Part shown: in pieces, positions 1-54,763 of the stretch
Position numbering within the stretch: the stretch's first letter is position 1
Layout of the letters: every line of letters begins with the position of its first letter
Made by a program: the position numbers and the translations under genes
Notes under the pieces: generated by a model
Databases searched by the model: none
What the model saw: the letters and a program-made list of their open reading frames with translations, nothing else
What the model was told of the DNA's origin: nothing
Source of the DNA: a virus
Lineage: Duplodnaviria; Caudoviricetes
Strand: one strand, 5' to 3'
Length of the DNA stretch: 54,763 nt
IMG/VR virus record: IMGVR_UViG_3300028394_000094
Location: 1 to 54,763 of that record

Positions 1-214
1 TATTTTTATGCTTAGACCGTTTAGTAGCCCTGTTTACAGCACGTTCTTCAGCTGTCATATTATCCCGTTTCTTACCATTTGCGGTTAATGTTTTACCATC
101 CGTTTTTAAATCACCACGTTTTTTAAGTATATTAATAGCTAAAGGTTTAGACTTTACTTGCGCCGCAAGCCTATTAACTAATTCATTTTTCCCCATAAAT
201 TTTTGCGTAGCCAT
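1..214 (-). CDS. Partial small basic hypothetical protein downstream of terminase (runs off window)
   Basis: ATG at 214 overlaps terL stop (TGATG); reads MATQKFMGKNELVNRLAAQV... open to the window edge. Confidence 0.7.
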   Translation of the reverse strand, partial: MATQKFMGKNELVNRLAAQVKSKPLAINILKKRGDLKTDGKTLTANGKKRDNMTAEERAVNRATKRSKHKN

Positions 215-1758
215 CAATAGTATCCCTTGCGCCGCCCAGATTTAAAGTATTTAAGTTGTTCTGGTTCATCGGACGGCAGCCTAATAAACCCACCCTGTCT
301 AAATCGCATCAATGCCATTACCGTAGAGTCTACTAAGTCATCGTTACTCATAAACGGAAACCCAGCAACTTCCTCCACTACTTCTTCAGCCCAACGAGTT
401 TCAGGAACCCATACAAGTCCTGTACGTATAATATCAGCAACCGAATTTAAGCGGGCTAATTTATCGCCTGACCCCCTATGTGGAGTGTACTCCGAGACAG
501 GTATTCCTGTCCTACGTAATTCTTGATAAAGTGCTGTACCGGCGGATTTTTTCTCCACTATAAACGAATCGGGTTCCCACTCAGTCCACTCTTCAAAAGC
601 CAAGGCTTTTAAATCAGGAAACTCTAACCGTCTTTTGATGGAGTTTAGTAAAATTATGTTGTACGCATCGGTGTCCTCGTTGAGGAACACTCCCCATGTT
701 GTTATGGCTGTATAGTCAGCACGGTTGTGCGTTTCTGCCGCAGCGTCAAGCGACATAATAATATACTCAGTATCAGGAGGTTTTTCTGACTTCCACCAAT
801 TCCACCACTCCCGTTTAACTACCGAGGCTTCTTCTGCTGTCGGATTCTGTTGATACTGGGCGTTCCACTGAAATAGTGGCATTGAAGCTTTAGTTCTATA
901 TAGTGCCTCTAGGTCATAGAAGGCGGGCCAAAGCGCCCTAGGCTGTTCAGTATTTGCATCAAAGATTGCTGGGAACTCAATAATCTCGTACTTATCAGAC
1001 TGATCATTATTAATCATATCCCGAGTTACCCGCCCCGTCAGGTCATCCATATGCCAACGGGTTTGTACCAAAGCCACCCTACCGCCCGGCATCAAACGTG
1101 TTCGTGCTCCGTAGGTGAACCACTCGTACGCTTTCTCGAATACATCGAAGTTCCCGTTAATAATGTCTTGCTCGTTATGTGGGTCGTCCACCAAGAGTAA
1201 ATCCGCACCACGACCAGCCAAAGCGGAACCAACACCACAAGCATAATACTCACCACCCATGTTAGTGTTCCAACGACCAGCAGACTTACTATCAACCGCC
1301 AAAGTGACTGTTGGGAATATTGTTTTGTATTCTTGGTTATCAACGATGTTCCTCACTTTCCGTCCAAAGTCTACCGCTAAATCTGTGGTGTGTGACACCA
1401 TAAGTACCTTCTTATTAGGGTATCTACCTAGAAACCATGCAGGAAAATAGATAGAAACAAGCTGGCTTTTACCGTGTCTAGGGGGTATATTCACGCAAAT
1501 TCGGTCCTTTCTACCCTCGGAAAGGTCCATTAACATCCTTGCTAACACCTTATGGTGCTCACCAACCTTGTAATCTGGCTGCATTTTCTTACAAAACGCT
1601 AGTAAATCATCCCTACAAGCCTTCGAATCACGCCTTTTCTGTATCTCTACAGCAATAATCTCTACTTCTGACTGTTCTTCTAGCGTAAATTTGTCTAAAT
1701 TCTGCAATAAATAGTCTAATTCTGCGTCAGTTAACTCAGAATAGTCAGTTTCAAGCAT
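214..1758 (-). CDS. terL: Terminase large subunit
   Basis: Walker A IPPRHGKS, Walker B LLLVDDP, VQTRWH motif, C-terminal RNase H-like nuclease (SLDAA...NDDLVDS); GAGGA RBS favours ATG at 1758 over TTG at 1770. Confidence 0.95.
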   Translation of the reverse strand: MLETDYSELTDAELDYLLQNLDKFTLEEQSEVEIIAVEIQKRRDSKACRDDLLAFCKKMQPDYKVGEHHKVLARMLMDLSEGRKDRICVNIPPRHGKSQLVSIYFPAWFLGRYPNKKVLMVSHTTDLAVDFGRKVRNIVDNQEYKTIFPTVTLAVDSKSAGRWNTNMGGEYYACGVGSALAGRGADLLLVDDPHNEQDIINGNFDVFEKAYEWFTYGARTRLMPGGRVALVQTRWHMDDLTGRVTRDMINNDQSDKYEIIEFPAIFDANTEQPRALWPAFYDLEALYRTKASMPLFQWNAQYQQNPTAEEASVVKREWWNWWKSEKPPDTEYIIMSLDAAAETHNRADYTAITTWGVFLNEDTDAYNIILLNSIKRRLEFPDLKALAFEEWTEWEPDSFIVEKKSAGTALYQELRRTGIPVSEYTPHRGSGDKLARLNSVADIIRTGLVWVPETRWAEEVVEEVAGFPFMSNDDLVDSTVMALMRFRQGGFIRLPSDEPEQLKYFKSGRRKGYY

Positions 1759-2371
1759 CTGTATCCTCAAGTTCTTCTAACTCATCGTCTTCTAGACCTA
1801 ATTCTTCGGCTACATTGATTGGTTCATTGTTTACCTGCACCGATTCCACGTCAATTACCCCAGCTGGGTTCATTAGTTTCTGTATCTTATCCCGTAATGA
1901 GTTAGTTAACTCTTCGGTAGACCTATTAATAATAGTAACTTCTGATTTTTCAGCAAATAAACCCACATCAGAAATCTTACCAAGCAGTTCTAAGGCACGA
2001 ATACGTATTTTGGGGTCTGGATTGGTTGATTCTATGAGTAACTTGTTTGTTACTACAAGCCGAATTTGCGAGGAAGTGTCTACTACCCGCACAGCAAACT
2101 CTTCTAAGATGTGACTAACTAGAGTAACAGTACCTAGTGTCAACGCCGAAGCCTTCTTAGTTGTTAATTTCTGATTGGCTTTGGTTTCATCTGCAGCAAC
2201 AGCATAAGCAATCGCTTCCGCTACTTCTTTATCTTCATCCGTTATTTCTGGCTGTATTTCTAGCAGTTGTGCAGTATTACAGGCAGCCTGTGCCCTTTCC
2301 CGAAAACTGGATAAGACCCAATTATCTTCAGGCATTTCAATACCAAAGTCAGGATTACATATATAAGACAT
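1751..2371 (-). CDS. Probable terminase small subunit
   Basis: Directly upstream of and overlapping terL; helical IRIRALELLGKI segment, acidic tail; called mainly from position. Confidence 0.6.
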   Translation of the reverse strand: MSYICNPDFGIEMPEDNWVLSSFRERAQAACNTAQLLEIQPEITDEDKEVAEAIAYAVAADETKANQKLTTKKASALTLGTVTLVSHILEEFAVRVVDTSSQIRLVVTNKLLIESTNPDPKIRIRALELLGKISDVGLFAEKSEVTIINRSTEELTNSLRDKIQKLMNPAGVIDVESVQVNNEPINVAEELGLEDDELEELEDTDA

Positions 2372-2530
2372 AGACGCAGACCAATTAAGGTGAATACAGA
2401 AAGTATATATGATTTTTAAAATTTTGCAAAAAAAATTTTTAGGGGGGTAGGTACTTAAGAAGGCATGGGGGTGGGTCTAGAACTCGCCAGCTTTTTTACC
2501 AACCGGCGAACACAAAATAATATGTAATGT

Positions 2531-2543
2531 AATCAAGGACTTA
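2531..2543 (+). promoter_or_regulatory. IHF-consensus site
   Basis: AATCAAGGACTTA matches WATCAANNNNTTR; near-identical to the copies at 3789 and 3963. Confidence 0.5.
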
Positions 2544-2713
2544 CAACAATTCGGCATTAAGTACGCTAGAGTTAAGAGGTGGATTTAAGAAAATAGGTAA
2601 TCATTTGTACGGAATAGCAATATAAGGCGGCGTACAGTCCCTTAGACTAAAAGCCTTGGTGGTGGGGTAGTGGGTTAGTTCAAAGTAACTTTACTATTAA
2701 ATACTATCAAGGG

Positions 2714-2743
2714 TTGACAATCTATAACAAATTAAAGTAAAAT
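2714..2743 (+). promoter_or_regulatory. Sigma70-type early promoter P1
   Basis: TTGACA (2714-2719), 18 bp, TAAAAT (2738-2743); GAAA-loop hairpin at the predicted 5' end (2750-2773). Confidence 0.75.
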
Positions 2744-2813
2744 ATACTTAATGAATCGGGAAACTAATTCATTATTTAACTAAACCCTTAATATCTTAGA
2801 AAGGATATTTAAA

Positions 2814-3470
2814 ATGAAACAAGTAATTAAAACCCCTGTAACAATCAACCCTGTTATTGCATCAATGATTGCCCCTGTTATTGCCCCTGTTGTTACTGTA
2901 GGAAAATTCGATTTATTCCCTGTTAGTAACGATGTAAACAGCCCCTATGTTTTGGTATCTCAATTCGGTAAAAATGGTATTGAGCATGATGCTATTAAGT
3001 CTAAGATGCAAGATGTTTTATACGCAAATGGTTATCGTGCTTGTAATTTTGACCGAAGCGATAAAAGCGAAATTGCAATTAAATTTCACGATAGTATCAA
3101 ACAGTTGTTTATATCCCAAATGGATACACAAGCACAAGAGTTACTTGCTAAACCATTGGAAGGGTTAAACGATATGCAAAAAGCAATTAGAACTAACTTG
3201 TTAGAAAAGGTAGGCACATTGTTTGGTAACTTGCACAAGGCAATTAAGGCAATGGAAACGCCAAAGGTAGTAACCACTGAAACAACAGTATCAGGAAAAT
3301 TAGTACCTGTTACTGGCAATCAATTAGTATGCCGTACCATTATGGAACAAATTGTAAAGTTACAAGCAATCAAAACACCATGTGACAAAAATGTAGACAT
3401 TATTAAAACATTGCAATCAGTGGTTAAGATGTTTAATGATTGTGGAATTGTGGCATCGGTTAAAAAATAA
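2814..3470 (+). CDS. First early gene, hypothetical protein (218 aa), monocistronic
   Basis: AAGGA RBS, own promoter and tandem terminators; no recognised family. Confidence 0.8.
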   Translation: MKQVIKTPVTINPVIASMIAPVIAPVVTVGKFDLFPVSNDVNSPYVLVSQFGKNGIEHDAIKSKMQDVLYANGYRACNFDRSDKSEIAIKFHDSIKQLFISQMDTQAQELLAKPLEGLNDMQKAIRTNLLEKVGTLFGNLHKAIKAMETPKVVTTETTVSGKLVPVTGNQLVCRTIMEQIVKLQAIKTPCDKNVDIIKTLQSVVKMFNDCGIVASVKK

Positions 3471-3489
3471 CCTGTAGTATCTTTACTTT

Positions 3490-3541
3490 AAACCCTGAGC
3501 AATCAGGGTTTTTTTTCGCCCTAATTTTTAGGGCTTTTTTT
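3490..3541 (+). terminator. Tandem intrinsic terminators
   Basis: AAACCCTGA-GCAA-TCAGGGTTT+T-run (3490-3516), then GCCCTAA-TTT-TTAGGGC+T-run (3518-3541). Confidence 0.85.
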
Positions 3542-3593
3542 GGTTCAACATTTTATTAATAGTATATTTACTACCAACATCTTACCGAATGAT

Positions 3594-3731
3594 ACCAGTC
3601 ACCTTAGTAGCGTACCACATGGGATTCATTGGCTAGGTGTTATGCTGAGTTCAGCATAACATATTTTTCAAAGGTTTGTCGGCTTTATAGTAACTTTACT
3701 TTAAAAGAAACCAGTCACCTTAGTAGCGTAC
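3594..3731. repeat. 22-bp direct repeat pair enclosing a 24-bp palindrome
   Basis: ACCAGTCACCTTAGTAGCGTAC at 3594-3615 and 3710-3731; TGTTATGCTGA-GT-TCAGCATAACA at 3638-3661. Confidence 0.9.
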
Positions 3732-3743
3732 TGCACAGGATTT

Positions 3744-4018
3744 ATAAGTTCCAAATATTCTTGGAACTTTATGAGCAAAGTTCTTTTTTAAGTCGTTGAT
3801 TTATAAGCAAAGTTCCATAAGTTCCGAAAGTTCCGTGTTTTTTGAGGTATCTCCTACTTTTAAAATTTTAAAATATTTCGCAGGATTTCGACTCTCTAAT
3901 CGCAATGTAGCGAAATCCTCTATAAAGCAGGAACTTTCGGAACTTTCGGAACTTAACTGCAGAATCAATGACTTACAAACATAAAAAAAAGAACTTATAA
4001 AGAACTTTAGGAACTTTA
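3744..4018. repeat. Symmetric iteron array with flanking IHF-like boxes (candidate replication origin)
   Basis: AAGTTCC x3 at 9-bp period (3810, 3819, 3828) facing GGAACTT x3 (3930, 3939, 3948); inverted IHF-like boxes at 3789-3801 and 3963-3975; more copies at 3746-3769 and 3991-4017. Confidence 0.7.
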
Positions 4019-4081
4019 TAGGGGGTAGTAGAATACTTTAATAAACCTTACTAGGGTTTGATAAGCCTTACCACAAAACGC

Positions 4082-4110
4082 TTGACTTTACAAGGTATTT
4101 GTTGTAAAAT
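4082..4110 (+). promoter_or_regulatory. Sigma70-type early promoter P2
   Basis: TTGACT-17bp-TAAAAT; shares CTTGACTTT...TTGTTGTAAAATAGTAGT with P3; 5' leader hairpin GGAATTGAG/CTTAGTTCC (4118-4152). Confidence 0.8.
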
Positions 4111-4199
4111 AGTAGTAGGAATTGAGAAACACAAAACGAAGTGCTTAGTTCCCAAAGTTCTTTTATTTCATAGTAAGTTTACTTTCAAGGAGAATCAAA

Positions 4200-4340
4200 A
4201 TGGTCGTAAAAACTAATAGTCTTATGTTTAACCTATGCTCACTTATCCCTGCATCATGGAACATCATTCGGTTGTCGTATGTTCGTGTCGGTGATGATTA
4301 TCTCAACTATGCCGTAATCAAACTCGGTGGCTACAAATGA
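4200..4340 (+). CDS. Small hypothetical protein (46 aa, not in ORF track)
   Basis: AAGGAG RBS, MVVKTNSLMF...GGYK, ATGA overlap with next gene. Confidence 0.65.
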   Translation: MVVKTNSLMFNLCSLIPASWNIIRLSYVRVGDDYLNYAVIKLGGYK

Positions 4341-4543
4341 AAAACCATAGGACATTCTGCCGTATGTGTGGCGATGTAGTTGCTCATAAGCGTAGTGCTT
4401 TAGGTTATAAACTGTGCTTATTATGTGGTGACGAGATGGCACACCAAAGGAAGTTCACCATTGCCTGTAACAACAAGCAAGGTTACGAACTGATTACTGA
4501 CTTATCAATGCTTAAACAACTTAACCCAAAGAGGACAACATGA
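4337..4543 (+). CDS. Small zinc-finger-like protein
   Basis: CRMC...CLLC pairs; translationally coupled. Confidence 0.7.
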   Translation: MKNHRTFCRMCGDVVAHKRSALGYKLCLLCGDEMAHQRKFTIACNNKQGYELITDLSMLKQLNPKRTT

Positions 4544-4782
4544 AACAACATAAACGAACTACCCCATACGAAGGCGATGATATTGCCGAGTTCACCCATA
4601 ACAACAAGTTTCACCGTTCAACGGACGAGGCTTTCCGAACTGCCAATTACGCTAGTAGTTTCGAGGGTGATGCCGAGATGACGGATTGCAAACGCTTTAT
4701 CGGTGAGTTTGTGTTCGTATGTTTACCAGTAATCTTACTATTCGCCTATTTTATGTACCTGTTGTTAGGATGGTTAGCATGA
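4540..4782 (+). CDS. Small membrane protein
   Basis: GAGGA RBS; C-terminal hydrophobic helix. Confidence 0.7.
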   Translation: MKQHKRTTPYEGDDIAEFTHNNKFHRSTDEAFRTANYASSFEGDAEMTDCKRFIGEFVFVCLPVILLFAYFMYLLLGWLA

Positions 4783-5000
4783 AGAACGAACAAAAACAAA
4801 CCATAAAATCATGGCGATTTACCATTACTTGGTCAGATGGTAAAACCGAGGGTTTAGCCAGTTGTTTACCCGAGTATCTAGAAGAAGAATTGTTTATCTA
4901 CTTTAGAGAACTTGAAGACTTGCGTGAAGAGCATGATGCAGATATGCGTGATGAGCCATATAACTTTGAAGACGACACCGAAAAGGAGATTGAAGAATGA
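4779..5000 (+). CDS. Acidic hypothetical protein
   Basis: ATGA overlap at 4779 is the likely start (MKNEQK...). Confidence 0.7.
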   Translation: MKNEQKQTIKSWRFTITWSDGKTEGLASCLPEYLEEELFIYFRELEDLREEHDADMRDEPYNFEDDTEKEIEE

Positions 5001-5158
5001 AGGGCATCAAGGTAGGTGACATCGTGCGGTTATACAAGCGGACATTCTGTGTGCTAAACATCCTAACGGATTATGTAGAACTGCAGTCAATGGATGAGGA
5101 ACGGTGGTTTATTACTGTGCCTCGCACAAAACTAATTGGGATAAAGAAAGGGGTATGA
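4997..5158 (+). CDS. Small hypothetical protein (53 aa, SH3/KOW-like start KVGDIVRL)
   Basis: AAGGAG RBS, ATGA overlap; not in ORF track. Confidence 0.6.
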   Translation: MKGIKVGDIVRLYKRTFCVLNILTDYVELQSMDEERWFITVPRTKLIGIKKGV

Positions 5159-5159
5159 G

Positions 5160-5621
5160 ATGGGATATAGGTCAGATGTTGCGTATGTTATTAACTTTAA
5201 GAATCGTGAGGTAAGGGACGACTTCATTGCCTTAATCATGGCTAAAGGTGGCGAGGAACTAAAAGCCTTGAAAGAGTGCGTGATACCCGAGGTTACCGAT
5301 AGCGAACATGAGGAGGAAAGTACGGCACAGATTAACTTTTTTGCATACCATGTGAAATGGTATCGGTCATTCCCTGATGTTAAATCTCACCACAATTTAA
5401 TGGAGTTTGCAGTCAAACAGTTTGAAGGTGATGCCGACTACAAGTTTGTTGAAGTGGGGGAGGACGGAAAGACCGAAGAAGAGGATAGCGATGGTGAGTA
5501 TGTGCCACATGACGACTTCCATACTGTGGCTTATATAGAGACACCGTTCGAAAAAGAGTATAAGCCAGTAGGTGATGACATAAGGGTTATGTATAAGTAT
5601 CAAACATTATCAAACACTTGA
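5160..5621 (+). CDS. Hypothetical early protein
   Basis: 153-aa ORF in the coupled array (MGYRSDV...VKWY). Confidence 0.75.
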   Translation: MGYRSDVAYVINFKNREVRDDFIALIMAKGGEELKALKECVIPEVTDSEHEEESTAQINFFAYHVKWYRSFPDVKSHHNLMEFAVKQFEGDADYKFVEVGEDGKTEEEDSDGEYVPHDDFHTVAYIETPFEKEYKPVGDDIRVMYKYQTLSNT

Positions 5622-5646
5622 CTTTTGTGACAAGTTGTTGTAAAAT
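5618..5646 (+). promoter_or_regulatory. Sigma70-type early promoter P3
   Basis: TTGACT-17bp-TAAAAT, near copy of P2; IHF-like TATCAAACACTTG (5608-5620) overlaps the -35. Confidence 0.8.
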
Positions 5647-5697
5647 AGTAGTTAGAAGTAGAGAGAAAGTAATTAACTAACCATAAGGAGTATTACC

Positions 5698-6579
5698 ATG
5701 AATCAGTTGAATCTTAGTAACATTACTACCCAAACACCGAGTATATCCTCGAGTGCTATGTTGGTAGAGTTGAACATATCTGTGTGGACAGGTAGGAAGT
5801 TTGACAAGGGTGTATCTGCTGAAGTCGCTTTCAACAAGCAAGCCGATAACAATTCAGGGAACTATAACAAGAAGTTATTCCCTAACAACCCAACCTTTGA
5901 TGCCATTACCAAGTACGCAGGTAACGCACGAACATACCACTACCATGCGACTATGCCTTGGTCAGATTCGGGAGTAAGGTTACTTACGACTGCAATGTAC
6001 TTTGATTATGCCAAGGAGATTAGCCGTATGCAGATGGAGTTTGATGCCTTGGTCGAGGACTTCTTAAAAGATTATTACAACCTTGTGCAGTCTAGCCAAG
6101 TGAAACTAGGCACGATGTTTGATGCTACCGACTACCCCGATGTCGAAGATGTTAGGGCGAAGTATCGGTTCAATGTCAGGTACTCACCTGTACCCGAGGT
6201 AGGTGATTGGCGAGTCGATGTAGGTAACGATGCCTTGAAAGAGTTGGCACAGTCTTATGAGTTGGCATACCAACAGAATCTAGAGACTGCCTATAAAGAT
6301 GTTTGGACAAGAACACATGAAGCGTTGTCTCGGATGTCCGATAAGTTGGCAGGTAATAACAAGCAGATATTCAGAGACACACTAGTAAGTAATGTTACTG
6401 AGATGGTGGACTTGTTGGATAAGTTCAATGTCACAGGTGATGCCGAGATGAGAAAAGCCAAGGACTTAATCAGCGATGCCCTCATGGGTATTACACCTGA
6501 TGCCTTGCGTGAAGATACATACTTACGGCAAGAAACTAAGAGCAAGGTAGATGCGCTCTTAAAAGAGTTTAGTTGGTAA
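5698..6579 (+). CDS. DUF3150-like helical protein
   Basis: LVELNISVWTGRK N-terminus, YP...VRAKYRF motif; sits before AAA and vWA genes as expected for this family; family call from recall. Confidence 0.6.
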   Translation: MNQLNLSNITTQTPSISSSAMLVELNISVWTGRKFDKGVSAEVAFNKQADNNSGNYNKKLFPNNPTFDAITKYAGNARTYHYHATMPWSDSGVRLLTTAMYFDYAKEISRMQMEFDALVEDFLKDYYNLVQSSQVKLGTMFDATDYPDVEDVRAKYRFNVRYSPVPEVGDWRVDVGNDALKELAQSYELAYQQNLETAYKDVWTRTHEALSRMSDKLAGNNKQIFRDTLVSNVTEMVDLLDKFNVTGDAEMRKAKDLISDALMGITPDALREDTYLRQETKSKVDALLKEFSW

Positions 6580-6623
6580 TCGTAGCAAAATATAAACACA
6601 TACACACATAAGGAGTATTACAA

Positions 6624-7739
6624 ATGAGCAATGCGAAAGTCGCAGTATCCCTAGAGTCTATCTATGCCCAAACGATTGATGAGATTGTCGAGGGTTTGTT
6701 GGTAAACGGTAGTAAGGTTACTACCTTGGTTCGTGGTCACATGGGTTCGGGGAAGTCATCAATCCTCAAGATATTAGCAGAGAAGTTACCTACCCATATC
6801 CCATGCTACTTTGACTGCACTACCAAGGACTTGGGTGACTTGATGATACCGAAAATCCTAGACATCGGTGACGATACACAGTTTGTTAGGTTCGTACCTA
6901 ACGAGGAGTTGGGCTTCCATCATAACAAGCCTGTCATCTTAATGGTTGACGAGTTCGGTAAGGCTAACCCATCGGTTAAGAACGGCATGATGCGTGTTAT
7001 GTTAGAGCGTACACTTGGCAGTAAGAAGTTACACCCTGATAGCATTATCTTTGCTACCACTAACCTAGGGGGCGAGGGAGTTGGTGACTTGTTACTACCT
7101 CATCATCGCAACCGTATAACTGTAGTACAGATGAAGAAGTCTACTACTACACAATGGATAGAGAACTACGCTTACAACGCAGGGATACATCCTGCCATGA
7201 TTATGTGGGTAAAAGATAACGAGCAGTTGGGACAGTCTTATGAGGATGTGCCGAATCCTGCTGACAATCCGTATATCTATCACCCTGCCGTACAACGCAC
7301 ATCGTTCTTTACATGGCGAAGTGCCGAGTTAGCATCGCATTGGTTATGGGCTAAGGATAAGATAAGTAACAATACTTTGATGGGTGCGTTGGTAGGTACG
7401 ATAGGTGACCGTAGTGCATCGGACTTGAAAGCGTTTATCACCTTGGTAGATGACTTACCCAAGCAACAAGAGATTAAGGATAACCCTGATACGGCAAGAG
7501 TACCAAGCAAGGCATCGGCAGTAATGATGACAGTACACAAAGCGTTGGCTACCATTGATAAGACATGGATAGATTCTTGGATGGTTTACCTTAACAGGTT
7601 AGACAAAGAAGCCCAACAGGTATTCGTAGGACAGGTACGCAACCCGAAGTACACCAAGCAGAGTATGGTGATGGGCAATGCCAAGTTCCGAGATTGGTGT
7701 GTTGAGAATAACTATATGTTTACTGCAGATAAAGTTTAA
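6624..7739 (+). CDS. AAA+ ATPase (MoxR/CobS-like)
   Basis: Walker A GHMGSGKS, Walker B LMVDEF, sensor ATTN, arginine-finger region HRNR. Confidence 0.85.
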   Translation: MSNAKVAVSLESIYAQTIDEIVEGLLVNGSKVTTLVRGHMGSGKSSILKILAEKLPTHIPCYFDCTTKDLGDLMIPKILDIGDDTQFVRFVPNEELGFHHNKPVILMVDEFGKANPSVKNGMMRVMLERTLGSKKLHPDSIIFATTNLGGEGVGDLLLPHHRNRITVVQMKKSTTTQWIENYAYNAGIHPAMIMWVKDNEQLGQSYEDVPNPADNPYIYHPAVQRTSFFTWRSAELASHWLWAKDKISNNTLMGALVGTIGDRSASDLKAFITLVDDLPKQQEIKDNPDTARVPSKASAVMMTVHKALATIDKTWIDSWMVYLNRLDKEAQQVFVGQVRNPKYTKQSMVMGNAKFRDWCVENNYMFTADKV

Positions 7740-7750
7740 GGAGAAAGAAA

Positions 7751-8923
7751 ATGTTAGCAATCGGTAAGAAGTTAACCCCTGAGCAACGACTCATCAAGGG
7801 GACGGGCGACATCATCGGTAACGATACTTATGTTGCGTTGGCAGGTGTTCTAATGATTGGTACTAAGCAGATTAGCACCAAGACAAAGACGGCTTGTACT
7901 AATGGTAGGGACGAAGCATACAACCCCGACTTTATGGACAAGTTAACAGATGCAGAGTTTAGGTTTGTAGTACTGCACGAGTGCTACCACAAGATGTATC
8001 AACACTTAACAATCTATCGTGACTTAGATGCGATAGACCACAACAGGGCGAATCGAGCGTGTGACTATGTTATCAACCTCAAGTTGATGGACGAGGACAA
8101 CACAGGCTTTATTAAACTACCGAAGTGTGCGTTGTATAACACACAGTATCGTGGCATGAGTGCAAGGGAAATCTTTGACTTGTTACCCCCAAGCGAGGAC
8201 GATGATGGTGATGGAGAATCACCGTTTGATGACCATGATTGGGAAGGTGCTGAGAAGTTATCAGATGAGGAGAAGGGTGACCTCGCCAAGCAGATTGATG
8301 AAGCCGTCCGCCAAGGTTCGATACTTGCAGGGAAACTAGGTAGTGGGGGTAATCGTACTTTCGATGACCTGTTAGAAACTAAACAGAACTGGAAAGAACT
8401 ACTGCGTGACTTTGTGACAACAACTTGTACAGGTAAGGACTACTCAACATGGAAACGCCCTAGCCGTAGATACATCGGGGCTGACATCATCATGCCATCA
8501 GGCATCAGTGAAACTATGGGTGAGATATTAGTAGGTATCGACACATCAGGTTCTATCGGGGGAGAAGAACTGGCTTCGTTTATGGCTGAGATAAAGGGAG
8601 TCTGTGAGCAAGTTAAGCCAAGCAAAGTAAGATTACTTTATTGGGATACGGCAGTATGCCGAGAGGAGATTTACTTGCAGGATGAACTTGATACCTTAAC
8701 ACAAAGCACTAAACCTGCAGGGGGTGGGGGTACAGATGTGGTATGTGTACCTGCGTACATGGCGGAACATAGCATCAAGCCTGAGTGTGCCATCATCTTA
8801 ACAGATGGTTACTTAGGTGGCGACTGGGGTACATGGACTGTACCACTACTGTGGGTTATCTTAGATAACAAGGGTGCGAGACCGACAGCAGGGACAACTA
8901 TTCACATTAACACAAGGGGGTAA
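7751..8923 (+). CDS. HEXXH metallopeptidase-like + vWA domain protein (DUF2201-like)
   Basis: TACTNG, VLHECYH, N.A.DYVIN; C-terminal MIDAS DTSGS, GGGT, LTDG. Confidence 0.85.
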   Translation: MLAIGKKLTPEQRLIKGTGDIIGNDTYVALAGVLMIGTKQISTKTKTACTNGRDEAYNPDFMDKLTDAEFRFVVLHECYHKMYQHLTIYRDLDAIDHNRANRACDYVINLKLMDEDNTGFIKLPKCALYNTQYRGMSAREIFDLLPPSEDDDGDGESPFDDHDWEGAEKLSDEEKGDLAKQIDEAVRQGSILAGKLGSGGNRTFDDLLETKQNWKELLRDFVTTTCTGKDYSTWKRPSRRYIGADIIMPSGISETMGEILVGIDTSGSIGGEELASFMAEIKGVCEQVKPSKVRLLYWDTAVCREEIYLQDELDTLTQSTKPAGGGGTDVVCVPAYMAEHSIKPECAIILTDGYLGGDWGTWTVPLLWVILDNKGARPTAGTTIHINTRG

Positions 8924-8924
8924 C

Positions 8925-9080
8925 ATGAAAGGAAACTACAAAAGATTTACAACCGTAGGTACAGGGGGCATCAACTGTAGGTGTTGTTGCAATCGTGGTG
9001 GTAAGCCGTTGGCTAAGAGATTAGCCAAGCGTAAGTTAGAACAAGCAATTAAAAAACTAATCAAGGAGGTGTTGGAATGA
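8925..9080 (+). CDS. Small basic Cys-rich protein
   Basis: AAGGGGG RBS before ATG 8925; INCRCCC followed by K/R-rich helix. Confidence 0.65.
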   Translation: MKGNYKRFTTVGTGGINCRCCCNRGGKPLAKRLAKRKLEQAIKKLIKEVLE

Positions 9081-9247
9081 TAGCAACTTGTATAGAACAG
9101 AATGACAACAAGTCTCATGTGTTGCATGAGGTGCGTAACACAATAGACGGCAAAGAATATCGGTTCATTGTAAATGCCGAGTGTCCGATGACTGCGATAA
9201 AGATAGCACATGAAGTTCCATTAACTTATTGGGAGGAAGTGAGATGA
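9077..9247 (+). CDS. Small hypothetical protein (56 aa)
   Basis: AAGGAGG RBS, ATGA overlaps at both ends; not in ORF track. Confidence 0.65.
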   Translation: MIATCIEQNDNKSHVLHEVRNTIDGKEYRFIVNAECPMTAIKIAHEVPLTYWEEVR

Positions 9248-9426
9248 CTGAAGATATAACATTCGCACAAGCTAAAAAAGATTTAAGGGCATACATAAAG
9301 TTAGTAAAAAAAGAACGAGCTATTTGGGACAGACGAACCAAGACGCACAGAAAAGAGTTGTTACGGCTTTGTGGGATATATATGAATTTAGAAGTTATTA
9401 AGGAGAAGGAGAGTAATAATGGATAA
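9244..9426 (+). CDS. Small hypothetical protein
   Basis: GGAGG RBS, ATGA overlap at 9244. Confidence 0.65.
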   Translation: MTEDITFAQAKKDLRAYIKLVKKERAIWDRRTKTHRKELLRLCGIYMNLEVIKEKESNNG

Positions 9427-9595
9427 AGATACAAGCCTTGAAGATTTTCACAATGCTAATGAGCAAGAGAAACTAAGCATTATGTTTGATTCGTTTATGA
9501 AACTTATAAGGGATGGTATTGAGAAAGGTGAGTCAGATAAAACTATTAGAAACTATGCTCGATTGGCGAGTGAAATTTACTTTAGCGAGGATTAA
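9419..9595 (+). CDS. Small hypothetical protein (58 aa)
   Basis: AAGGAG RBS; MDKDTSLEDF...; not in ORF track. Confidence 0.6.
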   Translation: MDKDTSLEDFHNANEQEKLSIMFDSFMKLIRDGIEKGESDKTIRNYARLASEIYFSED

Positions 9596-9772
9596 ATGAT
9601 TAACGAAAAGTCGTATCAGATATTAGCAGTAGACATACTAGGAAACACCGAGGTGGTATGTACTTGTTTAACCTATGACATAGCCGAGAACTTATTGTTT
9701 AAGTTACAAGAGGGTGATGATAAGTTTAGTCCATGTGCATACACGATAGAGGAGATTACTAATGAAGGGTGA
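9596..9772 (+). CDS. Small hypothetical protein (58 aa)
   Basis: GAGGA RBS; MINEKSYQIL...; not in ORF track. Confidence 0.6.
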   Translation: MINEKSYQILAVDILGNTEVVCTCLTYDIAENLLFKLQEGDDKFSPCAYTIEEITNEG

Positions 9773-9953
9773 GGATAAGATATTCCTATTAGAAGCGTAC
9801 CATGCGTTGAATGGTAACGAAAGAACTAGGTGGAGATTCCAACTGGATAAAGGTAAGAACGCAAGGTTAGTACAAATGAGCAAGACATATAGTAAAGAGG
9901 AGTTTAACGAGGAAGTTATTAAGATAAAGGAGTTGTGCAATGAACAGATATAG
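9762..9953 (+). CDS. Small hypothetical protein
   Basis: GAGGAG RBS, coupled array. Confidence 0.65.
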   Translation: MKGEDKIFLLEAYHALNGNERTRWRFQLDKGKNARLVQMSKTYSKEEFNEEVIKIKELCNEQI

Positions 9954-10128
9954 AGTATTCGTATCGGGGTATGCTTACACAGAAGTCGATGCACCCAACG
10001 CTGAAGAAGCCGAGGTGTTAGCAAAGAAAAACATAGTAAGCGAGAGGTTCGGGATATGGGATATGCAGATGTCCTTTACTTGTGATGAGTCAGATTTACT
10101 TGAGGAGAATGTAAATGAAAAAGTTTAA
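9940..10128 (+). CDS. Small hypothetical protein (EVDA.NAEEAE motif)
   Basis: AAGGAG RBS; motif typical of small phage early proteins. Confidence 0.65.
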   Translation: MNRYRVFVSGYAYTEVDAPNAEEAEVLAKKNIVSERFGIWDMQMSFTCDESDLLEENVNEKV

Positions 10129-11014
10129 TTCGTTTAATGATGTAGCAAAATGTTATGCCGAAACTATTCCAATCAGGGGTAAGAAAAAGCCTTTGGATAT
10201 TCGTCCGATAGGAAACCGTAGGTATGATTGGAATCGTATCATTAAGTTTGACGAGAATACATACGCATTGACTGATGGGTACTGGACTAACACCGACCCA
10301 ACTCAAAGATTTGGCGATGAAGATACTAAGAAGTTATGTCCTGTTTTATGGGAACGCAAACCCGATGGTGACTACATGACTTTACATACTCATTTGACGA
10401 ATCATTGTGCCGTCTCTAGGTATTGGTTCATTCAGAGTTACATACCTGATGGGTTTGACTTTAATTGGTATTCACAAACAGGTAAACACTTTATCAAGTA
10501 CAAGGGTGTCGATTACTATCTGCCGAAATCTAAAGCTAAGATAGACTACGGCAATAGAATTATAGAGTTTAAGGAGTATCACAGATTGATATTCAAATAC
10601 GAAGCCGATAGTAACTTTACTAGGGTTGGTGATAAGAACTTATGTACAACTAGACGGCTTGATAAATCTTTGACTAAGGAGTATAGACCGTATATTAAAA
10701 AGTTCTTTGAGTATATGCAGATAATGTTGCCTGTGTTTGGGGGTACGCTAGGGTTACGAGATACCAAAGATAACTATGCACAACAGTTGGATGCAGGGAA
10801 TAGTTGGTACTGGAGTAAATATGTAGAGCCGATGCTTGTAAGAGATATCCTAAAAGATGTTGACCATGAGAATCACATAGCGTTGGCGGTCCTGTGTGCC
10901 AATGAGGTTGGCATGACAAAAGATAGTAGGTTTGTATGTAGTGAAAAGAGTTTGAGCAATCTAAATGCGTTGTTCAATCGTATCGGTGGTTTTTATGCTA
11001 AGGAGGAAATGTAA
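10115..11014 (+). CDS. Hypothetical protein (299 aa)
   Basis: GAGGAG RBS; long ORF; no recognised family. Confidence 0.8.
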   Translation: MKKFNSFNDVAKCYAETIPIRGKKKPLDIRPIGNRRYDWNRIIKFDENTYALTDGYWTNTDPTQRFGDEDTKKLCPVLWERKPDGDYMTLHTHLTNHCAVSRYWFIQSYIPDGFDFNWYSQTGKHFIKYKGVDYYLPKSKAKIDYGNRIIEFKEYHRLIFKYEADSNFTRVGDKNLCTTRRLDKSLTKEYRPYIKKFFEYMQIMLPVFGGTLGLRDTKDNYAQQLDAGNSWYWSKYVEPMLVRDILKDVDHENHIALAVLCANEVGMTKDSRFVCSEKSLSNLNALFNRIGGFYAKEEM

Positions 11015-11015
11015 A

Positions 11016-11978
11016 ATGGGAATGAATCCTAACCCTGTATATGAAGTTAAGGAGATGTTGTCCGACCCAAGAAGTCCGATTGAACCTGTAGAAGGTTGGC
11101 AATTCTTTGTAGACGGCATCCCTGTATCAAGGGAGTTGCATGATTTTGTTGAAGGGTTTAACAAGATACATAGGGGGTTGAAGTATTGTCTAGCGGAGAG
11201 TAAGAATTTACACTTTGAAAATGATGACAAACTAGTTCGTCTTGCTAAGACCTTGTATATATACCGAGATAATGTGCCGTTCATCTATGGTGCAATAGGG
11301 TATGGTGACTATTCGCTTACTAAGAGTGCTACAAAAAGCTATATGGTATTTAGTCGTAAGATTACAAACGATAAATACAATAAGCATAATGTACAACACC
11401 GAATGTCATTGACTATAAACCTAGGTACGGCTTTGAAAAATGCCTCTAAGTGTATCTCACCGTACACATCAGCAGAGATTGCCAAGTATTACTTTAAGTT
11501 CCCTCAAGACAAGGTACGAGATGTTGTATACGAAGCCAAGCATAGTCTAGGAAAAATCATTGAACCAGTACGCTCAAGTGCCGAGACGAGTACATTCGTG
11601 GACGAGATGATATACCTGATTGATAGTGGGGTGGAGTTTAAGAATCAGGCTTTCATGGAGATGGCTAAAGAGTTAAAGGATAAGGCTAACACTTTACGAG
11701 AGTTACAGAACCGCAAGGTAGGGCTAACCTTTGTATCGTTTAAGCACGGTACAAATGTATCGGTTGAGATGTTAGATGTAGAGAATGTAAACAACCTACC
11801 TATCTACGAGCATAACTTTTTAAACTATGCAAGTAATGTTACTACTTGTAGTATGGAGAACCTACCAGAAGCCATTTCAAGTAGAGTAGCAGTCCTTAAT
11901 ATCTTATCTGATAAACAGTATGTTGAGCGGGTGGGTATGAAGATAGATGACAACACATTTTGGGTAGAGAGAGGGTAA
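11016..11978 (+). CDS. Hypothetical protein (~320 aa)
   Basis: AAGGAGG RBS supports ATG 11016; C-terminus (LPEAI..RVAVL...VERVG....NTFWV) resembles that of the next gene. Confidence 0.8.
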   Translation: MGMNPNPVYEVKEMLSDPRSPIEPVEGWQFFVDGIPVSRELHDFVEGFNKIHRGLKYCLAESKNLHFENDDKLVRLAKTLYIYRDNVPFIYGAIGYGDYSLTKSATKSYMVFSRKITNDKYNKHNVQHRMSLTINLGTALKNASKCISPYTSAEIAKYYFKFPQDKVRDVVYEAKHSLGKIIEPVRSSAETSTFVDEMIYLIDSGVEFKNQAFMEMAKELKDKANTLRELQNRKVGLTFVSFKHGTNVSVEMLDVENVNNLPIYEHNFLNYASNVTTCSMENLPEAISSRVAVLNILSDKQYVERVGMKIDDNTFWVERG

Positions 11979-11979
11979 G

Positions 11980-12396
11980 ATGATAAACGATATTGGGGAG
12001 AACCTAAAAAACTTTAAGGTATGGGCAGGGATAATGTCCGACTTGTTTGGTAGGGGTAACGAGAAGATGTTTGGTAGTACAGGTAGTAACTTGATGACAA
12101 GATACTTGGATATGGTTACTAACAAACCTATATATCGTATTCAACTCCATGAGGATAGTTCGAATGTAGAGACTATGTGCTATGACTTGATGGATGGTTT
12201 TAGTCCGAAGTTAAATAAATTTTATGAAAGTGTTGACGAATTACCAAAATGGGTGCAAGATACATTATCTGTGTTAATGGTAGTAGACCATACTAAAGTA
12301 AATCAGGAGATTGAAAAGGTTGGCAGAAGAATTAGTAGAGATGTGTTTTGGGTTTATGATAGGGATGAAGAAGATGGCATCAACACCCGAAGTTAA
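11980..12396 (+). CDS. Hypothetical protein, C-terminus similar to the preceding gene
   Basis: LPKWVQDTLSVL...IEKVGRRISRDVFWV. Confidence 0.75.
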   Translation: MINDIGENLKNFKVWAGIMSDLFGRGNEKMFGSTGSNLMTRYLDMVTNKPIYRIQLHEDSSNVETMCYDLMDGFSPKLNKFYESVDELPKWVQDTLSVLMVVDHTKVNQEIEKVGRRISRDVFWVYDRDEEDGINTRS

Positions 12397-12700
12397 AGTG
12401 AAGAAGGTAGTGCGTCAAGTCCTTGATGGGCTTGGTGCGTATTATGTAATGCCTGTAACGAATGGGTATGGGAACTCGGGTGCGCCTGATTTCCTTGTCT
12501 GTTTGCAAGGGAGATTTATCGGCATCGAATGCAAGGCAGGTAAAAACAAACCAACTGCTTTGCAAGAACTTAATCTCAAAAAGATTAGAGATGCAGGAGG
12601 AGTAGCACTAGTAGTAAATGAAACTAATGTAGTTAACTTAAACAGTCTTTTATCAGGAGAGAGAAATGAAGACACAATCAGTAGCAGGAAGAGTCCTTGA
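12374..12700 (+). CDS. VRR-NUC domain nuclease (PD-(D/E)XK)
   Basis: PE..VK...GAPDFL...FIGIECK...PTALQ...I..AGG. Confidence 0.85.
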   Translation: MASTPEVKVKKVVRQVLDGLGAYYVMPVTNGYGNSGAPDFLVCLQGRFIGIECKAGKNKPTALQELNLKKIRDAGGVALVVNETNVVNLNSLLSGERNEDTISSRKSP

Positions 12701-13070
12701 AGTATTAATTAGTCAAGGCGGTAAGACACCTAAACAACTCAATGAAATATTGAAGGTTAAAGGTAATAGTGTATATACGGCATTATCACAACTCAGGGCT
12801 AAGAAGCGGATAGCGAGGGACGAGGATGGTGTATACATCACCCAAACTCAGACTAGCATAACACCAGTAGTGCCAGTAGTAAATGCTCGCACCAAAACAG
12901 ACGCACTTACCATTAACAAGTTAAGGAAAGAAGTTGAAGAATTAGACAAGTGGTGTTTGTTATGGCGAGAGAAGTATGATGCGTTAGAAAAGACTAAGGA
13001 CTTGCTGAACGAGAAATACCTAGATAGCAAGGCAGTCATCGCCTATCTAGAAAAGAAACTAGAGAAGTAA
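12666..13070 (+). CDS. Winged-HTH plus coiled-coil protein, putative regulator
   Basis: VLEVL...KTPKQLNEIL...SVYTALSQLRAKKRI; GGAGAGAGA RBS. Confidence 0.6.
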   Translation: MKTQSVAGRVLEVLISQGGKTPKQLNEILKVKGNSVYTALSQLRAKKRIARDEDGVYITQTQTSITPVVPVVNARTKTDALTINKLRKEVEELDKWCLLWREKYDALEKTKDLLNEKYLDSKAVIAYLEKKLEK

Positions 13071-13084
13071 TTTTACTATTAACA

Positions 13085-13107
13085 GGGTGCGACTACGCAC
13101 CCATTTT
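13085..13107 (+). terminator. Stem-loop, possible weak terminator ending the early block
   Basis: GGGTGCG-ACTA-CGCACCC followed by ATTTT. Confidence 0.5.
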
Positions 13108-13122
13108 CCTTTGGAGAGAGAA

Positions 13123-13671
13123 ATGAACACGAACGAACTTTTAGCATTAGAGCAATTGAGAGATAGATGGGGTGACATCATAGCCCATGATGGGGGGTAC
13201 TGCCCTTGTTGCGATAGGTGGGGTAAGATTAACTCACATGGTATACACAAGAGCCTTGCGTTATGTCTTAGGTGGTTATACGAATACACTAAACGAAGTA
13301 AGAAGGATTGGATTCATGTTGTAGAGGAAGCCCCTCGACAAGTGTTGCGTACAAGAAGTTTTGCAGGGCTTGAATACTGGGGTTTGATTCGCAGACAGTT
13401 TAAAGTTGAATCTGAGGTTGATACCAGTCATGGCGACAAAAAAAGTAAGAAACAATTAGGTAAAACAAGGTCATCGGGACTTTGGCAGATTACTTCCCTC
13501 GGCATAGACTTTGTTGAGGGTAAGACCTTGATGCCGAAAAGAGTATTTGTCTATAATAAAATTGTGCAGGGTAAGACCGTAGCGACAGTCTCATTCGAAG
13601 ATTGTCTAGGCGAACTGTACCACTACGGTGCATCAATGAGTATTAATTACGCTGATGAGGAACTCGCATGA
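13123..13671 (+). CDS. Hypothetical protein with CPCC motif and possible winged helix
   Basis: GGAGAGAGA RBS before ATG 13123; GYCPCC, YWGLI...GLWQITSLG. Confidence 0.7.
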   Translation: MNTNELLALEQLRDRWGDIIAHDGGYCPCCDRWGKINSHGIHKSLALCLRWLYEYTKRSKKDWIHVVEEAPRQVLRTRSFAGLEYWGLIRRQFKVESEVDTSHGDKKSKKQLGKTRSSGLWQITSLGIDFVEGKTLMPKRVFVYNKIVQGKTVATVSFEDCLGELYHYGASMSINYADEELA

Positions 13672-13835
13672 ACGAGCAAGACCTAAGAAATTGTTTTGCT
13701 ATGTTTAAATCTTTAACAGGTGCTAATGCCGAGGATTGTTTTAAGTTTGCTGATGAGATGTTAGAGGTAAGCAAGAGAACACCCGAAGAGGAAACAGGCA
13801 TAGTAGCAATACGCAAAAGAAAGGCTAAAGAATGA
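13668..13835 (+). CDS. Small hypothetical protein (55 aa)
   Basis: GAGGA RBS; DLRNCFAM...FADEML, similar to 14292-14519; not in ORF track. Confidence 0.65.
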   Translation: MNEQDLRNCFAMFKSLTGANAEDCFKFADEMLEVSKRTPEEETGIVAIRKRKAKE

Positions 13836-14098
13836 GCAGACCTAAATGGAATACAGACAAGACCGAACTCACCTATAAAGATGGTAGCAGATGGTTGAAG
13901 GAAACTTTTAACAAAGACTTGAACTTAATCAAGCGTACAACATCTTGGGGTGAGTGGACTGAGCATGAGTATGTTGAGAAAGGTAAAGCCAAGGGTAGGA
14001 TAGCGGTGATACGCAATAGCGAAGGCTTGGTTAAAAAGTTTTCGTATGATGCAAGTGGTAGACTTCAAAGTAGTAAAGGTACTGAGGAGGTAATATGA
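13832..14098 (+). CDS. Small YD/RHS-repeat-like protein
   Basis: Beta-hairpin repeats, e.g. FSYDASGRL. Confidence 0.55.
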   Translation: MSRPKWNTDKTELTYKDGSRWLKETFNKDLNLIKRTTSWGEWTEHEYVEKGKAKGRIAVIRNSEGLVKKFSYDASGRLQSSKGTEEVI

Positions 14099-14295
14099 AA
14101 ACAATGCACTTTGCTTTTGTAGGGATGTGGATTATATTTTGTGGGATGATTATTTATCTTACAGAGATAAGTCGCAGGGAAGAAGTTTATAAACTAAACT
14201 GCGAACTACTGCTTGGTGGTTGGCATCCCGATGTACCCAAGGATTACGCAAAATTATGTGAAGAAGCTAAACAAACAATGAGGAGCGATAGATGA
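14095..14295 (+). CDS. Small membrane-anchored protein
   Basis: GAGGAGG RBS; N-terminal hydrophobic helix. Confidence 0.65.
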   Translation: MKTMHFAFVGMWIIFCGMIIYLTEISRREEVYKLNCELLLGGWHPDVPKDYAKLCEEAKQTMRSDR

Positions 14296-14519
14296 AAGCA
14301 TTTCCAAGTAGCGAAGCGATTTACAGAAACGATATAGTTGGTGTTAAAGAGAATAGCGGTATGGATTTAAGAGATTACTTTGCAGGTCAAGCCTTAGCAG
14401 GGGGTTTAGAGCAGGGTGTTGAAAATGATATGCAAACTAATTGGTGGCATAGTCCTGAACGTATAGCAAAACGTGCGTATGCAATTGCTGATGCAATGAT
14501 GGAAGAGAGGGATAAATGA
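14292..14519 (+). CDS. Conserved small phage protein (GMDLRDYFA...AY.IADAM type)
   Basis: Motif widespread in proteobacterial phages; function unknown. Confidence 0.75.
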   Translation: MKAFPSSEAIYRNDIVGVKENSGMDLRDYFAGQALAGGLEQGVENDMQTNWWHSPERIAKRAYAIADAMMEERDK

Positions 14520-14767
14520 GGAAAGATGGTCAACCCCGTGCTTTCTTAAGAGTTAAATTAAAAGACTTATATAAAGCAATCCAAAGTGGCGAATTAAGCG
14601 AAAGGTCATTTAAGGATTGGTTAATGGAATACAGAATTAAACATTATATTAAGGGAGATGGGGGAAATACAAGGGAAGAATTTCGTCAAGCGTGTCTTGA
14701 ATATAGAAAGAAAAAAGCAAGGGAAGTAATAGATAAATTAAAAATAAAGAAAGCGAGTGAGAAATGA
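14516..14767 (+). CDS. Hypothetical protein ending KKASEK (cassette)
   Basis: ATGA-coupled; ends in the repeated junction. Confidence 0.65.
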   Translation: MRKDGQPRAFLRVKLKDLYKAIQSGELSERSFKDWLMEYRIKHYIKGDGGNTREEFRQACLEYRKKKAREVIDKLKIKKASEK

Positions 14768-15012
14768 GTGAACCAGTAGCGTGGAGAGCAACATATAAAG
14801 GTAAAACACTTTTAACTGATGACACTGATTTTATTTTAAAAATGTGGAAGCACAATGGTTTTAAAATAGAACCCCTTTATTTGTTGCGTGAACTAACTGA
14901 TGAGGAAATAAACGAAGTGTTTAAATCTATATACGGTCACAACAACAGTTATATCAACAGTAGTTTATTTAATTTTGCAAGAGCAATACTAAAGAAAGCG
15001 AGTGAGAAATGA
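14764..15012 (+). CDS. Hypothetical protein (EPVAW...LTDEEI...FARAI type) ending KKASEK
   Basis: Motifs typical of variable phage accessory genes. Confidence 0.7.
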   Translation: MSEPVAWRATYKGKTLLTDDTDFILKMWKHNGFKIEPLYLLRELTDEEINEVFKSIYGHNNSYINSSLFNFARAILKKASEK

Positions 15013-15260
15013 CTGAATCAAGAACTTATATAGTCGATGAATTGGCTGATATTCTAGATAGGCGAGGCGAAGACCGCCAACTAGAGGCGGCTAATATGCT
15101 ACGGAAACAACAGGCTGAAATAGAAGCGTTGAAACAACATTGGAGCGAACCACAGACGGACTTAATAGTTTTGCTACGAGAAGAGATAACGCTGATGCAA
15201 AAGTATTTACAGGAACAAAACTTGCGTGAACATTTTGTAGCGTGGAGGCAAGAGAAATGA
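15009..15260 (+). CDS. Coiled-coil hypothetical protein
   Basis: EAANMLRKQQAEIEALK; ATGA-coupled. Confidence 0.65.
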   Translation: MTESRTYIVDELADILDRRGEDRQLEAANMLRKQQAEIEALKQHWSEPQTDLIVLLREEITLMQKYLQEQNLREHFVAWRQEK

Positions 15261-15424
15261 TTACCGCAACCATCGAAATCCAAGTGGACAAGACGCATAC
15301 ATTTGTACGAGTTTGGGGTGAAGGTATTGCATTGGAAATTGCCGAAGAACTAATAGAAATAGCACGGAACATGGATACCGAAACTTTGATGGGTATTCAA
15401 GTAATCAAGAAACAATCTAACTAA
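15257..15424 (+). CDS. Small hypothetical protein
   Basis: GGAGG RBS, ATGA overlap at 15257. Confidence 0.6.
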   Translation: MITATIEIQVDKTHTFVRVWGEGIALEIAEELIEIARNMDTETLMGIQVIKKQSN

Positions 15425-15439
15425 GAAAGCGAGTGAGAA

Positions 15440-15532
15440 ATGAATAAAGAAATTGTAATGAACCCTGACATCTTGCCTACGCTCGAAGAATGGCGACTAA
15501 TTTGTAAGATGGTTAAAGGTAGTAAGAAATGA
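15440..15532 (+). CDS. 30-aa micro-ORF between junction repeats
   Basis: Starts in junction copy 3 and ends in a degenerate copy (GSKK-stop). Confidence 0.45.
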   Translation: MNKEIVMNPDILPTLEEWRLICKMVKGSKK

Positions 15533-15723
15533 AAAAACATAGAAAGATGTCGGAGCAAATGGAAAAAGACATACAAGAGATTGTTGATTTCTATATGCAA
15601 TTCGTAACAGGCGAACATTTTTCAATAAGAGAAAGCCTTGAGTACTTTTGGAAGTGCATGAATGACTACACAATAGAAGATTATTTAAAGACTGTTCGTG
15701 AACGAAAAGCGAGTAAGAAATGA
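15529..15723 (+). CDS. Small hypothetical protein ending RKASKK
   Basis: Bounded by junction-like sequences. Confidence 0.6.
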   Translation: MKKHRKMSEQMEKDIQEIVDFYMQFVTGEHFSIRESLEYFWKCMNDYTIEDYLKTVRERKASKK

Positions 15724-15797
15724 CCCACTACATTTGCGTACATTGTAAATCAAAGATACTAACCATACTAGTTAGATGTCCATACTGCCGTAAATGA
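15720..15797 (+). CDS. 25-aa zinc-ribbon micro-protein
   Basis: MTHYICVHCKSKILTILVRCPYCRK: CxxC-10-CxxC, ATGA-coupled. Confidence 0.5.
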   Translation: MTHYICVHCKSKILTILVRCPYCRK

Positions 15798-15806
15798 GAA
15801 AAGTAA

Positions 15807-16004
15807 ATGCACGAAGAAGATGATGAAGATGAATACGAAGAACCTACAGATAAAGTACCACAAAACAACGAGGGGCATATGTCTCAACAGGAAGTAGCAG
15901 AGGTTTTGGGTATGTCTAGAAGCAGAGTTAGTGAACTTGAAAAGAAAGCACTTAGGAAATTTAAATATTATTTGTTAAAGAAATACAAGGAAGAAGATTT
16001 ATGA
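15807..16004 (+). CDS. Stand-alone sigma70 region-4-like HTH protein
   Basis: MSQQEVAEVLGMSRSRVSELEKKALRKF matches the sigma r4.2 pattern (TLEEVG....VTRERIRQIEAKALRKL); acidic N-terminus. Confidence 0.8.
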   Translation: MHEEDDEDEYEEPTDKVPQNNEGHMSQQEVAEVLGMSRSRVSELEKKALRKFKYYLLKKYKEEDL

Positions 16005-16177
16005 ACAGTAAAGATATTAAGGCGGTGCTTATAACTAATATTAAGATAAAAGATAAAAAGCACAAGTTAACAGGTGATGAGCCGATTGATGCTTTAGTTG
16101 AACTAGCAAGTAGCGTAGGATTGGAAGTAACTATAGAAGTAATAGAACCTAATTTTGATATGGACGGTAGAGGATAA
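16001..16177 (+). CDS. Small hypothetical protein (58 aa)
   Basis: ATGA overlap upstream, TAATG overlap with polA; not in ORF track. Confidence 0.55.
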   Translation: MNSKDIKAVLITNIKIKDKKHKLTGDEPIDALVELASSVGLEVTIEVIEPNFDMDGRG

Positions 16178-18006
16178 TGGATTTAATAACTTATGATTTT
16201 GAAACATACTATGCGAAAGACTACGGTTTTAAAACGCATACGACAGAAGAGTATGTGCGTGACCAACGGTTTGAAGTTATCGGGGTTGCAGTCAAAGTAA
16301 ACGATGGGGAGACCGAGTGGGCTAGTGGTACATACGAAGAACTTAAAGTGTGGTTATCTAGATTCCGCTGGGGCAGCTCAATGGCACTAGCACACAATGC
16401 GATGTTTGACGGATTCATTCTGCACCATCATTTTGATATAAGACCGAAGATTCATCTTGATACTTTGTGCATGGCAAGAGCGTTGCATGGGGTTGAGGTT
16501 GGCGGTAGTCTCGGTGCGTTATCAGGTCGGTATAACATTGGCACAAAAGGAACTGAAGTAGAGAATGCTTTAGGGTTGCGTAGGGAAGATTTCCCCGAAG
16601 ACCAACTGAGTCGTTACGGTGATTACTGTATCAATGATGTGGAATTAACTTATCAGATATTTGATATTATGATGCGTAAGGGATTTCCTAAACCCGAACT
16701 AAAACTGATTGACTTAACTCTACGGATGTTTACTGAACCGAAACTAAAGTTAGACCTAGAGTTGTTAGAAAATCATTACCTAGATATTCGAGAGAAGAAA
16801 GAAAGCCTGTTGCTTGAGGCAGGTATTGAAGACAAAGCCGAGTTGATGAGTAACCCGAAGTTTGCCGAACTGCTAAAGAAACTTGGGGTTGAACCTCCGA
16901 TGAAGATTAGCCCGACTACAGGTAAAGAAACTCTAGCGTTGTCTAAGAACGATGAGGGATTTAAGGTATTAGCGGAACATCCTGACATAAGAGTGCAAAC
17001 CCTAGTCGCTGCCAGACTTGGGACTAAGAGTACGTTAGAAGAAACTAGGACAGAAAGATTTATTGGGATTGCCAAACGAGGGTTGATGCCAGTTCCTCTG
17101 AAGTATTATGCCGCCCATACAGGACGGTGGGGTGGTAGCGACCAACTGAACCTGCAGAATTTGCCGAGCCGAGGCGACAACGCAGGGAAGTTAAAAGCAT
17201 CAATCTGTGCGCCTGATGGGTATTACATTGTAGATGCGGATAGTTCACAGATTGAGGCAAGAGTTCTAGCATGGTTGGCAGGGCAGGACGATTTAGTTGA
17301 AGCATTTAGAAAGGGTGAAGATGTGTACAAAATCATGGCTTCGGCTATATATAACAAAGACGCAGAAGAAATTAGCAAAGAGGAACGCTTTGTCGGCAAG
17401 ACTACGATTCTCGGATGTGGCTACGGCATGGGCGCACCAAAATTCAAGGCACAACTCAAAACTTTCGGTGTGGAAATTTCGGAGGAACAAGCCCGTCATA
17501 TCGTCAGCGTTTACAGAACAACATACCCACAAATTACTCAGCTATGGAAACAGGCACAAGTTTCACTTGAAGCCTTACTAAAAGGTTCAACTACTGACTT
17601 AGGAAGAGATGATGTCTTAAAGCTTGATCCGGGAAGTAAGGGTATTGTATTACCCAATAAATTGTTAATGCGTTATGACGGACTCAAAGCATCCCGCAGC
17701 GAAAGTGGTATGCAATACACTTATAAGACTAGATATGGGGCGAACAAGATTTATGGCGGTAAGGTAATTGAGAATGTCTGCCAAGCAGTTGCTCGGTGCA
17801 TTATCGGTGAGCAGATGCTACGAGTAGCGAAAGAATACCCTATAGTCTTAACAGTACATGATGCGATAGCTTGTCTGGTCCCACAGGATAAAGTAGAAGA
17901 CGCTGTAAGATATATAGAGGAGTGTATGCGGTGGACACCAGAATGGTGTAGCGGACTGCCTGTTAATTGTGAGGTTGGTTATGGTAATAATTTGGGAGAG
18001 TGTTAG
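16177..18006 (+). CDS. polA: Family A DNA polymerase with 3'-5' exonuclease
   Basis: ExoI DFET, ExoII HNAMFD, ExoIII YCINDV; NLQNLP; motif A DSSQIEAR, motif B RFVGKTTILGCGYG, motif C TVHDAI. Confidence 0.95.
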   Translation: MDLITYDFETYYAKDYGFKTHTTEEYVRDQRFEVIGVAVKVNDGETEWASGTYEELKVWLSRFRWGSSMALAHNAMFDGFILHHHFDIRPKIHLDTLCMARALHGVEVGGSLGALSGRYNIGTKGTEVENALGLRREDFPEDQLSRYGDYCINDVELTYQIFDIMMRKGFPKPELKLIDLTLRMFTEPKLKLDLELLENHYLDIREKKESLLLEAGIEDKAELMSNPKFAELLKKLGVEPPMKISPTTGKETLALSKNDEGFKVLAEHPDIRVQTLVAARLGTKSTLEETRTERFIGIAKRGLMPVPLKYYAAHTGRWGGSDQLNLQNLPSRGDNAGKLKASICAPDGYYIVDADSSQIEARVLAWLAGQDDLVEAFRKGEDVYKIMASAIYNKDAEEISKEERFVGKTTILGCGYGMGAPKFKAQLKTFGVEISEEQARHIVSVYRTTYPQITQLWKQAQVSLEALLKGSTTDLGRDDVLKLDPGSKGIVLPNKLLMRYDGLKASRSESGMQYTYKTRYGANKIYGGKVIENVCQAVARCIIGEQMLRVAKEYPIVLTVHDAIACLVPQDKVEDAVRYIEECMRWTPEWCSGLPVNCEVGYGNNLGEC

Positions 18007-18674
18007 TGAGTAAGCCGATTTCATGGTCGTACTCAAGCATTAAGTTGTTTGACCAATGTCCTAAAAAGTATTACCACCTGCGTGTAGCCAAGGATGTTGT
18101 AGAACCTGAGACTGATGCAATGAACTACGGTACGCTATTCCATGAAGCGGCTGAACTATACATTAAAGACGGTACCCCCATCCCCCCACAATTTAACTTC
18201 GCAGTGGATGCTCTAAACAATTTAAAGAATTTAGAAGGGGAGAAGCATTGCGAGTTTATGATGGCATTAAACGAGAACCTAGAACCCTGCGACTTTAAAA
18301 GCCCCGATGTATGGTGGCGAGGCATAGCCGATTTGATTGTGATTAAGGGTGACGAGGCTAGGTGCTTAGATTATAAAACAGGGAAATCTGCAAAATATGC
18401 AGATAAAGGGCAGTTAGAACTGATGGCTTTGGCAATCTTTAAGTACTTTCCCTATGTCAAAAAGGTTAAAGCTGGGTTATTATTTGTAGTAGCGAGAGCG
18501 TTTATTAAGGATTCCTATTCTATAGAGAATGAGAGTAAACTATGGGGTAAATGGATAGCCGAACATAATAGGCTGAAGATTGCGTTCAAGACTGATGTTT
18601 GGAATCCTAGACCGAGTGGGCTTTGCAAGAAACATTGCTCAGTCCTAGAGTGCGCTCATAATGGGAGAAATTAA
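18006..18674 (+). CDS. Cas4/RecB-like PD-(D/E)XK exonuclease
   Basis: SYSSIK...CP; GT.FH; ADL...DYKTGK; QL..MA; C-terminal C...C....C completing a 4-Cys set; start GTG 18006 or 18000. Confidence 0.85.
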   Translation: MSKPISWSYSSIKLFDQCPKKYYHLRVAKDVVEPETDAMNYGTLFHEAAELYIKDGTPIPPQFNFAVDALNNLKNLEGEKHCEFMMALNENLEPCDFKSPDVWWRGIADLIVIKGDEARCLDYKTGKSAKYADKGQLELMALAIFKYFPYVKKVKAGLLFVVARAFIKDSYSIENESKLWGKWIAEHNRLKIAFKTDVWNPRPSGLCKKHCSVLECAHNGRN

Positions 18675-18986
18675 ATGCCGTATGTTAACAAGCCAAGACC
18701 GTATGCAAAAGAGTACCAACAACAAAAAGCTAGGGAAGAACACCCTCGCAGGATGGAACGTCAGAAGGCAAGAAGAGAATTAGACAAGAAGGGCAAGGAT
18801 TTAAACGGTAATGGTAAAGCGGATATGCGTGAAGGTAAGGATGTAGCACACCGCAAAGCCTTGGACAAAGGGGGTAGTAATAAAGATGGTGTTTATATCA
18901 CAACCCCTGCGAAAAACAGGTCGTTTAGACGAGATGCAAAAAGTAATTTAGTTTCAGAAACTAGTAAAAAAGAACGAAAAAAGTAG
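18675..18986 (+). CDS. Small HNH-like protein
   Basis: GKDVAHRKALDKGGSN...KNRS beta-beta-alpha-Me-like pattern. Confidence 0.6.
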   Translation: MPYVNKPRPYAKEYQQQKAREEHPRRMERQKARRELDKKGKDLNGNGKADMREGKDVAHRKALDKGGSNKDGVYITTPAKNRSFRRDAKSNLVSETSKKERKK

Positions 18987-19061
18987 TATAGTTATAGTTG
19001 TATTTTTAGTAGGGCAATGTGGACACCCACTTTGTCCTGATTAAGCATCACTGGAGAGAGA

Positions 19062-20600
19062 ATGCGAATTGTAGAGAACAAGGTTTTGGTTCTTAATTTA
19101 AAGAACCCGAACAAAGTAACGAGCATCATACCGAAGAGTAGAGTGCTGGGTACAGGTGAAGTTGCAGTTAACTGGGGATTAGAAGAAGCAAGGGTTTTAA
19201 ACAATCTTCAAATAAAAAACATCTCATCACCAATTGTAGGACAGTACGATTGGCCCGGGCTTCACAAACCGTTTGACCATCAAAAGGTTACGTCATCGTT
19301 TCTAACCCTACACCCTAGGGCATTTTGTTTGAACGAACAAGGCACAGGGAAGACCGGTTCGGTCATTTGGGCAGCGGATTACCTAATGAAGATTGGGAAA
19401 ATCAAACGGGTGTTAGTCATCTGCCCCCTATCTATTATGGATTCGGCTTGGCGAGCCGATTTGTTTAAGTTTGCCATGCACCGTAATGTAGATATTGCCT
19501 ATGGTTCTAGAGAGAAGAGAGAAGCAATTATCAATGGAGTAGCGGAATTTGTAATCATTAACTACGATGGGGTAGAGATTGTATCCGATGCGATATTTAA
19601 TGGTGGCTTTGACTTAATTGTTATTGACGAGGCTAACGCATACAAGAACGCACAGACTGCCCGATGGAAGACACTAAACAGGCTTTTGAAGCCCGATACT
19701 TGGTTGTGGATGCTAACAGGTACACCTGCCGCCCAAAGTCCTGTAGATGCGTATGGACTAGCTAAACTAGTAAACCCCAAGAATGTGCCGAAGTTCTTTA
19801 CATCTTTTAGAGAGATGGTAATGTATAAGATAACGCAGTTCCGGTGGATAAACCGCCCCAACGCTGACAAGATTGTGTTCGAGGCATTGCAACCTGCTAT
19901 CCGATTTACTAAGGAAGAGTGCCTAGACTTACCTGAGATGACCTATGTAATCAGGGATGTGGAACTTACTGCCCAACAGAAGAAGTATTATGAGCTTTTG
20001 CGTAAACAACTTGTGGTGCAAACATCAGGTGAACAGATTACGTCTGTTAACGCCGCAGTCGGTTTAAACAAACTCCTACAAATATCTTGTGGTGCGGTGT
20101 ACTCAGATAGCGGGCAGACTCTTACCTTTGACATTAAAAACAGATACAAGGTGCTGAAAGAGGTAGTCGAGGAGACTAAACAGAAAATATTGATATTTGT
20201 ACCGTTTAAGCACGTAATTCATATTTTACTAGAGCGACTGACTAATGATGGTTACACGGCTGAAGTTATTTCCGGTGAGGTATCAGCAAGTAAACGAACA
20301 GATATATTTGCAAGATTCCAACAGACTGCTGACCCAAAAATATTAATTATTCAACCACAAGCCGCAGCGCATGGAGTAACTTTAACTGCGGCTGATACCG
20401 TGATTTGGTGGGGTCCTGTACCGTCACTAGAAACCTATGCACAAGCAAATGCAAGGGTTCACAGGGCAGGGCAAAGACATCCTGTAACCATAATCAAGTT
20501 ACAAGGTTCTAATGCAGAAAAGCACATTTACAAAATGTTAGATAACAAAATAGACGATCACACAAAATTAGTTGATCTTTACAAGAATTTACTTGACTAA
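19062..20600 (+). CDS. SNF2-family SF2 helicase
   Basis: QGTGKT, DEAN, LTGTP, GVTLT, QANARVHRAGQ. Confidence 0.92.
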   Translation: MRIVENKVLVLNLKNPNKVTSIIPKSRVLGTGEVAVNWGLEEARVLNNLQIKNISSPIVGQYDWPGLHKPFDHQKVTSSFLTLHPRAFCLNEQGTGKTGSVIWAADYLMKIGKIKRVLVICPLSIMDSAWRADLFKFAMHRNVDIAYGSREKREAIINGVAEFVIINYDGVEIVSDAIFNGGFDLIVIDEANAYKNAQTARWKTLNRLLKPDTWLWMLTGTPAAQSPVDAYGLAKLVNPKNVPKFFTSFREMVMYKITQFRWINRPNADKIVFEALQPAIRFTKEECLDLPEMTYVIRDVELTAQQKKYYELLRKQLVVQTSGEQITSVNAAVGLNKLLQISCGAVYSDSGQTLTFDIKNRYKVLKEVVEETKQKILIFVPFKHVIHILLERLTNDGYTAEVISGEVSASKRTDIFARFQQTADPKILIIQPQAAAHGVTLTAADTVIWWGPVPSLETYAQANARVHRAGQRHPVTIIKLQGSNAEKHIYKMLDNKIDDHTKLVDLYKNLLD

Positions 20601-20621
20601 GTTAAAGTTTGATAGTATAGT
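20593..20621 (+). promoter_or_regulatory. Sigma70-type promoter for replication genes
   Basis: TTGACT-17bp-TATAGT; similar TAGTATAGTT also at ~18984 ahead of the helicase. Confidence 0.7.
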
Positions 20622-20644
20622 TGTAGTTTTAGAGGAGAGAGAAG

Positions 20645-21052
20645 ATGGAAAATGAAGGAGTATCAATAGAATCACTTACCCGTGTTTACATCAAGATGCG
20701 GACTAAGAAAGAAGAAATGAACAAGGAACTTGAAGCTAAAATATCTGAACTTGAGGAAAAGATGAGAACTGTAAAAACAGCGATTCTTGAACACATGAAG
20801 GATGTTGGTGCCGAAAGTATTAGAACAGAGTCGGGAACTGTATATCGCACAGTATTAACACGCTATACGACAAACGATTGGACTTCTATGCACAAGTTTA
20901 TCCTTGAACATGAGGTGCCTGATTTATTGGAGAAGCGGTTGCAACAAACCAATTTGAAGGCTTTTTTAGAAGAGAATCCGGACATAATACCCCCCGGACT
21001 TAACGCTAACAACGAGTATTCAGTTACAGTAAAAAGGAGTAAAAATGGTTGA
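20645..21052 (+). CDS. Conserved replication-module protein (N-terminal coiled coil)
   Basis: GGAGAGAGA RBS; SIRTESGTV...DW..MHKFI...LLEKR...PPGL. Confidence 0.75.
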   Translation: MENEGVSIESLTRVYIKMRTKKEEMNKELEAKISELEEKMRTVKTAILEHMKDVGAESIRTESGTVYRTVLTRYTTNDWTSMHKFILEHEVPDLLEKRLQQTNLKAFLEENPDIIPPGLNANNEYSVTVKRSKNG

Positions 21053-21311
21053 TGATGCTTATGTCCCCATTGAAAAAGTAGCCGAACACTTTGCGGTGTC
21101 AGTTTCTACCGTAAGGACTTGGATACGAAACGAGGACATACCTGCCTTGAAGTTAGGAGGAATCTATCGCTTTAAGTTGTCTGAAGTAGAAGCGAAACTT
21201 CGTAACACAGAGGTAAGTGTTCCCCAAGAAGTAGCAATAGCAGTAGAAAAAGCAGTAAAAGAGCCAGTACAACTGGAATTTGATTTTAGCAATCCTGACA
21301 AGGATATTTAA
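21045..21311 (+). CDS. Excisionase/MerR-like HTH DNA-binding protein
   Basis: IEKVAEHFAVSVSTVRTWIR...IPALKLGGIYRF. Confidence 0.85.
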   Translation: MVDDAYVPIEKVAEHFAVSVSTVRTWIRNEDIPALKLGGIYRFKLSEVEAKLRNTEVSVPQEVAIAVEKAVKEPVQLEFDFSNPDKDI

Positions 21312-21321
21312 GGAGAGAAGT

Positions 21322-22170
21322 ATGAGTGAGATGACTTTGTTTAAAGGTGGTTTACCTGCCTATTTAAAAGGTGAGATGGATGACGCTACCAACGCATTAG
21401 CGGGTGGTGATTTAGGTGCAAGACGTATTAGCATCAAGGGCGGTGTATTCCGTGAGTTTGTTGGTGGTAAGGAATACCGTGTATCAGAAGAGCGTTTTAT
21501 GAACGTAGTTATCGTCAAAGCCGCACCAAGTATTTCTCGGGTGTTCTATGCAGGTAGTTATGTTGAAGGCGAAGCTGTTGCCCCTGCTTGTTGGTCTGCT
21601 GATAATCAGCGTCCTGCACCGGAAGTAAAAGAGAAGCAAGCCGCCAACTGTCTAAGCTGCCCTAAAAATGTTAAAGGTTCTGGTCAAGGCGATGCTCGTG
21701 CTTGTAAGTATCAGCAACGGTTAGCATTAGTTATAGAGGGTGGGCAGGATGTGTATCAGTTAGTTCTACCTGCAACATCTGTATTCGGTGATGGCGAGAA
21801 GGGTAAGTTACCTTTGCAAGCATATGCACGGCATCTGAAAAACAATGGCACTCCGATTACAGGTGTCATTACTGAAATGCGGTTTGATACTTCAAGTCCT
21901 ACACCGAAGTTAACATTCAAGCCGATTCGTGTAGTTACTGAAGAAGAGTTTGAAGTAGTGAAACAGGCTAAAGATTCACAAGCCGCTTTATCGGCAGTTA
22001 TTTTAACCGTAGCACAGACTGATGGTGTTGGAGAGAAACCCAAAGCCCAGTTAGCCGCACCGAAAGAAGAAACTGAAATTGAGGAACCCAAGAAAGCCGT
22101 AGTTAAGAAGACAGCCGCTAAAGCTGAACCGGAATTAGCTGACTTAGTAGGCGAATGGGATGATGCTTAA
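21322..22170 (+). CDS. Putative ssDNA-binding protein
   Basis: AAGGAGAG RBS; located before primase; beta-rich core with Cys cluster and acidic aromatic tail (GEWDDA). Confidence 0.55.
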   Translation: MSEMTLFKGGLPAYLKGEMDDATNALAGGDLGARRISIKGGVFREFVGGKEYRVSEERFMNVVIVKAAPSISRVFYAGSYVEGEAVAPACWSADNQRPAPEVKEKQAANCLSCPKNVKGSGQGDARACKYQQRLALVIEGGQDVYQLVLPATSVFGDGEKGKLPLQAYARHLKNNGTPITGVITEMRFDTSSPTPKLTFKPIRVVTEEEFEVVKQAKDSQAALSAVILTVAQTDGVGEKPKAQLAAPKEETEIEEPKKAVVKKTAAKAEPELADLVGEWDDA

Positions 22171-22181
22171 TTAATAGTTAC

Positions 22182-22275
22182 GGGGGGAAAACGGGGAACA
22201 CGTTGGCTCGGCAACGCTAAATAGCCTGTACATCGAAGTTAATCAACACGTTAGTACCCCCACCTTCAAAGGTGG
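22182..22275 (+). ncRNA. Candidate structured leader RNA of the primase gene
   Basis: GGGGG/CCCCC and AACG/CGTT helices flank a GAA/AGUA loop-E motif; inner hairpin CGTTG/CAACG; downstream CCACCT/AGGTGG hairpin covers the RBS. Confidence 0.55.
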
Positions 22276-22277
22276 TT

Positions 22278-25106
22278 ATGAACACACAATTATTTTTAGA
22301 AAAAATACTTGGGGACGAAGGATATTACTGCATTCTTGGACTAGCGCAGGATAAAGTAGTTCAAAAGTTTTATACCAAGCTTCAAGATGTTATTAAAGTG
22401 GCGGAGAATTTTAAGGAGAACGGATATGATGCGTACTACGCACTAGCTACATTTGAAGATGCCAAGTCGAGGATGGCAAGGAACGTAAAACAACTTAGGT
22501 CATTATTCCTAGATTTAGATTGTGGTGCGGAGAAACCTTATGCTAACCATGCAGAAGCATTAGTTGCACTGAGGAAGTTCTGTAAAGATATTAAGTTGCC
22601 CAAACCCACGATTGTTAATTCGGGTGGGGGTATACACGCATACTGGGCATTTACAGAACCTATATCTCGGGAAGAGTGGTTACCTGTTGCTAAGAAGTTT
22701 AAGAAGCTTTGTGACGAATGTGATTTACGGATTGATAGGGCTGTACCTGCCGATGCCGCTCGTATTTTAAGGATTCCGGGGACTTTGAACTTTAAGTTAG
22801 AGACTCCAAGAGATGTTAGCATTATTGGTGAACTAGCACAGAGTCTACCGTTTAGTTTCTTTAAAGGTATTATTGGTGAAGTAGTTGAGGCAGAAAAGAC
22901 TTATATACCCCGTGGTGAGATGGACGAAGTTACAAAATCTATTCTTGGTAACTTTACGAATAAATTTAAAACAATAATAGTAAAAACAATAGCAGGTGAA
23001 GGTTGCAAACAATTAGAGTATATTATTAAGAATCAAGCCACAATGAATGAGCCTATGTGGAGAGCAGGATTATCTATTGCCAAATTTTGTGTAGATGCTG
23101 ATACTGCCATGCACAAAATCTCTGCTGAGTACCCTGACTATACACCCGAAGGTACAGAAAAGAAGTTAATGGGTATCAAAGGAGGTCCTTATACTTGTGT
23201 GAAGTTTGAAGAGTATAACCCCGGAGGTTGTACGGGTTGCCCCAACAAGGGTAATGTTAAGTCTCCGATTGTTTTAGGTAGAGAAGTACAGGAAGCATCA
23301 GAGCAAGACAACATTGTTGAAGACACGGTATATGGTATTGACCAAGGGCATACACAGACTTATGTTATCCCTAAATATCCTGAGCCGTATTTTAGACCAA
23401 AGAATGGCGGTGTTTGTAAACGGATAATCAAGCAGGGAGATGAGATAGAGGTAATGATTTATCACAACGACTTGTATGTAACCCGTAGACTAATGGACTC
23501 CGACTTAGGTGAGGCAGCGGTTGTGCGGTTGCACTTACCAAAAGACGGTGTAAGAGAATATACAGTACCACTCTCGGCAATTACTTCTAAGGATGAGTTT
23601 AGAAAGCATATGTCCACCAAGGGTGTTGCCGTAATTAAAATGGACCAAATTATGAGTTATGTAAATACATGGGTTAATGAAATGCAATTTAAAGTTAAAG
23701 CAGATGTAGCACGGAGGCAGTTTGGTTGGACAGATAGCGAAAAATTTGAATCGTTTGTAGTTGGGGATAAAGAAGTTTATGCAGACCGTATAGACCATAA
23801 CCCCCCATCTATGGCTACGGCTAAGATGATTCGGGAAACCTTTATCTCCAAGGGTACGCTAGACGGTTGGAAAGAGACGATGGAGTTTTATAACAAGCCG
23901 AATATGGAGTTGCATCAGTTTGTTATCGGACTTGGTTTCGGCTCAATCTTTTCTGCGTTTACTTCTATTCATGGTGCGATACTGCACATTCATAGTAAGG
24001 AGACAGGGTTAGGTAAGACAACAGCAATGTTTGCAGCCGCTAGTATATGGGGGGACCCCGGGACTTTGGTGTTGAAAGAAAACGATACGGCTAACTCTAA
24101 ACTAAACCGTGTAGAACTACATAAAAATATACCTACGTTTGTAGACGAGGTTACAAACTCTATTCCTGTAGGGTTAAGTAATTTTGCATATAACTTTACT
24201 TCCGGCTCGCAACCTAATAGGATGTCTTCGGGTAGTAACCAAGAGCGTATTAGAGGGGCGAACTGGAAAACGACTTGTGTAACTACAGGTAATACAAGTA
24301 TGTTAGAACGAATTGCGGCATACAAGGCAATGCCGAAAGCAGAGGCGGCTCGAATATTAGAAGTAAAAGCCCACGAAGTTATTGGCTTATCTAAGGCAGA
24401 AGGGGATGAGTTTAGCGAGAAAATTAATAACAACTATGGTCACGCATATATACCGTTTCTACAATATGTAATGAATGACGTACCCGGGATAAGGGCGTTG
24501 TATAAGCAGACTCAACTTATTATAGATAAAAAGGCAGAGTTCAAGAACCCTGATAGGTTTCACTCCGTACTTATTACCAATGCGATTATGGGGTTGATGA
24601 TTGCTAAGAAGGTTGGATTAATAAGTTACGACATAAAGCCTGTACTTGCTTGGGCGCTGGGGAAGGTTAAAGAATCACAGACTACGCAGAACGAACTTGA
24701 TATAGATGCCGAGGGTATTCTGACTTCTTACTGGGCTGAGAACTATACCAATGTACTACGGATTAAAAGTACAGATGATGCACGGAATCCCACTTCCGGT
24801 GTAGACCATTTAGTTGTGCCTGACGGTTCACCAAGGGCTACCTTTGTAATGCGGTATGAATATGATATTAAGATGTTGTATCTATTTATGGCACCTTTAA
24901 AATCGTGGTGCGTTAAGCAACAGATAAACTATTCGGGATTTATTGAAGCACTCAAGAAGGGTAGAACGAAAGCAAAGATAGACAAGAAGCGTATGGGTAA
25001 GGGCACTAATAATAACTTACCATCACATAGCGTTTTGTTTGTAGATTGTATAGACTTTATGGAAGATGATGCAGAAATCCCCAAAATCAATAGCATTGAA
25101 ATTTGA
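22278..25106 (+). CDS. Primase-helicase: AEP/RepB-like primase, Cys-cluster domain, DUF927-type P-loop helicase
   Basis: FLDLD and SGGGIHAYW, RILRIPGT.N; C...YTC......GCTGCP; Walker A GLGKTT, VDE. Confidence 0.85.
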   Translation: MNTQLFLEKILGDEGYYCILGLAQDKVVQKFYTKLQDVIKVAENFKENGYDAYYALATFEDAKSRMARNVKQLRSLFLDLDCGAEKPYANHAEALVALRKFCKDIKLPKPTIVNSGGGIHAYWAFTEPISREEWLPVAKKFKKLCDECDLRIDRAVPADAARILRIPGTLNFKLETPRDVSIIGELAQSLPFSFFKGIIGEVVEAEKTYIPRGEMDEVTKSILGNFTNKFKTIIVKTIAGEGCKQLEYIIKNQATMNEPMWRAGLSIAKFCVDADTAMHKISAEYPDYTPEGTEKKLMGIKGGPYTCVKFEEYNPGGCTGCPNKGNVKSPIVLGREVQEASEQDNIVEDTVYGIDQGHTQTYVIPKYPEPYFRPKNGGVCKRIIKQGDEIEVMIYHNDLYVTRRLMDSDLGEAAVVRLHLPKDGVREYTVPLSAITSKDEFRKHMSTKGVAVIKMDQIMSYVNTWVNEMQFKVKADVARRQFGWTDSEKFESFVVGDKEVYADRIDHNPPSMATAKMIRETFISKGTLDGWKETMEFYNKPNMELHQFVIGLGFGSIFSAFTSIHGAILHIHSKETGLGKTTAMFAAASIWGDPGTLVLKENDTANSKLNRVELHKNIPTFVDEVTNSIPVGLSNFAYNFTSGSQPNRMSSGSNQERIRGANWKTTCVTTGNTSMLERIAAYKAMPKAEAARILEVKAHEVIGLSKAEGDEFSEKINNNYGHAYIPFLQYVMNDVPGIRALYKQTQLIIDKKAEFKNPDRFHSVLITNAIMGLMIAKKVGLISYDIKPVLAWALGKVKESQTTQNELDIDAEGILTSYWAENYTNVLRIKSTDDARNPTSGVDHLVVPDGSPRATFVMRYEYDIKMLYLFMAPLKSWCVKQQINYSGFIEALKKGRTKAKIDKKRMGKGTNNNLPSHSVLFVDCIDFMEDDAEIPKINSIEI

Positions 25107-25308
25107 CCAACTTAGTCCTGATGGAGTACGGATTGAGGTTGATTGGGACAAGTTTGTTGTAGGAACGTCTACATTTATACCTGCAATCAATCTTACAAAG
25201 TTAAACAAAGAGATGCAAGAAGTAGCAAGGCTTAAGCAAATACAGCTAAAAGGGTTTGACCGGATAGAAAATGGTAAATTGGGGATGCGGTTTTGGAGAG
25301 TTCTGTGA
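25066..25308 (+). CDS. Small hypothetical protein, last gene of replication operon
   Basis: Overlaps primase end; VDW...VG.S.FIP...GMRFWR. Confidence 0.7.
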   Translation: MMQKSPKSIALKFDQLSPDGVRIEVDWDKFVVGTSTFIPAINLTKLNKEMQEVARLKQIQLKGFDRIENGKLGMRFWRVL

Positions 25309-25314
25309 TATTAT
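25306..25314 (+). promoter_or_regulatory. Extended -10 promoter
   Basis: TG-A-TATTAT; predicted +1 near 25321, exactly at the start of the first hairpin. Confidence 0.55.
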
Positions 25315-25320
25315 GATTGC

Positions 25321-25392
25321 ACAATCACTCTCTCTCCGATTGTAAATGTAGTGCTCCTTCACTTTGCCCCCGCCCTTGCGGGGGATTTTTTT
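25321..25392 (+). ncRNA. Candidate anti-Shine-Dalgarno small RNA
   Basis: Three hairpins with pyrimidine loops ACUCUCUCUCC, CUCCUU and CCUU, the last being the terminator; loops complementary to phage RBSs. Confidence 0.65.
25367..25392 (+). terminator. Intrinsic terminator at the convergence point
   Basis: CCCCCGC-CCTT-GCGGGGG-ATTTTTTT. Confidence 0.85.
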
Positions 25393-28300
25393 AGTTGTAT
25401 GCGGCGATGTTATCTAGCATCTCTTGTTCTAACTTCTTACTGTATTGAACACCATTTACCATCCGTTTACTTGCGTCAAGGAATGCACGACTTGATCTTT
25501 CAAATGTTTCTGCATTAATACCAAGACCCGGATGTTTACGATTAAGTTCCATTAATTTTTCTTTAGCTTCTTCTCTAGCCTCAACATCGCCAACACGGTC
25601 AGAAATGTTATAGCGTTGTAACAGTTTATTTTTCTCATCAAGAATTGCTTTTTCAATACCTTTGTTTTTAGCATTGATTGCTTGTTGTAAAGACAACTCA
25701 GCGGGGGTAAACCCTAATGCTTGTGCACCTATACTAAAGATACTGAAATCTTCAATCATTGGGTCACCACGCATTGTCGTAGCGCCCTCGGTACCGTACC
25801 GGAAACTCTTCATAGCGTTACCTAAGAAAGACGGAAGTATATCTTCAATACCACGTTCTATATTGCCTTCTTGTATCTTGCTTAACCCACGCATAATTTT
25901 AGAACCCGCACCGTAAGCTGGTCCGCCAAAGGTTTGTAAGAACGCATCTTGGAATGTTGCAGATTGAGATGTTGGGTTTGTTCTAAATATTAAATCACTT
26001 AAACCAATACGTCCGGCAACATCTAATCCAGTAATTTCATTAATCAAACCTTTGTATACAAACTCACCAATATATTTACGGGTTGCAGTTTCAAAGTCAT
26101 CTTCGTCATCATCTGCAAACAAGTTGTATACCATAGCAGCCATACCAAACATTGGTACCCCTTGTAGTCCTGAGAACAACGCAGCGGTACCATATATACC
26201 AGCAATTTGTCGCATAGCAGCTTTCTTCACCTCTTTATCTTGGTTTTGCAAAGCATCTCTTGTAATTTTAAATAGTAAATAGTACATGGATACCCCGTAC
26301 CCTTTGTACATAAACAGCACCTTACCTAAAGCATTTTTAGAAATAAGCGGTGCGTTACCTGCGGCTATATTACCGTTTGTTAATTTAGCTACATCTACAG
26401 CGTATCTGGCGGCAGCGTCTTCAGCTGCTTGACCCTTAATACCTTTACCGTGTAATTTAGCTAACTGTAAATTATATGCAGCCATTAAAGATATTTCACG
26501 ATTCATACGGTCAGCGTGATGAAACGCCCAGCCGGAAGTAGTATTTATTGTGTTAAGAATATTTTTACGCCCGTCAACTTCAAGCACATCATAGAATGAG
26601 GAACGGTTTAACTGTCCTTCTCCCGCTGCCAAATCATACAAAGTTTTTAACCTTCTAATTTCGGCAGGTAATTTAGCATTGTCAAAGTCGTAATTGCTCA
26701 TAGACGGCATAGCTTTACCAGTAACTTTTTCTTTACTACCAATCATCTCTGCGGTTTTAGCATACCCACTAGCAAAAAATGCTCTTCTAGCCGCACCTAC
26801 TTCTTTTATTGTATCTGTCCAACTATGGTCTCCGGCTAGATATGGCATTACTACCATTGGCAACTGCGCTAACTGCACAACTGCCGAGGACACGTTAAAC
26901 CCTAATTGATAGTTAAAAGTAAGTGTGTTAACAAGGTTAGCTGTTTTTGTTATGATATTGTTATTGTTCGCACTATTTGCGGCAATATGCTTTTCAAATA
27001 TTTTTATGTATTCATTAACTAGTTTATTATCTTTAGCGTCAGTACCCTTAGTCATCGCTTTAGATAATGTCTTCATGTCCGACATTAACTTGTTAATCTT
27101 TGCACCGTATATCATCCTACCAACTTGTTGAGTTGTACTATACAACCGGTCCCGTAGCGCTTCTACAGCATCCTCTTTGTAACCTAACACGTTTTGACGT
27201 TTTCTAAATGACTGAGCAAAAGATGTTTCCGGCAACGTACTAATGTATAGACGCATTACTTCTTCGGAGTTTTCTTCGTATTTTTCTAACGCTGCTTTAT
27301 GTTTTTCTTTTTGATTAGCCGTAGCATTATCGGGTAGTTTAGGTTTGTTGCTCTCTAATACTTGCAACACTTTATTAACAAAACTTCCTGATGGCGCACG
27401 GGTATATTGATACTCAGCTAGTTTAGAAAACTGCTCAATGTTAGAAGCACCTTCTTTTTTAAGTTCTTCTATGGCTCTAGTGCGAGCACGTTCATATTCA
27501 AACGCTTCGATATAAGTTTCTACCTGCCCACTTTTATCTCTCATGTTATACGACAACCAGTAATTACCTTTACGAGTTAAGGCAAAGTAAGGCTCAATCT
27601 TACCTTGTGCAACTAATTTAGCCATAATATCGGATTTAATTTTTGCTTTAATAGTGTCGTCTACGCTAAAGGTTTCAATTCTTTCATTGATTGCCCTAAC
27701 AATTTCATTGTATGTAGCGCTGTAAGCATTACGCATATCAACATATAACTTCTTACCAGACCCACTTAATCTGTTGTACTCGGCTTTTACCTTGTTGTAA
27801 TTTGCATCCCAAGTTTTATCTTTTTGCGTAGCCTCTGGATAATCTGTTTTTTCTTTAGTTGGGTCGGCTTTGCTTGTTGTACTACCGTATACAACAGAAT
27901 TAAATAATTTAACCATCTCAGGAGTTGCTTGTTTAACCCACGCTTCAGCCCTACGAACTAGCGGTTCAATTTTTTCATTTTGTCCGTTAATATATTGAGA
28001 TTGCTCGTCAATTAATTTACCAATGCCTGTAGCACCTTTTAACCCAACCCGTTCAGCTTCCATACCCAGCACATTAACAGGCAGGGAAGAAAGGATTGCA
28101 GTTAGTGCGTTGCCGAATACACCTTTCTTAAGTACCTCATGTAATGCGTTTGCACGGTTCTGATTCATAAACGGTGCGTTAGCTATCTTATCTATAAACC
28201 CATCAAATATAGATTGAGCATCTTCACCTGTAACTCCCGGAACATTGGGTTTATTACGAAGCGTAGCTTGTTGTTTCTCTACAGTTTCTGTATTTTTTGA

Positions 28301-31300
28301 CGGTATTCCTCTAAAGACTTGCTTTGCTGCAACATCTTCAACCCTTGATTTAACATTCCTAGATACTGCGAGGGGGCGTTCTCTTTTATCCCCAGACTTA
28401 ACCATGTCTGAAGGTACGTCTCCAGTTGCGGTTTGCTGTGAGCCATCTGTAAACTGCTTTCCAATAGATCGTGCGTCATTTTTCTTAGCCTCTTTATTTA
28501 TAAATACAAATATATCTTCATTATCTTGAAAAGATTTTAACAATTTATTTTCAAGGGCGTTTAAATCAAATCCTTTTGTAGCTTTTAAACTAAGGATAAT
28601 TTTTTGCATTTCAGCCGGAAATGCTGCATCGTGGCTTCTTACTTTATGATGTGCAAGTTCGTGAATCATTGTTCCAAACGTACCATATGCCGCTCGTGTT
28701 ACATCTGAAAATTCTGGTAAAGCTGGGTTAACAAATAATCCAATAAATGGTATACGAATACTAACACCACGATATTCTTTATCAAAAGATATACCAATAC
28801 CTTCTTTTTTTAAATCTTTATAATTAAGATGTTTGGCAACAGCATCTCGTAAATCTTTAAATACATCTCCAATTTCGTACATAAATTTGTCAAATCTGTC
28901 GCCAAATTTATACCTTGCTATATCTGTAATACTTGAATAAACAGTTAACCCAAATCCATTTAATTCATCGTCAGCTTTGTCTCTTTTTTCACGTATAGCA
29001 TATTTTTCGTTTCTTAAATTTTCCCTAAGTTTTTCTTGCTCTTTAGATTCCCAATCATCTTTTTCATAAGTAGCATCTACTTGTTTGTCTAAAGCATCCA
29101 TTTCTTGTTGAAATTTATCAATATCAGCTTTTATTTCTGCTTTAGTTCTTTCTATAGGAATTTCAAGATTATCATGTAACATGACTTTATCATTTTTAAT
29201 AGTTGATTGGTCAACTTTTAAAGAATCCGTATCTATAAATACTGATTCTAAATCTTTTGTATTTAATTCCGGAATTTTTCTACCATTAACTATTAGTTGC
29301 CCGTTTTCAACTTTTACCTCATCTCCAAGATTTATTGCAGATGCTGCTGTTTTTTCAGGACCTTTGGGTTCTATTTTTTCTTTAGCGGTTACTTTTATTT
29401 TTGAACCAATCATAGATGGTTCTAAATATTGAACGTATCCAAAATCTAACGCATCGCTAGTAAAATCAATTTGTCTATATAAAACAGAAATATAATTAAA
29501 TATTTTTTCAAAATCTTCTTGCGCTACTTTAGAAAATGATTGCCTACTTAATTCAAAAGGATATCCGGGGTCTTCTGCTTTTACTTTTGGTACAACATCT
29601 ATATAAAATTCTCTGCCAATTGGGTCCGACAGATAATCCATTGGGTTAGTTTTTATTTTTGTACTAAATTGCCATAATCCGTTTGATAAAATATGTGTAT
29701 TATTACCATATTTCTTTTGTTGATTTTTAGTAACGTAAATTCTAGCGGTACCCCAATTAAAATTAGCATTAGCAAAAGTTGTGTATTCGTCTATATCAAA
29801 GTTTTTACCAATATTTAATATTTTATTATTAAATTTAACTTCAATATTATCAAACAACGGGCTATACATTAAAACTTTATGATAGTAAAGGTCTCCATCA
29901 AAATCAATTTTTGTTTCTTCTCCAGTAGAAGAATTTATATATGTTTCAGGAATTGTAATTCTTATGTGGGTACCATGCCCTTCAGGAAACATTTTTAAAT
30001 CTGCGGCGGTTGGTTTTTCTACGTTAATATCTGGAGCAAACGATGGGTCGTCTAAAGCTTCGTATAAAGTTTCCCCCGTAGTGTCAAGTACGCTAACTTT
30101 ATTATTTTTTAACGTAGTAACTTTTAATTCTTTATTAGCAAATAAAAATAACATTTTAGCAATACCCAAACTACCTGATGGTCTAGTAGTTCCTTTTTTT
30201 GTTCCCGCAATTTGTAAAAATTCTTTGCCAAGCACTGCTGCTTCCATACCTGTACCGTTGTCTAGAATAGTAATAGACCTATCAGACTCGTTCATAGTAA
30301 TAGATATTTCCCCGTTTGTTATATCGCCAAGTTCTAAACCTTCTTTAATTGCATCAAAAGAATTTTGAATTAATTCTTTTATAGATACAGTCGCTATATA
30401 ATCTGGGTTGCCATATAATTTTGGACCAATTAATTTAGCTAACCTTCCTACATTTACACCGGGAGTAGATTTTATTATTTGAAATAATTTATTGCTACGT
30501 ATATTATCTAATGCTTGGGTTGCATTTTTTACAGACTGTTCGTAAGATTCTCCCGACTCAAGTGCTTCAAGCATTCTTCCAACGTCCGCATCGGTTATTT
30601 CTCCAGCCTCGGCTAATTTAATAATTTCATTTTTAATCTTATCAAATTCACGTTTCCCGGTAATATCCTTTAATTCTGTTAACTGTTGTTTAAATTTAAA
30701 ATTTTCACGTTGAATTTCTAATTTTTGTTTAGGGTCTTTAATTGTTTCTAAATAGTCATTGTTATTTTTAATTTGTCGTTCTAACCCTTCAATAGTTTCT
30801 GGTGCTTTTACTACTTTTGGCTCTGCCTTTTCTTCCGTCTTTGGCTTTGGCTCGGCTAGTTTAGCCCTTTCTTCTGCTAATTCTTTTCTTGCTTTAGATA
30901 CATCTTTTCCTTTAGCTTCATCTTTATTAAGATTACGTTCAGCTTGTAAAAGGGCTTTCTCCATATCAGTTAATGGTTTTTTAACTGGCGGTTTTAATGC
31001 ACTCGACTGTACCGCTTCTCCTGCTCCAAGTCCTGTAGCAACATTCTCAAAAACACCCACTCCTGCAGGTTTAATTGGCGCAGGTCTTCCGGCAGCGGGT
31101 GCTGGTCTGTTAGGTACAGGAACGCTCTTTCCATTTGGTCTACTGACAGTTGCGGCGGGTTTAGTTCCACGGGGTGCCTCCGTTAAAGGTAAAGATTGTT
31201 GTTTTGCTAATTCAGTAAATGCTTGGTTCCGTAGAAATTCTATCGGTGCTTGATTCATTCTTGTATTCTGTCTAGCTGCAGTTAACACCTGACCAAGTTT

Positions 31301-33172
31301 TATCTGGTCATCTGGGTTAGCCATATCTAAACCAAGTAGTTGTTTGTAATATCCTGACTGTGGTTTGAGACCAGTGTTTTTTAATGTTTCTGCATCAAGC
31401 ACAGTACTAATTTGCGGTTGCTGATATGTTAAATCTTCTTGCAAACTTTGCGTTTGCCCTTGGCGAATACCTTCTGTACGGGAAGGACGACCACGCTCAC
31501 CAAACAAGTCAGACTGCTGTTGAGCTGCAGGAGCACCGTTAGCTGTTGGCGGTCTAAAAGTTTTTTGTTCCGGAAGCAATCCGGCAAGATTAAGTTGTTG
31601 TTGGGCTTGAGATTGCCGTGCAATTTTTTCTACTTGGGCTTGCTTCTCTTGTACGGCTTGTTGATGCGCTAAATTAATTTCACGTAGTTTCTGTGCCGCT
31701 TGTAATTGCTCAGAAATCTGAGTACTAGGCTTGGCTTCCGGCGCAGGAGGCGCAAACTGTAATACACCTTGACGAGAGTTTGCTATACGAGGGTCAGCTA
31801 CTTCACCACTTTCAACAGAATACATTTTATCGTTCTGTTGTTCTGCACGGGCTTGTTCATAAGCTTGTCTAGTTGCTTGTGCAGGGGGCATACCTTTACT
31901 AACAAACTCTTCAAATAACTCCCGTGTACGTTGTGCTAAAGGGTCAACTTCTTTTGGTGCAGCTTGAGGAGGCTTTTGCTCTAAGTTTTTATAAAACCCT
32001 AACAAGTCAGGCTGCTGAGTTTCAAATGCGCTTTTTTCCCCAGCTGGAGGTTGATTAATTTGTGCTGGTGGTTGTACTGGTGGCTGCTGGGCTTTCTGTG
32101 CTGCAATATTAGCTAGTCTATCGGCTTTAACTTGAGACGCTTCAACAGCTGCTCCCGGCGCACCAACAATACCACCGCCTATAGTACCTTTAAACATACT
32201 AGTAATAATACGGTCTATGTTCTCAGGCGAGAAAAATGGGTCTTTACTTCCAGCTAATTGACTGGCAAAAATTTGTAATGAATCTTGCGCACCTTCAGTT
32301 AACCCTTCTCCTAAAGCTGTTGTACCTAATGCTTTACCAAATTCTTTTTTCCAAGTAGTAGGAACTACGCTGGATTTTTTAAGCATCTCTTCAGCTAATT
32401 TGGCTTTGCCTGCAGAACCAAGCTGACTTAAAAGTTTTGAAGGTAGATATGTATCAAGAGCCGCAACTAAAGAACCTATAGTAAGTGCAAGGTCAGGTCT
32501 TAATTCTCCAGTATCTTCATAAATACCTTGAAGCGTATCAGGTATATTTATACCAGCAGAAGCTGCGCCGAGTCCAATTTTACCGCCCAACTCTTTAGCG
32601 GACTTCTCAGCCAATGCACCTGTAACTTGTTTATTTATAACTTCTCTAGCTGCAGATAACTCAATACCTTTTCTAGCAGCTAATTTTCCAGCTAAACCCT
32701 CAACAACTTCTGCCGTACCTCTTCTTGCAAGCGCACCTGCACCAAATGAACCTGTTAACAAACTAGCAACAAATGCCGCTACATCTGGACCAAGTTCACC
32801 TAAAGTCTCGGCTCCAGCACCAAGAAAATTACCAAAACTGTCTACTTGTTTATAAGATTTAAATGCAGTTGGATTAGCTTGTTCAGCTTTCTGCATCCGT
32901 TCTTTATACTCGTCTAATTGTTGTTTGGCATAATCATCAGCACCGATAATAGAACCGCCCAAAGCAGGGAGTAGGTCAAGTGCTGTACCTTTAAGTCCTT
33001 CTAAAGAACGCTGGAACCCACTAGAAACTAACGCACCCAAACCTTGTTCTCTGTAATCAACAGGGGCAACCGCATATCTATCTCGGATTGCCCGAGCACT
33101 AGCCATTACTTCTTCATTAGTGCCGTCAGGAACCTCAACAATTCCTACCCCATCAATTTGAACTCTAGCCAT
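25391..33172 (-). CDS. Giant (2593 aa) putative internal virion/ejection polyvalent protein with GHKL ATPase and HEXXH domains
   Basis: Last gene of the virion operon; Gly/Ala-rich N-terminus; ELIQNSFDA, ILDNGTGM, GSLGIAK, HGT (Bergerat fold boxes); MIHELAHH; long helical C-terminal region. Confidence 0.8.
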   Translation of the reverse strand: MARVQIDGVGIVEVPDGTNEEVMASARAIRDRYAVAPVDYREQGLGALVSSGFQRSLEGLKGTALDLLPALGGSIIGADDYAKQQLDEYKERMQKAEQANPTAFKSYKQVDSFGNFLGAGAETLGELGPDVAAFVASLLTGSFGAGALARRGTAEVVEGLAGKLAARKGIELSAAREVINKQVTGALAEKSAKELGGKIGLGAASAGINIPDTLQGIYEDTGELRPDLALTIGSLVAALDTYLPSKLLSQLGSAGKAKLAEEMLKKSSVVPTTWKKEFGKALGTTALGEGLTEGAQDSLQIFASQLAGSKDPFFSPENIDRIITSMFKGTIGGGIVGAPGAAVEASQVKADRLANIAAQKAQQPPVQPPAQINQPPAGEKSAFETQQPDLLGFYKNLEQKPPQAAPKEVDPLAQRTRELFEEFVSKGMPPAQATRQAYEQARAEQQNDKMYSVESGEVADPRIANSRQGVLQFAPPAPEAKPSTQISEQLQAAQKLREINLAHQQAVQEKQAQVEKIARQSQAQQQLNLAGLLPEQKTFRPPTANGAPAAQQQSDLFGERGRPSRTEGIRQGQTQSLQEDLTYQQPQISTVLDAETLKNTGLKPQSGYYKQLLGLDMANPDDQIKLGQVLTAARQNTRMNQAPIEFLRNQAFTELAKQQSLPLTEAPRGTKPAATVSRPNGKSVPVPNRPAPAAGRPAPIKPAGVGVFENVATGLGAGEAVQSSALKPPVKKPLTDMEKALLQAERNLNKDEAKGKDVSKARKELAEERAKLAEPKPKTEEKAEPKVVKAPETIEGLERQIKNNNDYLETIKDPKQKLEIQRENFKFKQQLTELKDITGKREFDKIKNEIIKLAEAGEITDADVGRMLEALESGESYEQSVKNATQALDNIRSNKLFQIIKSTPGVNVGRLAKLIGPKLYGNPDYIATVSIKELIQNSFDAIKEGLELGDITNGEISITMNESDRSITILDNGTGMEAAVLGKEFLQIAGTKKGTTRPSGSLGIAKMLFLFANKELKVTTLKNNKVSVLDTTGETLYEALDDPSFAPDINVEKPTAADLKMFPEGHGTHIRITIPETYINSSTGEETKIDFDGDLYYHKVLMYSPLFDNIEVKFNNKILNIGKNFDIDEYTTFANANFNWGTARIYVTKNQQKKYGNNTHILSNGLWQFSTKIKTNPMDYLSDPIGREFYIDVVPKVKAEDPGYPFELSRQSFSKVAQEDFEKIFNYISVLYRQIDFTSDALDFGYVQYLEPSMIGSKIKVTAKEKIEPKGPEKTAASAINLGDEVKVENGQLIVNGRKIPELNTKDLESVFIDTDSLKVDQSTIKNDKVMLHDNLEIPIERTKAEIKADIDKFQQEMDALDKQVDATYEKDDWESKEQEKLRENLRNEKYAIREKRDKADDELNGFGLTVYSSITDIARYKFGDRFDKFMYEIGDVFKDLRDAVAKHLNYKDLKKEGIGISFDKEYRGVSIRIPFIGLFVNPALPEFSDVTRAAYGTFGTMIHELAHHKVRSHDAAFPAEMQKIILSLKATKGFDLNALENKLLKSFQDNEDIFVFINKEAKKNDARSIGKQFTDGSQQTATGDVPSDMVKSGDKRERPLAVSRNVKSRVEDVAAKQVFRGIPSKNTETVEKQQATLRNKPNVPGVTGEDAQSIFDGFIDKIANAPFMNQNRANALHEVLKKGVFGNALTAILSSLPVNVLGMEAERVGLKGATGIGKLIDEQSQYINGQNEKIEPLVRRAEAWVKQATPEMVKLFNSVVYGSTTSKADPTKEKTDYPEATQKDKTWDANYNKVKAEYNRLSGSGKKLYVDMRNAYSATYNEIVRAINERIETFSVDDTIKAKIKSDIMAKLVAQGKIEPYFALTRKGNYWLSYNMRDKSGQVETYIEAFEYERARTRAIEELKKEGASNIEQFSKLAEYQYTRAPSGSFVNKVLQVLESNKPKLPDNATANQKEKHKAALEKYEENSEEVMRLYISTLPETSFAQSFRKRQNVLGYKEDAVEALRDRLYSTTQQVGRMIYGAKINKLMSDMKTLSKAMTKGTDAKDNKLVNEYIKIFEKHIAANSANNNNIITKTANLVNTLTFNYQLGFNVSSAVVQLAQLPMVVMPYLAGDHSWTDTIKEVGAARRAFFASGYAKTAEMIGSKEKVTGKAMPSMSNYDFDNAKLPAEIRRLKTLYDLAAGEGQLNRSSFYDVLEVDGRKNILNTINTTSGWAFHHADRMNREISLMAAYNLQLAKLHGKGIKGQAAEDAAARYAVDVAKLTNGNIAAGNAPLISKNALGKVLFMYKGYGVSMYYLLFKITRDALQNQDKEVKKAAMRQIAGIYGTAALFSGLQGVPMFGMAAMVYNLFADDDEDDFETATRKYIGEFVYKGLINEITGLDVAGRIGLSDLIFRTNPTSQSATFQDAFLQTFGGPAYGAGSKIMRGLSKIQEGNIERGIEDILPSFLGNAMKSFRYGTEGATTMRGDPMIEDFSIFSIGAQALGFTPAELSLQQAINAKNKGIEKAILDEKNKLLQRYNISDRVGDVEAREEAKEKLMELNRKHPGLGINAETFERSSRAFLDASKRMVNGVQYSKKLEQEMLDNIAAYN

Positions 33173-33174
33173 AG

Positions 33175-34800
33175 TTATTTAACTTGTTTTTTAGTTGCAA
33201 CAGCTCTTTCACCACGAAGATCACTAACATACCCATTGTATATGTCAGACTTAAATTTTTGTAAATCTTGAATTGCGCTATCATAATTTGCATTGCCGGG
33301 TTTTTTACCTATTCTAAGTTTTTCTTTTATTACATCTGCATTAGGTACAAAATCCCAAAATTCTGAATCTAATCTTGGTGAATTAACAAACTCGTTAATA
33401 TTTGTTTTAGCTTTTGTAATAGTTGATTCACTTAATGTAGTAGCACCTCTAAGATTACCAAGACCACCAGCACCAACATTAGCTGCTTTTTGATTTTGTG
33501 CTATGCCTGAAAGAGAATGGCTAGAAATAGTTGCTTGATCTTTTTGAACGTCTCTTGCAATTTTTTCTCTTTCATCAATATATTTTTTATAAGCTTCAAA
33601 ATTACCATTTTTAAAAGCAAACTCCGCTTTTCTATCAAGATTTTCAATCTCTTCTAATTTTAAAGATATAGCAATAGATTTTTCTCTGTTAGACGCATCA
33701 AGTGATCTTGCAGCACCACCTATATCAGTATCACTAAACCCTGCACCGGAACGTGCTCTTAACGCATCTTGTTTCATTAAACTAAGATTCTCATCCCAAG
33801 TACGGGGTCTATTATAAGATTTTTGAACTTCTTCTAATCGTGATGTACTTGTTTTAGGTAGCGCATTTAAACCACGCTTTTCTTTTTCGGCTTCTAGTTC
33901 TTCCATAGTTGGTACACTTGGTGGTTTTTGTTCAGTGTATTTATATATGTTATCTAGTGTTCTTCTTACGTCTTTATCTACTGCTGGAGCACCACCCCCA
34001 CCACCGGAGGGACCGCTAGGTAATATTTTTATATTTGCATTGGGGTCTTCAGTAGTTTGGGTGGTTATCTTTTGCCCCGAACCAGTATCTATACCTTGTT
34101 GCTCTTCTTTAGATAATTTAGAAGGAGGTTGAGTAAAATATTTATATATTGGTTTAGCTGCTGCTGCCGCCGCCGACCCTGCTACCCCCGCTGGACCAAG
34201 CGCTAGTCCTTCTAGTATAGAAGCAATTGTAGGATTATCTCTTTTAAAATTATGAAGTCTATTTCCAAAACTATCTAAGTCTTCTCTAAACGCAGACCTT
34301 GGTTTTGGTTCCGGTACTTGACTTTCATCTGTACCATCAAAGTGTACTACTCCACCGTGAGCATAGTCACTACGTCTAAACATATCAGGACGCATAGGTA
34401 ACTGCATTAACCCACCATTAGCTGCGGCTACTGGTTTAGGAGGCATTTGTGGCATCTGAGGCGGTGCTTGAGGAGGCATCTGTCCACCTTGTGGTGGGGG
34501 TGCTCCCGGCGACATACCTTGGGCTATACCTTGTGGTGGTGCCGGTGGTTTTTGTGCCATTTGGGCTGTTTGCTGCAAAACCGTTGGTGTATTATCGTTA
34601 GCACCTTGCGCTTGCTGGTTTTGTACCAAACGACTGCGCCTAGAAATTTCTCCTAGTGCTATATATCCGGGGATAGATGGTTCCAACCCTGTGGCATATT
34701 GTTGTAGTTTAGCTATGTCAATAGTGGGGTCTTGCAATCTTCTTTTGATTGCATCTAGTTCCGCAGGAGTAGTCGGTATAGGAGATGTAGAAATAGCCAT
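33175..34800 (-). CDS. Putative internal virion protein
   Basis: Pro/Gln-rich, AANGG and YAHGG motifs; position among ejection genes. Confidence 0.65.
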   Translation of the reverse strand: MAISTSPIPTTPAELDAIKRRLQDPTIDIAKLQQYATGLEPSIPGYIALGEISRRSRLVQNQQAQGANDNTPTVLQQTAQMAQKPPAPPQGIAQGMSPGAPPPQGGQMPPQAPPQMPQMPPKPVAAANGGLMQLPMRPDMFRRSDYAHGGVVHFDGTDESQVPEPKPRSAFREDLDSFGNRLHNFKRDNPTIASILEGLALGPAGVAGSAAAAAAKPIYKYFTQPPSKLSKEEQQGIDTGSGQKITTQTTEDPNANIKILPSGPSGGGGGAPAVDKDVRRTLDNIYKYTEQKPPSVPTMEELEAEKEKRGLNALPKTSTSRLEEVQKSYNRPRTWDENLSLMKQDALRARSGAGFSDTDIGGAARSLDASNREKSIAISLKLEEIENLDRKAEFAFKNGNFEAYKKYIDEREKIARDVQKDQATISSHSLSGIAQNQKAANVGAGGLGNLRGATTLSESTITKAKTNINEFVNSPRLDSEFWDFVPNADVIKEKLRIGKKPGNANYDSAIQDLQKFKSDIYNGYVSDLRGERAVATKKQVK

Positions 34801-34810
34801 AGTTTATCCT

Positions 34811-35773
34811 TTAAGGCTTTGCGGGTGTAGTTGTAGACGCAGTTGCATTTTTAAACCAATCAGGGAACATCCCTTTAAGCAGGTCTATTGTATTACCCCC
34901 ACCGGTTACAGCCGAGTTAAACAGCGTTTGCGGCGCAGTGTAGTAGTTCTGCGTAGTAATTGGTAAACCTTGCAACAACGATTGCTGAAACTTAAGTTGA
35001 TTCTGTGGGTAAGCACGTTCCTCTTCAAACTGCTGTCTAGCAGCGTTATCGGCTTGTTGTTGCATATCTCGTTGTGCCGCACCAGCAGTAGACTGTGCGC
35101 CTAGGTTAGCTAAATTAGCTTGATTCTGTGTATTTGCTAATGAACCAATACCTTGTTGTGCTTGTAGCGCACGGTTCTGCTCGGCGTTATATTGTTGTTG
35201 AGCGTTGTTATAGGCTGTGTTGTATCCTTGACCGGTAATACTTGCTAAGTTTGTACCCAAATTACGCTGGGTTTCTGCATCCATAATAGCTTGTCTACCT
35301 CCACCATATGCCCCAGCACCAGCCAACTTAGAAGAATTTTGCATCTGTGTAATTTGAGATTGACGGCGAGCTTCTTCAAGCTGCGGGTTTAAAGACATTT
35401 GCAAATACGGGTTCATATACTGCTGGGCTTGTTGTGTACCAAAAGTATTATTAGCAATATTCTGCATACCTGTTTGTGCAGTACCAAATCCACTTGGCAT
35501 AGTTAACGAGCCGATACCAGAAAACGCTTTATTCTGTAAGTCTGAAGGACCCGCTACTAACTGTCCTGTATACGCTTGATACGGAGTAGAAGCAAGAGCT
35601 TGCCCTTTAGCCAGCATATCACTAACATAAGGCGCAGCATAATTAGATACCGTAGATTCCTGTGAAGTAATATTAGGAATGGTATTAGTTGCTGCCCCCG
35701 CCGCAGTTAACGGATTAGTAGCTGTCGGGGTAGGTGTTGTAGCTGTAGTTATAGGAGTAGTTGGGTCTGCCAT
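34811..35773 (-). CDS. Putative DNA-transfer/pilot (ejection) protein
   Basis: Gln/Ala/Gly-rich, YMNPY and AGAYGGGRQA motifs. Confidence 0.65.
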   Translation of the reverse strand: MADPTTPITTATTPTPTATNPLTAAGAATNTIPNITSQESTVSNYAAPYVSDMLAKGQALASTPYQAYTGQLVAGPSDLQNKAFSGIGSLTMPSGFGTAQTGMQNIANNTFGTQQAQQYMNPYLQMSLNPQLEEARRQSQITQMQNSSKLAGAGAYGGGRQAIMDAETQRNLGTNLASITGQGYNTAYNNAQQQYNAEQNRALQAQQGIGSLANTQNQANLANLGAQSTAGAAQRDMQQQADNAARQQFEEERAYPQNQLKFQQSLLQGLPITTQNYYTAPQTLFNSAVTGGGNTIDLLKGMFPDWFKNATASTTTPAKP

Positions 35774-35782
35774 AATTATTCC

Positions 35783-37285
35783 TTATCGGGGCATCAATTT
35801 CTGAGGGTTAATCTTTTTACCTTGCATCGCTTTACCGGTACGGGCTTTTCTAACTCTAGCCATCATATCGTATAACACTTTAGCACCTGCATCGCTAGAC
35901 CCATTACCTAAATGAGACACTACATCAGCAGGTATCACAAACTCATCTGTGGCTAATCTTGCGGGTTGTTTGCCAGCAATTGATGCCGGAATAGAATCAG
36001 ACATACCATCGCCCGGTCCTTTTAACATTCTACCCCCAGCAGCGTGAGTATAGCCACCTAAATCTGATAAACCACCATAAGCATACATAAGCACAGGGTT
36101 TTGTTCTAACGGTATATTAGCTAACCCACCTCCAGCAAATATAGGACCGTTATACTTCGGAGGTATTGGTAAGTCGGCGGGCATACTCCCACCCCCTACT
36201 GGCGTAGGTATCATGGGTATTGTTGCTCGGGGTTCTTCGTATTGTGGTGGATATGTAACTCGACCATTTTTATCTACTTCAGGTTCCATCATGTAATACG
36301 GAATATCTTTTCTATAGTTGTAGTTTATTTTTGGTTCTTGAGGTATTGGTTTTGGTTCTTGAGGTGGATAATCAGGTTGCCGTCCAACATCCATTGGAAA
36401 CGGTTGTGGTTCCGGAAATTCGTAAATAGGTTGTGGCGGTCTTGGTCTTCCTGTTTCATCAACACGGCTTGGTTCTTCAGGTTTTGGTTTTCTTAAACCT
36501 TCTAATCCACCACCTGTTACATTTACAGGTAAGTTTTGTGGTTCAGGAGTATTTGTATAAGTTGTTGGACTAAAGTATCGTTGTCCTTGTCCTGTGGCAG
36601 CACCTATAGGTTGGGTAATTTGCTGTCTATTAGCAACTAAAGGTGTAGGTGCGTCTTTTAATCCACGAGTACCTTCATCACCCTGCCGTCTATTTAACAT
36701 CCCAATAATTGCACCAATAGCTGGTGCTACGGGAGATACCTTACCATCGGGGGCGAATACACTTTTTAAAAACCCAGTAACACTTTCAGCATCTTTAGCT
36801 TTTTTAAAGTCTAAAAGACCTTGTGGAGAGGCTGGGGTTTGACTAAGTATTGAGCCGTCAGGTTTAAATGTAGTAGTACTACCATTTACATTCCTGCTTG
36901 TTATTGTTCCATCTGGGTTTTTAACTTGTATAGAACCGGGCTGGTATCCAGTTTTTGTGTCTACCCCAGTACCAGTAATTAATTTACCGGTTTCGTCATA
37001 ACTAGCAACAACTTTACCATTTTCACCATATACGGTACTCGCCCCTGAATCATCAGTTGCTCTCCAAGTACCACTTTCTGGGTCATAGACTGCTGTTAAC
37101 GGCACTCCCGGAGGTGGAGAAGGTCCGGGTTCAGGAATTACAATAGGGTCTCGGTCAACATTTGTAGGGTCGTTTGGGTTGTAAACATAAGGGTCTTCCT
37201 CTTCATTAACAATTTCTGGACCGGTGTCATCTATATAGGGGTTATCAAGGTTAGTATCATCAAAATCACCACTGTCAATTACCAT
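35783..37285 (-). CDS. Putative internal virion protein with C-terminal GPGDGMSDSIPA domain
   Basis: GGRMLKGPGDGMSDSIPA...ARLATDEFVIPADVVS.LGNGSSDAG; low-complexity Pro-rich middle. Confidence 0.7.
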   Translation of the reverse strand: MVIDSGDFDDTNLDNPYIDDTGPEIVNEEEDPYVYNPNDPTNVDRDPIVIPEPGPSPPPGVPLTAVYDPESGTWRATDDSGASTVYGENGKVVASYDETGKLITGTGVDTKTGYQPGSIQVKNPDGTITSRNVNGSTTTFKPDGSILSQTPASPQGLLDFKKAKDAESVTGFLKSVFAPDGKVSPVAPAIGAIIGMLNRRQGDEGTRGLKDAPTPLVANRQQITQPIGAATGQGQRYFSPTTYTNTPEPQNLPVNVTGGGLEGLRKPKPEEPSRVDETGRPRPPQPIYEFPEPQPFPMDVGRQPDYPPQEPKPIPQEPKINYNYRKDIPYYMMEPEVDKNGRVTYPPQYEEPRATIPMIPTPVGGGSMPADLPIPPKYNGPIFAGGGLANIPLEQNPVLMYAYGGLSDLGGYTHAAGGRMLKGPGDGMSDSIPASIAGKQPARLATDEFVIPADVVSHLGNGSSDAGAKVLYDMMARVRKARTGKAMQGKKINPQKLMPR

Positions 37286-37318
37286 AACTTTCTCCTGTTA
37301 AGAGTTTTTTATATTGTA

Positions 37319-40255
37319 TCATTTAGACCTTCTATTTTGTGTAGTTAAGCTTGCCAAACCATGTTTTTTAGGCTTTAAAGTTGCCAATCCACCTTTTTGC
37401 ATTGGTATTTGGTTATAAACTTGTGCGGCTAAATCTGGAGCACCCAATAAACTAGCCAGCATATACCAATTATTGTTGTACTGCACCGGTGGAGGTGTTG
37501 GTGTAGTAGGCTTAACAGGCGGAGGAGGGGGAGGAGTAATTGGCGGTAAAGTAACTATAGGTGGTTTAACAGGTGTAACCGGCTTGACAGGGGTAGGTGT
37601 AACCGGCTTGACAGGCGTAACGGGGGGTACTTTTGGTGTAAACCCTGATTTAGTGCGAGCCGTTAGTTCCGGCACACCCTTCTTTAAATAAAAGTTATAT
37701 TTCTCTTCCGGCGTAGATTCAGGAGGAGGTTCTTCTTCTTCTGATTCGGGCGGTTCTTCGGGATTATCCCACGGGTCGAACGGTGGGTCAACTTCAGGAT
37801 TGTCCCACGGGTCAAACGGTTTTACAGGTCCGGGCGGTTCTACTACAGGTCCGGGCGGTTCTACTATAGGTTCTTTTGTATCTGTTGCCTCAGTAGCCCC
37901 TATAGTATTACCATCCTTATCATAAGTAATAGTACTACCATCATCATTAGTAACAGTATATGTACCGTCAGAATTTTTAATTGCGCCGGATGGAGGTGTC
38001 CAAGTTGTTGGTTTTACATCAGGTCCGGGCGGGTCAATTACAGGTTCAAGAGTTTCTGTTTCATCTGTAGGTTCTATAGTTGTAACAGTACCATCATCAT
38101 TAATTAAATATCTAATCCCAGTTTTAGGGTCAAGAAGAGTACCGTCCGGTTGCCGTTCAACATCATCAGGAATTACATCAGTATCTTTAGGTTCAGGAGT
38201 AACGTCTGTGGGTTCTTCTTTTGGTTCAACAGGTCCCGTTGTTACTGTTGGGTTTACAACAGGAGTTAAGTCGGACACAGTACCTTCAGGAACAATCTTA
38301 CCGCTATTAGATACTACCCCAATAGTTCCATCTGCTAAGGTAACTTTAGTTCCCGGCGCAGCATCAGACATATCCCCAATTTGCGGACCGGCTGGTGTCA
38401 CAGGAGTAACAGGCGTAACAGGTTTAACTTCCTCGGCTAGTCTACGTCTTTCTGCTTCATCAGCTAATCTAACTCTTTCTGCTTCCTCGGCTAGTCTACG
38501 TCTTTCTGCTTCATCAGCTAATCTAACTCTTTCGGCTTCTTCAGCAGCTAATCTAATTCTTTCGGATTCTTTAGTTGCTTCCTCGGCTAATCTAATTCTT
38601 TCGGCTTCTTCAGCAGCTTGTTTATCTGCTAGTGCTTTAGCTTCTTCCGCTTGTTTTGCTTTTAATTCTTCTGCCGCTTTAGCGGCGGCTTCTTCAGCTG
38701 CTTTCTTTTCTTCTCTAGTTTTTGCTTCTTGCGCCTCTTTAGCAGCTAATTCTTCTGCTAGTCTCTTTTCTTCAGCGTGTTTATCCGCTAGTGCTTTGGC
38801 TTCTTCCTCTTGTTTTTTTGCTAAATCTTTAGCTGCTTTATCTTCCGCAATTGCCCTATCTTCCGCTTCTTGAGCCTCTGCAATTTTTCTAATTCTTTCT
38901 TCCTCAGCAGCTTTAGCTTCTTGGTCAGCTTTAATAGTTTTAGCGGCTTCTGCGGCAATTTGTTCTGCTAATTCTTTGCCATATTTGGCTTCTAATTCTT
39001 CATAAGATTTTAATTTATCTGCAAGGTCTGTAGCTAACTTCTGAGTTTCACTATTAAGATTATTAGCTGTTGTTTCTAGTTCTTTAAGTTTGTTAGTCTG
39101 GGTATCAAATTTATTAGATACTGTAGTTATATACCTGTCAACAAAACCGTTATATTGATCTACTTGACCAACATAAGCATCAGAATATATTTTAGCAACA
39201 TTTGCGGTACTACTTGCATTAGTTGCATGAGCAGCTGCTAATCTTTCTCGATTAGCTTTAAGTTGATCTTTAGTTTGTCCTTCAAATCTAAAGTCATCAT
39301 CAACTCCCTGCCATACAGGGTTTCCGTCATCATCTGTCCAACTTTTCTTTTCTTCAAATCTTGTATACGAACCGCCTTCGCCATCATCATATGTTTTTGT
39401 TCTAAACTGTTCAGGTGCTATTTTTGTTAACCATTCGTCAATGTGAGTAGAATTAAATTTTTCTTCTTCATAACCGGCAACGTGTCGGTTAGTCATGTCA
39501 GTATAATAAGTGGCTTGATCAAACATAAGTTTAACATTAGCATATATACTATTAGCGCCGCCAATATTTCTTTGTAATTCGTCCCAAGTTTTTGTAGCTT
39601 CACCTCTTAACTCGTTATACGCATTTCCTATTTCTTGAAGCGTTTCGCTCTTTTCGTAAATTTCACCCCATATATCGCCAACAGCGGTTGAAGCTTGTTG
39701 TAAACCATAAGTAGTTAAACTATTAGCAGTAGACTTAGCTATAGCATCACCAATACTTTTACCATTTATTATGGCAGTGGTAGCACCATTTACAGCATTT
39801 GTTATAACTTGAGTACTTAAATCTTTAGGGTCAAAAGTCATATTATTTTCTGCGGCAAAATCTCTAAACTGGTTCATTACTAAACCTTGCACAGACCCAG
39901 TAAATCCTGCTTTAAGAACTTGATCTAAAGGCTTACCTTGAATAGCTGCTGTAGCCGCCGATGCCGAGGCACTTGTTAAAACATTTGTCATTAAATCGCC
40001 ACCCATGTTTGCCGATGCGTAAGCTTGTACAACAGAAATACCAACCTGTTGAATACTGCCGTGCCCATTAGCATAACTTGTTGTTGACATAGCAACGGTT
40101 GGGGGTACTCCCACATACATTAAGGCAGCTACTTCAATTGCTTCTAACGGATGGGTTATATAAAACTTTGCTTGGCTAATAGTACTTTCAATAGTGTTAT
40201 GCACCATATCGTCAAAACTAGCAAAGAAGTTTCCAATTGCACCACCGCAACCCAT
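37319..40255 (-). CDS. Putative internal virion protein with charged helical and Pro-rich repeats
   Basis: Hydrophobic Gly/Ala N-terminus, EEAERxRLA repeats, TPVKPV repeats, C-terminal MQKGG. Confidence 0.7.
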   Translation of the reverse strand: MGCGGAIGNFFASFDDMVHNTIESTISQAKFYITHPLEAIEVAALMYVGVPPTVAMSTTSYANGHGSIQQVGISVVQAYASANMGGDLMTNVLTSASASAATAAIQGKPLDQVLKAGFTGSVQGLVMNQFRDFAAENNMTFDPKDLSTQVITNAVNGATTAIINGKSIGDAIAKSTANSLTTYGLQQASTAVGDIWGEIYEKSETLQEIGNAYNELRGEATKTWDELQRNIGGANSIYANVKLMFDQATYYTDMTNRHVAGYEEEKFNSTHIDEWLTKIAPEQFRTKTYDDGEGGSYTRFEEKKSWTDDDGNPVWQGVDDDFRFEGQTKDQLKANRERLAAAHATNASSTANVAKIYSDAYVGQVDQYNGFVDRYITTVSNKFDTQTNKLKELETTANNLNSETQKLATDLADKLKSYEELEAKYGKELAEQIAAEAAKTIKADQEAKAAEEERIRKIAEAQEAEDRAIAEDKAAKDLAKKQEEEAKALADKHAEEKRLAEELAAKEAQEAKTREEKKAAEEAAAKAAEELKAKQAEEAKALADKQAAEEAERIRLAEEATKESERIRLAAEEAERVRLADEAERRRLAEEAERVRLADEAERRRLAEEVKPVTPVTPVTPAGPQIGDMSDAAPGTKVTLADGTIGVVSNSGKIVPEGTVSDLTPVVNPTVTTGPVEPKEEPTDVTPEPKDTDVIPDDVERQPDGTLLDPKTGIRYLINDDGTVTTIEPTDETETLEPVIDPPGPDVKPTTWTPPSGAIKNSDGTYTVTNDDGSTITYDKDGNTIGATEATDTKEPIVEPPGPVVEPPGPVKPFDPWDNPEVDPPFDPWDNPEEPPESEEEEPPPESTPEEKYNFYLKKGVPELTARTKSGFTPKVPPVTPVKPVTPTPVKPVTPVKPPIVTLPPITPPPPPPVKPTTPTPPPVQYNNNWYMLASLLGAPDLAAQVYNQIPMQKGGLATLKPKKHGLASLTTQNRRSK
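38428..38533. repeat. 54-bp tandem duplication (ERVRLADEAERRRLAEE) within a CDS
   Basis: CTTCCTCGGCTAGTCTACG... at 38428 and 38482; shorter duplications at ~37763-37870. Confidence 0.85.
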
Positions 40256-40701
40256 TATTCGTCCTTTCTTATATCAACTTCTATTTGGTAGAAAGGAACA
40301 CCATTTTGATTTTTACCTGCTTCTCTAGATTGCACAGGGAACCTAGATTTAAGTATAGTAACTGTTTGAATGTTTGCGCCTTCAGCAGTTAGCCGATAAA
40401 ACCCAGCCTTCTCCATAGCACCACCAAACTCTATTATGTTACGAGCAAAAGTTTTATAACTTTTCTCGGCGTTAAATGTAGATATTAAATTTGCTTCATG
40501 TGGTTTTACTATTTCGTATAGAAACAGTGTATTGTTATTGCGCATTAATCGATATTTTGGAAACTGGATTGCCGAGTATATATAAGCATGGAACCTTTTC
40601 CAATCTACACCTGATTGTTTTACCTCGTCAGAGTTTTTGACAATATCCTCCATTGTCATTCGGTTTGGGTCAGGTTTATATTTTTGTTCTTTGGGTTTCA
40701 T
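40255..40701 (-). CDS. Hypothetical protein (possibly GNAT-like fold)
   Basis: Between nozzle and ejection genes; fold is a guess. Confidence 0.65.
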   Translation of the reverse strand: MKPKEQKYKPDPNRMTMEDIVKNSDEVKQSGVDWKRFHAYIYSAIQFPKYRLMRNNNTLFLYEIVKPHEANLISTFNAEKSYKTFARNIIEFGGAMEKAGFYRLTAEGANIQTVTILKSRFPVQSREAGKNQNGVPFYQIEVDIRKDE

Positions 40702-41027
40702 GGCGTAGCAGTTCCTATTAAGCCTCTACCAGCAGTTCCTGATAAAGAAACTACAATTGTTGTTACGCCATCGGCGGTTTTCCAATTGGTACCGTTCCAC
40801 CAAATTGGTCTATCTATTGTTGTATCATAATAATATTGCCCTATCTGTAAGTCAAGGGCAGGTCTATTAGCGGATGTTCCCGAAGCCGGTGTAAGAAGAG
40901 AGCGTGTAGCACCGTCTAAGAAAGTAAAATATAACCGCAATACGCTAGAATACTGATCTTGGTAAGATTTCTGGTAGTCCTGAGTCGCAACCGGTAGCGC
41001 AGGAGGTTGAGGTAAAAATACCTGCAT
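40698..41027 (-). CDS. Small virion-associated protein
   Basis: P.LP.A...Y...YQDQ...VLRLYF; GTSANRP...IGQYYYDTTI..PIWW. Confidence 0.7.
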   Translation of the reverse strand: MQVFLPQPPALPVATQDYQKSYQDQYSSVLRLYFTFLDGATRSLLTPASGTSANRPALDLQIGQYYYDTTIDRPIWWNGTNWKTADGVTTIVVSLSGTAGRGLIGTATP

Positions 41028-42883
41028 TATCTTCTACCATCAGCACGAATATCCATACGAGGCGCACCTAGTTGAAATGTTGAACCTATTTGATTAGACT
41101 GAACTTTAAATGACATCTGCCGTCCACGAACCCGAACATATAAATATTCTGTAAACGCTTCAACAGGATAACTAACACTCTGTACTACAGTACCATCATT
41201 AGTACCTCCAACGGATAACGGATTGTTATACCCCGAACCCGAGTTTTGTAATGGCAGTAAAGACATTGTTACTTGCGGTGCACTAGTTGTAGACCCGTTA
41301 AATGTTATATCCGGCACAATCCTCCAAACAAACCCAAAGGTATGCCCATCATCTATATCAAACTGAGAAGATGTTATGTAAGCATCTATAGCAACACCTG
41401 TTGCCGTAGTAAAGTCATCTAACCCATACTCTTGGTACACTAAGTTATTACTTGTTGTATTTAAGAATGTTGCCGCAAGTGGGTAATTTAATAATCCACT
41501 GTCTAACCATGCAGACCGGTTCATTGTGCCGTAAGACCAAATTTTTTCTAAGTAATTATAAATTACATAGCGATCAATTATTACACTAGTGGCAGAACAA
41601 TAAAACCACCAGACCTCGTTAAAGCCTTCATTAGTTGCAGCAAAAAACTGTTCTTTCTGGGCTAAGTTTATATCGTTGTAAACATATCTTCTTAAGTCAC
41701 AATTTAATGTTTGAACCTGTCCCGAATACGTATAGAACTTATCAAAACCCATCCAATAGGTAACCCCAGACGCAAGTGCTGCTGCGTTCGGTCCTACTAT
41801 AGAAATACTATCACCTAGTAATGTCGCACCCCAAACTCCCGAGGCGGCTCCTAAATACTGTAGAGAATAAAGACTTGAGTCAGTCCAAACTAAAATTTCT
41901 TGACGACTTTGTAAGGCAGTTACTATCCTAGACCCATGCGAAAGCCGTAAACTACCAGCCTGATTAGTAGCTGCTGGAGTCCATACAGTTACAGACTCTT
42001 GGTCGCCCCAACGAAGTAACATCGGGTCTTGCACGGAAGAAGAATAATCATCGCAACCAAACGCAAACACAAACCGATAGATGTCAGATATAAACACAAA
42101 ATTCTGAACTGTAGGACAGTCAGCATCGCCAATTGTGCTTAAGTTAATACCACGACCTGTTAATCCAATAGATGTAGTCCAATAATATATACCCCCACCA
42201 CGAGGTCCGAATACTAAATTTTCACCAAAATTGCTCTGACTCCATAGTTGTAATGAATTAAAGTTGGTTGTACCAGAACCCCAAAGACCTGACCCCCAAG
42301 GACCTGCGCCCCAGCCTACGTTAGGTACTACTACCGCCGGACCCACATTTAACTGATACGCAGCAGATACAGCCGAACCACCATAACTTCCAGCAGGGAT
42401 AACAGACGCAACGGTTATTGAATAGCTATTAACATTAATGTAAGTAATCTGATACTCTTGATTCCATGTTGTAGCGTAAGTACCTGTGGCACCACTAAAA
42501 GTTACAAAGTCCCCATTTACAGCACCGTGTGCTGTGGCTGTTACAGTAATAGTTGTTGTACCTGTAGAAACAAACGGGTTTGCACCCAACGTGGTAGTTA
42601 CTCGAATCGGCGTAATATCGTTATACGCACCACCACTTTCAATGTAAAACTTCAGGTTAGTGCCAACCGCAATAAGATTTGCTTGCCCTAATGTTGTCCA
42701 TGCCCATAGAGACCGACACACACCTTGATATGTTGCTCCAGAGATTCTAAGCCAGCCACCTATTTTTTCCGGCGTTCCTTGACGGAACCGAACCTTATCG
42801 CTTTCGTACCAGCCACCTTCGGTGGTGTACCTAGTATTCTCTCGATTAACTCCGGGTTTAAAAACAAGTTTCTTAAGCGGCAT
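41027..42883 (-). CDS. Tail nozzle/stabilisation protein (P22 gp10 / T7 gp12 analogue)
   Basis: MPLKKLVFKPG, VRFRQG.PEKIGGW, beta-propeller-like Trp-rich body, RVRGRQ...DGRR end; ATG 42883. Confidence 0.7.
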   Translation of the reverse strand: MPLKKLVFKPGVNRENTRYTTEGGWYESDKVRFRQGTPEKIGGWLRISGATYQGVCRSLWAWTTLGQANLIAVGTNLKFYIESGGAYNDITPIRVTTTLGANPFVSTGTTTITVTATAHGAVNGDFVTFSGATGTYATTWNQEYQITYINVNSYSITVASVIPAGSYGGSAVSAAYQLNVGPAVVVPNVGWGAGPWGSGLWGSGTTNFNSLQLWSQSNFGENLVFGPRGGGIYYWTTSIGLTGRGINLSTIGDADCPTVQNFVFISDIYRFVFAFGCDDYSSSVQDPMLLRWGDQESVTVWTPAATNQAGSLRLSHGSRIVTALQSRQEILVWTDSSLYSLQYLGAASGVWGATLLGDSISIVGPNAAALASGVTYWMGFDKFYTYSGQVQTLNCDLRRYVYNDINLAQKEQFFAATNEGFNEVWWFYCSATSVIIDRYVIYNYLEKIWSYGTMNRSAWLDSGLLNYPLAATFLNTTSNNLVYQEYGLDDFTTATGVAIDAYITSSQFDIDDGHTFGFVWRIVPDITFNGSTTSAPQVTMSLLPLQNSGSGYNNPLSVGGTNDGTVVQSVSYPVEAFTEYLYVRVRGRQMSFKVQSNQIGSTFQLGAPRMDIRADGRR

Positions 42884-43304
42884 ACAACCGAGTTCCCTGT
42901 TTGTCAATAATCAATGCTTGTTTACGGGGTGCGTTATGAATAGAGTTAGGGATACTAATGTGAGTCCATCTGTCAAACTCCCGGATAATCTGGTCATAGG
43001 GTAAACCCGAAGCTATTACAGCTTGCACAACTTCATCCGGAGTTACGCCCGGAACTCTTATGTCCGCAGCGCAACCAACCCTGTGCTGGCTAGTATCTTT
43101 AGAACCCACAGCATCATTAACCAATTTACTGCGGAAAGCGCTATTAACCATAATGGGTTTGCCCCCCAGAAGTGTTTTAACTTGTTCAAGAAACTCTGCA
43201 AGGCGGGTAAGGTTTTTAAGTTCATCATCATTTGGTGTGTTATCTAATGTGCGGTGGTCAGTATGTGTTAATTCATCAAGGGTAAAGTGAGCAGTTAAAT
43301 TCAT
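42873..43304 (-). CDS. Endolysin, peptidase M15 family
   Basis: HFTLDEL, SAFRS...N..VG...SQH..G.AAD, WTHIS. Confidence 0.9.
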   Translation of the reverse strand: MNLTAHFTLDELTHTDHRTLDNTPNDDELKNLTRLAEFLEQVKTLLGGKPIMVNSAFRSKLVNDAVGSKDTSQHRVGCAADIRVPGVTPDEVVQAVIASGLPYDQIIREFDRWTHISIPNSIHNAPRKQALIIDKQGTRLYAA

Positions 43305-43699
43305 TTTTTACCCTTCATATCCATGATTTTCTCAAGGGTTCTACCGCCAAAGTAAAAGGACATAATGAGCATACCCCACTGCCCTAGGAGTTCAACATAG
43401 TTGTTGTTTACCTCAATATCCCATGCACTCATCATACCAAAAGTGGTATATGTTACCAAGATAAATATTAACGTCATAGGACGAATGTTCTTAGATAGCC
43501 AAGAGTCTGACATCATGTCGGCTTGAACCCGTTTAGTCAGTTCTTGCTGTTCATTCATGTCGGCTTGTAACTGCGCTAACTCACCATTCTTCTGCATCTC
43601 TAATAACTTGAGTTGGGCTTCTTGTTTAGCCTGTGGGTCTGGCACAAACTTATCCACAAGTTTCATGCCAACACTTAAAATATCATCTATTCCAAACAT
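43301..43699 (-). CDS. Holin (3TM/GTA-holin type)
   Basis: DKFVPDP...K, SDSWLSKNIRP, FYFGGRTLEK; next to endolysin. Confidence 0.8.
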   Translation of the reverse strand: MFGIDDILSVGMKLVDKFVPDPQAKQEAQLKLLEMQKNGELAQLQADMNEQQELTKRVQADMMSDSWLSKNIRPMTLIFILVTYTTFGMMSAWDIEVNNNYVELLGQWGMLIMSFYFGGRTLEKIMDMKGKK

Positions 43700-43962
43700 T
43701 ATTTCCTCTTCTCTCGTTCTTCAAGCAACTGTACCTTGACTTGAAGTTGGTGTATGTCTTTATAAACTTCTTCTTTAAGTCTATGCCTTGCCTCGGCAGA
43801 CAAAGGTGAGTCAGTCGGCACGTTTTCTTTAGTGATTAGTGCTGGCATCTGCCCTTCAATCTTAGTCAGCCGTGTAGAAAAATCCGCAACCTGACCTAAT
43901 AGCCAAGCCAAACACGCTACAACAATAGGCAGTACCGCTTTTAGAACGTCTTGAATGTTCAT
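43699..43962 (-). CDS. Membrane-anchored coiled-coil protein (lysis cassette)
   Basis: N-terminal TM helix, then coiled coil. Confidence 0.65.
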   Translation of the reverse strand: MNIQDVLKAVLPIVVACLAWLLGQVADFSTRLTKIEGQMPALITKENVPTDSPLSAEARHRLKEEVYKDIHQLQVKVQLLEEREKRK

Positions 43963-44105
43963 TTCTTATTCCAAAGTTCAAACAGCGTCTTCACTTTTTC
44001 TTCGAGGACAGAAACTTTATTATCCATTTTGGCAAGCACAATAACAAGCGTTACAAACCCCACAAGCAGGGGCCAAATCTTTGCTAGGATGTCTACTGTT
44101 TCCAT
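43959..44105 (-). CDS. Small membrane protein (48 aa, lysis cassette)
   Basis: METVDILAKIWPLLVGFVTLVIVLAKMD...; GGGGGAG RBS; ATGA overlap; not in ORF track. Confidence 0.65.
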   Translation of the reverse strand: METVDILAKIWPLLVGFVTLVIVLAKMDNKVSVLEEKVKTLFELWNKK

Positions 44106-44137
44106 TGCTCCCCCTTAAAGGGGGTTGCCCCCCGCCT

Positions 44138-44374
44138 TTACTGCACAGTCTCTTCAGATGCTTGTTCTACTGGAGCCTCTAAAGATTGTTTTAACATATT
44201 AACAAATGCTTGTTTTCCCACATTGAGTTGGTCAAGATTAAACTGCGATGATGCCATTTTCCGACTTAAATCATCAATGTGATTAACCATCATTTGTTGC
44301 TCGTTGGTCATATCGTCTATCAAATACTCTACTTCATCAATAGTTATGGCGGGCTTTTTAGTGTTTTCGCTCAT
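44138..44374 (-). CDS. Small tail-fibre-associated protein
   Basis: AGGAG RBS; ITIDEVEY..DDMT.EQ; follows fibre genes. Confidence 0.7.
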   Translation of the reverse strand: MSENTKKPAITIDEVEYLIDDMTNEQQMMVNHIDDLSRKMASSQFNLDQLNVGKQAFVNMLKQSLEAPVEQASEETVQ

Positions 44375-44408
44375 GCTATTCTCCTAGGTTGTACTACGGT
44401 TTAAAAAT

Positions 44409-44726
44409 CTATGCGCTCCAAGGTAGCGGTGTATTTGCAGGGCTAACAGGTGGTGTAATTAGGCTGTCAATCTGCCCTTGTACACAAGACTGTGCGCTGT
44501 CTATTTGGTTCTCAGGAATCCAACCAATGACTAACGCCTCAGTTAGATTTGCATAAGGCACAAATGTAGTCTGGTCTGTAGAATCAAACTGTGTGTTGCC
44601 TTGAATAGAGGCAGTATAAGTGCCGTCTACTCCTGTTACTTCCCATAGTGCGTTAATCACATAGTTTGGGTCAGGCTGTTGTACTGTGTACATTGCGGTG
44701 ATTTTTGTTGTAAAGACTGTTGCCAT
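44409..44726 (-). CDS. Tail-fibre-associated protein
   Basis: AGGAG RBS before ATG 44726; FVPYANLTE..VIGW...LPW. Confidence 0.7.
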   Translation of the reverse strand: MATVFTTKITAMYTVQQPDPNYVINALWEVTGVDGTYTASIQGNTQFDSTDQTTFVPYANLTEALVIGWIPENQIDSAQSCVQGQIDSLITPPVSPANTPLPWSA

Positions 44727-44736
44727 TTTAATTCTC

Positions 44737-47700
44737 CTATCTAGATGCAAGTTGTTGTTTAAGTGAATCTACTTCTGCTTTTAATTCTTTTATTGCGTTA
44801 ATCATGTACCAAGTTAAGTTATCTGCATCTACAGACATTACGCCAGTTGATTCAGTCTTAACGCACTCAGGCAATACTTGTTGAAGTTCTTGGGCAATAA
44901 CACCAAGTTGAACACCAGTTTTTAAAATAGCGTCTGTAGATTTAAGTTCTGCATCAACTTCTTCAGGTAGACGATACTCAAAGTTACGCACTTGAATTGC
45001 ATTAATCTTATCTAAACCTGTGTTGTTATCTACAATGTTTTTCTTTAATCTACGGTCAGAAGTTGTAGACCAATTAGCGGAGTTATTGCCTTGATATACA
45101 CCACCAGTAGAAGGATAAATATACCCAGTAGATGAACCTTTACCAGTTATTCCAGTGGAGGCTGAAATTACAATCTCATAGTCATCACCTGCCGCACTAG
45201 GCTGTGCGTTATAACCTATCATTGTGGTATAAGAGCCAGTAGTTGTGTTATAACCAGCCTGTCTACCTACGGCTGTATTACTTACACCTATAGTATTTAA
45301 ATACAATGCATCTCTACCAACTGCTGTGTTACTGTTAGCGGTGGTGTTTGAGTAAAGGGCATTAAAACCAACTGCCGTGTTGTGAGATGCGTAGGTGTTT
45401 GCGAATAATGCTCTGTGTCCTACGGCTGTATTGTTTGTACCTGTAGTGTTGGCGTAAAGTGCGGCATATCCAGAGGCGGTATTTTCGTATCCTGTGCTGT
45501 TGTAATACAGTGCATAAGTACCAAGGGCTATATTTTCGTAACCTGTTGTATTGGTAAAAAGTGATTGTGTACCAATAGCAGTAACTCGTTCGCCTGTAGT
45601 TGAATATGCTGCTTGATAACCTACTGCTGTGTTATTAGAGGCGGTTACCCCTGATTGAAGTGCGCTTGCGCCTATAGCGGTATTTTGAGCACCTGTAGTG
45701 TTGTAGTACATAGCACTACAACCAAGCGCTGAATTGTTACTTCCTGTTGTATTTAAAGATAAAGATTGTCCGCCACAAGCAGTATTTTGAGCGCCTGTAG
45801 TATTAGCCCTTAAAGTTGTATGTCCAAGAGCGGCATTATCAGAACCTGTTGTGTTTGCCCTTAATGATTCAAAACCTACTGCGGTTATGTATGAGGCGGT
45901 AGTGTTTGATAAAAGCGCCCCATAACCTACTGCTACGTTATTAGATGCGGTTTGGCTTGTAAAAAGTGTTTGATGCCCAAGTGCTACGTTGTTGCCACCA
46001 GTAGTGTTACTATACAAAGAGAAAAAACCAACACCTATGTTGCTAGAGCCAGTTGTAGTGTTACTAACTGAATTTGCACCAAGTGCAGCGTTGTATTGCC
46101 CTGTTGTATTTAAAAACAATGCATATGAACCAACGCCTGTATTACTAGAGCCAGTAGTAACTGACAAAGCATTTGCACCAAACGCTGTGTTATCTGATGC
46201 TGTAGTATTGGCATATAAGGCTGAAGAGCCTGTTGCTGTATTACGAGTACCTGTCGTATTACTATAAAGTGCCGTATAACCTACTGCTGTGTTATTAGAT
46301 GCGGTGGTGTTAACCGATAATGCTCCTGTACCAACCGCTGTGTTGTTGCCACCAGTAGTGTTGTAATACAAAGCACCTAAAACTCCACCTGTATTATCCC
46401 ATCCACCAAGAGCGGTATTGGAAGTTCCTGTAGTGTTACTATAGCCAGCGGTTGCCCCAAGTGCTGTAATTGTACCTGTTGTATTTGAGTAAGCCGCTTG
46501 CCAACCTACTGCCGTATTGCGTGCGGAGGTGGTGTTTGAATATAAAGATTGATAACCTACTGCTGTGTTATTAGATGCGGTGGTGTTTGCGGTTAACGCA
46601 GAAGCACCTATTGCTGTGTTACTTGCTCCAGTTGTATTATTGTATAAAGCATTGATACCAAAAGCGGAGTTATCACCACCTGTAGTACTTGTTCTAAATG
46701 CTTGATGTCCAACTACGGTATTACTATTGGCTGTTGTATTTGAAAAAGCCGCTTGGTAGCCTATTGCTATGTTGTTAATACCAACAGTATTTTGACCTAA
46801 AGCACCTGAACCAACACCAATATTATAATTACCTGTAGTGTTATATCTTAATGCGGCAAGACCAAGGGCAGGCTCAGGTGAGCCAATAGCCACGTTATTT
46901 CTACCTGTGGTATTTGCATATAAAGTTCCTGCACCAACACCTACGTTTTGCTGTCCTGTAGTTGTACCGTATTGCGAATAAGAACCAATTGCTACATTAT
47001 CTGCTCCAGTAGTGTTGGAGTATCCTGCCTGATATCCTACTGCCGTGTTACCAGAGGCGGTGGTGTTAGATGTAAGCGCAGCAGAACCAATAGCTGTGTT
47101 GTATGCGCCCGAAGAATTAGTACCTAAAGCGGAATGACCAAATGCAGAATTGTCTGCCCCTGTATTTGGGTTGTACATTGCTTGATAGCCAACAGCGGTT
47201 GCCCTTAAACCTGTCTGAGCAAGATACCCAGCCCCGTAACCAACAAAAATGTTTTGAGTTCCAGTAGTATTGCTAAACCCTGCTTGATGCCCTATTGCTG
47301 TGTTGCCAGAAGCGGTTGTGTTTGCTGTTAACGCCTGATAACCTACCGCTACGTTGAAAGAGGCTGTGCTGTTTGAAACAAGCGAATTAGAACCAACAGC
47401 AACATTATAACTTCCAGTAGTATTTGTATTTAAAGCCAAATCACCGCCAGCAAAGTTGCTAGTTCCAGTTGTGTTTGAACTTAATGTTCTTGCACCAATC
47501 GCAGTACAGTATGTATCAGAGTTATTATTTCTTAAGGCTTGATAGCCTATGGCAGTTGCTAATTGCCCTGTTGTATTTGTATACAAGGCTTGATAGCCCA
47601 TCGCTGTATTTGAACCAGCAGTTGTAGTGCTATACCCCGCTTGGTAGCCAAAAAATGCTTGCCCTGTTCCAGTTGTGTTGCTGTACCCTGCTTGATAACC

Positions 47701-48531
47701 TACTGCTGTGTTGTTAGAGGCAGTAGTGTTTAATGCTAATGCCGCAGTCCCTATAGCCGTATTAGAACTACCTGAACTATTGGTAAATAAAGCGCCATAT
47801 GTTCCAGCATCTTGTGAGCCAACAGCAGTATTGTAAGAACCTGATGTAGTTAAATATAAAGCGTAATTACCAAGAGCCAAGTTGTTATTTCCACTTGTAA
47901 TACTTGCCAATCCACTAGCGCCTACTACGGTGTTATTACTAGCCGCAGCATTTCCACGCCCAACTCTTATTCCATAAACAGTTAAGTCAGTACCAGAGTA
48001 TAAAAGGTTGGCTGAGTCTGTTAGTAGCCCTGCGGTTGTGGCGTAAGTTACTCGACCACTTGTTAATCCTGCGTTTGTAATGGATGTAGCAGTAATTGCG
48101 CCTGTAGAGATTGAACTCGCATAATTAACCGCTTCTACTACGTTTGTACCGTTGTTATAGACAAACATGGACTTACCAGCAGCTACGGCAATCCCTGTCC
48201 CTGTTGTGTTCTTAACCGTTACTGCATCCGCTAGACCGTTATTAACGAGGTAGAGTTTCTCGATCTGACATCCTGAACCAAGGATTAAGTTCCTTGCACC
48301 GCCAGATGTACCTGTTAGATTAAGGCGTAAGTTACGGGCTGCTTGTGTAGTATTAGTATCTGTTAGTGTTATGGTTACATCCGCACTTGAGAAAGCTACG
48401 TCCGCTGAACCTGTTATTGCCTCACCTAAAGCAGCATCGCCTAGGTTTACGTTGGTTGTTGCGCCCCATGTTCCAGATTGTTCACCTGTAGCTATTAACT
48501 CTATCTTTAGTGCTGAATATGTGGATGCCAT
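44737..48531 (-). CDS. Tail fibre/adhesin with NTAVG repeats and C-terminal S74 intramolecular chaperone
   Basis: Dozens of ~14-aa NTT(G/A)xxNTAxG repeats; autocleavage motif TSDRRLKKNI followed by a coiled coil. Confidence 0.9.
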   Translation of the reverse strand: MASTYSALKIELIATGEQSGTWGATTNVNLGDAALGEAITGSADVAFSSADVTITLTDTNTTQAARNLRLNLTGTSGGARNLILGSGCQIEKLYLVNNGLADAVTVKNTTGTGIAVAAGKSMFVYNNGTNVVEAVNYASSISTGAITATSITNAGLTSGRVTYATTAGLLTDSANLLYSGTDLTVYGIRVGRGNAAASNNTVVGASGLASITSGNNNLALGNYALYLTTSGSYNTAVGSQDAGTYGALFTNSSGSSNTAIGTAALALNTTASNNTAVGYQAGYSNTTGTGQAFFGYQAGYSTTTAGSNTAMGYQALYTNTTGQLATAIGYQALRNNNSDTYCTAIGARTLSSNTTGTSNFAGGDLALNTNTTGSYNVAVGSNSLVSNSTASFNVAVGYQALTANTTASGNTAIGHQAGFSNTTGTQNIFVGYGAGYLAQTGLRATAVGYQAMYNPNTGADNSAFGHSALGTNSSGAYNTAIGSAALTSNTTASGNTAVGYQAGYSNTTGADNVAIGSYSQYGTTTGQQNVGVGAGTLYANTTGRNNVAIGSPEPALGLAALRYNTTGNYNIGVGSGALGQNTVGINNIAIGYQAAFSNTTANSNTVVGHQAFRTSTTGGDNSAFGINALYNNTTGASNTAIGASALTANTTASNNTAVGYQSLYSNTTSARNTAVGWQAAYSNTTGTITALGATAGYSNTTGTSNTALGGWDNTGGVLGALYYNTTGGNNTAVGTGALSVNTTASNNTAVGYTALYSNTTGTRNTATGSSALYANTTASDNTAFGANALSVTTGSSNTGVGSYALFLNTTGQYNAALGANSVSNTTTGSSNIGVGFFSLYSNTTGGNNVALGHQTLFTSQTASNNVAVGYGALLSNTTASYITAVGFESLRANTTGSDNAALGHTTLRANTTGAQNTACGGQSLSLNTTGSNNSALGCSAMYYNTTGAQNTAIGASALQSGVTASNNTAVGYQAAYSTTGERVTAIGTQSLFTNTTGYENIALGTYALYYNSTGYENTASGYAALYANTTGTNNTAVGHRALFANTYASHNTAVGFNALYSNTTANSNTAVGRDALYLNTIGVSNTAVGRQAGYNTTTGSYTTMIGYNAQPSAAGDDYEIVISASTGITGKGSSTGYIYPSTGGVYQGNNSANWSTTSDRRLKKNIVDNNTGLDKINAIQVRNFEYRLPEEVDAELKSTDAILKTGVQLGVIAQELQQVLPECVKTESTGVMSVDADNLTWYMINAIKELKAEVDSLKQQLASR

Positions 48532-48540
48532 AATTATTCC

Positions 48541-49338
48541 TTAAAATGTTACTATTTCTTCCCAGTTAGGAGTATTTGCATTATTAATCTCTGCCCAATT
48601 TGGCGTTTGATCATCATTAATTACACTCCAGTAATAATACCCTAAATTACCCGTTTTTCCCACCGCATTAACACCTGTTAATGCTACCGTTATTCCACCG
48701 TTTGTTATTGTTCCTACTGCACCCGCTCCAGCAACTCCGGTTATTGTCTGTCCCGGAAATATAATACCAACTAAACCCGATGCGCCAACTCCAGTTAATG
48801 CTATTGAGATATTATCAGTCTCAACACCTACTAAGCCACTAGCCAATACACCTGTTAAAGCTGGTAAGTTATTGGCAACTACTGTTCCTACAGTTCCGCT
48901 TCCAACTACACCGGTTAAAGCTGCTTCTTTTGCTGCTGTTATAGAACCAACTGCGCCGCTTGCAAAATCTCCAGTTATAAATACAGACTTACCTTGCGTT
49001 ACCGTTCCTACTGCACCAGAACCTAAAACTCCTGTAAGTGCTTTTTCTTGTGCATACGATATAGTTCCAGCTAAGCCACTTGCATTTACACCTGTTAAGG
49101 CTATATTTAATTCTGGTAACGCTGTTCCTACAAACCCACTAGCAAATGTGCCGTCTTCATTCTCAGCCGCACTTGCTACTACTATCCCAACCGCTCCACT
49201 AGCCCCAACACCGGTCAAAGCTATGGTAATTGTTGGTACTTCTATTCCTACGAGACCAGTTCCTACTACGCCAGTTAACTCAAGCGTTCCGCCCCAACCA
49301 TTATCGCCCCACGCATTATTACCCCAGCCCAGAGCCAT
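48541..49338 (-). CDS. Gly/Val-rich repetitive virion protein
   Basis: GWG..WG..GWG start, ALTGV..SG.VG repeats, TPNW end. Confidence 0.7.
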   Translation of the reverse strand: MALGWGNNAWGDNGWGGTLELTGVVGTGLVGIEVPTITIALTGVGASGAVGIVVASAAENEDGTFASGFVGTALPELNIALTGVNASGLAGTISYAQEKALTGVLGSGAVGTVTQGKSVFITGDFASGAVGSITAAKEAALTGVVGSGTVGTVVANNLPALTGVLASGLVGVETDNISIALTGVGASGLVGIIFPGQTITGVAGAGAVGTITNGGITVALTGVNAVGKTGNLGYYYWSVINDDQTPNWAEINNANTPNWEEIVTF

Positions 49339-49346
49339 ACGTCACC

Positions 49347-49826
49347 TTAAGTTGTTGATAAGCGTACTAAAGCAGTGGAAGTTGTATTCGATGGCATTGT
49401 TAAAGTAAAGTTACCAGCAGTAATTGTCTGTGAACCAAAGGTATACACGGCAACCGCCTTGTTAGACTGAGTTGAGTTATATAACAACATGGTGTCAAAT
49501 GCAGTAGACAGTGTTACTGTCGTGTAAGTAATACTTGCAGATGGTGTCCAATACCCTACGCCAGCCGTTGTAGATGAGTTTGTAGATGCGGGATTAGTTG
49601 CACCTGTAACCGTTACCCCACCAGCCGTATATCCTGTACCTGTTACTTCACCAGTTGCGCTATACGCAGTAGTAGAAGCATTAAGCGTAGCAGATGCTAG
49701 ATATAACGCCGCTTTAAATGTATTTGCTGTACTTGCAGTTTGCGCTGGATTAGCTGAACTAAAGTTATGGGTTGCGCTTAAAAGCTCACCCAAAAACGAA
49801 GTACACATTGATTGAGTATTTGCCAT
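49347..49826 (-). CDS. Virion structural protein
   Basis: TSF..ELL..THNF, FKAALY, GTGYTAGG; paralogue of 50028-50447. Confidence 0.75.
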   Translation of the reverse strand: MANTQSMCTSFLGELLSATHNFSSANPAQTASTANTFKAALYLASATLNASTTAYSATGEVTGTGYTAGGVTVTGATNPASTNSSTTAGVGYWTPSASITYTTVTLSTAFDTMLLYNSTQSNKAVAVYTFGSQTITAGNFTLTMPSNTTSTALVRLSTT

Positions 49827-49829
49827 GAT

Positions 49830-50021
49830 TTATCCTAAAGTTGCCCCGACTAGATCGGTAAATGGTGAAGTTTTAAGGGTTACATGAGCAGAACGGTGGA
49901 CTAGTTCACCATCTAGCCAATACTCTGTCCAAGTTGTGTATTCAACGTCATTATCAACTGAACCTTCTTTTTTTTCAAGAAGGGAGTCATCCATTTCGCC
50001 TTTTGTTGTTGTAACTAACAT
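49830..50021 (-). CDS. Small conserved protein
   Basis: AGGA RBS; EYWLDGELVHRSAHV. Confidence 0.7.
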   Translation of the reverse strand: MLVTTTKGEMDDSLLEKKEGSVDNDVEYTTWTEYWLDGELVHRSAHVTLKTSPFTDLVGATLG

Positions 50022-50027
50022 AGTATC

Positions 50028-50447
50028 CTAAGCCTGTCTAATTACTGCAGATGTTGATGTATTTGTTGGAAAAGTAATTTGGAACGTAGCATTACAGGTT
50101 TTATCTGCCCCAAAATTTAAAATAAATATTGAAGCATTACTCCTAGTAACATTATAAAACAAAGCACCCCTACAAGTAAATGCTGCAGGACTCCATAATA
50201 AGTTATCAAAACTAATATATAAAACGCCCGAGGCGGCATCAGTATTAATTGTTGTACCTGTAACAAGTTTACCCCCTGCTGTGTAGCCCGTACCTGTAAT
50301 CTCACCTACCGTTGTGTATGCTGTGGTAGCACCTGTTATATTAGCACCACCGTTATATAAAGCACAGTATATAGTATCAGTAGCTAAATTCTGTCCAGCT
50401 TGGACAGCTTGAGATTTAAAGGAAGTGGTGATGGTTTGAATTATCAT
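50028..50447 (-). CDS. Virion structural protein (paralogue of 49347-49826)
   Basis: TTSFK, CALY, GTGYTAGG, FGADKT. Confidence 0.75.
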   Translation of the reverse strand: MIIQTITTSFKSQAVQAGQNLATDTIYCALYNGGANITGATTAYTTVGEITGTGYTAGGKLVTGTTINTDAASGVLYISFDNLLWSPAAFTCRGALFYNVTRSNASIFILNFGADKTCNATFQITFPTNTSTSAVIRQA

Positions 50448-51283
50448 TTAACTGGGTACCTAATCTGCCCATCTCTGTACGCATCACCACGTTCTTTACC
50501 ATCACCTAATTGTTTGAGTAACAACATTGCATCGCCATAGCGTTGAGCATACAAAGCCACAAGGTCAGCTTCACCTTTCATAAAGGTAATCGCTTCACAT
50601 AAACAGCCGTTTAACAAGGCTGTATCAAAGTTATCACCAAGCCAAGTAGTACCAGAAGTAACAATAGACTCTGGGTAGAAGAAATAATGTAACTCCATGT
50701 TGTAAGCTTTATCTGGAGTCGGTCCTAGTATAAGACTCAACTCAGCAGGGTATGTATATTGAGGTCCAAATATGGCGTAGTATTGGGGTAAACCCGTATA
50801 GTTTGGTAGTGTGTATGACTCACGAATAAAGTTAACATCTTTATCAAGCAAGTAATTATACTCACCTTGGAATATCATTGAACCTGATACTGTGCCACTA
50901 TTGACAACCGATAAAGAAATTGTAGTACTAGCAATACCAATTACTAAAGCACCTGTACCAATTCCGGTACCTGTAACAGACTGCCCTATAACAATATTAG
51001 TGTTACTAGATACAGTAATTGTGTTTAATCCAGATGTTCCAGTAGCCGTAGGAGTAGCGTAGGAGTAAATAGCTAAAGAAAATACAGACAAAAAATCATT
51101 CGGACAGGCTACATACTTGTTAGCCGGACTCGTAACCCCTATCACATTCTTTCGGAGTGATGGTAACTGAACAGAGTTATAAATCTTCTGTTCAGTCTGT
51201 TGGGTAAATGTAGCGAGTTCAGTAGCTGTAAAAGTGTTTTCTGTATAACTCTGAATTGCAGCACATAATTGTGTGTAGTTCAT
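50444..51283 (-). CDS. Head-tail adaptor/tail tubular protein-like
   Basis: MNYTQL...IQSYTEN, G.PQYYA, LGPTPD, LLNG.L.EA..FMKG. Confidence 0.65.
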   Translation of the reverse strand: MNYTQLCAAIQSYTENTFTATELATFTQQTEQKIYNSVQLPSLRKNVIGVTSPANKYVACPNDFLSVFSLAIYSYATPTATGTSGLNTITVSSNTNIVIGQSVTGTGIGTGALVIGIASTTISLSVVNSGTVSGSMIFQGEYNYLLDKDVNFIRESYTLPNYTGLPQYYAIFGPQYTYPAELSLILGPTPDKAYNMELHYFFYPESIVTSGTTWLGDNFDTALLNGCLCEAITFMKGEADLVALYAQRYGDAMLLLKQLGDGKERGDAYRDGQIRYPVK

Positions 51284-51549
51284 TAGCCCATCGGTCCTCT
51301 AGCCATCACACCTTTAGTAGCAGCGCCTGTACCACGGATTTTAATAGCACCGTTAGGATTCTCTGGAGTATAACTTCCCTTACTAATTCCACCAGCAGAG
51401 ATGTTCATCTTATTCATGCGTTCAGCGCCAGTACTATACTTGCTATCTTCTTGAATAGAACTTTTCTTGCCGTTCATAGTATGTGGTTCGGCATAAACTT
51501 CTGCGTTACCAACTTCTTTACCCATTACTTTCTTAGAAAACTTTGCCAT
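51283..51549 (-). CDS. Small basic protein
   Basis: C-terminal IRGTGAATKG..ARGPM. Confidence 0.7.
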   Translation of the reverse strand: MAKFSKKVMGKEVGNAEVYAEPHTMNGKKSSIQEDSKYSTGAERMNKMNISAGGISKGSYTPENPNGAIKIRGTGAATKGVMARGPMG

Positions 51550-51737
51550 TATCTGCCCCTTTGTGCGGCTACTTTAGCCATGTTTCGTCCCATAGACTTC
51601 ATGTTGGAATTAATTTTACCAACACCATTCTTCATCGGTCCGTTTTCAATTTTTATATTTGGTCCAGAGTCACCAAGGTTTGTACCTTTAGTTTTTCCAG
51701 ATTTAGTTATGCCATCGGCTGCTTTTCTGAATCCCAT
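51549..51737 (-). CDS. Small basic protein
   Basis: AAGGAG RBS; ADGITKSGKTKG motif shared with 53360 and 53652. Confidence 0.7.
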   Translation of the reverse strand: MGFRKAADGITKSGKTKGTNLGDSGPNIKIENGPMKNGVGKINSNMKSMGRNMAKVAAQRGR

Positions 51738-51747
51738 TTTACACTCC

Positions 51748-52176
51748 TTAAGTTACTGTAATTGTTACATCTGATACTAGCCAAGCTGGTGCTAAATAGT
51801 TAGGTGTTAATCCTGCATCATTTGCTCTTGACCCACCAACAGGGTACCAACCCCATTGTATAATTCTACTACCTAATTCGGGATAACCGTTAGAATCTAC
51901 ACTATTATTATTCGCAACAGTTACTTGTAAACCACTTGTTCCAGAAGCATAATAACTTATATCAGGTCTTGGCTCCCTTACTGCTTGCGGGTCATTAACC
52001 GGATACATACCCAATCTTAACTGCGGTTGATCAGGTTCCCAACACTCAGGACATACTAAAATATTAACCGTTTTGGTTTTAATTACAAGCTTCTTTAATA
52101 CCTTGAGCATATACCGTTGACCACAACGATCACACTCCGCAATACTGTGTTTACCCGAAGCAAATCTATTAGGCAT
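51748..52176 (-). CDS. Zn-ribbon late protein
   Basis: CDRCG...VCPECWEPDQPQL. Confidence 0.75.
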   Translation of the reverse strand: MPNRFASGKHSIAECDRCGQRYMLKVLKKLVIKTKTVNILVCPECWEPDQPQLRLGMYPVNDPQAVREPRPDISYYASGTSGLQVTVANNNSVDSNGYPELGSRIIQWGWYPVGGSRANDAGLTPNYLAPAWLVSDVTITVT

Positions 52177-52179
52177 ATA

Positions 52180-53109
52180 TTACCTATAAAAAGACATACG
52201 AGGAACATATCTACTTGCTGCTTTTTCCCTATCTTCTTGAGCAGCTAAATCAAACTGTTGTTCATAATCAGCTTTTAACAATTGGGCACGGTTTGGGTCT
52301 ACTTCCGGTATCTTAATGCTTAAATAGTAAGCAAGCCCAGCCGCCATACATGGTATCCATCTAAACGGTATGTCCTGCATATATACACCCCCGCCTCCAG
52401 CATCCTGTATACGGCGCATCCTATAGTAAACAAAGGTGTAAGTAGTGCCTGTTTCAGGAGTGGGCCAAACATTAATATTTGGTAAGTAGTTAATAGATAC
52501 ATATGTTAATACAGGATGTGTAGCAGCAGTTGTACCGTTCTGCGCACGAGAACAATTTAATAGTTGATTATTTGCTGTACTTACCGCTTGGTAATAAATA
52601 GTTTCAGCGTCAATATTTACAAATCCGTTACTAGGAAGTAACGCAACATTGCTTACAGTAATTGTTGTAGCAGTAGTAGTTACAGCAGTTGCTACTGTAA
52701 CTGTTGTTGGGGAAATATTCCCGCTCTGTCTATTTACCCAAACTTGGATTGGTCTACCTGTAGTTGTCTTATTAGGAATCGTCATATAGGTAGGTTCAGA
52801 AATCCGACTAATATTAATATCTTGCTGGTTAACTTCACCATTATTAGTACGAGTTACCATGTCTAAAAGGTCTATGGTATCTACAGGGTATGGGTAGGAA
52901 GCTTGTCCTGACACTAAAGTAATTGCGCCTTGGTCAACTGTCCATAAGTTAATACCACGATTAGCCCATTCAATCGTTAGAATGTTCATACTACGGCGAG
53001 CAGTCTTCAGGTCGTAGCCTGTACGTAGCTGTTTACCACAACGCTCAAAAGCCTCTTCAACGAGGTTATTTAGGTCAAGGTCAAATGCGGAAGTGCCGCT
53101 AGTTGTCAT
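52180..53109 (-). CDS. Second adaptor-like virion protein (P22 gp4-like)
   Basis: EEAFERCG, ARRSMN....EWANRGINLW, VWPTP, AGLAYYL. Confidence 0.65.
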   Translation of the reverse strand: MTTSGTSAFDLDLNNLVEEAFERCGKQLRTGYDLKTARRSMNILTIEWANRGINLWTVDQGAITLVSGQASYPYPVDTIDLLDMVTRTNNGEVNQQDINISRISEPTYMTIPNKTTTGRPIQVWVNRQSGNISPTTVTVATAVTTTATTITVSNVALLPSNGFVNIDAETIYYQAVSTANNQLLNCSRAQNGTTAATHPVLTYVSINYLPNINVWPTPETGTTYTFVYYRMRRIQDAGGGGVYMQDIPFRWIPCMAAGLAYYLSIKIPEVDPNRAQLLKADYEQQFDLAAQEDREKAASRYVPRMSFYR

Positions 53110-53363
53110 TACTTCCTCTTTTTAGCCGTCTTTGCTGAATTGATGAAATCCATTGCGGAGGGAGCGCCTTTGGCTCCGACTTTCCGCATTTTCTCTTTAG
53201 AACCAGCAGCAATTCTTTTACGCTTTGCATTAATGTTTGCATATAAGCCCACCTTACCACCTTCAGCAAATTGAGTAAAATCCGTATCGTCTCTGCGGGC
53301 TTTCTTTTTACCACCCGGCATTTTGGATGGGTCTATTGCCCCCATTCCACGAGAGGCTCTCAT
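53109..53363 (-). CDS. Small basic protein
   Basis: SRGMG, FAEGG, GLYANI.AKRKRI. Confidence 0.7.
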   Translation of the reverse strand: MRASRGMGAIDPSKMPGGKKKARRDDTDFTQFAEGGKVGLYANINAKRKRIAAGSKEKMRKVGAKGAPSAMDFINSAKTAKKRK

Positions 53364-53650
53364 ACCATCTTCCCACGAGTTTTACCACGAACACAACAGC
53401 CATCAGCACGTTTAGAAGCAGAACCAACTTTACCACCTTTAGCATATTTCTCAGGGGTTATAGTTATTTCTTTCTCTATAGTAACTTCTTTCGCAGGTTC
53501 TTTTCCTTTTGATTTTGTTCTACGGGTTTTAGACTCTTCACGAGTCTCCCCACCAAGTTCTTCGTTAATAACTTCAACGGGATTGGCTAGACCTTTAGTA
53601 TCTAAAAAGTTACTAGCCTTATCGCTTAGACCTTTAATAAAATCTCTCAT
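53360..53650 (-). CDS. Small basic protein
   Basis: YAKGG.V.SASKRADG...RGKTRG. Confidence 0.7.
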   Translation of the reverse strand: MRDFIKGLSDKASNFLDTKGLANPVEVINEELGGETREESKTRRTKSKGKEPAKEVTIEKEITITPEKYAKGGKVGSASKRADGCCVRGKTRGKMV

Positions 53651-53651
53651 G

Positions 53652-54233
53652 TTAGCAGTACCTTCCGCCTTTAGACATCTTAACCATTGTACCTTTAGTT
53701 AAACCTTTTTTAGCTACGCCATTAGCTGATTTACGGAATGTTCCGCCTTTAGCTAGTTTAAGGTCTGTACCTTTACCACCTTTGTGTTCTTGGGCATCGT
53801 GTTGTTTCATGGCTTTTTTGATCATTGCTTTATCTTGCGCTGTATCATTTTTAGCCATACCACCCATAGCCATTTTCTTGACCTTACCACCTTTTTTCAT
53901 CATTCCGGGAGTTCCGGGTTCAGGAGAACCAGTTTGCATCATTTGATTGTCCATACCCATGCGTCCGCCTACAGGAGCCATAGGTGCTCGTGGCATTGAT
54001 CTTGGGGGCATCATTGGTTTTTTCTTAGCCAATAATGCTGCCATCATTTTTGGGTCCATCTTAGGAGACATTTTTGAAGCCATCGTATCACCACCTTCAT
54101 TAAAAGTTTTGCCTTTGTCGGCAGTTGAAAAATCACGTCCCACGGATTGTGGAACACCTACCTTCTTAGCAAAAGCTTTATTATGAGCAATTGCTTCCAT
54201 AAATTTGTGTTGCTTTTTACTGCTACTTGGCAT
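53652..54233 (-). CDS. Met/Lys-rich basic protein with repeated xxxGG motifs
   Basis: FNEGG, MKKGG, MAMGG, LAKGG, MSKGG. Confidence 0.75.
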   Translation of the reverse strand: MPSSSKKQHKFMEAIAHNKAFAKKVGVPQSVGRDFSTADKGKTFNEGGDTMASKMSPKMDPKMMAALLAKKKPMMPPRSMPRAPMAPVGGRMGMDNQMMQTGSPEPGTPGMMKKGGKVKKMAMGGMAKNDTAQDKAMIKKAMKQHDAQEHKGGKGTDLKLAKGGTFRKSANGVAKKGLTKGTMVKMSKGGRYC

Positions 54234-54405
54234 CTTTCTTTCCTAACCAGCCTTGAACTGTTTTAGTTTCGTAGATACGTATAGCCGTCCAGACTATAGT
54301 AAATATAGCGCCAATAGAGGGTAGCATATCCATTAATGTTCCTACTACAGTTACTAAAGATAAAGCATCAATTACATACTTTATGTTCTCATTTAAAGTG
54401 TCCAT
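54223..54405 (-). CDS. Small two-TM membrane protein (holin-like)
   Basis: TGATG coupling at 54405; LPSIGAIFTIVWTAIRIYE. Confidence 0.65.
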   Translation of the reverse strand: MDTLNENIKYVIDALSLVTVVGTLMDMLPSIGAIFTIVWTAIRIYETKTVQGWLGKKDAK

Positions 54406-54662
54406 CAACATTTCCACCTTTTTAAACTTGCGGCTTTCCTAGTTGGTTTGCCGTTCTCGTCTTTCATTGGTCCGGGCATTCCTGACATCCTAGCGCAGAA
54501 TGACCTCTTTCTTGCACCGCCTTGCGGTTGCGGAGCCTTTAGATTAGACCCCGTAGCCGCATTGTACTTAGCTCTACCCTTGGCAGTAAGACCCGCCCCT
54601 TTAGATACAGGTAGCTTCTCACCCCTACCAATAGCAAGAGACGGACCTTTTTTCTTAGCCAT
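54405..54662 (-). CDS. Small basic protein of the SFCARM type
   Basis: GLTAKGRAKYN...LKAP...RKRSFCARM.G...SLKRWKC. Confidence 0.75.
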   Translation of the reverse strand: MAKKKGPSLAIGRGEKLPVSKGAGLTAKGRAKYNAATGSNLKAPQPQGGARKRSFCARMSGMPGPMKDENGKPTRKAASLKRWKC

Positions 54663-54763
54663 AAAATATAGTAATTCCAGTTACTGAACCTACACTCAAA
54701 GTTAAATATAAACCTTCTTTTGCTACAATCCCTTCACCGGGAATTAATATACAAGTTGTGTTT
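54655..54763 (-). CDS. Partial virion protein (C-terminus only)
   Basis: ...LIPGEGIVAKEGLY...TIFYG-stop; enters from beyond the window. Confidence 0.6.
   Translation of the reverse strand, partial: NTTCILIPGEGIVAKEGLYLTLSVGSVTGITIFYG

Follow-up and report, generated by a model that had tools for sequence, protein, structure and literature searches.

Uncultured phages of one family share a palindrome system whose sequence is specific to each lineage and switches together with the allele of the first gene of the + arm (gene 1). In the 54,763-nt viral stretch analyzed here (the window, on which every position is counted), the palindromes are real and under selection. There is about an even chance that they are bound, as double-stranded DNA, by a phage protein acting as a symmetric dimer, most likely the gene-1 product, which is best read as a putative regulator of host-polymerase transcription of the early arm.

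Results

An exact search for AGTAANNTTACT (AGTAA-NN-TTACT) returned 12 copies, all within 2684 to 13077, and none elsewhere in the 54,763 bases (Table 1), reproducing the starts and the confinement given in the first-pass annotation. One hundred dinucleotide shuffles yielded a mean of 0.20 copies and a maximum of 2, and the reversed pattern, used as a control, had no match in the window. All 12 copies fall in 10.4 kb, i.e., 19% of the window, with a clustering probability of 0.19^12 (about 2e-9, calculated by hand). Eight one-mismatch copies were also found, four in the early region or adjoining it (Table 1) and four outside (37925, 46000, 49404, and 50851); the earlier list had six of these and missed 46000 and 50851. 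Sites with at most one mismatch thus number 20, versus 5.19 ± 2.39 expected. The longer arms claimed for two copies, GGTAGTAAGGTTACTACC at 6711 and AAAGTAAGATTACTTT at 8626, are present, and placement relative to gene starts was as originally described, with eight copies in open reading frames (ORFs), one on a stop codon, and three in noncoding DNA.

Because none of 2,000 synonymous-codon shuffles of 22 ORFs (mean, 0.498; maximum, 4) reached the observed count of 9, which represents eight sites with 4728 entered twice through two overlapping ORFs, protein sequence and codon usage are insufficient to account for the in-gene copies. A contig from another record (L005; 94% identical, with blocks at 84 to 98% nucleotide identity) retains 11 of 11 alignable sites, differs from the window within sites only in the central NN, and has a perfect copy at the near-site 3476. 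Codon shuffling and conservation in a related phage therefore both upheld the earlier description.

Table 1. Palindromes, promoters, and genes between 2684 and 21311 of the window
Feature	Position	Strand	Remarks
Palindrome copy 1, AGTAACTTTACT	2684..2695	.	Noncoding; center ~61 nt upstream of predicted P1 start
P1, sigma-70-like promoter	2714..2743	+	TTGACA-18-TAAAAT, 11/12; ahead of gene 1
Gene 1, 218 aa, candidate palindrome binder	2814..3470	+	First + arm gene
One-mismatch copy AGTATCTTTACT	3476..3487	.	Terminator-like hairpin 3490-3511 lies 3 nt further on
Two terminator-like hairpins with T runs	3490-3511, 3518-3534	+	3' of gene 1
One-mismatch copy AGTATATTTACT	3561..3572	.	One-mismatch search
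Copy 2	3689..3700	.	Noncoding; 3' of terminator-like hairpin 3637-3662
P2, sigma-70-like promoter	4082..4110	+	TTGACT-17-TAAAAT, 10/12
Copy 3	4172..4183	.	Noncoding; P2 leader, ~60 nt past predicted start; 16 nt before ATG 4200
Copy 4	4728..4739	.	Within overlapping ORFs 4540-4782 and 4719-5000
P3, sigma-70-like promoter	5618..5646	+	TTGACT-17-TAAAAT, 10/12; precedes DUF3150 gene
Copy 5	5716..5727	.	DUF3150 gene codons 7-10
Copy 6	5973..5984	.	Within DUF3150 gene
Copy 7	6388..6399	.	Within DUF3150 gene
Copy 8	6711..6722	.	Within AAA ATPase gene; arms reach GGTAGTAAGGTTACTACC
One-mismatch copy AGTAACAATACT	7365..7376	.	One-mismatch search
Copy 9	8626..8637	.	Within DUF2201/VWA gene
Copy 10	10610..10621	.	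Within ORF 10115-11014
Copy 11	11832..11843	.	Within ORF 10965-11978
Copy 12	13066..13077	.	On stop of 12666-13070; terminator-like hairpin 13085-13102 lies 8 nt further on
One-mismatch copy AGTAAAGGTACT	14072..14083	.	Directly before ATG 14095
HTH_17 protein, 88 aa	21045..21311	+	Relatives P0015 and P0017 carry its DNA-binding domain fused to a gene-1 core

Among 82 related sequences, 65 have, in the corresponding region, a palindrome of their own with at least four perfect copies. In general it takes the form (T)GTTAG-xxx-N1-4-xxx-CTAAC(A), of 16 to 20 bp, shortened to 12 bp in the window, and about 20 motif classes occur within the family. Copies within a genome are nearly all identical (367 perfect versus 43 one-mismatch unique sites in relatives). 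Restriction to the early region, as first claimed, is true of the window and also of five near-complete relatives, with 7 to 11 copies each, all on the + arm adjoining the terminase gene, but not of G005, G001, or Pra-JY27 (a cultured relative), in which copies extend into the replication genes; those of Pra-JY27 span 30 kb of the + arm, with one more in the late arm.

The site center lies 20 to 50 nt upstream of an SD-ATG at 141 of 367 unique sites (38%), versus 146 of 1,835 random positions (8%). Conserved slots are found ahead of the AAA gene (39/64 genomes) and the VWA gene (27/55) and at the 5' end of the DUF3150 gene (58/63), the last kept across lineages with different palindromes. We also recorded the palindrome center nearest to each of 115 strong sigma-70-like promoters of the relatives, which fell at +40 to +60 in 25 cases, at -100 to -40 in 16, and within -40 to +20 just twice. 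Such rare overlap agrees with the first-pass view that these are not classic operators; its companion proposal was region marking, in which the sites might coat or silence the early region, protect or pull in injected DNA, or titrate a host factor, but the link to gene starts and promoter leaders across the family favors control of gene expression over pure region marking. The in-gene copies of the window (8 of 12), away from gene starts, fit a density requirement as well as a regulatory one.

Motif and gene-1 allele change together in close relatives. L043 and L034 are 92.7% and about 89% identical on the two flanks of a gap and keep the site positions, as do L058 and L050 (97.4% and 94.7% identical); in both pairs the palindromes differ, and the sole nonhomologous segment is the gene-1 slot. 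Across 1,176 pairs from 49 genomes, gene-1 identity of at least 40% came with a shared motif in 20 of 20 pairs, whereas AAA proteins at least 90% identical combined with gene-1 identity below 40% came with differing motifs in 3 of 3; same-motif pairs with AAA proteins at least 90% identical number 13, many of them possibly one phage sampled twice. Since the palindrome changes with the first gene, this gene, already listed as a candidate binder in the first-pass annotation, probably encodes the palindrome reader. In 766 diverged gene-1 pairs, those with the same motif are most alike at window residues 114 to 149 (0.52 and 0.48, versus 0.33 and 0.29). Residues after QQQ.G track the inner bases, with IGA[RK]..D[FY] accompanying GTTAGTG, S.[YF].K accompanying TAGTC, GSK.KDL accompanying GTTAGGG, and GSEFAYY accompanying TTAGTA; the window has lost QQQ from gene 1 and, from its site, the outer GTT. 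In P0017, a natural fusion in a close relative, residues 6 to 68 are 86% identical to the HTH_17 protein of the window and residues 99 to 260 are 56% identical to gene 1.

Searches with gene 1 gave no Pfam, PHROG, or PDB match and no recognizable DNA-binding domain. Over the whole protein, gene-1 identity correlates weakly with motif distance (partial correlation, -0.17), no better than the other genes do, and the nearest neighbor has the same motif in 28 of 49 cases for gene 1, compared with 21 (AAA) and 25 (DUF3150) of 49. Linkage instead of causation is possible because, besides gene 1, the swapped blocks include flanking noncoding DNA, and the L034 block also has a second small ORF; the L034 slot protein weakly resembles the gene-1 family (hhalign E value, 0.031). 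An allele swap implies that some 10 dispersed sites change together, a point counted against gene 1 as the reader.

Two further proteins had been put forward as binders and gained no support: the recognition helix of the wHTH protein (12666 to 13070) does not track the motif, and that of the HTH protein (21045 to 21311) is invariant across motif types.

As initially proposed, the palindrome behaves like the site of a dimeric protein with a free center, and reading as double-stranded DNA is favored. The 43 unique one-mismatch copies among relatives (versus 3 in the control) mostly disrupt pairing (TC, 11; GA, 9), with wobble in the sense (GT/TG, 8) and antisense (AC/CA, 6) directions. Half-sites TGTTAGTCG and TGTTAGCCG swap freely between arms in L067 and L068, and in several lineages the center is fixed and itself palindromic (AATT, AGCT, or ACGT). 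RNA hairpins at the window sites are weak (minimum free energy of -0.5 to -2.6 kcal/mol at 7 of 12), the best RNA fold differs from the site's own hairpin at 2 of 12, and copy 1, being upstream of P1, is absent from the P1 transcript. Taken together, the mismatches, the exchange of half-sites between arms, and the weakness of the hairpins make a dimer on double-stranded DNA preferable to an RNA or DNA hairpin.

Discussion

Hairpins in early transcripts, either read by the gene-1 protein or acting as processing or stability signals, would lead to antitermination or mRNA maturation. They could explain the 25 early promoters with a site at +40 to +60, sites between genes directly before ribosome-binding sites, terminator-like hairpins 3' of gene 1 and copy 12, and a first, fast-evolving gene with a motif-tracking K/R/Q-rich helix. 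Phage lambda N reads the nut/boxB RNA hairpin; here, in reverse of boxB, stems are fixed and loops free. Pairing-breaking mismatches without sense-strand wobble bias, C/A or T/G mismatches in both orientations in L067 and L068, frequently palindromic centers, marginal window hairpins, and sites upstream of promoters (copy 1 and the 16 at -100 to -40 in relatives) make this RNA element unlikely. The spacer differs by one base in some copies of 9 of 65 genomes, a change tolerable for a loop; a rigid dimer would tolerate it poorly, and it was counted against the dimer. The least probable explanation of all is that the palindromes serve, as in phage N4, as hairpin promoters from which an injected or early phage RNA polymerase would start, even though the genome layout is like that of N4, with AAA and VWA genes similar to N4 gp24 and gp25 and a giant protein encoded last in the late arm, and arms of 6 to 8 bp with centers of 3 to 4 nt lie directly upstream of genes in relatives. 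The operons are preceded by strong host-type promoters, the conserved DUF3150 site is downstream of the start codon, loops are not conserved, and the first 20 kb of the N4 record hold no such multicopy palindrome. Moreover, the RNA polymerase domain PF00940 is absent at an E value of ≤1 from six genomes, in a search that detected N4 RNAP2 and, weakly, the N4 virion polymerase, and no PDB sequence matched the profile of the giant protein.

Region marking without transcription control, in which a phage or ejected protein protects, condenses, ratchets in, or organizes first-entering DNA like ParB/parS or a matS-like marker, appears quite unlikely. It suits the position of every window copy in one arm beside the probable leading end, the spacing of about 1 kb, the 8 of 12 copies in genes, where density seemingly counts above exact position, and a 2,593-aa polyvalent protein of the ejected kind encoded in the window. 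The ties to gene starts and promoter leaders and the spread of copies in Pra-JY27 speak against it, as does the lack of a ParB-like or other known organizer among the scanned proteins (a subset of the ORFs). Identical short repeats at gene boundaries might also promote modular early-gene exchange, for which promoter/stem-loop cassettes have been described in T4-type phages. The mosaic early arm, its many small variable ORFs flanked by copies, and the near identity of copies within a genome would fit; however, lineage-specific sequence hinders exchange between lineages, copies within conserved genes are also kept by selection, and the two swaps have their breakpoints near, rather than demonstrably within, the repeats, so that recombination signals seem highly improbable. 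Host LexA (SOS) boxes or other host-regulator sites, which would make early genes respond to or titrate a host factor, are improbable despite a match. The palindromes of the window's nearest clade (GTTAGTAAtaTTACTAAC in G004, L026, and L027; gtTAGTAAtgTTACTAACA in L011) equal TTAGTArwawTACTAa, the LexA box of Xanthomonadales that was validated by experiment and is listed in Table 5 of PMC2248561, and the inner part of this box is the window 12-mer. Nevertheless, phages whose AAA proteins are nearly identical can differ in motif, which switches along with a phage gene, and the number of motif classes in this one family far exceeds what known LexA motif turnover would predict. No phage-encoded LexA DNA-binding domain was found in five genomes. 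Exact TTAGTANNNNTACTAA occurs at least once in 49 of 401 sampled Gammaproteobacteria, mostly not above the reversed control; in five of those 49 genomes it is never beside a lexA-type gene, and just one of the five has a PF01726 match. In the entire genome collection, just 40 stretches contain TGTTAGTGNNNCACTAACA, none with several dispersed copies.

Binding of the palindromes by the gene-1 product, its action as a dimer, and the direction of control are inferences. Gene 1 would be transcribed first, by host RNA polymerase from its own sigma-70-type promoter P1, and as a separate unit because terminators come after it. A K/R/Q-rich helix of its protein (window residues ~114 to 149) would read the half-sites, and the protein would occupy the 12 sites, one of them some 60 nt before P1 and the others in the P2 and P3 leaders and along the following operons. 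Once bound, it may modulate the elongating host polymerase. An antitermination factor loaded at the sites is the second choice; the favored mode is a Cro-like or stoperator-like roadblock that would lower early-arm expression while the protein builds up.

RESULTS

A palindrome confined to the early region of the window

The window, a whole virus record, is organized in two divergent arms. The + arm (2814-25308) carries small ORFs, genes for DUF3150, AAA ATPase, and DUF2201/VWA proteins and further unknowns, followed by replication genes in the order DNA polymerase A, exonuclease, helicase, HTH_17 protein, and primase. The - arm carries the structural genes, the large terminase, and the gene for a 2593-aa polyvalent protein. 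The window has no DNA match to cultured phages. The nearest cultured phages are N4-like by the AAA protein (~23% identity, "N4 gp24-like"), HTVC023P-type pelagiphages by the terminase (44-47%), and, by the DUF3150 protein (27%), the 65,014-bp records Pag-Yong1, Pra-JY27, and MinM2; Pra-JY27 shares the layout of the window.

A pattern search of the whole window with AGTAANNTTACT gave 12 exact matches and none outside the early region, against a mean of 0.20 and a maximum of 2 in dinucleotide shuffles; the reversed-pattern control had no occurrence in the window. Every copy and coordinate of the first-pass annotation was thereby reproduced, as were its one-mismatch sites, of which there are eight in all; its statement that only those at 37925 and 49404 lie elsewhere in the window had overlooked two more (see the table of features). 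Its placement count also held when gene starts were chosen by ribosome-binding sites: eight copies lie inside ORFs, one lies over a stop codon, and three are noncoding. Synonymous shuffling (2000 shuffles) yielded a mean of 0.498 and a maximum of 4 coding copies against the 9 observed, which are eight sites with one counted twice in two overlapping ORFs. The coding copies are no by-product of the encoded proteins. Read as codons, the 12-bp site gives Ser-Asn/Lys-x-Thr or Val-x-Leu-Leu and is easily accommodated in proteins. Conservation in relatives was borne out by L005, another viral record that aligns in blocks of 84-98% nucleotide identity and retains 11 of 11 alignable copies; the sole substitution within a copy falls in the free central pair, and near-site 3476 is perfect in L005. 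The position of 8 of the 12 window copies well inside genes is unusual compared with relatives.

Features of the window discussed in the text
Feature	Position	Description
Palindrome region	2684-13077	12 exact copies of AGTAA-NN-TTACT
P1	2714-2743	host-type promoter, 11/12 matches
Gene 1	2814-3470 (+)	218 aa; candidate reader
One-mismatch sites, in or beside the region	3476, 3561, 7365, 14072	
One-mismatch sites, elsewhere	37925, 46000, 49404, 50851	
Direct repeat ACCAGTCACCTTAGTAGCGTAC	~3593-3620, 3709-3736	~22 nt, at equal distance after near-site 3561 and site 3689
Repeat-rich stretch	3740-4030	noncoding, between gene-1 terminators and P2; dense direct and inverted GGAACTTT / AAGTTCC repeats; iteron-like, may be a replication origin
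P2	4082-4110	host-type promoter
Zinc-finger protein	4337-4543	68 aa, CxxC...CxxC; homologues in 32 loci among the best 80 of 470; no Pfam match; presumably akin to TraR/DksA-type polymerase-binding proteins
P3	5618-5646	host-type promoter
AAA ATPase and VWA/DUF2201 pair	6624-8923	resembles N4 gp24/gp25 (N4 record, 9938-12306)
Two ORFs	10115-11014, 10965-11978	rejected as a split polymerase; no Pfam or PDB match
PD...E.K protein	12320-12700	126 aa, 49-72% identity in five relatives; GAPDF...GIECKAG, a pattern we take as typical of VRR-NUC or Holliday-junction-resolvase-like nucleases; no Pfam match
wHTH and coiled-coil protein	12666-13070	rejected as binder; family widespread
HTH_17 protein	21045-21311	rejected as binder; acidic PD(K/D)DI tail at its end
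2593-aa protein	25391-33172 (-)	last late-arm gene; HATPase_c_3 (929-1031), LPD39 (1691-1835); HExxH in the consensus of five homologues; C-terminal 750 aa like DarB-like giant proteins; looks like an ejected polyvalent protein

Lineage-specific palindromes as a family trait

At least 470 stretches of the viral collection encode a relative of the AAA protein; of these, the best 80 were taken with their flanks. Among these 80, the exact window motif is abundant only in L005 (12 copies), L011 (9), L027 (7), L026 (5), and L016 (4); nearly all other relatives have an over-represented palindrome of their own in the same location. At least four perfect copies with 6-nt arms occur in 65 of 82 sequences (the 80 loci, the window, and Pra-JY27). 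Aligned on their centers, the variants read (T)GTTAG-xxx-(1-4 nt)-xxx-CTAAC(A) or GTAG...CTAC, with an outer block kept between lineages and lineage-specific inner bases and center. Total length is 16-20 bp for most of 346 unique copies, and the arms reach 8-9 nt each in relatives; the version in the window and in L005 is shorter, with only the inner 5+5 bases fixed.

Five near-complete relatives have 7-11 copies, all in the + arm and none in the late arm, the first one 1.5-3 kb from the terminase gene. The range extends to 19 in Pra-JY27, with copies of GTTCA-N3-TGAAC, 16 of them GTTCAG-N-CTGAAC; 18 are spread over 30 kb of its + arm and 1 lies in a late-arm intergenic gap. By the deposited annotation, 12 of these are wholly intergenic, 4 cover the last codons of the upstream gene, and 3 are within genes, and the centers of 8 lie 29-30 nt ahead of the next ATG. 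No such palindrome was found in the first 20 kb of the N4 record or in HTVC027P, which also lacks the AAA and DUF3150 genes and has only distant terminase similarity. The accessible main text of PMC9599517 and of bioRxiv 10.1101/2019.12.14.876532, which cover the nearest phage groups, mentions neither these palindromes nor promoters; main-text literature on Pag-Yong1/MinM2/Pra-JY27, on DUF3150, and on conserved palindromic intergenic early-gene elements held nothing relevant.

Copies occupy leaders and intercistronic gaps

The center lies 20-50 nt upstream of a Shine-Dalgarno sequence and start codon for 141 of 367 unique perfect copies (38%), compared with 8% (146 of 1835) of positions drawn at random from those regions. 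Certain slots are conserved: the AAA gene is preceded by a copy in 39 of 64 genomes and the VWA gene in 27 of 55, and the DUF3150 gene has one at its 5' end in 58 of 63. This DUF3150 copy follows the start codon within a variable N-terminal tail, ~10 codons before the conserved PSISSSAM motif, a position common to lineages with quite different palindromes.

For 115 promoters of relatives with at least 10/12 matches, we measured the distance from the predicted start to the nearest palindrome center. It fell at +40 to +60 for 25 promoters, at +60 to +100 for 18, and at -100 to -40 for 16, the promoter standing directly ahead of gene 1 in several of the latter rows that were inspected. Only 2 had a center between -40 and +20. 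Such positions are those of neither promoters nor operators that overlap a promoter in the classic manner; the first-pass annotation, too, had argued against classic operators. They occupy leaders, gaps between cistrons, and the stretch upstream of the first promoter.

Features of the sites pointing to duplex DNA

Several observations favor recognition of the palindrome by a symmetric protein on duplex DNA. The family has 43 unique one-mismatch copies (3 in a reversed-arm control), mostly of pairing-breaking types (T/C, 11; G/A, 9), with eight mismatches that are wobble-compatible in the sense RNA and six in the antisense RNA. Many of these copies are hybrids of two family half-site variants, e.g., TTAGGG with CACTAA, and either arm can hold TGTTAGTCG or TGTTAGCCG as its half-site in two related loci, L067 and L068. 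The center is fixed and palindromic in several lineages (AATT, AGCT, or ACGT), which favors the duplex reading because a loop has no reason to be palindromic. As RNA, 7 of the 12 window sites fold with an MFE of -0.5 to -2.6 kcal/mol and the best with -8.7 (at 6711), on stems of 4-5 bp, and at 2 of the 12 the best fold is not the hairpin of the site itself. The window centers have no consistent orientation, and copy 1 is outside the P1 transcript. Copies with a spacer differing by one base occur in 9 of 65 genomes; this variation would be tolerable for a loop and also for a flexible dimer. Compensated double changes were counted at 19 sites against 17 in the control, too few sites to be informative.

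Motif type follows the allele of gene 1

On the AAA-protein tree, 31 changes are required to account for the motif classes, where 20 would be the minimum, and phages whose AAA proteins are almost identical can carry different motifs. Two such pairs of related loci cover the arm start. L043 (TGTAGTGAcTCACTACA) and L034 (TGTTAGTCagtgACTAACA) are 92.7% identical up to the arm start and ~89% after it, with sites matching in position (9048/9048, 9941/9939, 11086/11080, 11659/11657, and 13065/13063), and their sole nonhomologous gap is the first-gene slot (7282-7896 in L043; 7155-7763 plus a 92-aa ORF in L034). For L058 and L050, the values are 97.4% and 94.7%, and the gap (7289-7992 versus 7401-8014) is gene 1 in both. 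We extended the comparison to the 49 genomes having a motif, a gene-1 homologue, and the AAA gene (1176 pairs). The motif is shared by 20 of 20 pairs whose gene-1 proteins are at least 40% identical. Of the pairs with AAA identity of at least 90%, the motif differs in all three with gene-1 identity below 40% and is shared by all 13 with gene-1 identity at or above that value, some of which are perhaps one phage sampled twice. Whole-protein partial correlations of gene identity with motif made no gene stand out.

Among 766 diverged gene-1 pairs (below 45% identity), the 52 with the same motif are most alike at residues 114-149 of the window protein (0.52 and 0.48 versus 0.33 and 0.29). This is the single conserved stretch of the gene-1 family, K..KRYWQQQIGSR..DF...L.KRE. 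Compared by eye, in related sequences and uncorrected for shared ancestry, the residues after QQQ.G track the half-site's inner bases. In the window protein the stretch is NLLEKVGTLFGNL, with QQQ lost in parallel to the outer GTT of the window sites.

Gene-1 residues and accompanying half-sites, paired by eye
Gene-1 residues	Half-site
IGA[RK]..D[FY]	GTTAGTG
S.[YF].K	TAGTC
GSK.KDL	GTTAGGG
GSEFAYY	TTAGTA
QQQ lost	lineages with outer GTAG

Gene 1 has no Pfam, PHROG, or PDB family match, and an Atlas lead to the phiC31 repressor/DUF3102 families (score 0.79) found no support when 42 members were scanned with Pfam. In Pra-JY27, the first ORF shows no detectable homology to gene 1. Two close homologues of the window gene 1 on short contigs, P0015 and P0017, bear an N-terminal HTH_17 domain. 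In P0017, residues 6-68 are 86% identical to the separate HTH_17 protein of the window and residues 99-260 are 56% identical to gene 1. That a DNA-binding domain is naturally joined to the gene-1 core fits a DNA-directed role.

Of the binders proposed in the first-pass annotation, gene 1 is thus the one that comparative evidence, from allele swaps and the pair test, appears to single out. The other two that we followed up fell away: the recognition helix of the HTH_17 protein is invariant in six genomes with different motifs, and that of the wHTH and coiled-coil protein is near-identical in L082, L047, and L058, three related loci with three motifs.

Polymerases and other observations

The T7-like polymerase domain PF00940 had no match at E<=1 in the window, in four relatives (G001, G002, G004, and G005), or in Pra-JY27, and the N4 positive control was found. 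No polymerase domain was found in the 2593-aa protein, its profile had no PDB sequence match, and no integrase was present among the proteins scanned. HTVC027P is likewise described, in the part of PMC12753301 available, as having no RNA polymerase gene. The two-arm layout of the window mirrors that of N4; N4-type polymerases are undetectable.

In the relative G003 (C1:43976-46414), the large terminase matches in two pieces ~880 nt apart within one 819-aa open frame, which suggests an in-frame insertion such as an intein. Outside phages, a Lewinella MAG (L119, 5740-5850) has three tandem copies of TTGTTAGTGTCCCACTAACAAAAAAGCC, 44-45 nt apart, a palindrome identical to that of one phage lineage. 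Related palindromes are present singly in three genomes titled Aquiflexum and Algoriphagus, one of them directly after the stop of a 491-aa ORF. These bacterial copies are probably unrelated to the phage element.

DISCUSSION

The arrangement of the early arm suggests how the sites might be used. Gene 1 opens the arm, has a near-consensus host-type promoter of its own, and is followed by two or three terminator-like hairpins. A palindrome lies ~60 nt upstream of the P1 start and, likewise, of several relatives' promoters directly ahead of gene 1, and the remaining copies are downstream of subsequent promoters and along their operons. The gene-1 protein would be made first and would then occupy the sites as a dimer, presumably acting on elongating host polymerase from at least 40 nt inside the transcription units. 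We favor a roadblock that would turn the early arm down as the gene-1 protein accumulates. Control of this kind would have to be gene specific because a phage without a polymerase of its own cannot shut off the host polymerase globally. As a second option, the protein may cause antitermination, letting polymerase read through the terminators that follow gene 1 and copy 12. The terminator-flanking near-sites 3476 and 3561 and sites 3689 and 13066 fit roadblock and antitermination alike.

Lambdoid phages offer a parallel. Cro and CI are dimers that read palindromes of 14-18 bp, the first gene of the early operon encodes such a reader, and the sites differ between near-identical phages. Immunity alleles are exchanged en bloc by recombination, and Cro lowers early transcription in lytic growth. 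Lambda operators overlap promoters next to the repressor gene, with which they travel, whereas here ~10 sites extend over 10 kb of conserved genes, off the promoter cores. Lambda N, like the gene-1 protein as envisaged here, is expressed first, evolves fast, and has a basic helix; its boxB is read as RNA via the loop and is present in two copies per genome. Common to nut sites and the family are lineage-specific dyads tens of nucleotides downstream of some early promoters, with terminators to pass; unlike boxB, the dyads here have free loops, fixed arms, 7-19 copies, and mismatches that favor DNA.

Reading at the RNA level, in the manner of nut and with gene 1 still the reader, would agree with the promoters that have a site at +40 to +60 and with the tolerated one-base spacer differences. 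It is weakened by copy 1 and its equivalents upstream of P1, by unconserved loops and mismatches without wobble bias, and by the weak hairpins of the window. Pure region marking, for ejection, protection, or condensation of the DNA, was the interpretation of the first-pass annotation; it fits in part, agreeing with the intragenic copies of the window, and is opposed by the family-wide tie of the copies to gene starts and leaders. Hairpin promoters of the N4 type are unlikely. Their stem of 5-7 bp carries a 3-nt loop with conserved bases, whereas here centers vary freely or are palindromic and the window stems are short and weak, and a phage RNA polymerase domain is undetectable in the six genomes searched, with the N4 control positive. 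Recombination signaling is possible as a side effect.

Host LexA (SOS) boxes deserve mention, since the palindrome of the nearest clade is, letter for letter, the Xanthomonadales box TTAGTArwawTACTAa as listed in Table 5 of PMC2248561. The box TTAGTA-N4-TACTAA is fully matched by G004, L011, L026, and L027 and contains the 12-mer of the window; the window itself fixes only the inner AGTAA-NN-TTACT, which 3 of its 12 sites extend by a flanking T/A to TAGTAA-NN-TTACTA. Against host LexA, the motif follows the gene-1 allele, rather than any plausible change of host, between phages with near-identical AAA proteins, and ~20 variants exist within one phage family. No phage LexA domain was found in the five genomes searched. 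Genome scans lent no support either: bacterial matches to TGTTAGTGNNNCACTAACA are single copies, with none beside an S24 peptidase gene in the five genomes checked, and the two loci inspected were a match directly after a gene end (L120) and the tandem triple of the Lewinella MAG.

Among described systems, Cluster A mycobacteriophages have stoperators (L5/Bxb1 type), which the available parts of PMC9283540 and PMC6550527 present as asymmetric, oriented with transcription, and read by the monomeric immunity repressor of temperate phages; the bound phage protein halts elongating host polymerase there (PMC9283540, PMC6550527, and, in part, PMC4351075). As far as these accounts go, both systems string a short, phage-specific site in many copies along transcription units, with frequent placement in small gaps between genes, and in both the site diverges between relatives jointly with its protein, here the candidate reader. 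Unlike stoperators, our sites are symmetric and without orientation, and the candidate binder does not detectably resemble known repressors. The repeats of Cluster O mycobacteriophages come close in form: a 17-bp dyad, TGTTCGGNNNCCGAACA, in >30 copies and with a function stated to be unknown in the accessible text of PMC4351075. According to the same text, these repeats resemble the family in perfect 7-bp inverted arms around a free 3-bp center (5-bp arms and a 2-bp center in the window version), in near-invariance per genome, in occurring variously between, 5' of, and inside genes, in phages not obviously temperate, and in the outer TGTT...AACA of the family consensus. They differ in being genome-wide rather than in one arm, in hosts and phage family, and in a sequence distinct from TGTTAG...CTAACA; no binder is put forward from comparative evidence in the portion of that study available. 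What differs here from the described systems is the combination of symmetric sites dispersed among conserved genes, off promoter cores, in lytic-looking phages, with a new candidate reader family.

A joint reading can be put forward, one that we consider unlikely to hold as a whole. Gene 1 would found an undescribed class of sequence-specific DNA-binding proteins in which one K/R/Q-rich helix (KRYWQQQ-IG-xxx) reads a bipartite half-site, the QQQ stretch contacting the conserved GTTAG and the next three to six residues a re-targetable inner part. From ~10 sites located in leaders and before genes, the bound protein would target host RNA polymerase during elongation, as a roadblock or an antitermination loader, and so time the whole early program of a large group of uncultured lytic phages without a polymerase of their own. 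If this reading were true, natural allele swaps would change the "regulatory immunity" between co-infecting relatives.

For phage groups known only from metagenomes, almost no regulation has been described. Our findings provide a testable pair, a cis element and its candidate reader, for a group of at least 470 related contigs with one cultured relative, deposited as Pag-Yong1, Pra-JY27, and MinM2. They also offer a possible explanation for the Cluster O puzzle, i.e., the purpose of dispersed perfect palindromes in lytic-looking phages. Their main value lies in comparative evidence that leads to a specific candidate reader and in specificity swaps found in nature, between L043 and L034 and between L058 and L050, that bear on the protein-DNA recognition code.

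What the first reader, a model, noticed from the sequence alone, without database searches (positions are those of the whole stretch)
25306..25392. Candidate phage small RNA with two anti-Shine-Dalgarno loops matched to two classes of the phage's own RBSs
Seen: an extended -10 (TGaTATTAT, 25306-25314) puts +1 near 25321, and three hairpins follow. H1 is ACAATC-[ACTCTCTCTCC]-GATTGT, H2 is AGTG-[CTCCTT]-CACT, and H3 is the terminator with a CCTT loop. The H1 loop is complementary to GGAGAGAGA. The four copies of that 9-mer I found on the + strand are all RBSs: 12656 (wHTH), 13113, 19053 (SNF2 helicase) and 20634, with a 7-nt version at 21312 (SSB). H2 plus its 5' flank (UGUAGUGCUCCUU, 25347-25359) pairs over 13 nt, with two G-U pairs, to AAGGAGTATTACA at 6610 (AAA ATPase RBS) and over 12 nt to 5685 (DUF3150-like RBS), so pairing runs well past the core SD. 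GUGCUCCUUCA also pairs with 20653-20663. Known analogies: phage antisense RNAs (P1 C4, P22 Sar) and alphaproteobacterial cuckoo/CcsR sRNAs with C/U-rich loops. Inference: one trans-acting RNA shuts off translation of selected early and replication genes using RBS variants as address labels, a post-transcriptional timing circuit I do not recognise as described for this kind of phage.
Basis: partly seen in the sequence, partly recalled or inferred. Interest (0 to 1): 0.92.

Follow-up and report, generated by a model that had tools for sequence, protein, structure and literature searches.

The report
Phage small RNA matching its own RBSs
At the end of this phage's early-gene operon sits a conserved ~70-base RNA element whose C/U-rich stretch changes from phage to phage in step with the ribosome-binding sites of a subset of that phage's own early genes, which suggests an RNA switch that shuts those genes off.

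Summary
Window 25304-25392 (+) lies between the stop of a conserved 80-aa ORF and the stop of a convergent 2593-aa gene. GGAGAGAGA occurs 5 times (0.13 expected): four RBSs of + strand early genes, plus the complement of the H1 loop.

The element is a family. A covariance model built only from distant relatives finds it at the expected place in 73 of 76 sources, the window included.

The key result is covariation. In 10 fully fetched relatives the CU-rich seed differs by clade, and each clade's early-gene RBSs carry the matching extension. Examples are AUGUUGUUCUCCAUU with AAUGGAGAACAACAUG, CUUCGUUUCUCCUUG with CAAGGAGAAACGAAG, and ACGUUCUCCUAGU with ACUAGGAGAACA. Swapping RNAs among genomes destroys the match (P<1e-5). 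Late-gene RBSs do not match.

Best reading (about 0.6): a base-pairing RNA at the end of the early operon, from its own promoter or cut from the 3' UTR, that occludes selected early RBSs.

Not shown: expression, the acting strand for the window itself, and repression. The extended -10 is canonical in only 19 of 49 variants. No Rfam family reaches threshold, and four searches of the open-access paper library found no description.

The parts
25066..25308 (+). Conserved small ORF (80 aa, ends ...GKLGMRFWRVL*), last gene of the early/replication operon. The RNA element always follows it directly.
   Evidence: 25 aligned homologues with 9 invariant residues. AF2 model pLDDT 82.9, with no PDB fold match (best E 0.46). 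No Pfam or PHROG family.
25304..25314 (+). TGTGATATTAT: the stop codon TGA embedded in an extended -10-like motif (TGaTATTAT). It is either a promoter or a processing-site context.
   Evidence: In alignment A1 (35 sequences) T3, A5 and A7 are invariant. TGnTAnnnT holds in 19 of 49 unique variants, TAnnnT after the stop in 25 of 49, and neither register in 13 of 49.
25321..25343 (+). H1: 5' hairpin (stems 25321-25326 / 25338-25343) with an 11-nt loop ACUCUCUCUCC (25327-25337). This is seed 1, complementary to GGAGAGAGA.
   Evidence: A 5' hairpin starts within 8 nt in 48 of 49 variants. Stem sequences differ between clades.
25347..25363 (+). Seed 2: UGUAGUGCUCCUU (25347-25359), overlapping H2 (stems 25350-53 / 25360-63, loop CUCCUU). 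MAFFT aligns its CUCC with the family-wide UUCUCC motif.
   Evidence: (the CTC columns are invariant).
25367..25392 (+). Intrinsic terminator (7 G-C pairs, loop CCUU, then AUUUUUUU). The U-tract overlaps the stop codon of the convergent giant gene.
   Evidence: Terminator helix 98.3% paired with compensatory changes.
12656..12664 (+). Predicted target RBS GGAGAGAGA of ORF 12666-13070 (134 aa, unknown function).
   Evidence: Cofold rank 13 of 73.
13113..13121 (+). Predicted target RBS GGAGAGAGA of ORF 13123-13671 (182 aa, phrog_2693, unknown function).
   Evidence: Cofold rank 7 of 73.
19053..19061 (+). Predicted target RBS GGAGAGAGA of the SNF2-family helicase gene 19062-20600.
   Evidence: Cofold rank 1 of 73. 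The orthologous RBS tracks the seed in relatives.
20634..20642 (+). Predicted target RBS GGAGAGAGA of ORF 20645-21052 (135 aa, DUF7307/Pam3 gp33-like, sub-threshold).
   Evidence: Orthologues match their own seed over at least 8 nt in 8 of 9 genomes.
21312..21318 (+). Predicted target RBS GGAGAGA of ORF 21322-22170 (282 aa, phrog_27714, unknown function).
   Evidence: Cofold rank 5 of 73. Orthologues match over at least 8 nt in 6 of 10 genomes.
5685..5696 (+). Predicted seed-2 target AAGGAGTATTAC before ATG 5698 (293 aa, DUF3150-like, sub-threshold).
   Evidence: Cofold rank 6 of 73.
6610..6622 (+). Predicted seed-2 target AAGGAGTATTACA before ATG 6624 (AAA ATPase, phrog_1297).
   Evidence: Cofold rank 4 of 73.
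25391..33172 (-). Convergent giant late gene (2593 aa; relatives annotated 'DarB-like antirestriction / PLxRFG'). If its transcript reads through the hairpin, it would be antisense to the element.
   Evidence: No T-run follows the hairpin on the - strand.

Best explanation
Window 25321-25392 (+) encodes a ~70-nt base-pairing regulatory RNA at the very end of the early/replication operon. It has a 5' hairpin, one or two exposed C/U-rich seeds, and an intrinsic terminator. It is made either from the extended -10-like motif that overlaps the stop codon of the last ORF, or by processing of the operon's 3' UTR.

Its seeds pair with extended Shine-Dalgarno regions of a chosen subset of the phage's own early genes. 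That subset includes the SNF2 helicase, the two genes after it, the AAA ATPase and DUF3150-like genes, and others. The pairing covers the SD plus 4-8 flanking nucleotides, in relatives up to the AU of the start codon. The duplex is much longer than the 4-5 nt SD/16S pairing, so it should block 30S binding. Because the RNA lies at the distal end of the operon, it should build up with a delay and give feedback shut-off of those genes.

Shown in silico: the element, its fold, its conservation, and seed/RBS complementarity that co-varies between clades and is specific to the early strand.

Inferred: that the + strand RNA exists as a discrete species, that pairing represses (rather than stabilises or activates), and the timing role.
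For: 1. Anatomy.

2. Family.
- 73 of 75 relatives' loci show the same order by regex (ORF end ...R.WR..*, hairpin, CU-rich stretch, terminator).
- Model R1, built from 22 distant-clade sequences without the window, finds window 25304-25392 (+) at 32 bits, E 1.3e-4.
- R1 finds one hit at the expected place in 73 of 76 sources.
- In 761 kb of other viral DNA that shares a 14-mer with the element, R1 finds only 3 hits in 80 loci.

3. The element travels with the small ORF, not with the giant gene: in L052 and L069 other DNA is inserted between them.

4. Structure.
- Helices are 94.7% paired, 8 pairs have changes on both sides, and 0 of 500 shuffles reach this.
- All 11 RNAs examined fold as 5' hairpin, CU-rich single strand or loop, and terminator.
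- An unpaired CU-rich 4-mer is present in 43 of 49 variants.

5. Covariation.
- GGAGAACAA lies on the RNA's sense strand 6, 4 and 4 times in three relatives. Of these, 6 of 6, 3 of 4 and 3 of 4 are RBSs directly before the start codon (ATG; one GTG) of ORFs of 129-511 aa.
- Clade-specific pairs appear in G007, G008, G005 and G010.
- Early start regions with at least 8 nt of contiguous match to their own seed: 5/35, 8/32, 7/35, 10/27, 2/29, 6/42, 2/35, 3/12, 8/24, 2/22 and 3/23 for G000-G010.
- Late-strand start regions give 0 in 10 of 11 genomes. Shuffled seeds give P<=0.01 in 9 of 11 genomes.
- Permuting RNAs among genomes: diagonal 103.8 against 84.5 +/- 3.4, and 0 of 100000 permutations reach it. 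The result also holds for 9 non-redundant genomes.

6. Genome-wide: 40 of 184 exact 9-nt complement sites fall in early start regions, which make up 0.8% of sequence space.

7. Orthologous genes keep the match while its sequence changes. The 20645 group matches in 8 of 9 genomes. The neighbouring primase (1 of 11) and the 21045 group (0 of 11) do not.

8. In the window, the top 9 of 73 start regions by cofold energy are all + strand early genes.

9. Strand: the non-terminator body is more stable on the + strand in 36 of 49 variants, with 65 against 38 G-U pairs.
Against: - No RNA-level evidence: no RNA run holds the stretch.
- The canonical extended -10 holds in only 19 of 49 variants and no register fits in 13 of 49. 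The -35/-10 scan finds nothing at the element.
- For the window itself (and L002, L003, L008, L009, L011, L013) the body folds better on the - strand (-5.4 against -9.0 kcal/mol for the window).
- The G-U against A-C test on the flanks of matches shows no wobble excess (99 against 109). Complementarity alone therefore cannot tell a + strand anti-RBS RNA from a - strand RBS look-alike.
- Naive genome-wide RNAduplex ranks only 2 named RBSs in the top 25.
- The signal is weak in G006 and G009 (P 0.058 and 0.138) and G004 (2 of 29).
- The strain L002 has a loop one CU shorter with unchanged RBSs.
- Gene starts come from my own crude caller, which favours SD-like starts.
- The genomes are related, so the P values overstate independence.
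Confidence: 0.6

Rival explanations
1. The acting molecule is the - strand RNA. The late transcript of the giant gene reads through the hairpin (which has no U-tract on that side) and carries an RBS look-alike without a start codon (e.g. GGAGAACAACAUC). This look-alike titrates a factor that recognises the early RBS class, such as a RegA/RegB-like protein or 30S subunits. Alternatively it simply neutralises the + strand RNA as a perfect antisense.
For: - Covariation is equally explained by identity on the - strand.
- No G-U excess in the flanks (99 against 109).
- The window's own body folds better on the - strand.
- No T-run follows the hairpin on the - strand, so read-through is plausible.
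- T4 marks early mRNAs by an extended GGAG motif for a protein, RegB (passages of PMC3014915).
Against: - The + strand is more stable in 36 of 49 variants, with 65 against 38 G-U pairs.
- The element lies inside the + operon's transcription unit, upstream of its terminator, in every relative.
- All sub-threshold Rfam look-alikes of the window above 15 bits are + strand terminated sRNAs.
- No RegA/RegB-like gene was identified; I did not search for one.
Confidence: 0.12
2. The RNA is real, but its main targets are host mRNAs (host take-over). The match to phage RBSs is secondary or serves another purpose, such as protecting or stabilising those mRNAs rather than repressing them.
For: - Recently described phage sRNAs that turned up in my searches act on host functions: titles and abstract starts of 10.1101/2024.10.31.621285 and PMC13502914, and passages of the review PMC12197685.
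- CU-rich seeds pair with any strong SD.
Against: - The seed changes between clades in step with phage RBS flanks, which host targets would not explain unless hosts changed in parallel.
- The host is unknown and no relative was found in 185,579 reference genomes, so this could not be tested.
Confidence: 0.1
3. It is an ordinary 3' UTR and terminator region. The hairpins stabilise the operon's 3' end, and the C/U-rich stretch matches RBSs only because any C/U-rich sequence is complementary to purine-rich SD regions.
For: - The position is that of a plain operon terminator.
- Weak or absent signal in G006 and G009.
- Naive duplex energies are not exceptional genome-wide.
Against: - Composition-preserving shuffles of the seed give fewer matches (P<=0.01 in 9 of 11 genomes), and foreign CU-rich seeds fit worse than a genome's own (0 of 100000 permutations).
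- Matches extend 4-8 nt beyond the SD core and are gene-specific among orthologues.
- UUCUCC and the promoter-like block are conserved where the flanking sequence is not.
Confidence: 0.1
4. It is a DNA-level motif: a double-stranded binding site or recombination site that occurs upstream of early genes and once, inverted, at the operon end.
For: A motif recognised on duplex DNA can lie in either orientation (inference only).
Against: - The motif always sits at SD distance from a start codon: GGAG lies 6-8 nt before the start in 12 of 14 sites.
- It is embedded in a conserved hairpin-plus-terminator RNA architecture with compensatory stem changes.
Confidence: 0.04
5. The - strand copy of the motif is the RBS of a small - strand gene antisense to the 80-aa ORF.
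For: My crude gene caller picked such ORFs in G001 (89 aa) and G009 (78 aa). The window has a 30-aa TTG ORF at 25232-25324.
Against: - Among 49 unique variants, only 6 have a - strand ORF of at least 60 aa starting 3-11 nt after an SD-like 4-mer.
- 20 have none, and the median is 11 aa.
- The + strand ORF is the conserved one.
Confidence: 0.02

Closest known systems
OppZ / CarZ, autoregulatory 3'-UTR-derived sRNAs of Vibrio cholerae (Hoyos et al. 2020, PMC7398697; abstract read)
   Same: An sRNA at the 3' end of an operon, sharing the operon's terminator, that base-pairs with start regions inside the same operon and inhibits translation, giving negative feedback.
   Different: - Here it is in a phage.
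- It is predicted to hit many genes (5-10 per genome) through a shared RBS extension.
- It may have its own promoter.
- RNase E processing, Hfq dependence and Rho termination are untested.
- There is no sequence relation.
P1/P7 c4 antisense RNA (review PMC12197685, passages read; further details recalled)
   Same: A phage RNA, encoded in the same transcription unit as its target, whose loop sequences pair with the target's ribosome-binding region. Loop and target differ between related phages (P1/P7 heteroimmunity).
   Different: - c4 controls one operon (ant) for immunity in a temperate phage. Here a set of early and replication genes is addressed.
- No Rfam C4 match is among the 18 matches with E up to 10.
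- The architecture differs (terminated sRNA against a processed leader RNA; recalled).
T4 RegB endoribonuclease and RegA translational repressor (review PMC3014915, passages read)
   Same: The logic is the same: early mRNAs are marked at their start regions by an extended SD motif (RegB consensus GGAGRAYARAA) and are functionally inactivated, while most middle and all late mRNAs escape.
   Different: In T4 the reader of the mark is a protein. Here it would be an RNA, so specificity can drift by paired mutation, as the clade-specific seeds suggest.
CU-rich anti-SD sRNAs of bacteria: Betaproteobacteria toxic sRNA (RF02278), mmgR (RF00519), SorX, PsrR1, and cuckoo/CcsR (the last recalled)
   Same: Short terminated RNAs with exposed C/U-rich motifs that resemble the 16S anti-SD. 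These families give the best sub-threshold Rfam scores.
   Different: - None reaches its gathering score: 33.7<50, 26.1<41, 26.1<46.6 and 25.7<42.
- The best family differs from relative to relative, so the likeness is of kind, not of descent.
- Those are chromosomal and act on host regulons.

Membership tests
Rfam PsrR1 (RF02701) | Covariance-model score at or above the gathering score (42 bits) | tested here: not met
   The window scores 25.7 bits. None of the 10 relatives lists PsrR1 at E<=1.
Rfam Betaproteobacteria toxic sRNA (RF02278) | Score at or above the gathering score (50 bits) | tested here: not met
   Best is 33.7 bits in L127 (the G008 relative); the window scores 15.4 bits.
Any Rfam 15 family | A match at the gathering threshold anywhere in the window | tested here: not met
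   0 matches over the whole window on both strands.
P1/P7 c4-type phage antisense RNA | Sequence and structure likeness to the C4 family | tested here: not met
   No C4 match among the 18 matches with E up to 10 for 25280-25400.
P1/P7 c4-type phage antisense RNA | Loops complementary to the RBS region of a target in the same phage, co-varying between related phages | tested here: met
   (in silico only).
Terminated trans-acting base-pairing sRNA (generic class) | Intrinsic terminator at the 3' end | tested here: met
Terminated trans-acting base-pairing sRNA (generic class) | Own promoter | tested here: inconclusive
   The window has TGaTATTAT. TGnTAnnnT holds in 19 of 49 variants, and no register fits in 13 of 49. 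The -35/-10 scan is negative.
Terminated trans-acting base-pairing sRNA (generic class) | Conserved, accessible seed with better-than-chance complementarity to target start regions | tested here: met
   The CTC of UUCUCC is invariant in 35 sequences. The seed is unpaired in 43 of 49 variants.
Terminated trans-acting base-pairing sRNA (generic class) | A discrete transcript detected | not testable with these tools
   No RNA run holds the stretch; the four listed runs hold assembled contigs whose kind (RNA or DNA) is not on record.
Autoregulatory 3'-UTR-derived sRNA (OppZ/CarZ type) | Lies between the last stop codon and the terminator of the operon whose genes it pairs with | tested here: met
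Autoregulatory 3'-UTR-derived sRNA (OppZ/CarZ type) | Released by RNase E, and acts with Hfq | not testable with these tools
   The host is unknown and there are no RNA data.

The most novel reading that the evidence does not exclude
A whole clade of uncultured ~55-65 kb tailed phages runs a private translational code. Selected early and replication genes carry a clade-specific extension of the Shine-Dalgarno sequence. A ~70-nt RNA at the end of the early operon carries the matching 'anti-code'. Lock and key co-evolve, with at least five distinct pairs seen here.

This would be an RNA-only counterpart of T4 RegB/RegA for the early-to-late switch. Like P1/P7 c4, it could also make related phages mutually orthogonal or mutually exclusive in co-infection. 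It would supply a natural set of orthogonal RBS/sRNA pairs.
Probability: 0.45. Interest if true: 0.88.

Novelty: new variant of a known kind. Interest (0 to 1): 0.8.

Why it matters
Temporal control in lytic development is known mostly at the level of transcription and of protein factors such as T4 RegA and RegB. The phage sRNAs described in the papers I saw mostly act on host genes or on one antisense target.

A conserved sRNA family that addresses a regulon of the phage's own early genes through an evolvable RBS extension would add a post-transcriptional timer to phage biology. It would explain why several genes in one phage share an otherwise puzzling identical RBS plus spacer.

It is also directly testable: the natural covariation already predicts which compensatory mutants should work. 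The clade-specific pairs are ready-made orthogonal translational repressors for synthetic biology.

Tried and rejected
- Expression data: no RNA holder listed. Four runs of one study hold about a third of the sampled words as contigs. Laying them gave only strain variation; the one listed difference inside 25304-25392 is 25375 C>T in the terminator loop, and 15 differences were not shown.
- Earlier findings of this scan were not open.
- DNA search of the phage collection with 24000-27000: no match.
- tblastn of the 80-aa ORF against the phage collection: no match.
- Cultured distant relatives share only the giant gene, and there it is followed by a lysis cassette. R1 finds nothing in Skulduggery or PEp14. 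It finds two weak hits (22.9 and 18.4 bits) in SopranoGao that read as plain terminators.
- Host search: the small-protein alignment was too variable to scan with. The giant-protein alignment found no relative in the reference genomes.
- RNAalifold on the MAFFT alignment found only the terminator, because the H1 register shifts between clades. I supplied H1 by hand.
- The G-U against A-C flank test for strand was uninformative.
- Naive genome-wide RNAduplex is not discriminating, because long gapped duplexes with G-rich coding sites dominate. I replaced it with exact-complement counts.
- The - strand small-ORF reading was rejected.
- The fold of the 80-aa protein has no significant PDB neighbour and no sequence hit in PDB (best E 0.48).
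- A 14-mer scan of viral contigs is mostly chance: R1 confirms 3 of the 80 loci listed, out of 118 or more matching stretches.
- Literature: four searches and passages of the 2025 review PMC12197685 gave no description of such an RNA. Subscription journals and supplements were not searched.
Full report
**1. What is at the coordinates**

The window is a 54,763-bp viral contig, 87% complete by the record's estimate. Region 25309-25390 is the gap between two convergent genes. One is a + strand 80-aa ORF (25066-25308). The other is a - strand 2593-aa ORF (25391-33172), whose stop codon lies in the T-run of the terminator.

The stop TGA of the small ORF sits inside TGTGATATTAT. The terminator scan finds 25367-25384 on the + strand.

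GGAGAGAGA occurs five times against 0.13 expected. Four copies lie directly before the ATGs at 12666, 13123, 19062 and 20645. The fifth is the complement of the H1 loop. AAGGAGTATTAC occurs twice against 0.01 expected, before ATG 5698 and 6624.

SNF2 helicase, AAA ATPase and DUF3150-like (the last sub-threshold) did.

**2. It is a conserved family**

I used the C-terminus of the giant protein to fetch 75 related viral loci at 31-100% amino-acid identity. In 73 of 75 the same order is seen:
- a small ORF ending ...R.WR..*;
- a stop embedded in TGT(G/A)A(T/C)A;
- a hairpin starting 6-9 nt later;
- a C/U-rich stretch, most often UUCUCC;
- a G+C-rich terminator with a T-run.

In L052 and L069 other DNA separates the element from the giant gene, and the element stays with the small ORF.

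A covariance model (R1) was built from 22 sequences of the distant clade only. It finds window 25304-25392 on + at 32 bits and a hit at the expected place in 73 of 76 sources; L015, L019 and L073 are missed. In 761 kb of unrelated viral DNA chosen only for sharing a 14-mer, R1 hits 3 of 80 loci.

On alignment A2, the H1 outer stem and the terminator are 94.7% paired, with 8 pairs changed on both sides; 0 of 500 shuffles reach this. H1 stems differ outright between clades, for example ACAAUC/GAUUGU, GCAAC/GUUGC, GUGACC/GGUCAC and GACAGG/CCUGUC. A 5' hairpin is present in 48 of 49 unique variants, and an unpaired CU-rich 4-mer in 43 of 49.

**3. Seed and RBS co-vary**

I fetched ten relatives' whole records, oriented them, called genes crudely and extracted each RNA.

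In the distant clade the conserved AUGUUGUUCUCC(AUU) is the exact complement of (AAU)GGAGAACAACAU. GGAGAACAA lies on the RNA's sense strand 6, 4 and 4 times in three records. Of these, 6 of 6, 3 of 4 and 3 of 4 are RBSs 6-8 nt before the start codon (ATG; one GTG) of ORFs of 129-511 aa. The only copy on the other strand in two of these records is the element itself.

Other clades have other pairs:

| Genome | RNA seed | Matching early RBS |
|---|---|---|
| G008 | CUUCGUUUCUCCUUG | CAAGGAGAAACGAAG / AAGGAAACGAAG |
| G007 | ACGUUCUCCUAGU | ACUAGGAGAACA |
| G005 | CGUUUCUCCAUUG | CAAUGGAGAA |
| G010 | ACUCUCCUGUU | AACAGGAGAGU |
| window | UCUCUCUCC and UGUAGUGCUCCUU | GGAGAGAGA and AAGGAGUAUUACA |

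Counts of early start regions with at least 8 contiguous complementary bases to the genome's own seed are 5/35, 8/32, 7/35, 10/27, 2/29, 6/42, 2/35, 3/12, 8/24, 2/22 and 3/23 (G000-G010). Late-strand start regions give 0 in 10 of 11 genomes. G001's 3 include a false ORF that overlaps the element.

Shuffled seeds do worse (P<=0.01) in 9 of 11 genomes; G006 gives 0.058 and G009 gives 0.138. Permuting RNAs among genomes gives 84.5 +/- 3.4 against 103.8 observed, with 0 of 100000 permutations as high. The same holds for 9 non-redundant genomes, 82.0 against 66.4 +/- 2.8.

Genome-wide, 40 of 184 exact 9-nt complement sites fall in early start regions, which are 0.8% of sequence space.

Among orthologues, the gene after the helicase keeps a match of at least 8 nt in 8 of 9 genomes while the matching sequence itself changes. 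The next gene does so in 6 of 10, and the helicase in 5 of 11 (several of my start calls there are truncated). The primase (1 of 11), the 88-aa gene (0 of 11) and the nuclease (0 of 11) do not.

**4. What remains open**

- No RNA run holds the stretch, so nothing shows a discrete RNA.
- The promoter is doubtful. The window's TGaTATTAT is a good extended -10, but the pattern holds in only 19 of 49 variants, and 13 of 49 fit no register. What is invariant is T..A.A around the stop codon. An origin by 3'-UTR processing is therefore as likely as an own promoter.
- Covariation cannot name the strand. A - strand RNA would carry a copy of the RBS instead of its complement. My wobble test on the flanks was flat, 99 G-U-type against 109 A-C-type.
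- Stem wobbles favour the + strand in the family: 36 of 49 variants are more stable on +, with 65 against 38 G-U pairs. The window's own body folds better on the - strand (-5.4 against -9.0 kcal/mol).
- A naive genome-wide RNAduplex scan put only two named RBSs among the top 25.
- A near-identical strain (L002) has one CU fewer in the loop with unchanged RBSs, so one repeat unit is not critical.

**5. Mechanism proposed**

The RNA is part of, or starts at the end of, the early operon and shares its terminator. Its exposed seed forms 9-13 bp with the SD and spacer of chosen early mRNAs, against 4-5 bp for SD/16S pairing. This should block initiation, as OppZ and CarZ do within their own operons (abstract of PMC7398697).

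Because it is the last thing transcribed, it should accumulate late and damp those genes. Late genes use other RBS types, such as UAAGGA(A/U)A and AGGAUA in the window, and so escape. The logic parallels T4 RegB, which inactivates early mRNAs at GGAGRAYARAA (passages of PMC3014915). Repression and timing are inference.

**6. Comparison and novelty**

No Rfam family matches at its gathering score. Permissive searches give only sub-threshold likenesses to CU-rich terminated sRNAs. The best family differs from relative to relative: PsrR1 25.7<42, toxic sRNA 33.7<50, mmgR 26.1<41 and SorX 26.1<46.6. This is likeness of kind, not membership.

The closest phage precedent is c4 of P1/P7 (passages of PMC12197685). 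The closest mechanistic precedent is OppZ/CarZ.

Four literature searches and that review did not show a phage sRNA family addressing a regulon of the phage's own early genes through co-evolving RBS extensions. The library holds open-access papers and preprints only. I file this as a new variant of a known kind.

**7. Verdict**

The finding is real and well above chance, and comparative evidence supports its interpretation. It is not yet supported by any RNA or functional data. I put the existence of a selected RNA-level element with RBS complementarity at about 0.9. The specific reading, a + strand anti-RBS repressor, I put at about 0.6.

Noticed in passing
window 25066-25308 (+) and homologues in L002-L076: The ~75-80-aa protein that always precedes the RNA is conserved, with 9 invariant residues including PDG, W, S.F, E, G.R.WR. 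It models confidently as a beta-alpha-beta-beta fold (pLDDT 82.9). It has no Pfam, PHROG or PDB relative. It could be a partner of the RNA.
   Followed up: partly
window, + strand starts 5698-21322 against - strand starts 33175-54233: Early-strand genes use GGAG-type RBSs with purine-rich spacers (GGAGAGAGA, AAGGAGUAUUAC). Late-strand genes mostly use AGGA/UAAGGA(A/U)A types (list). These are two RBS dialects in one phage.
   Followed up: partly
window 25327-25337 against L002:5202-5288(-): The (CU)n run in the H1 loop differs by one unit between near-identical strains, which suggests slippage. The helicase and 135-aa gene RBSs are unchanged.
   Followed up: yes
L023, L025, L045, L067 (e.g. 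L023:5218-5327, - strand): Some relatives carry an extra hairpin (CUACUAUAUGUAG) and a longer, different terminator between the seed and the T-run, giving RNAs of about 90-100 nt.
   Followed up: no
L019:5214-5278(-), L020:5229-5293(-): There are short forms of the element (65 nt from the stop codon) without the 5' hairpin. They have only the promoter-like block, the CU-rich stretch and the terminator.
   Followed up: no
window 25391-33172 (-): The giant 2593-aa protein has its nearest cultured relatives annotated 'DarB-like antirestriction / PLxRFG' in Pseudomonas, Erwinia, Klebsiella, Serratia, Sinorhizobium, Agrobacterium, Vibrio, Ochrobactrum and Microcystis phages (24-33% identity over the C-terminus). 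In the three I looked at, it is followed by a lysis cassette rather than by this element.
   Followed up: partly
window 25310-25389 (+): There is a sub-threshold likeness to cyanobacterial PsrR1 (25.7 bits against gathering 42) with the same two-motif layout (UCUCC...AUUG...CUCCU). Gene 20645 weakly resembles a cyanophage Pam3 protein family (DUF7307, 26.1 against 27), and one distant cultured relative infects Microcystis. Together these are a faint hint at a cyanobacterial host, and nothing more.
   Followed up: partly
window 25255-25374, contigs of runs X1, X2, X4: In strain-level contigs that differ from the window at many flanking positions, the only listed difference inside the element is 25375 C>T in the terminator loop. 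However, 15 differences were not displayed, so this is only suggestive of constraint.
   Followed up: no
L117:971-1043 (Klebsiella phage SopranoGao record, - strand): Downstream of the spanin gene of this cultured distant relative there is a stop codon, a TATAGT-like box, a C/U-containing stretch and a terminator. This scores weakly with R1 (22.9 bits). It may be an unrelated terminator or a very remote cousin.
   Followed up: partly
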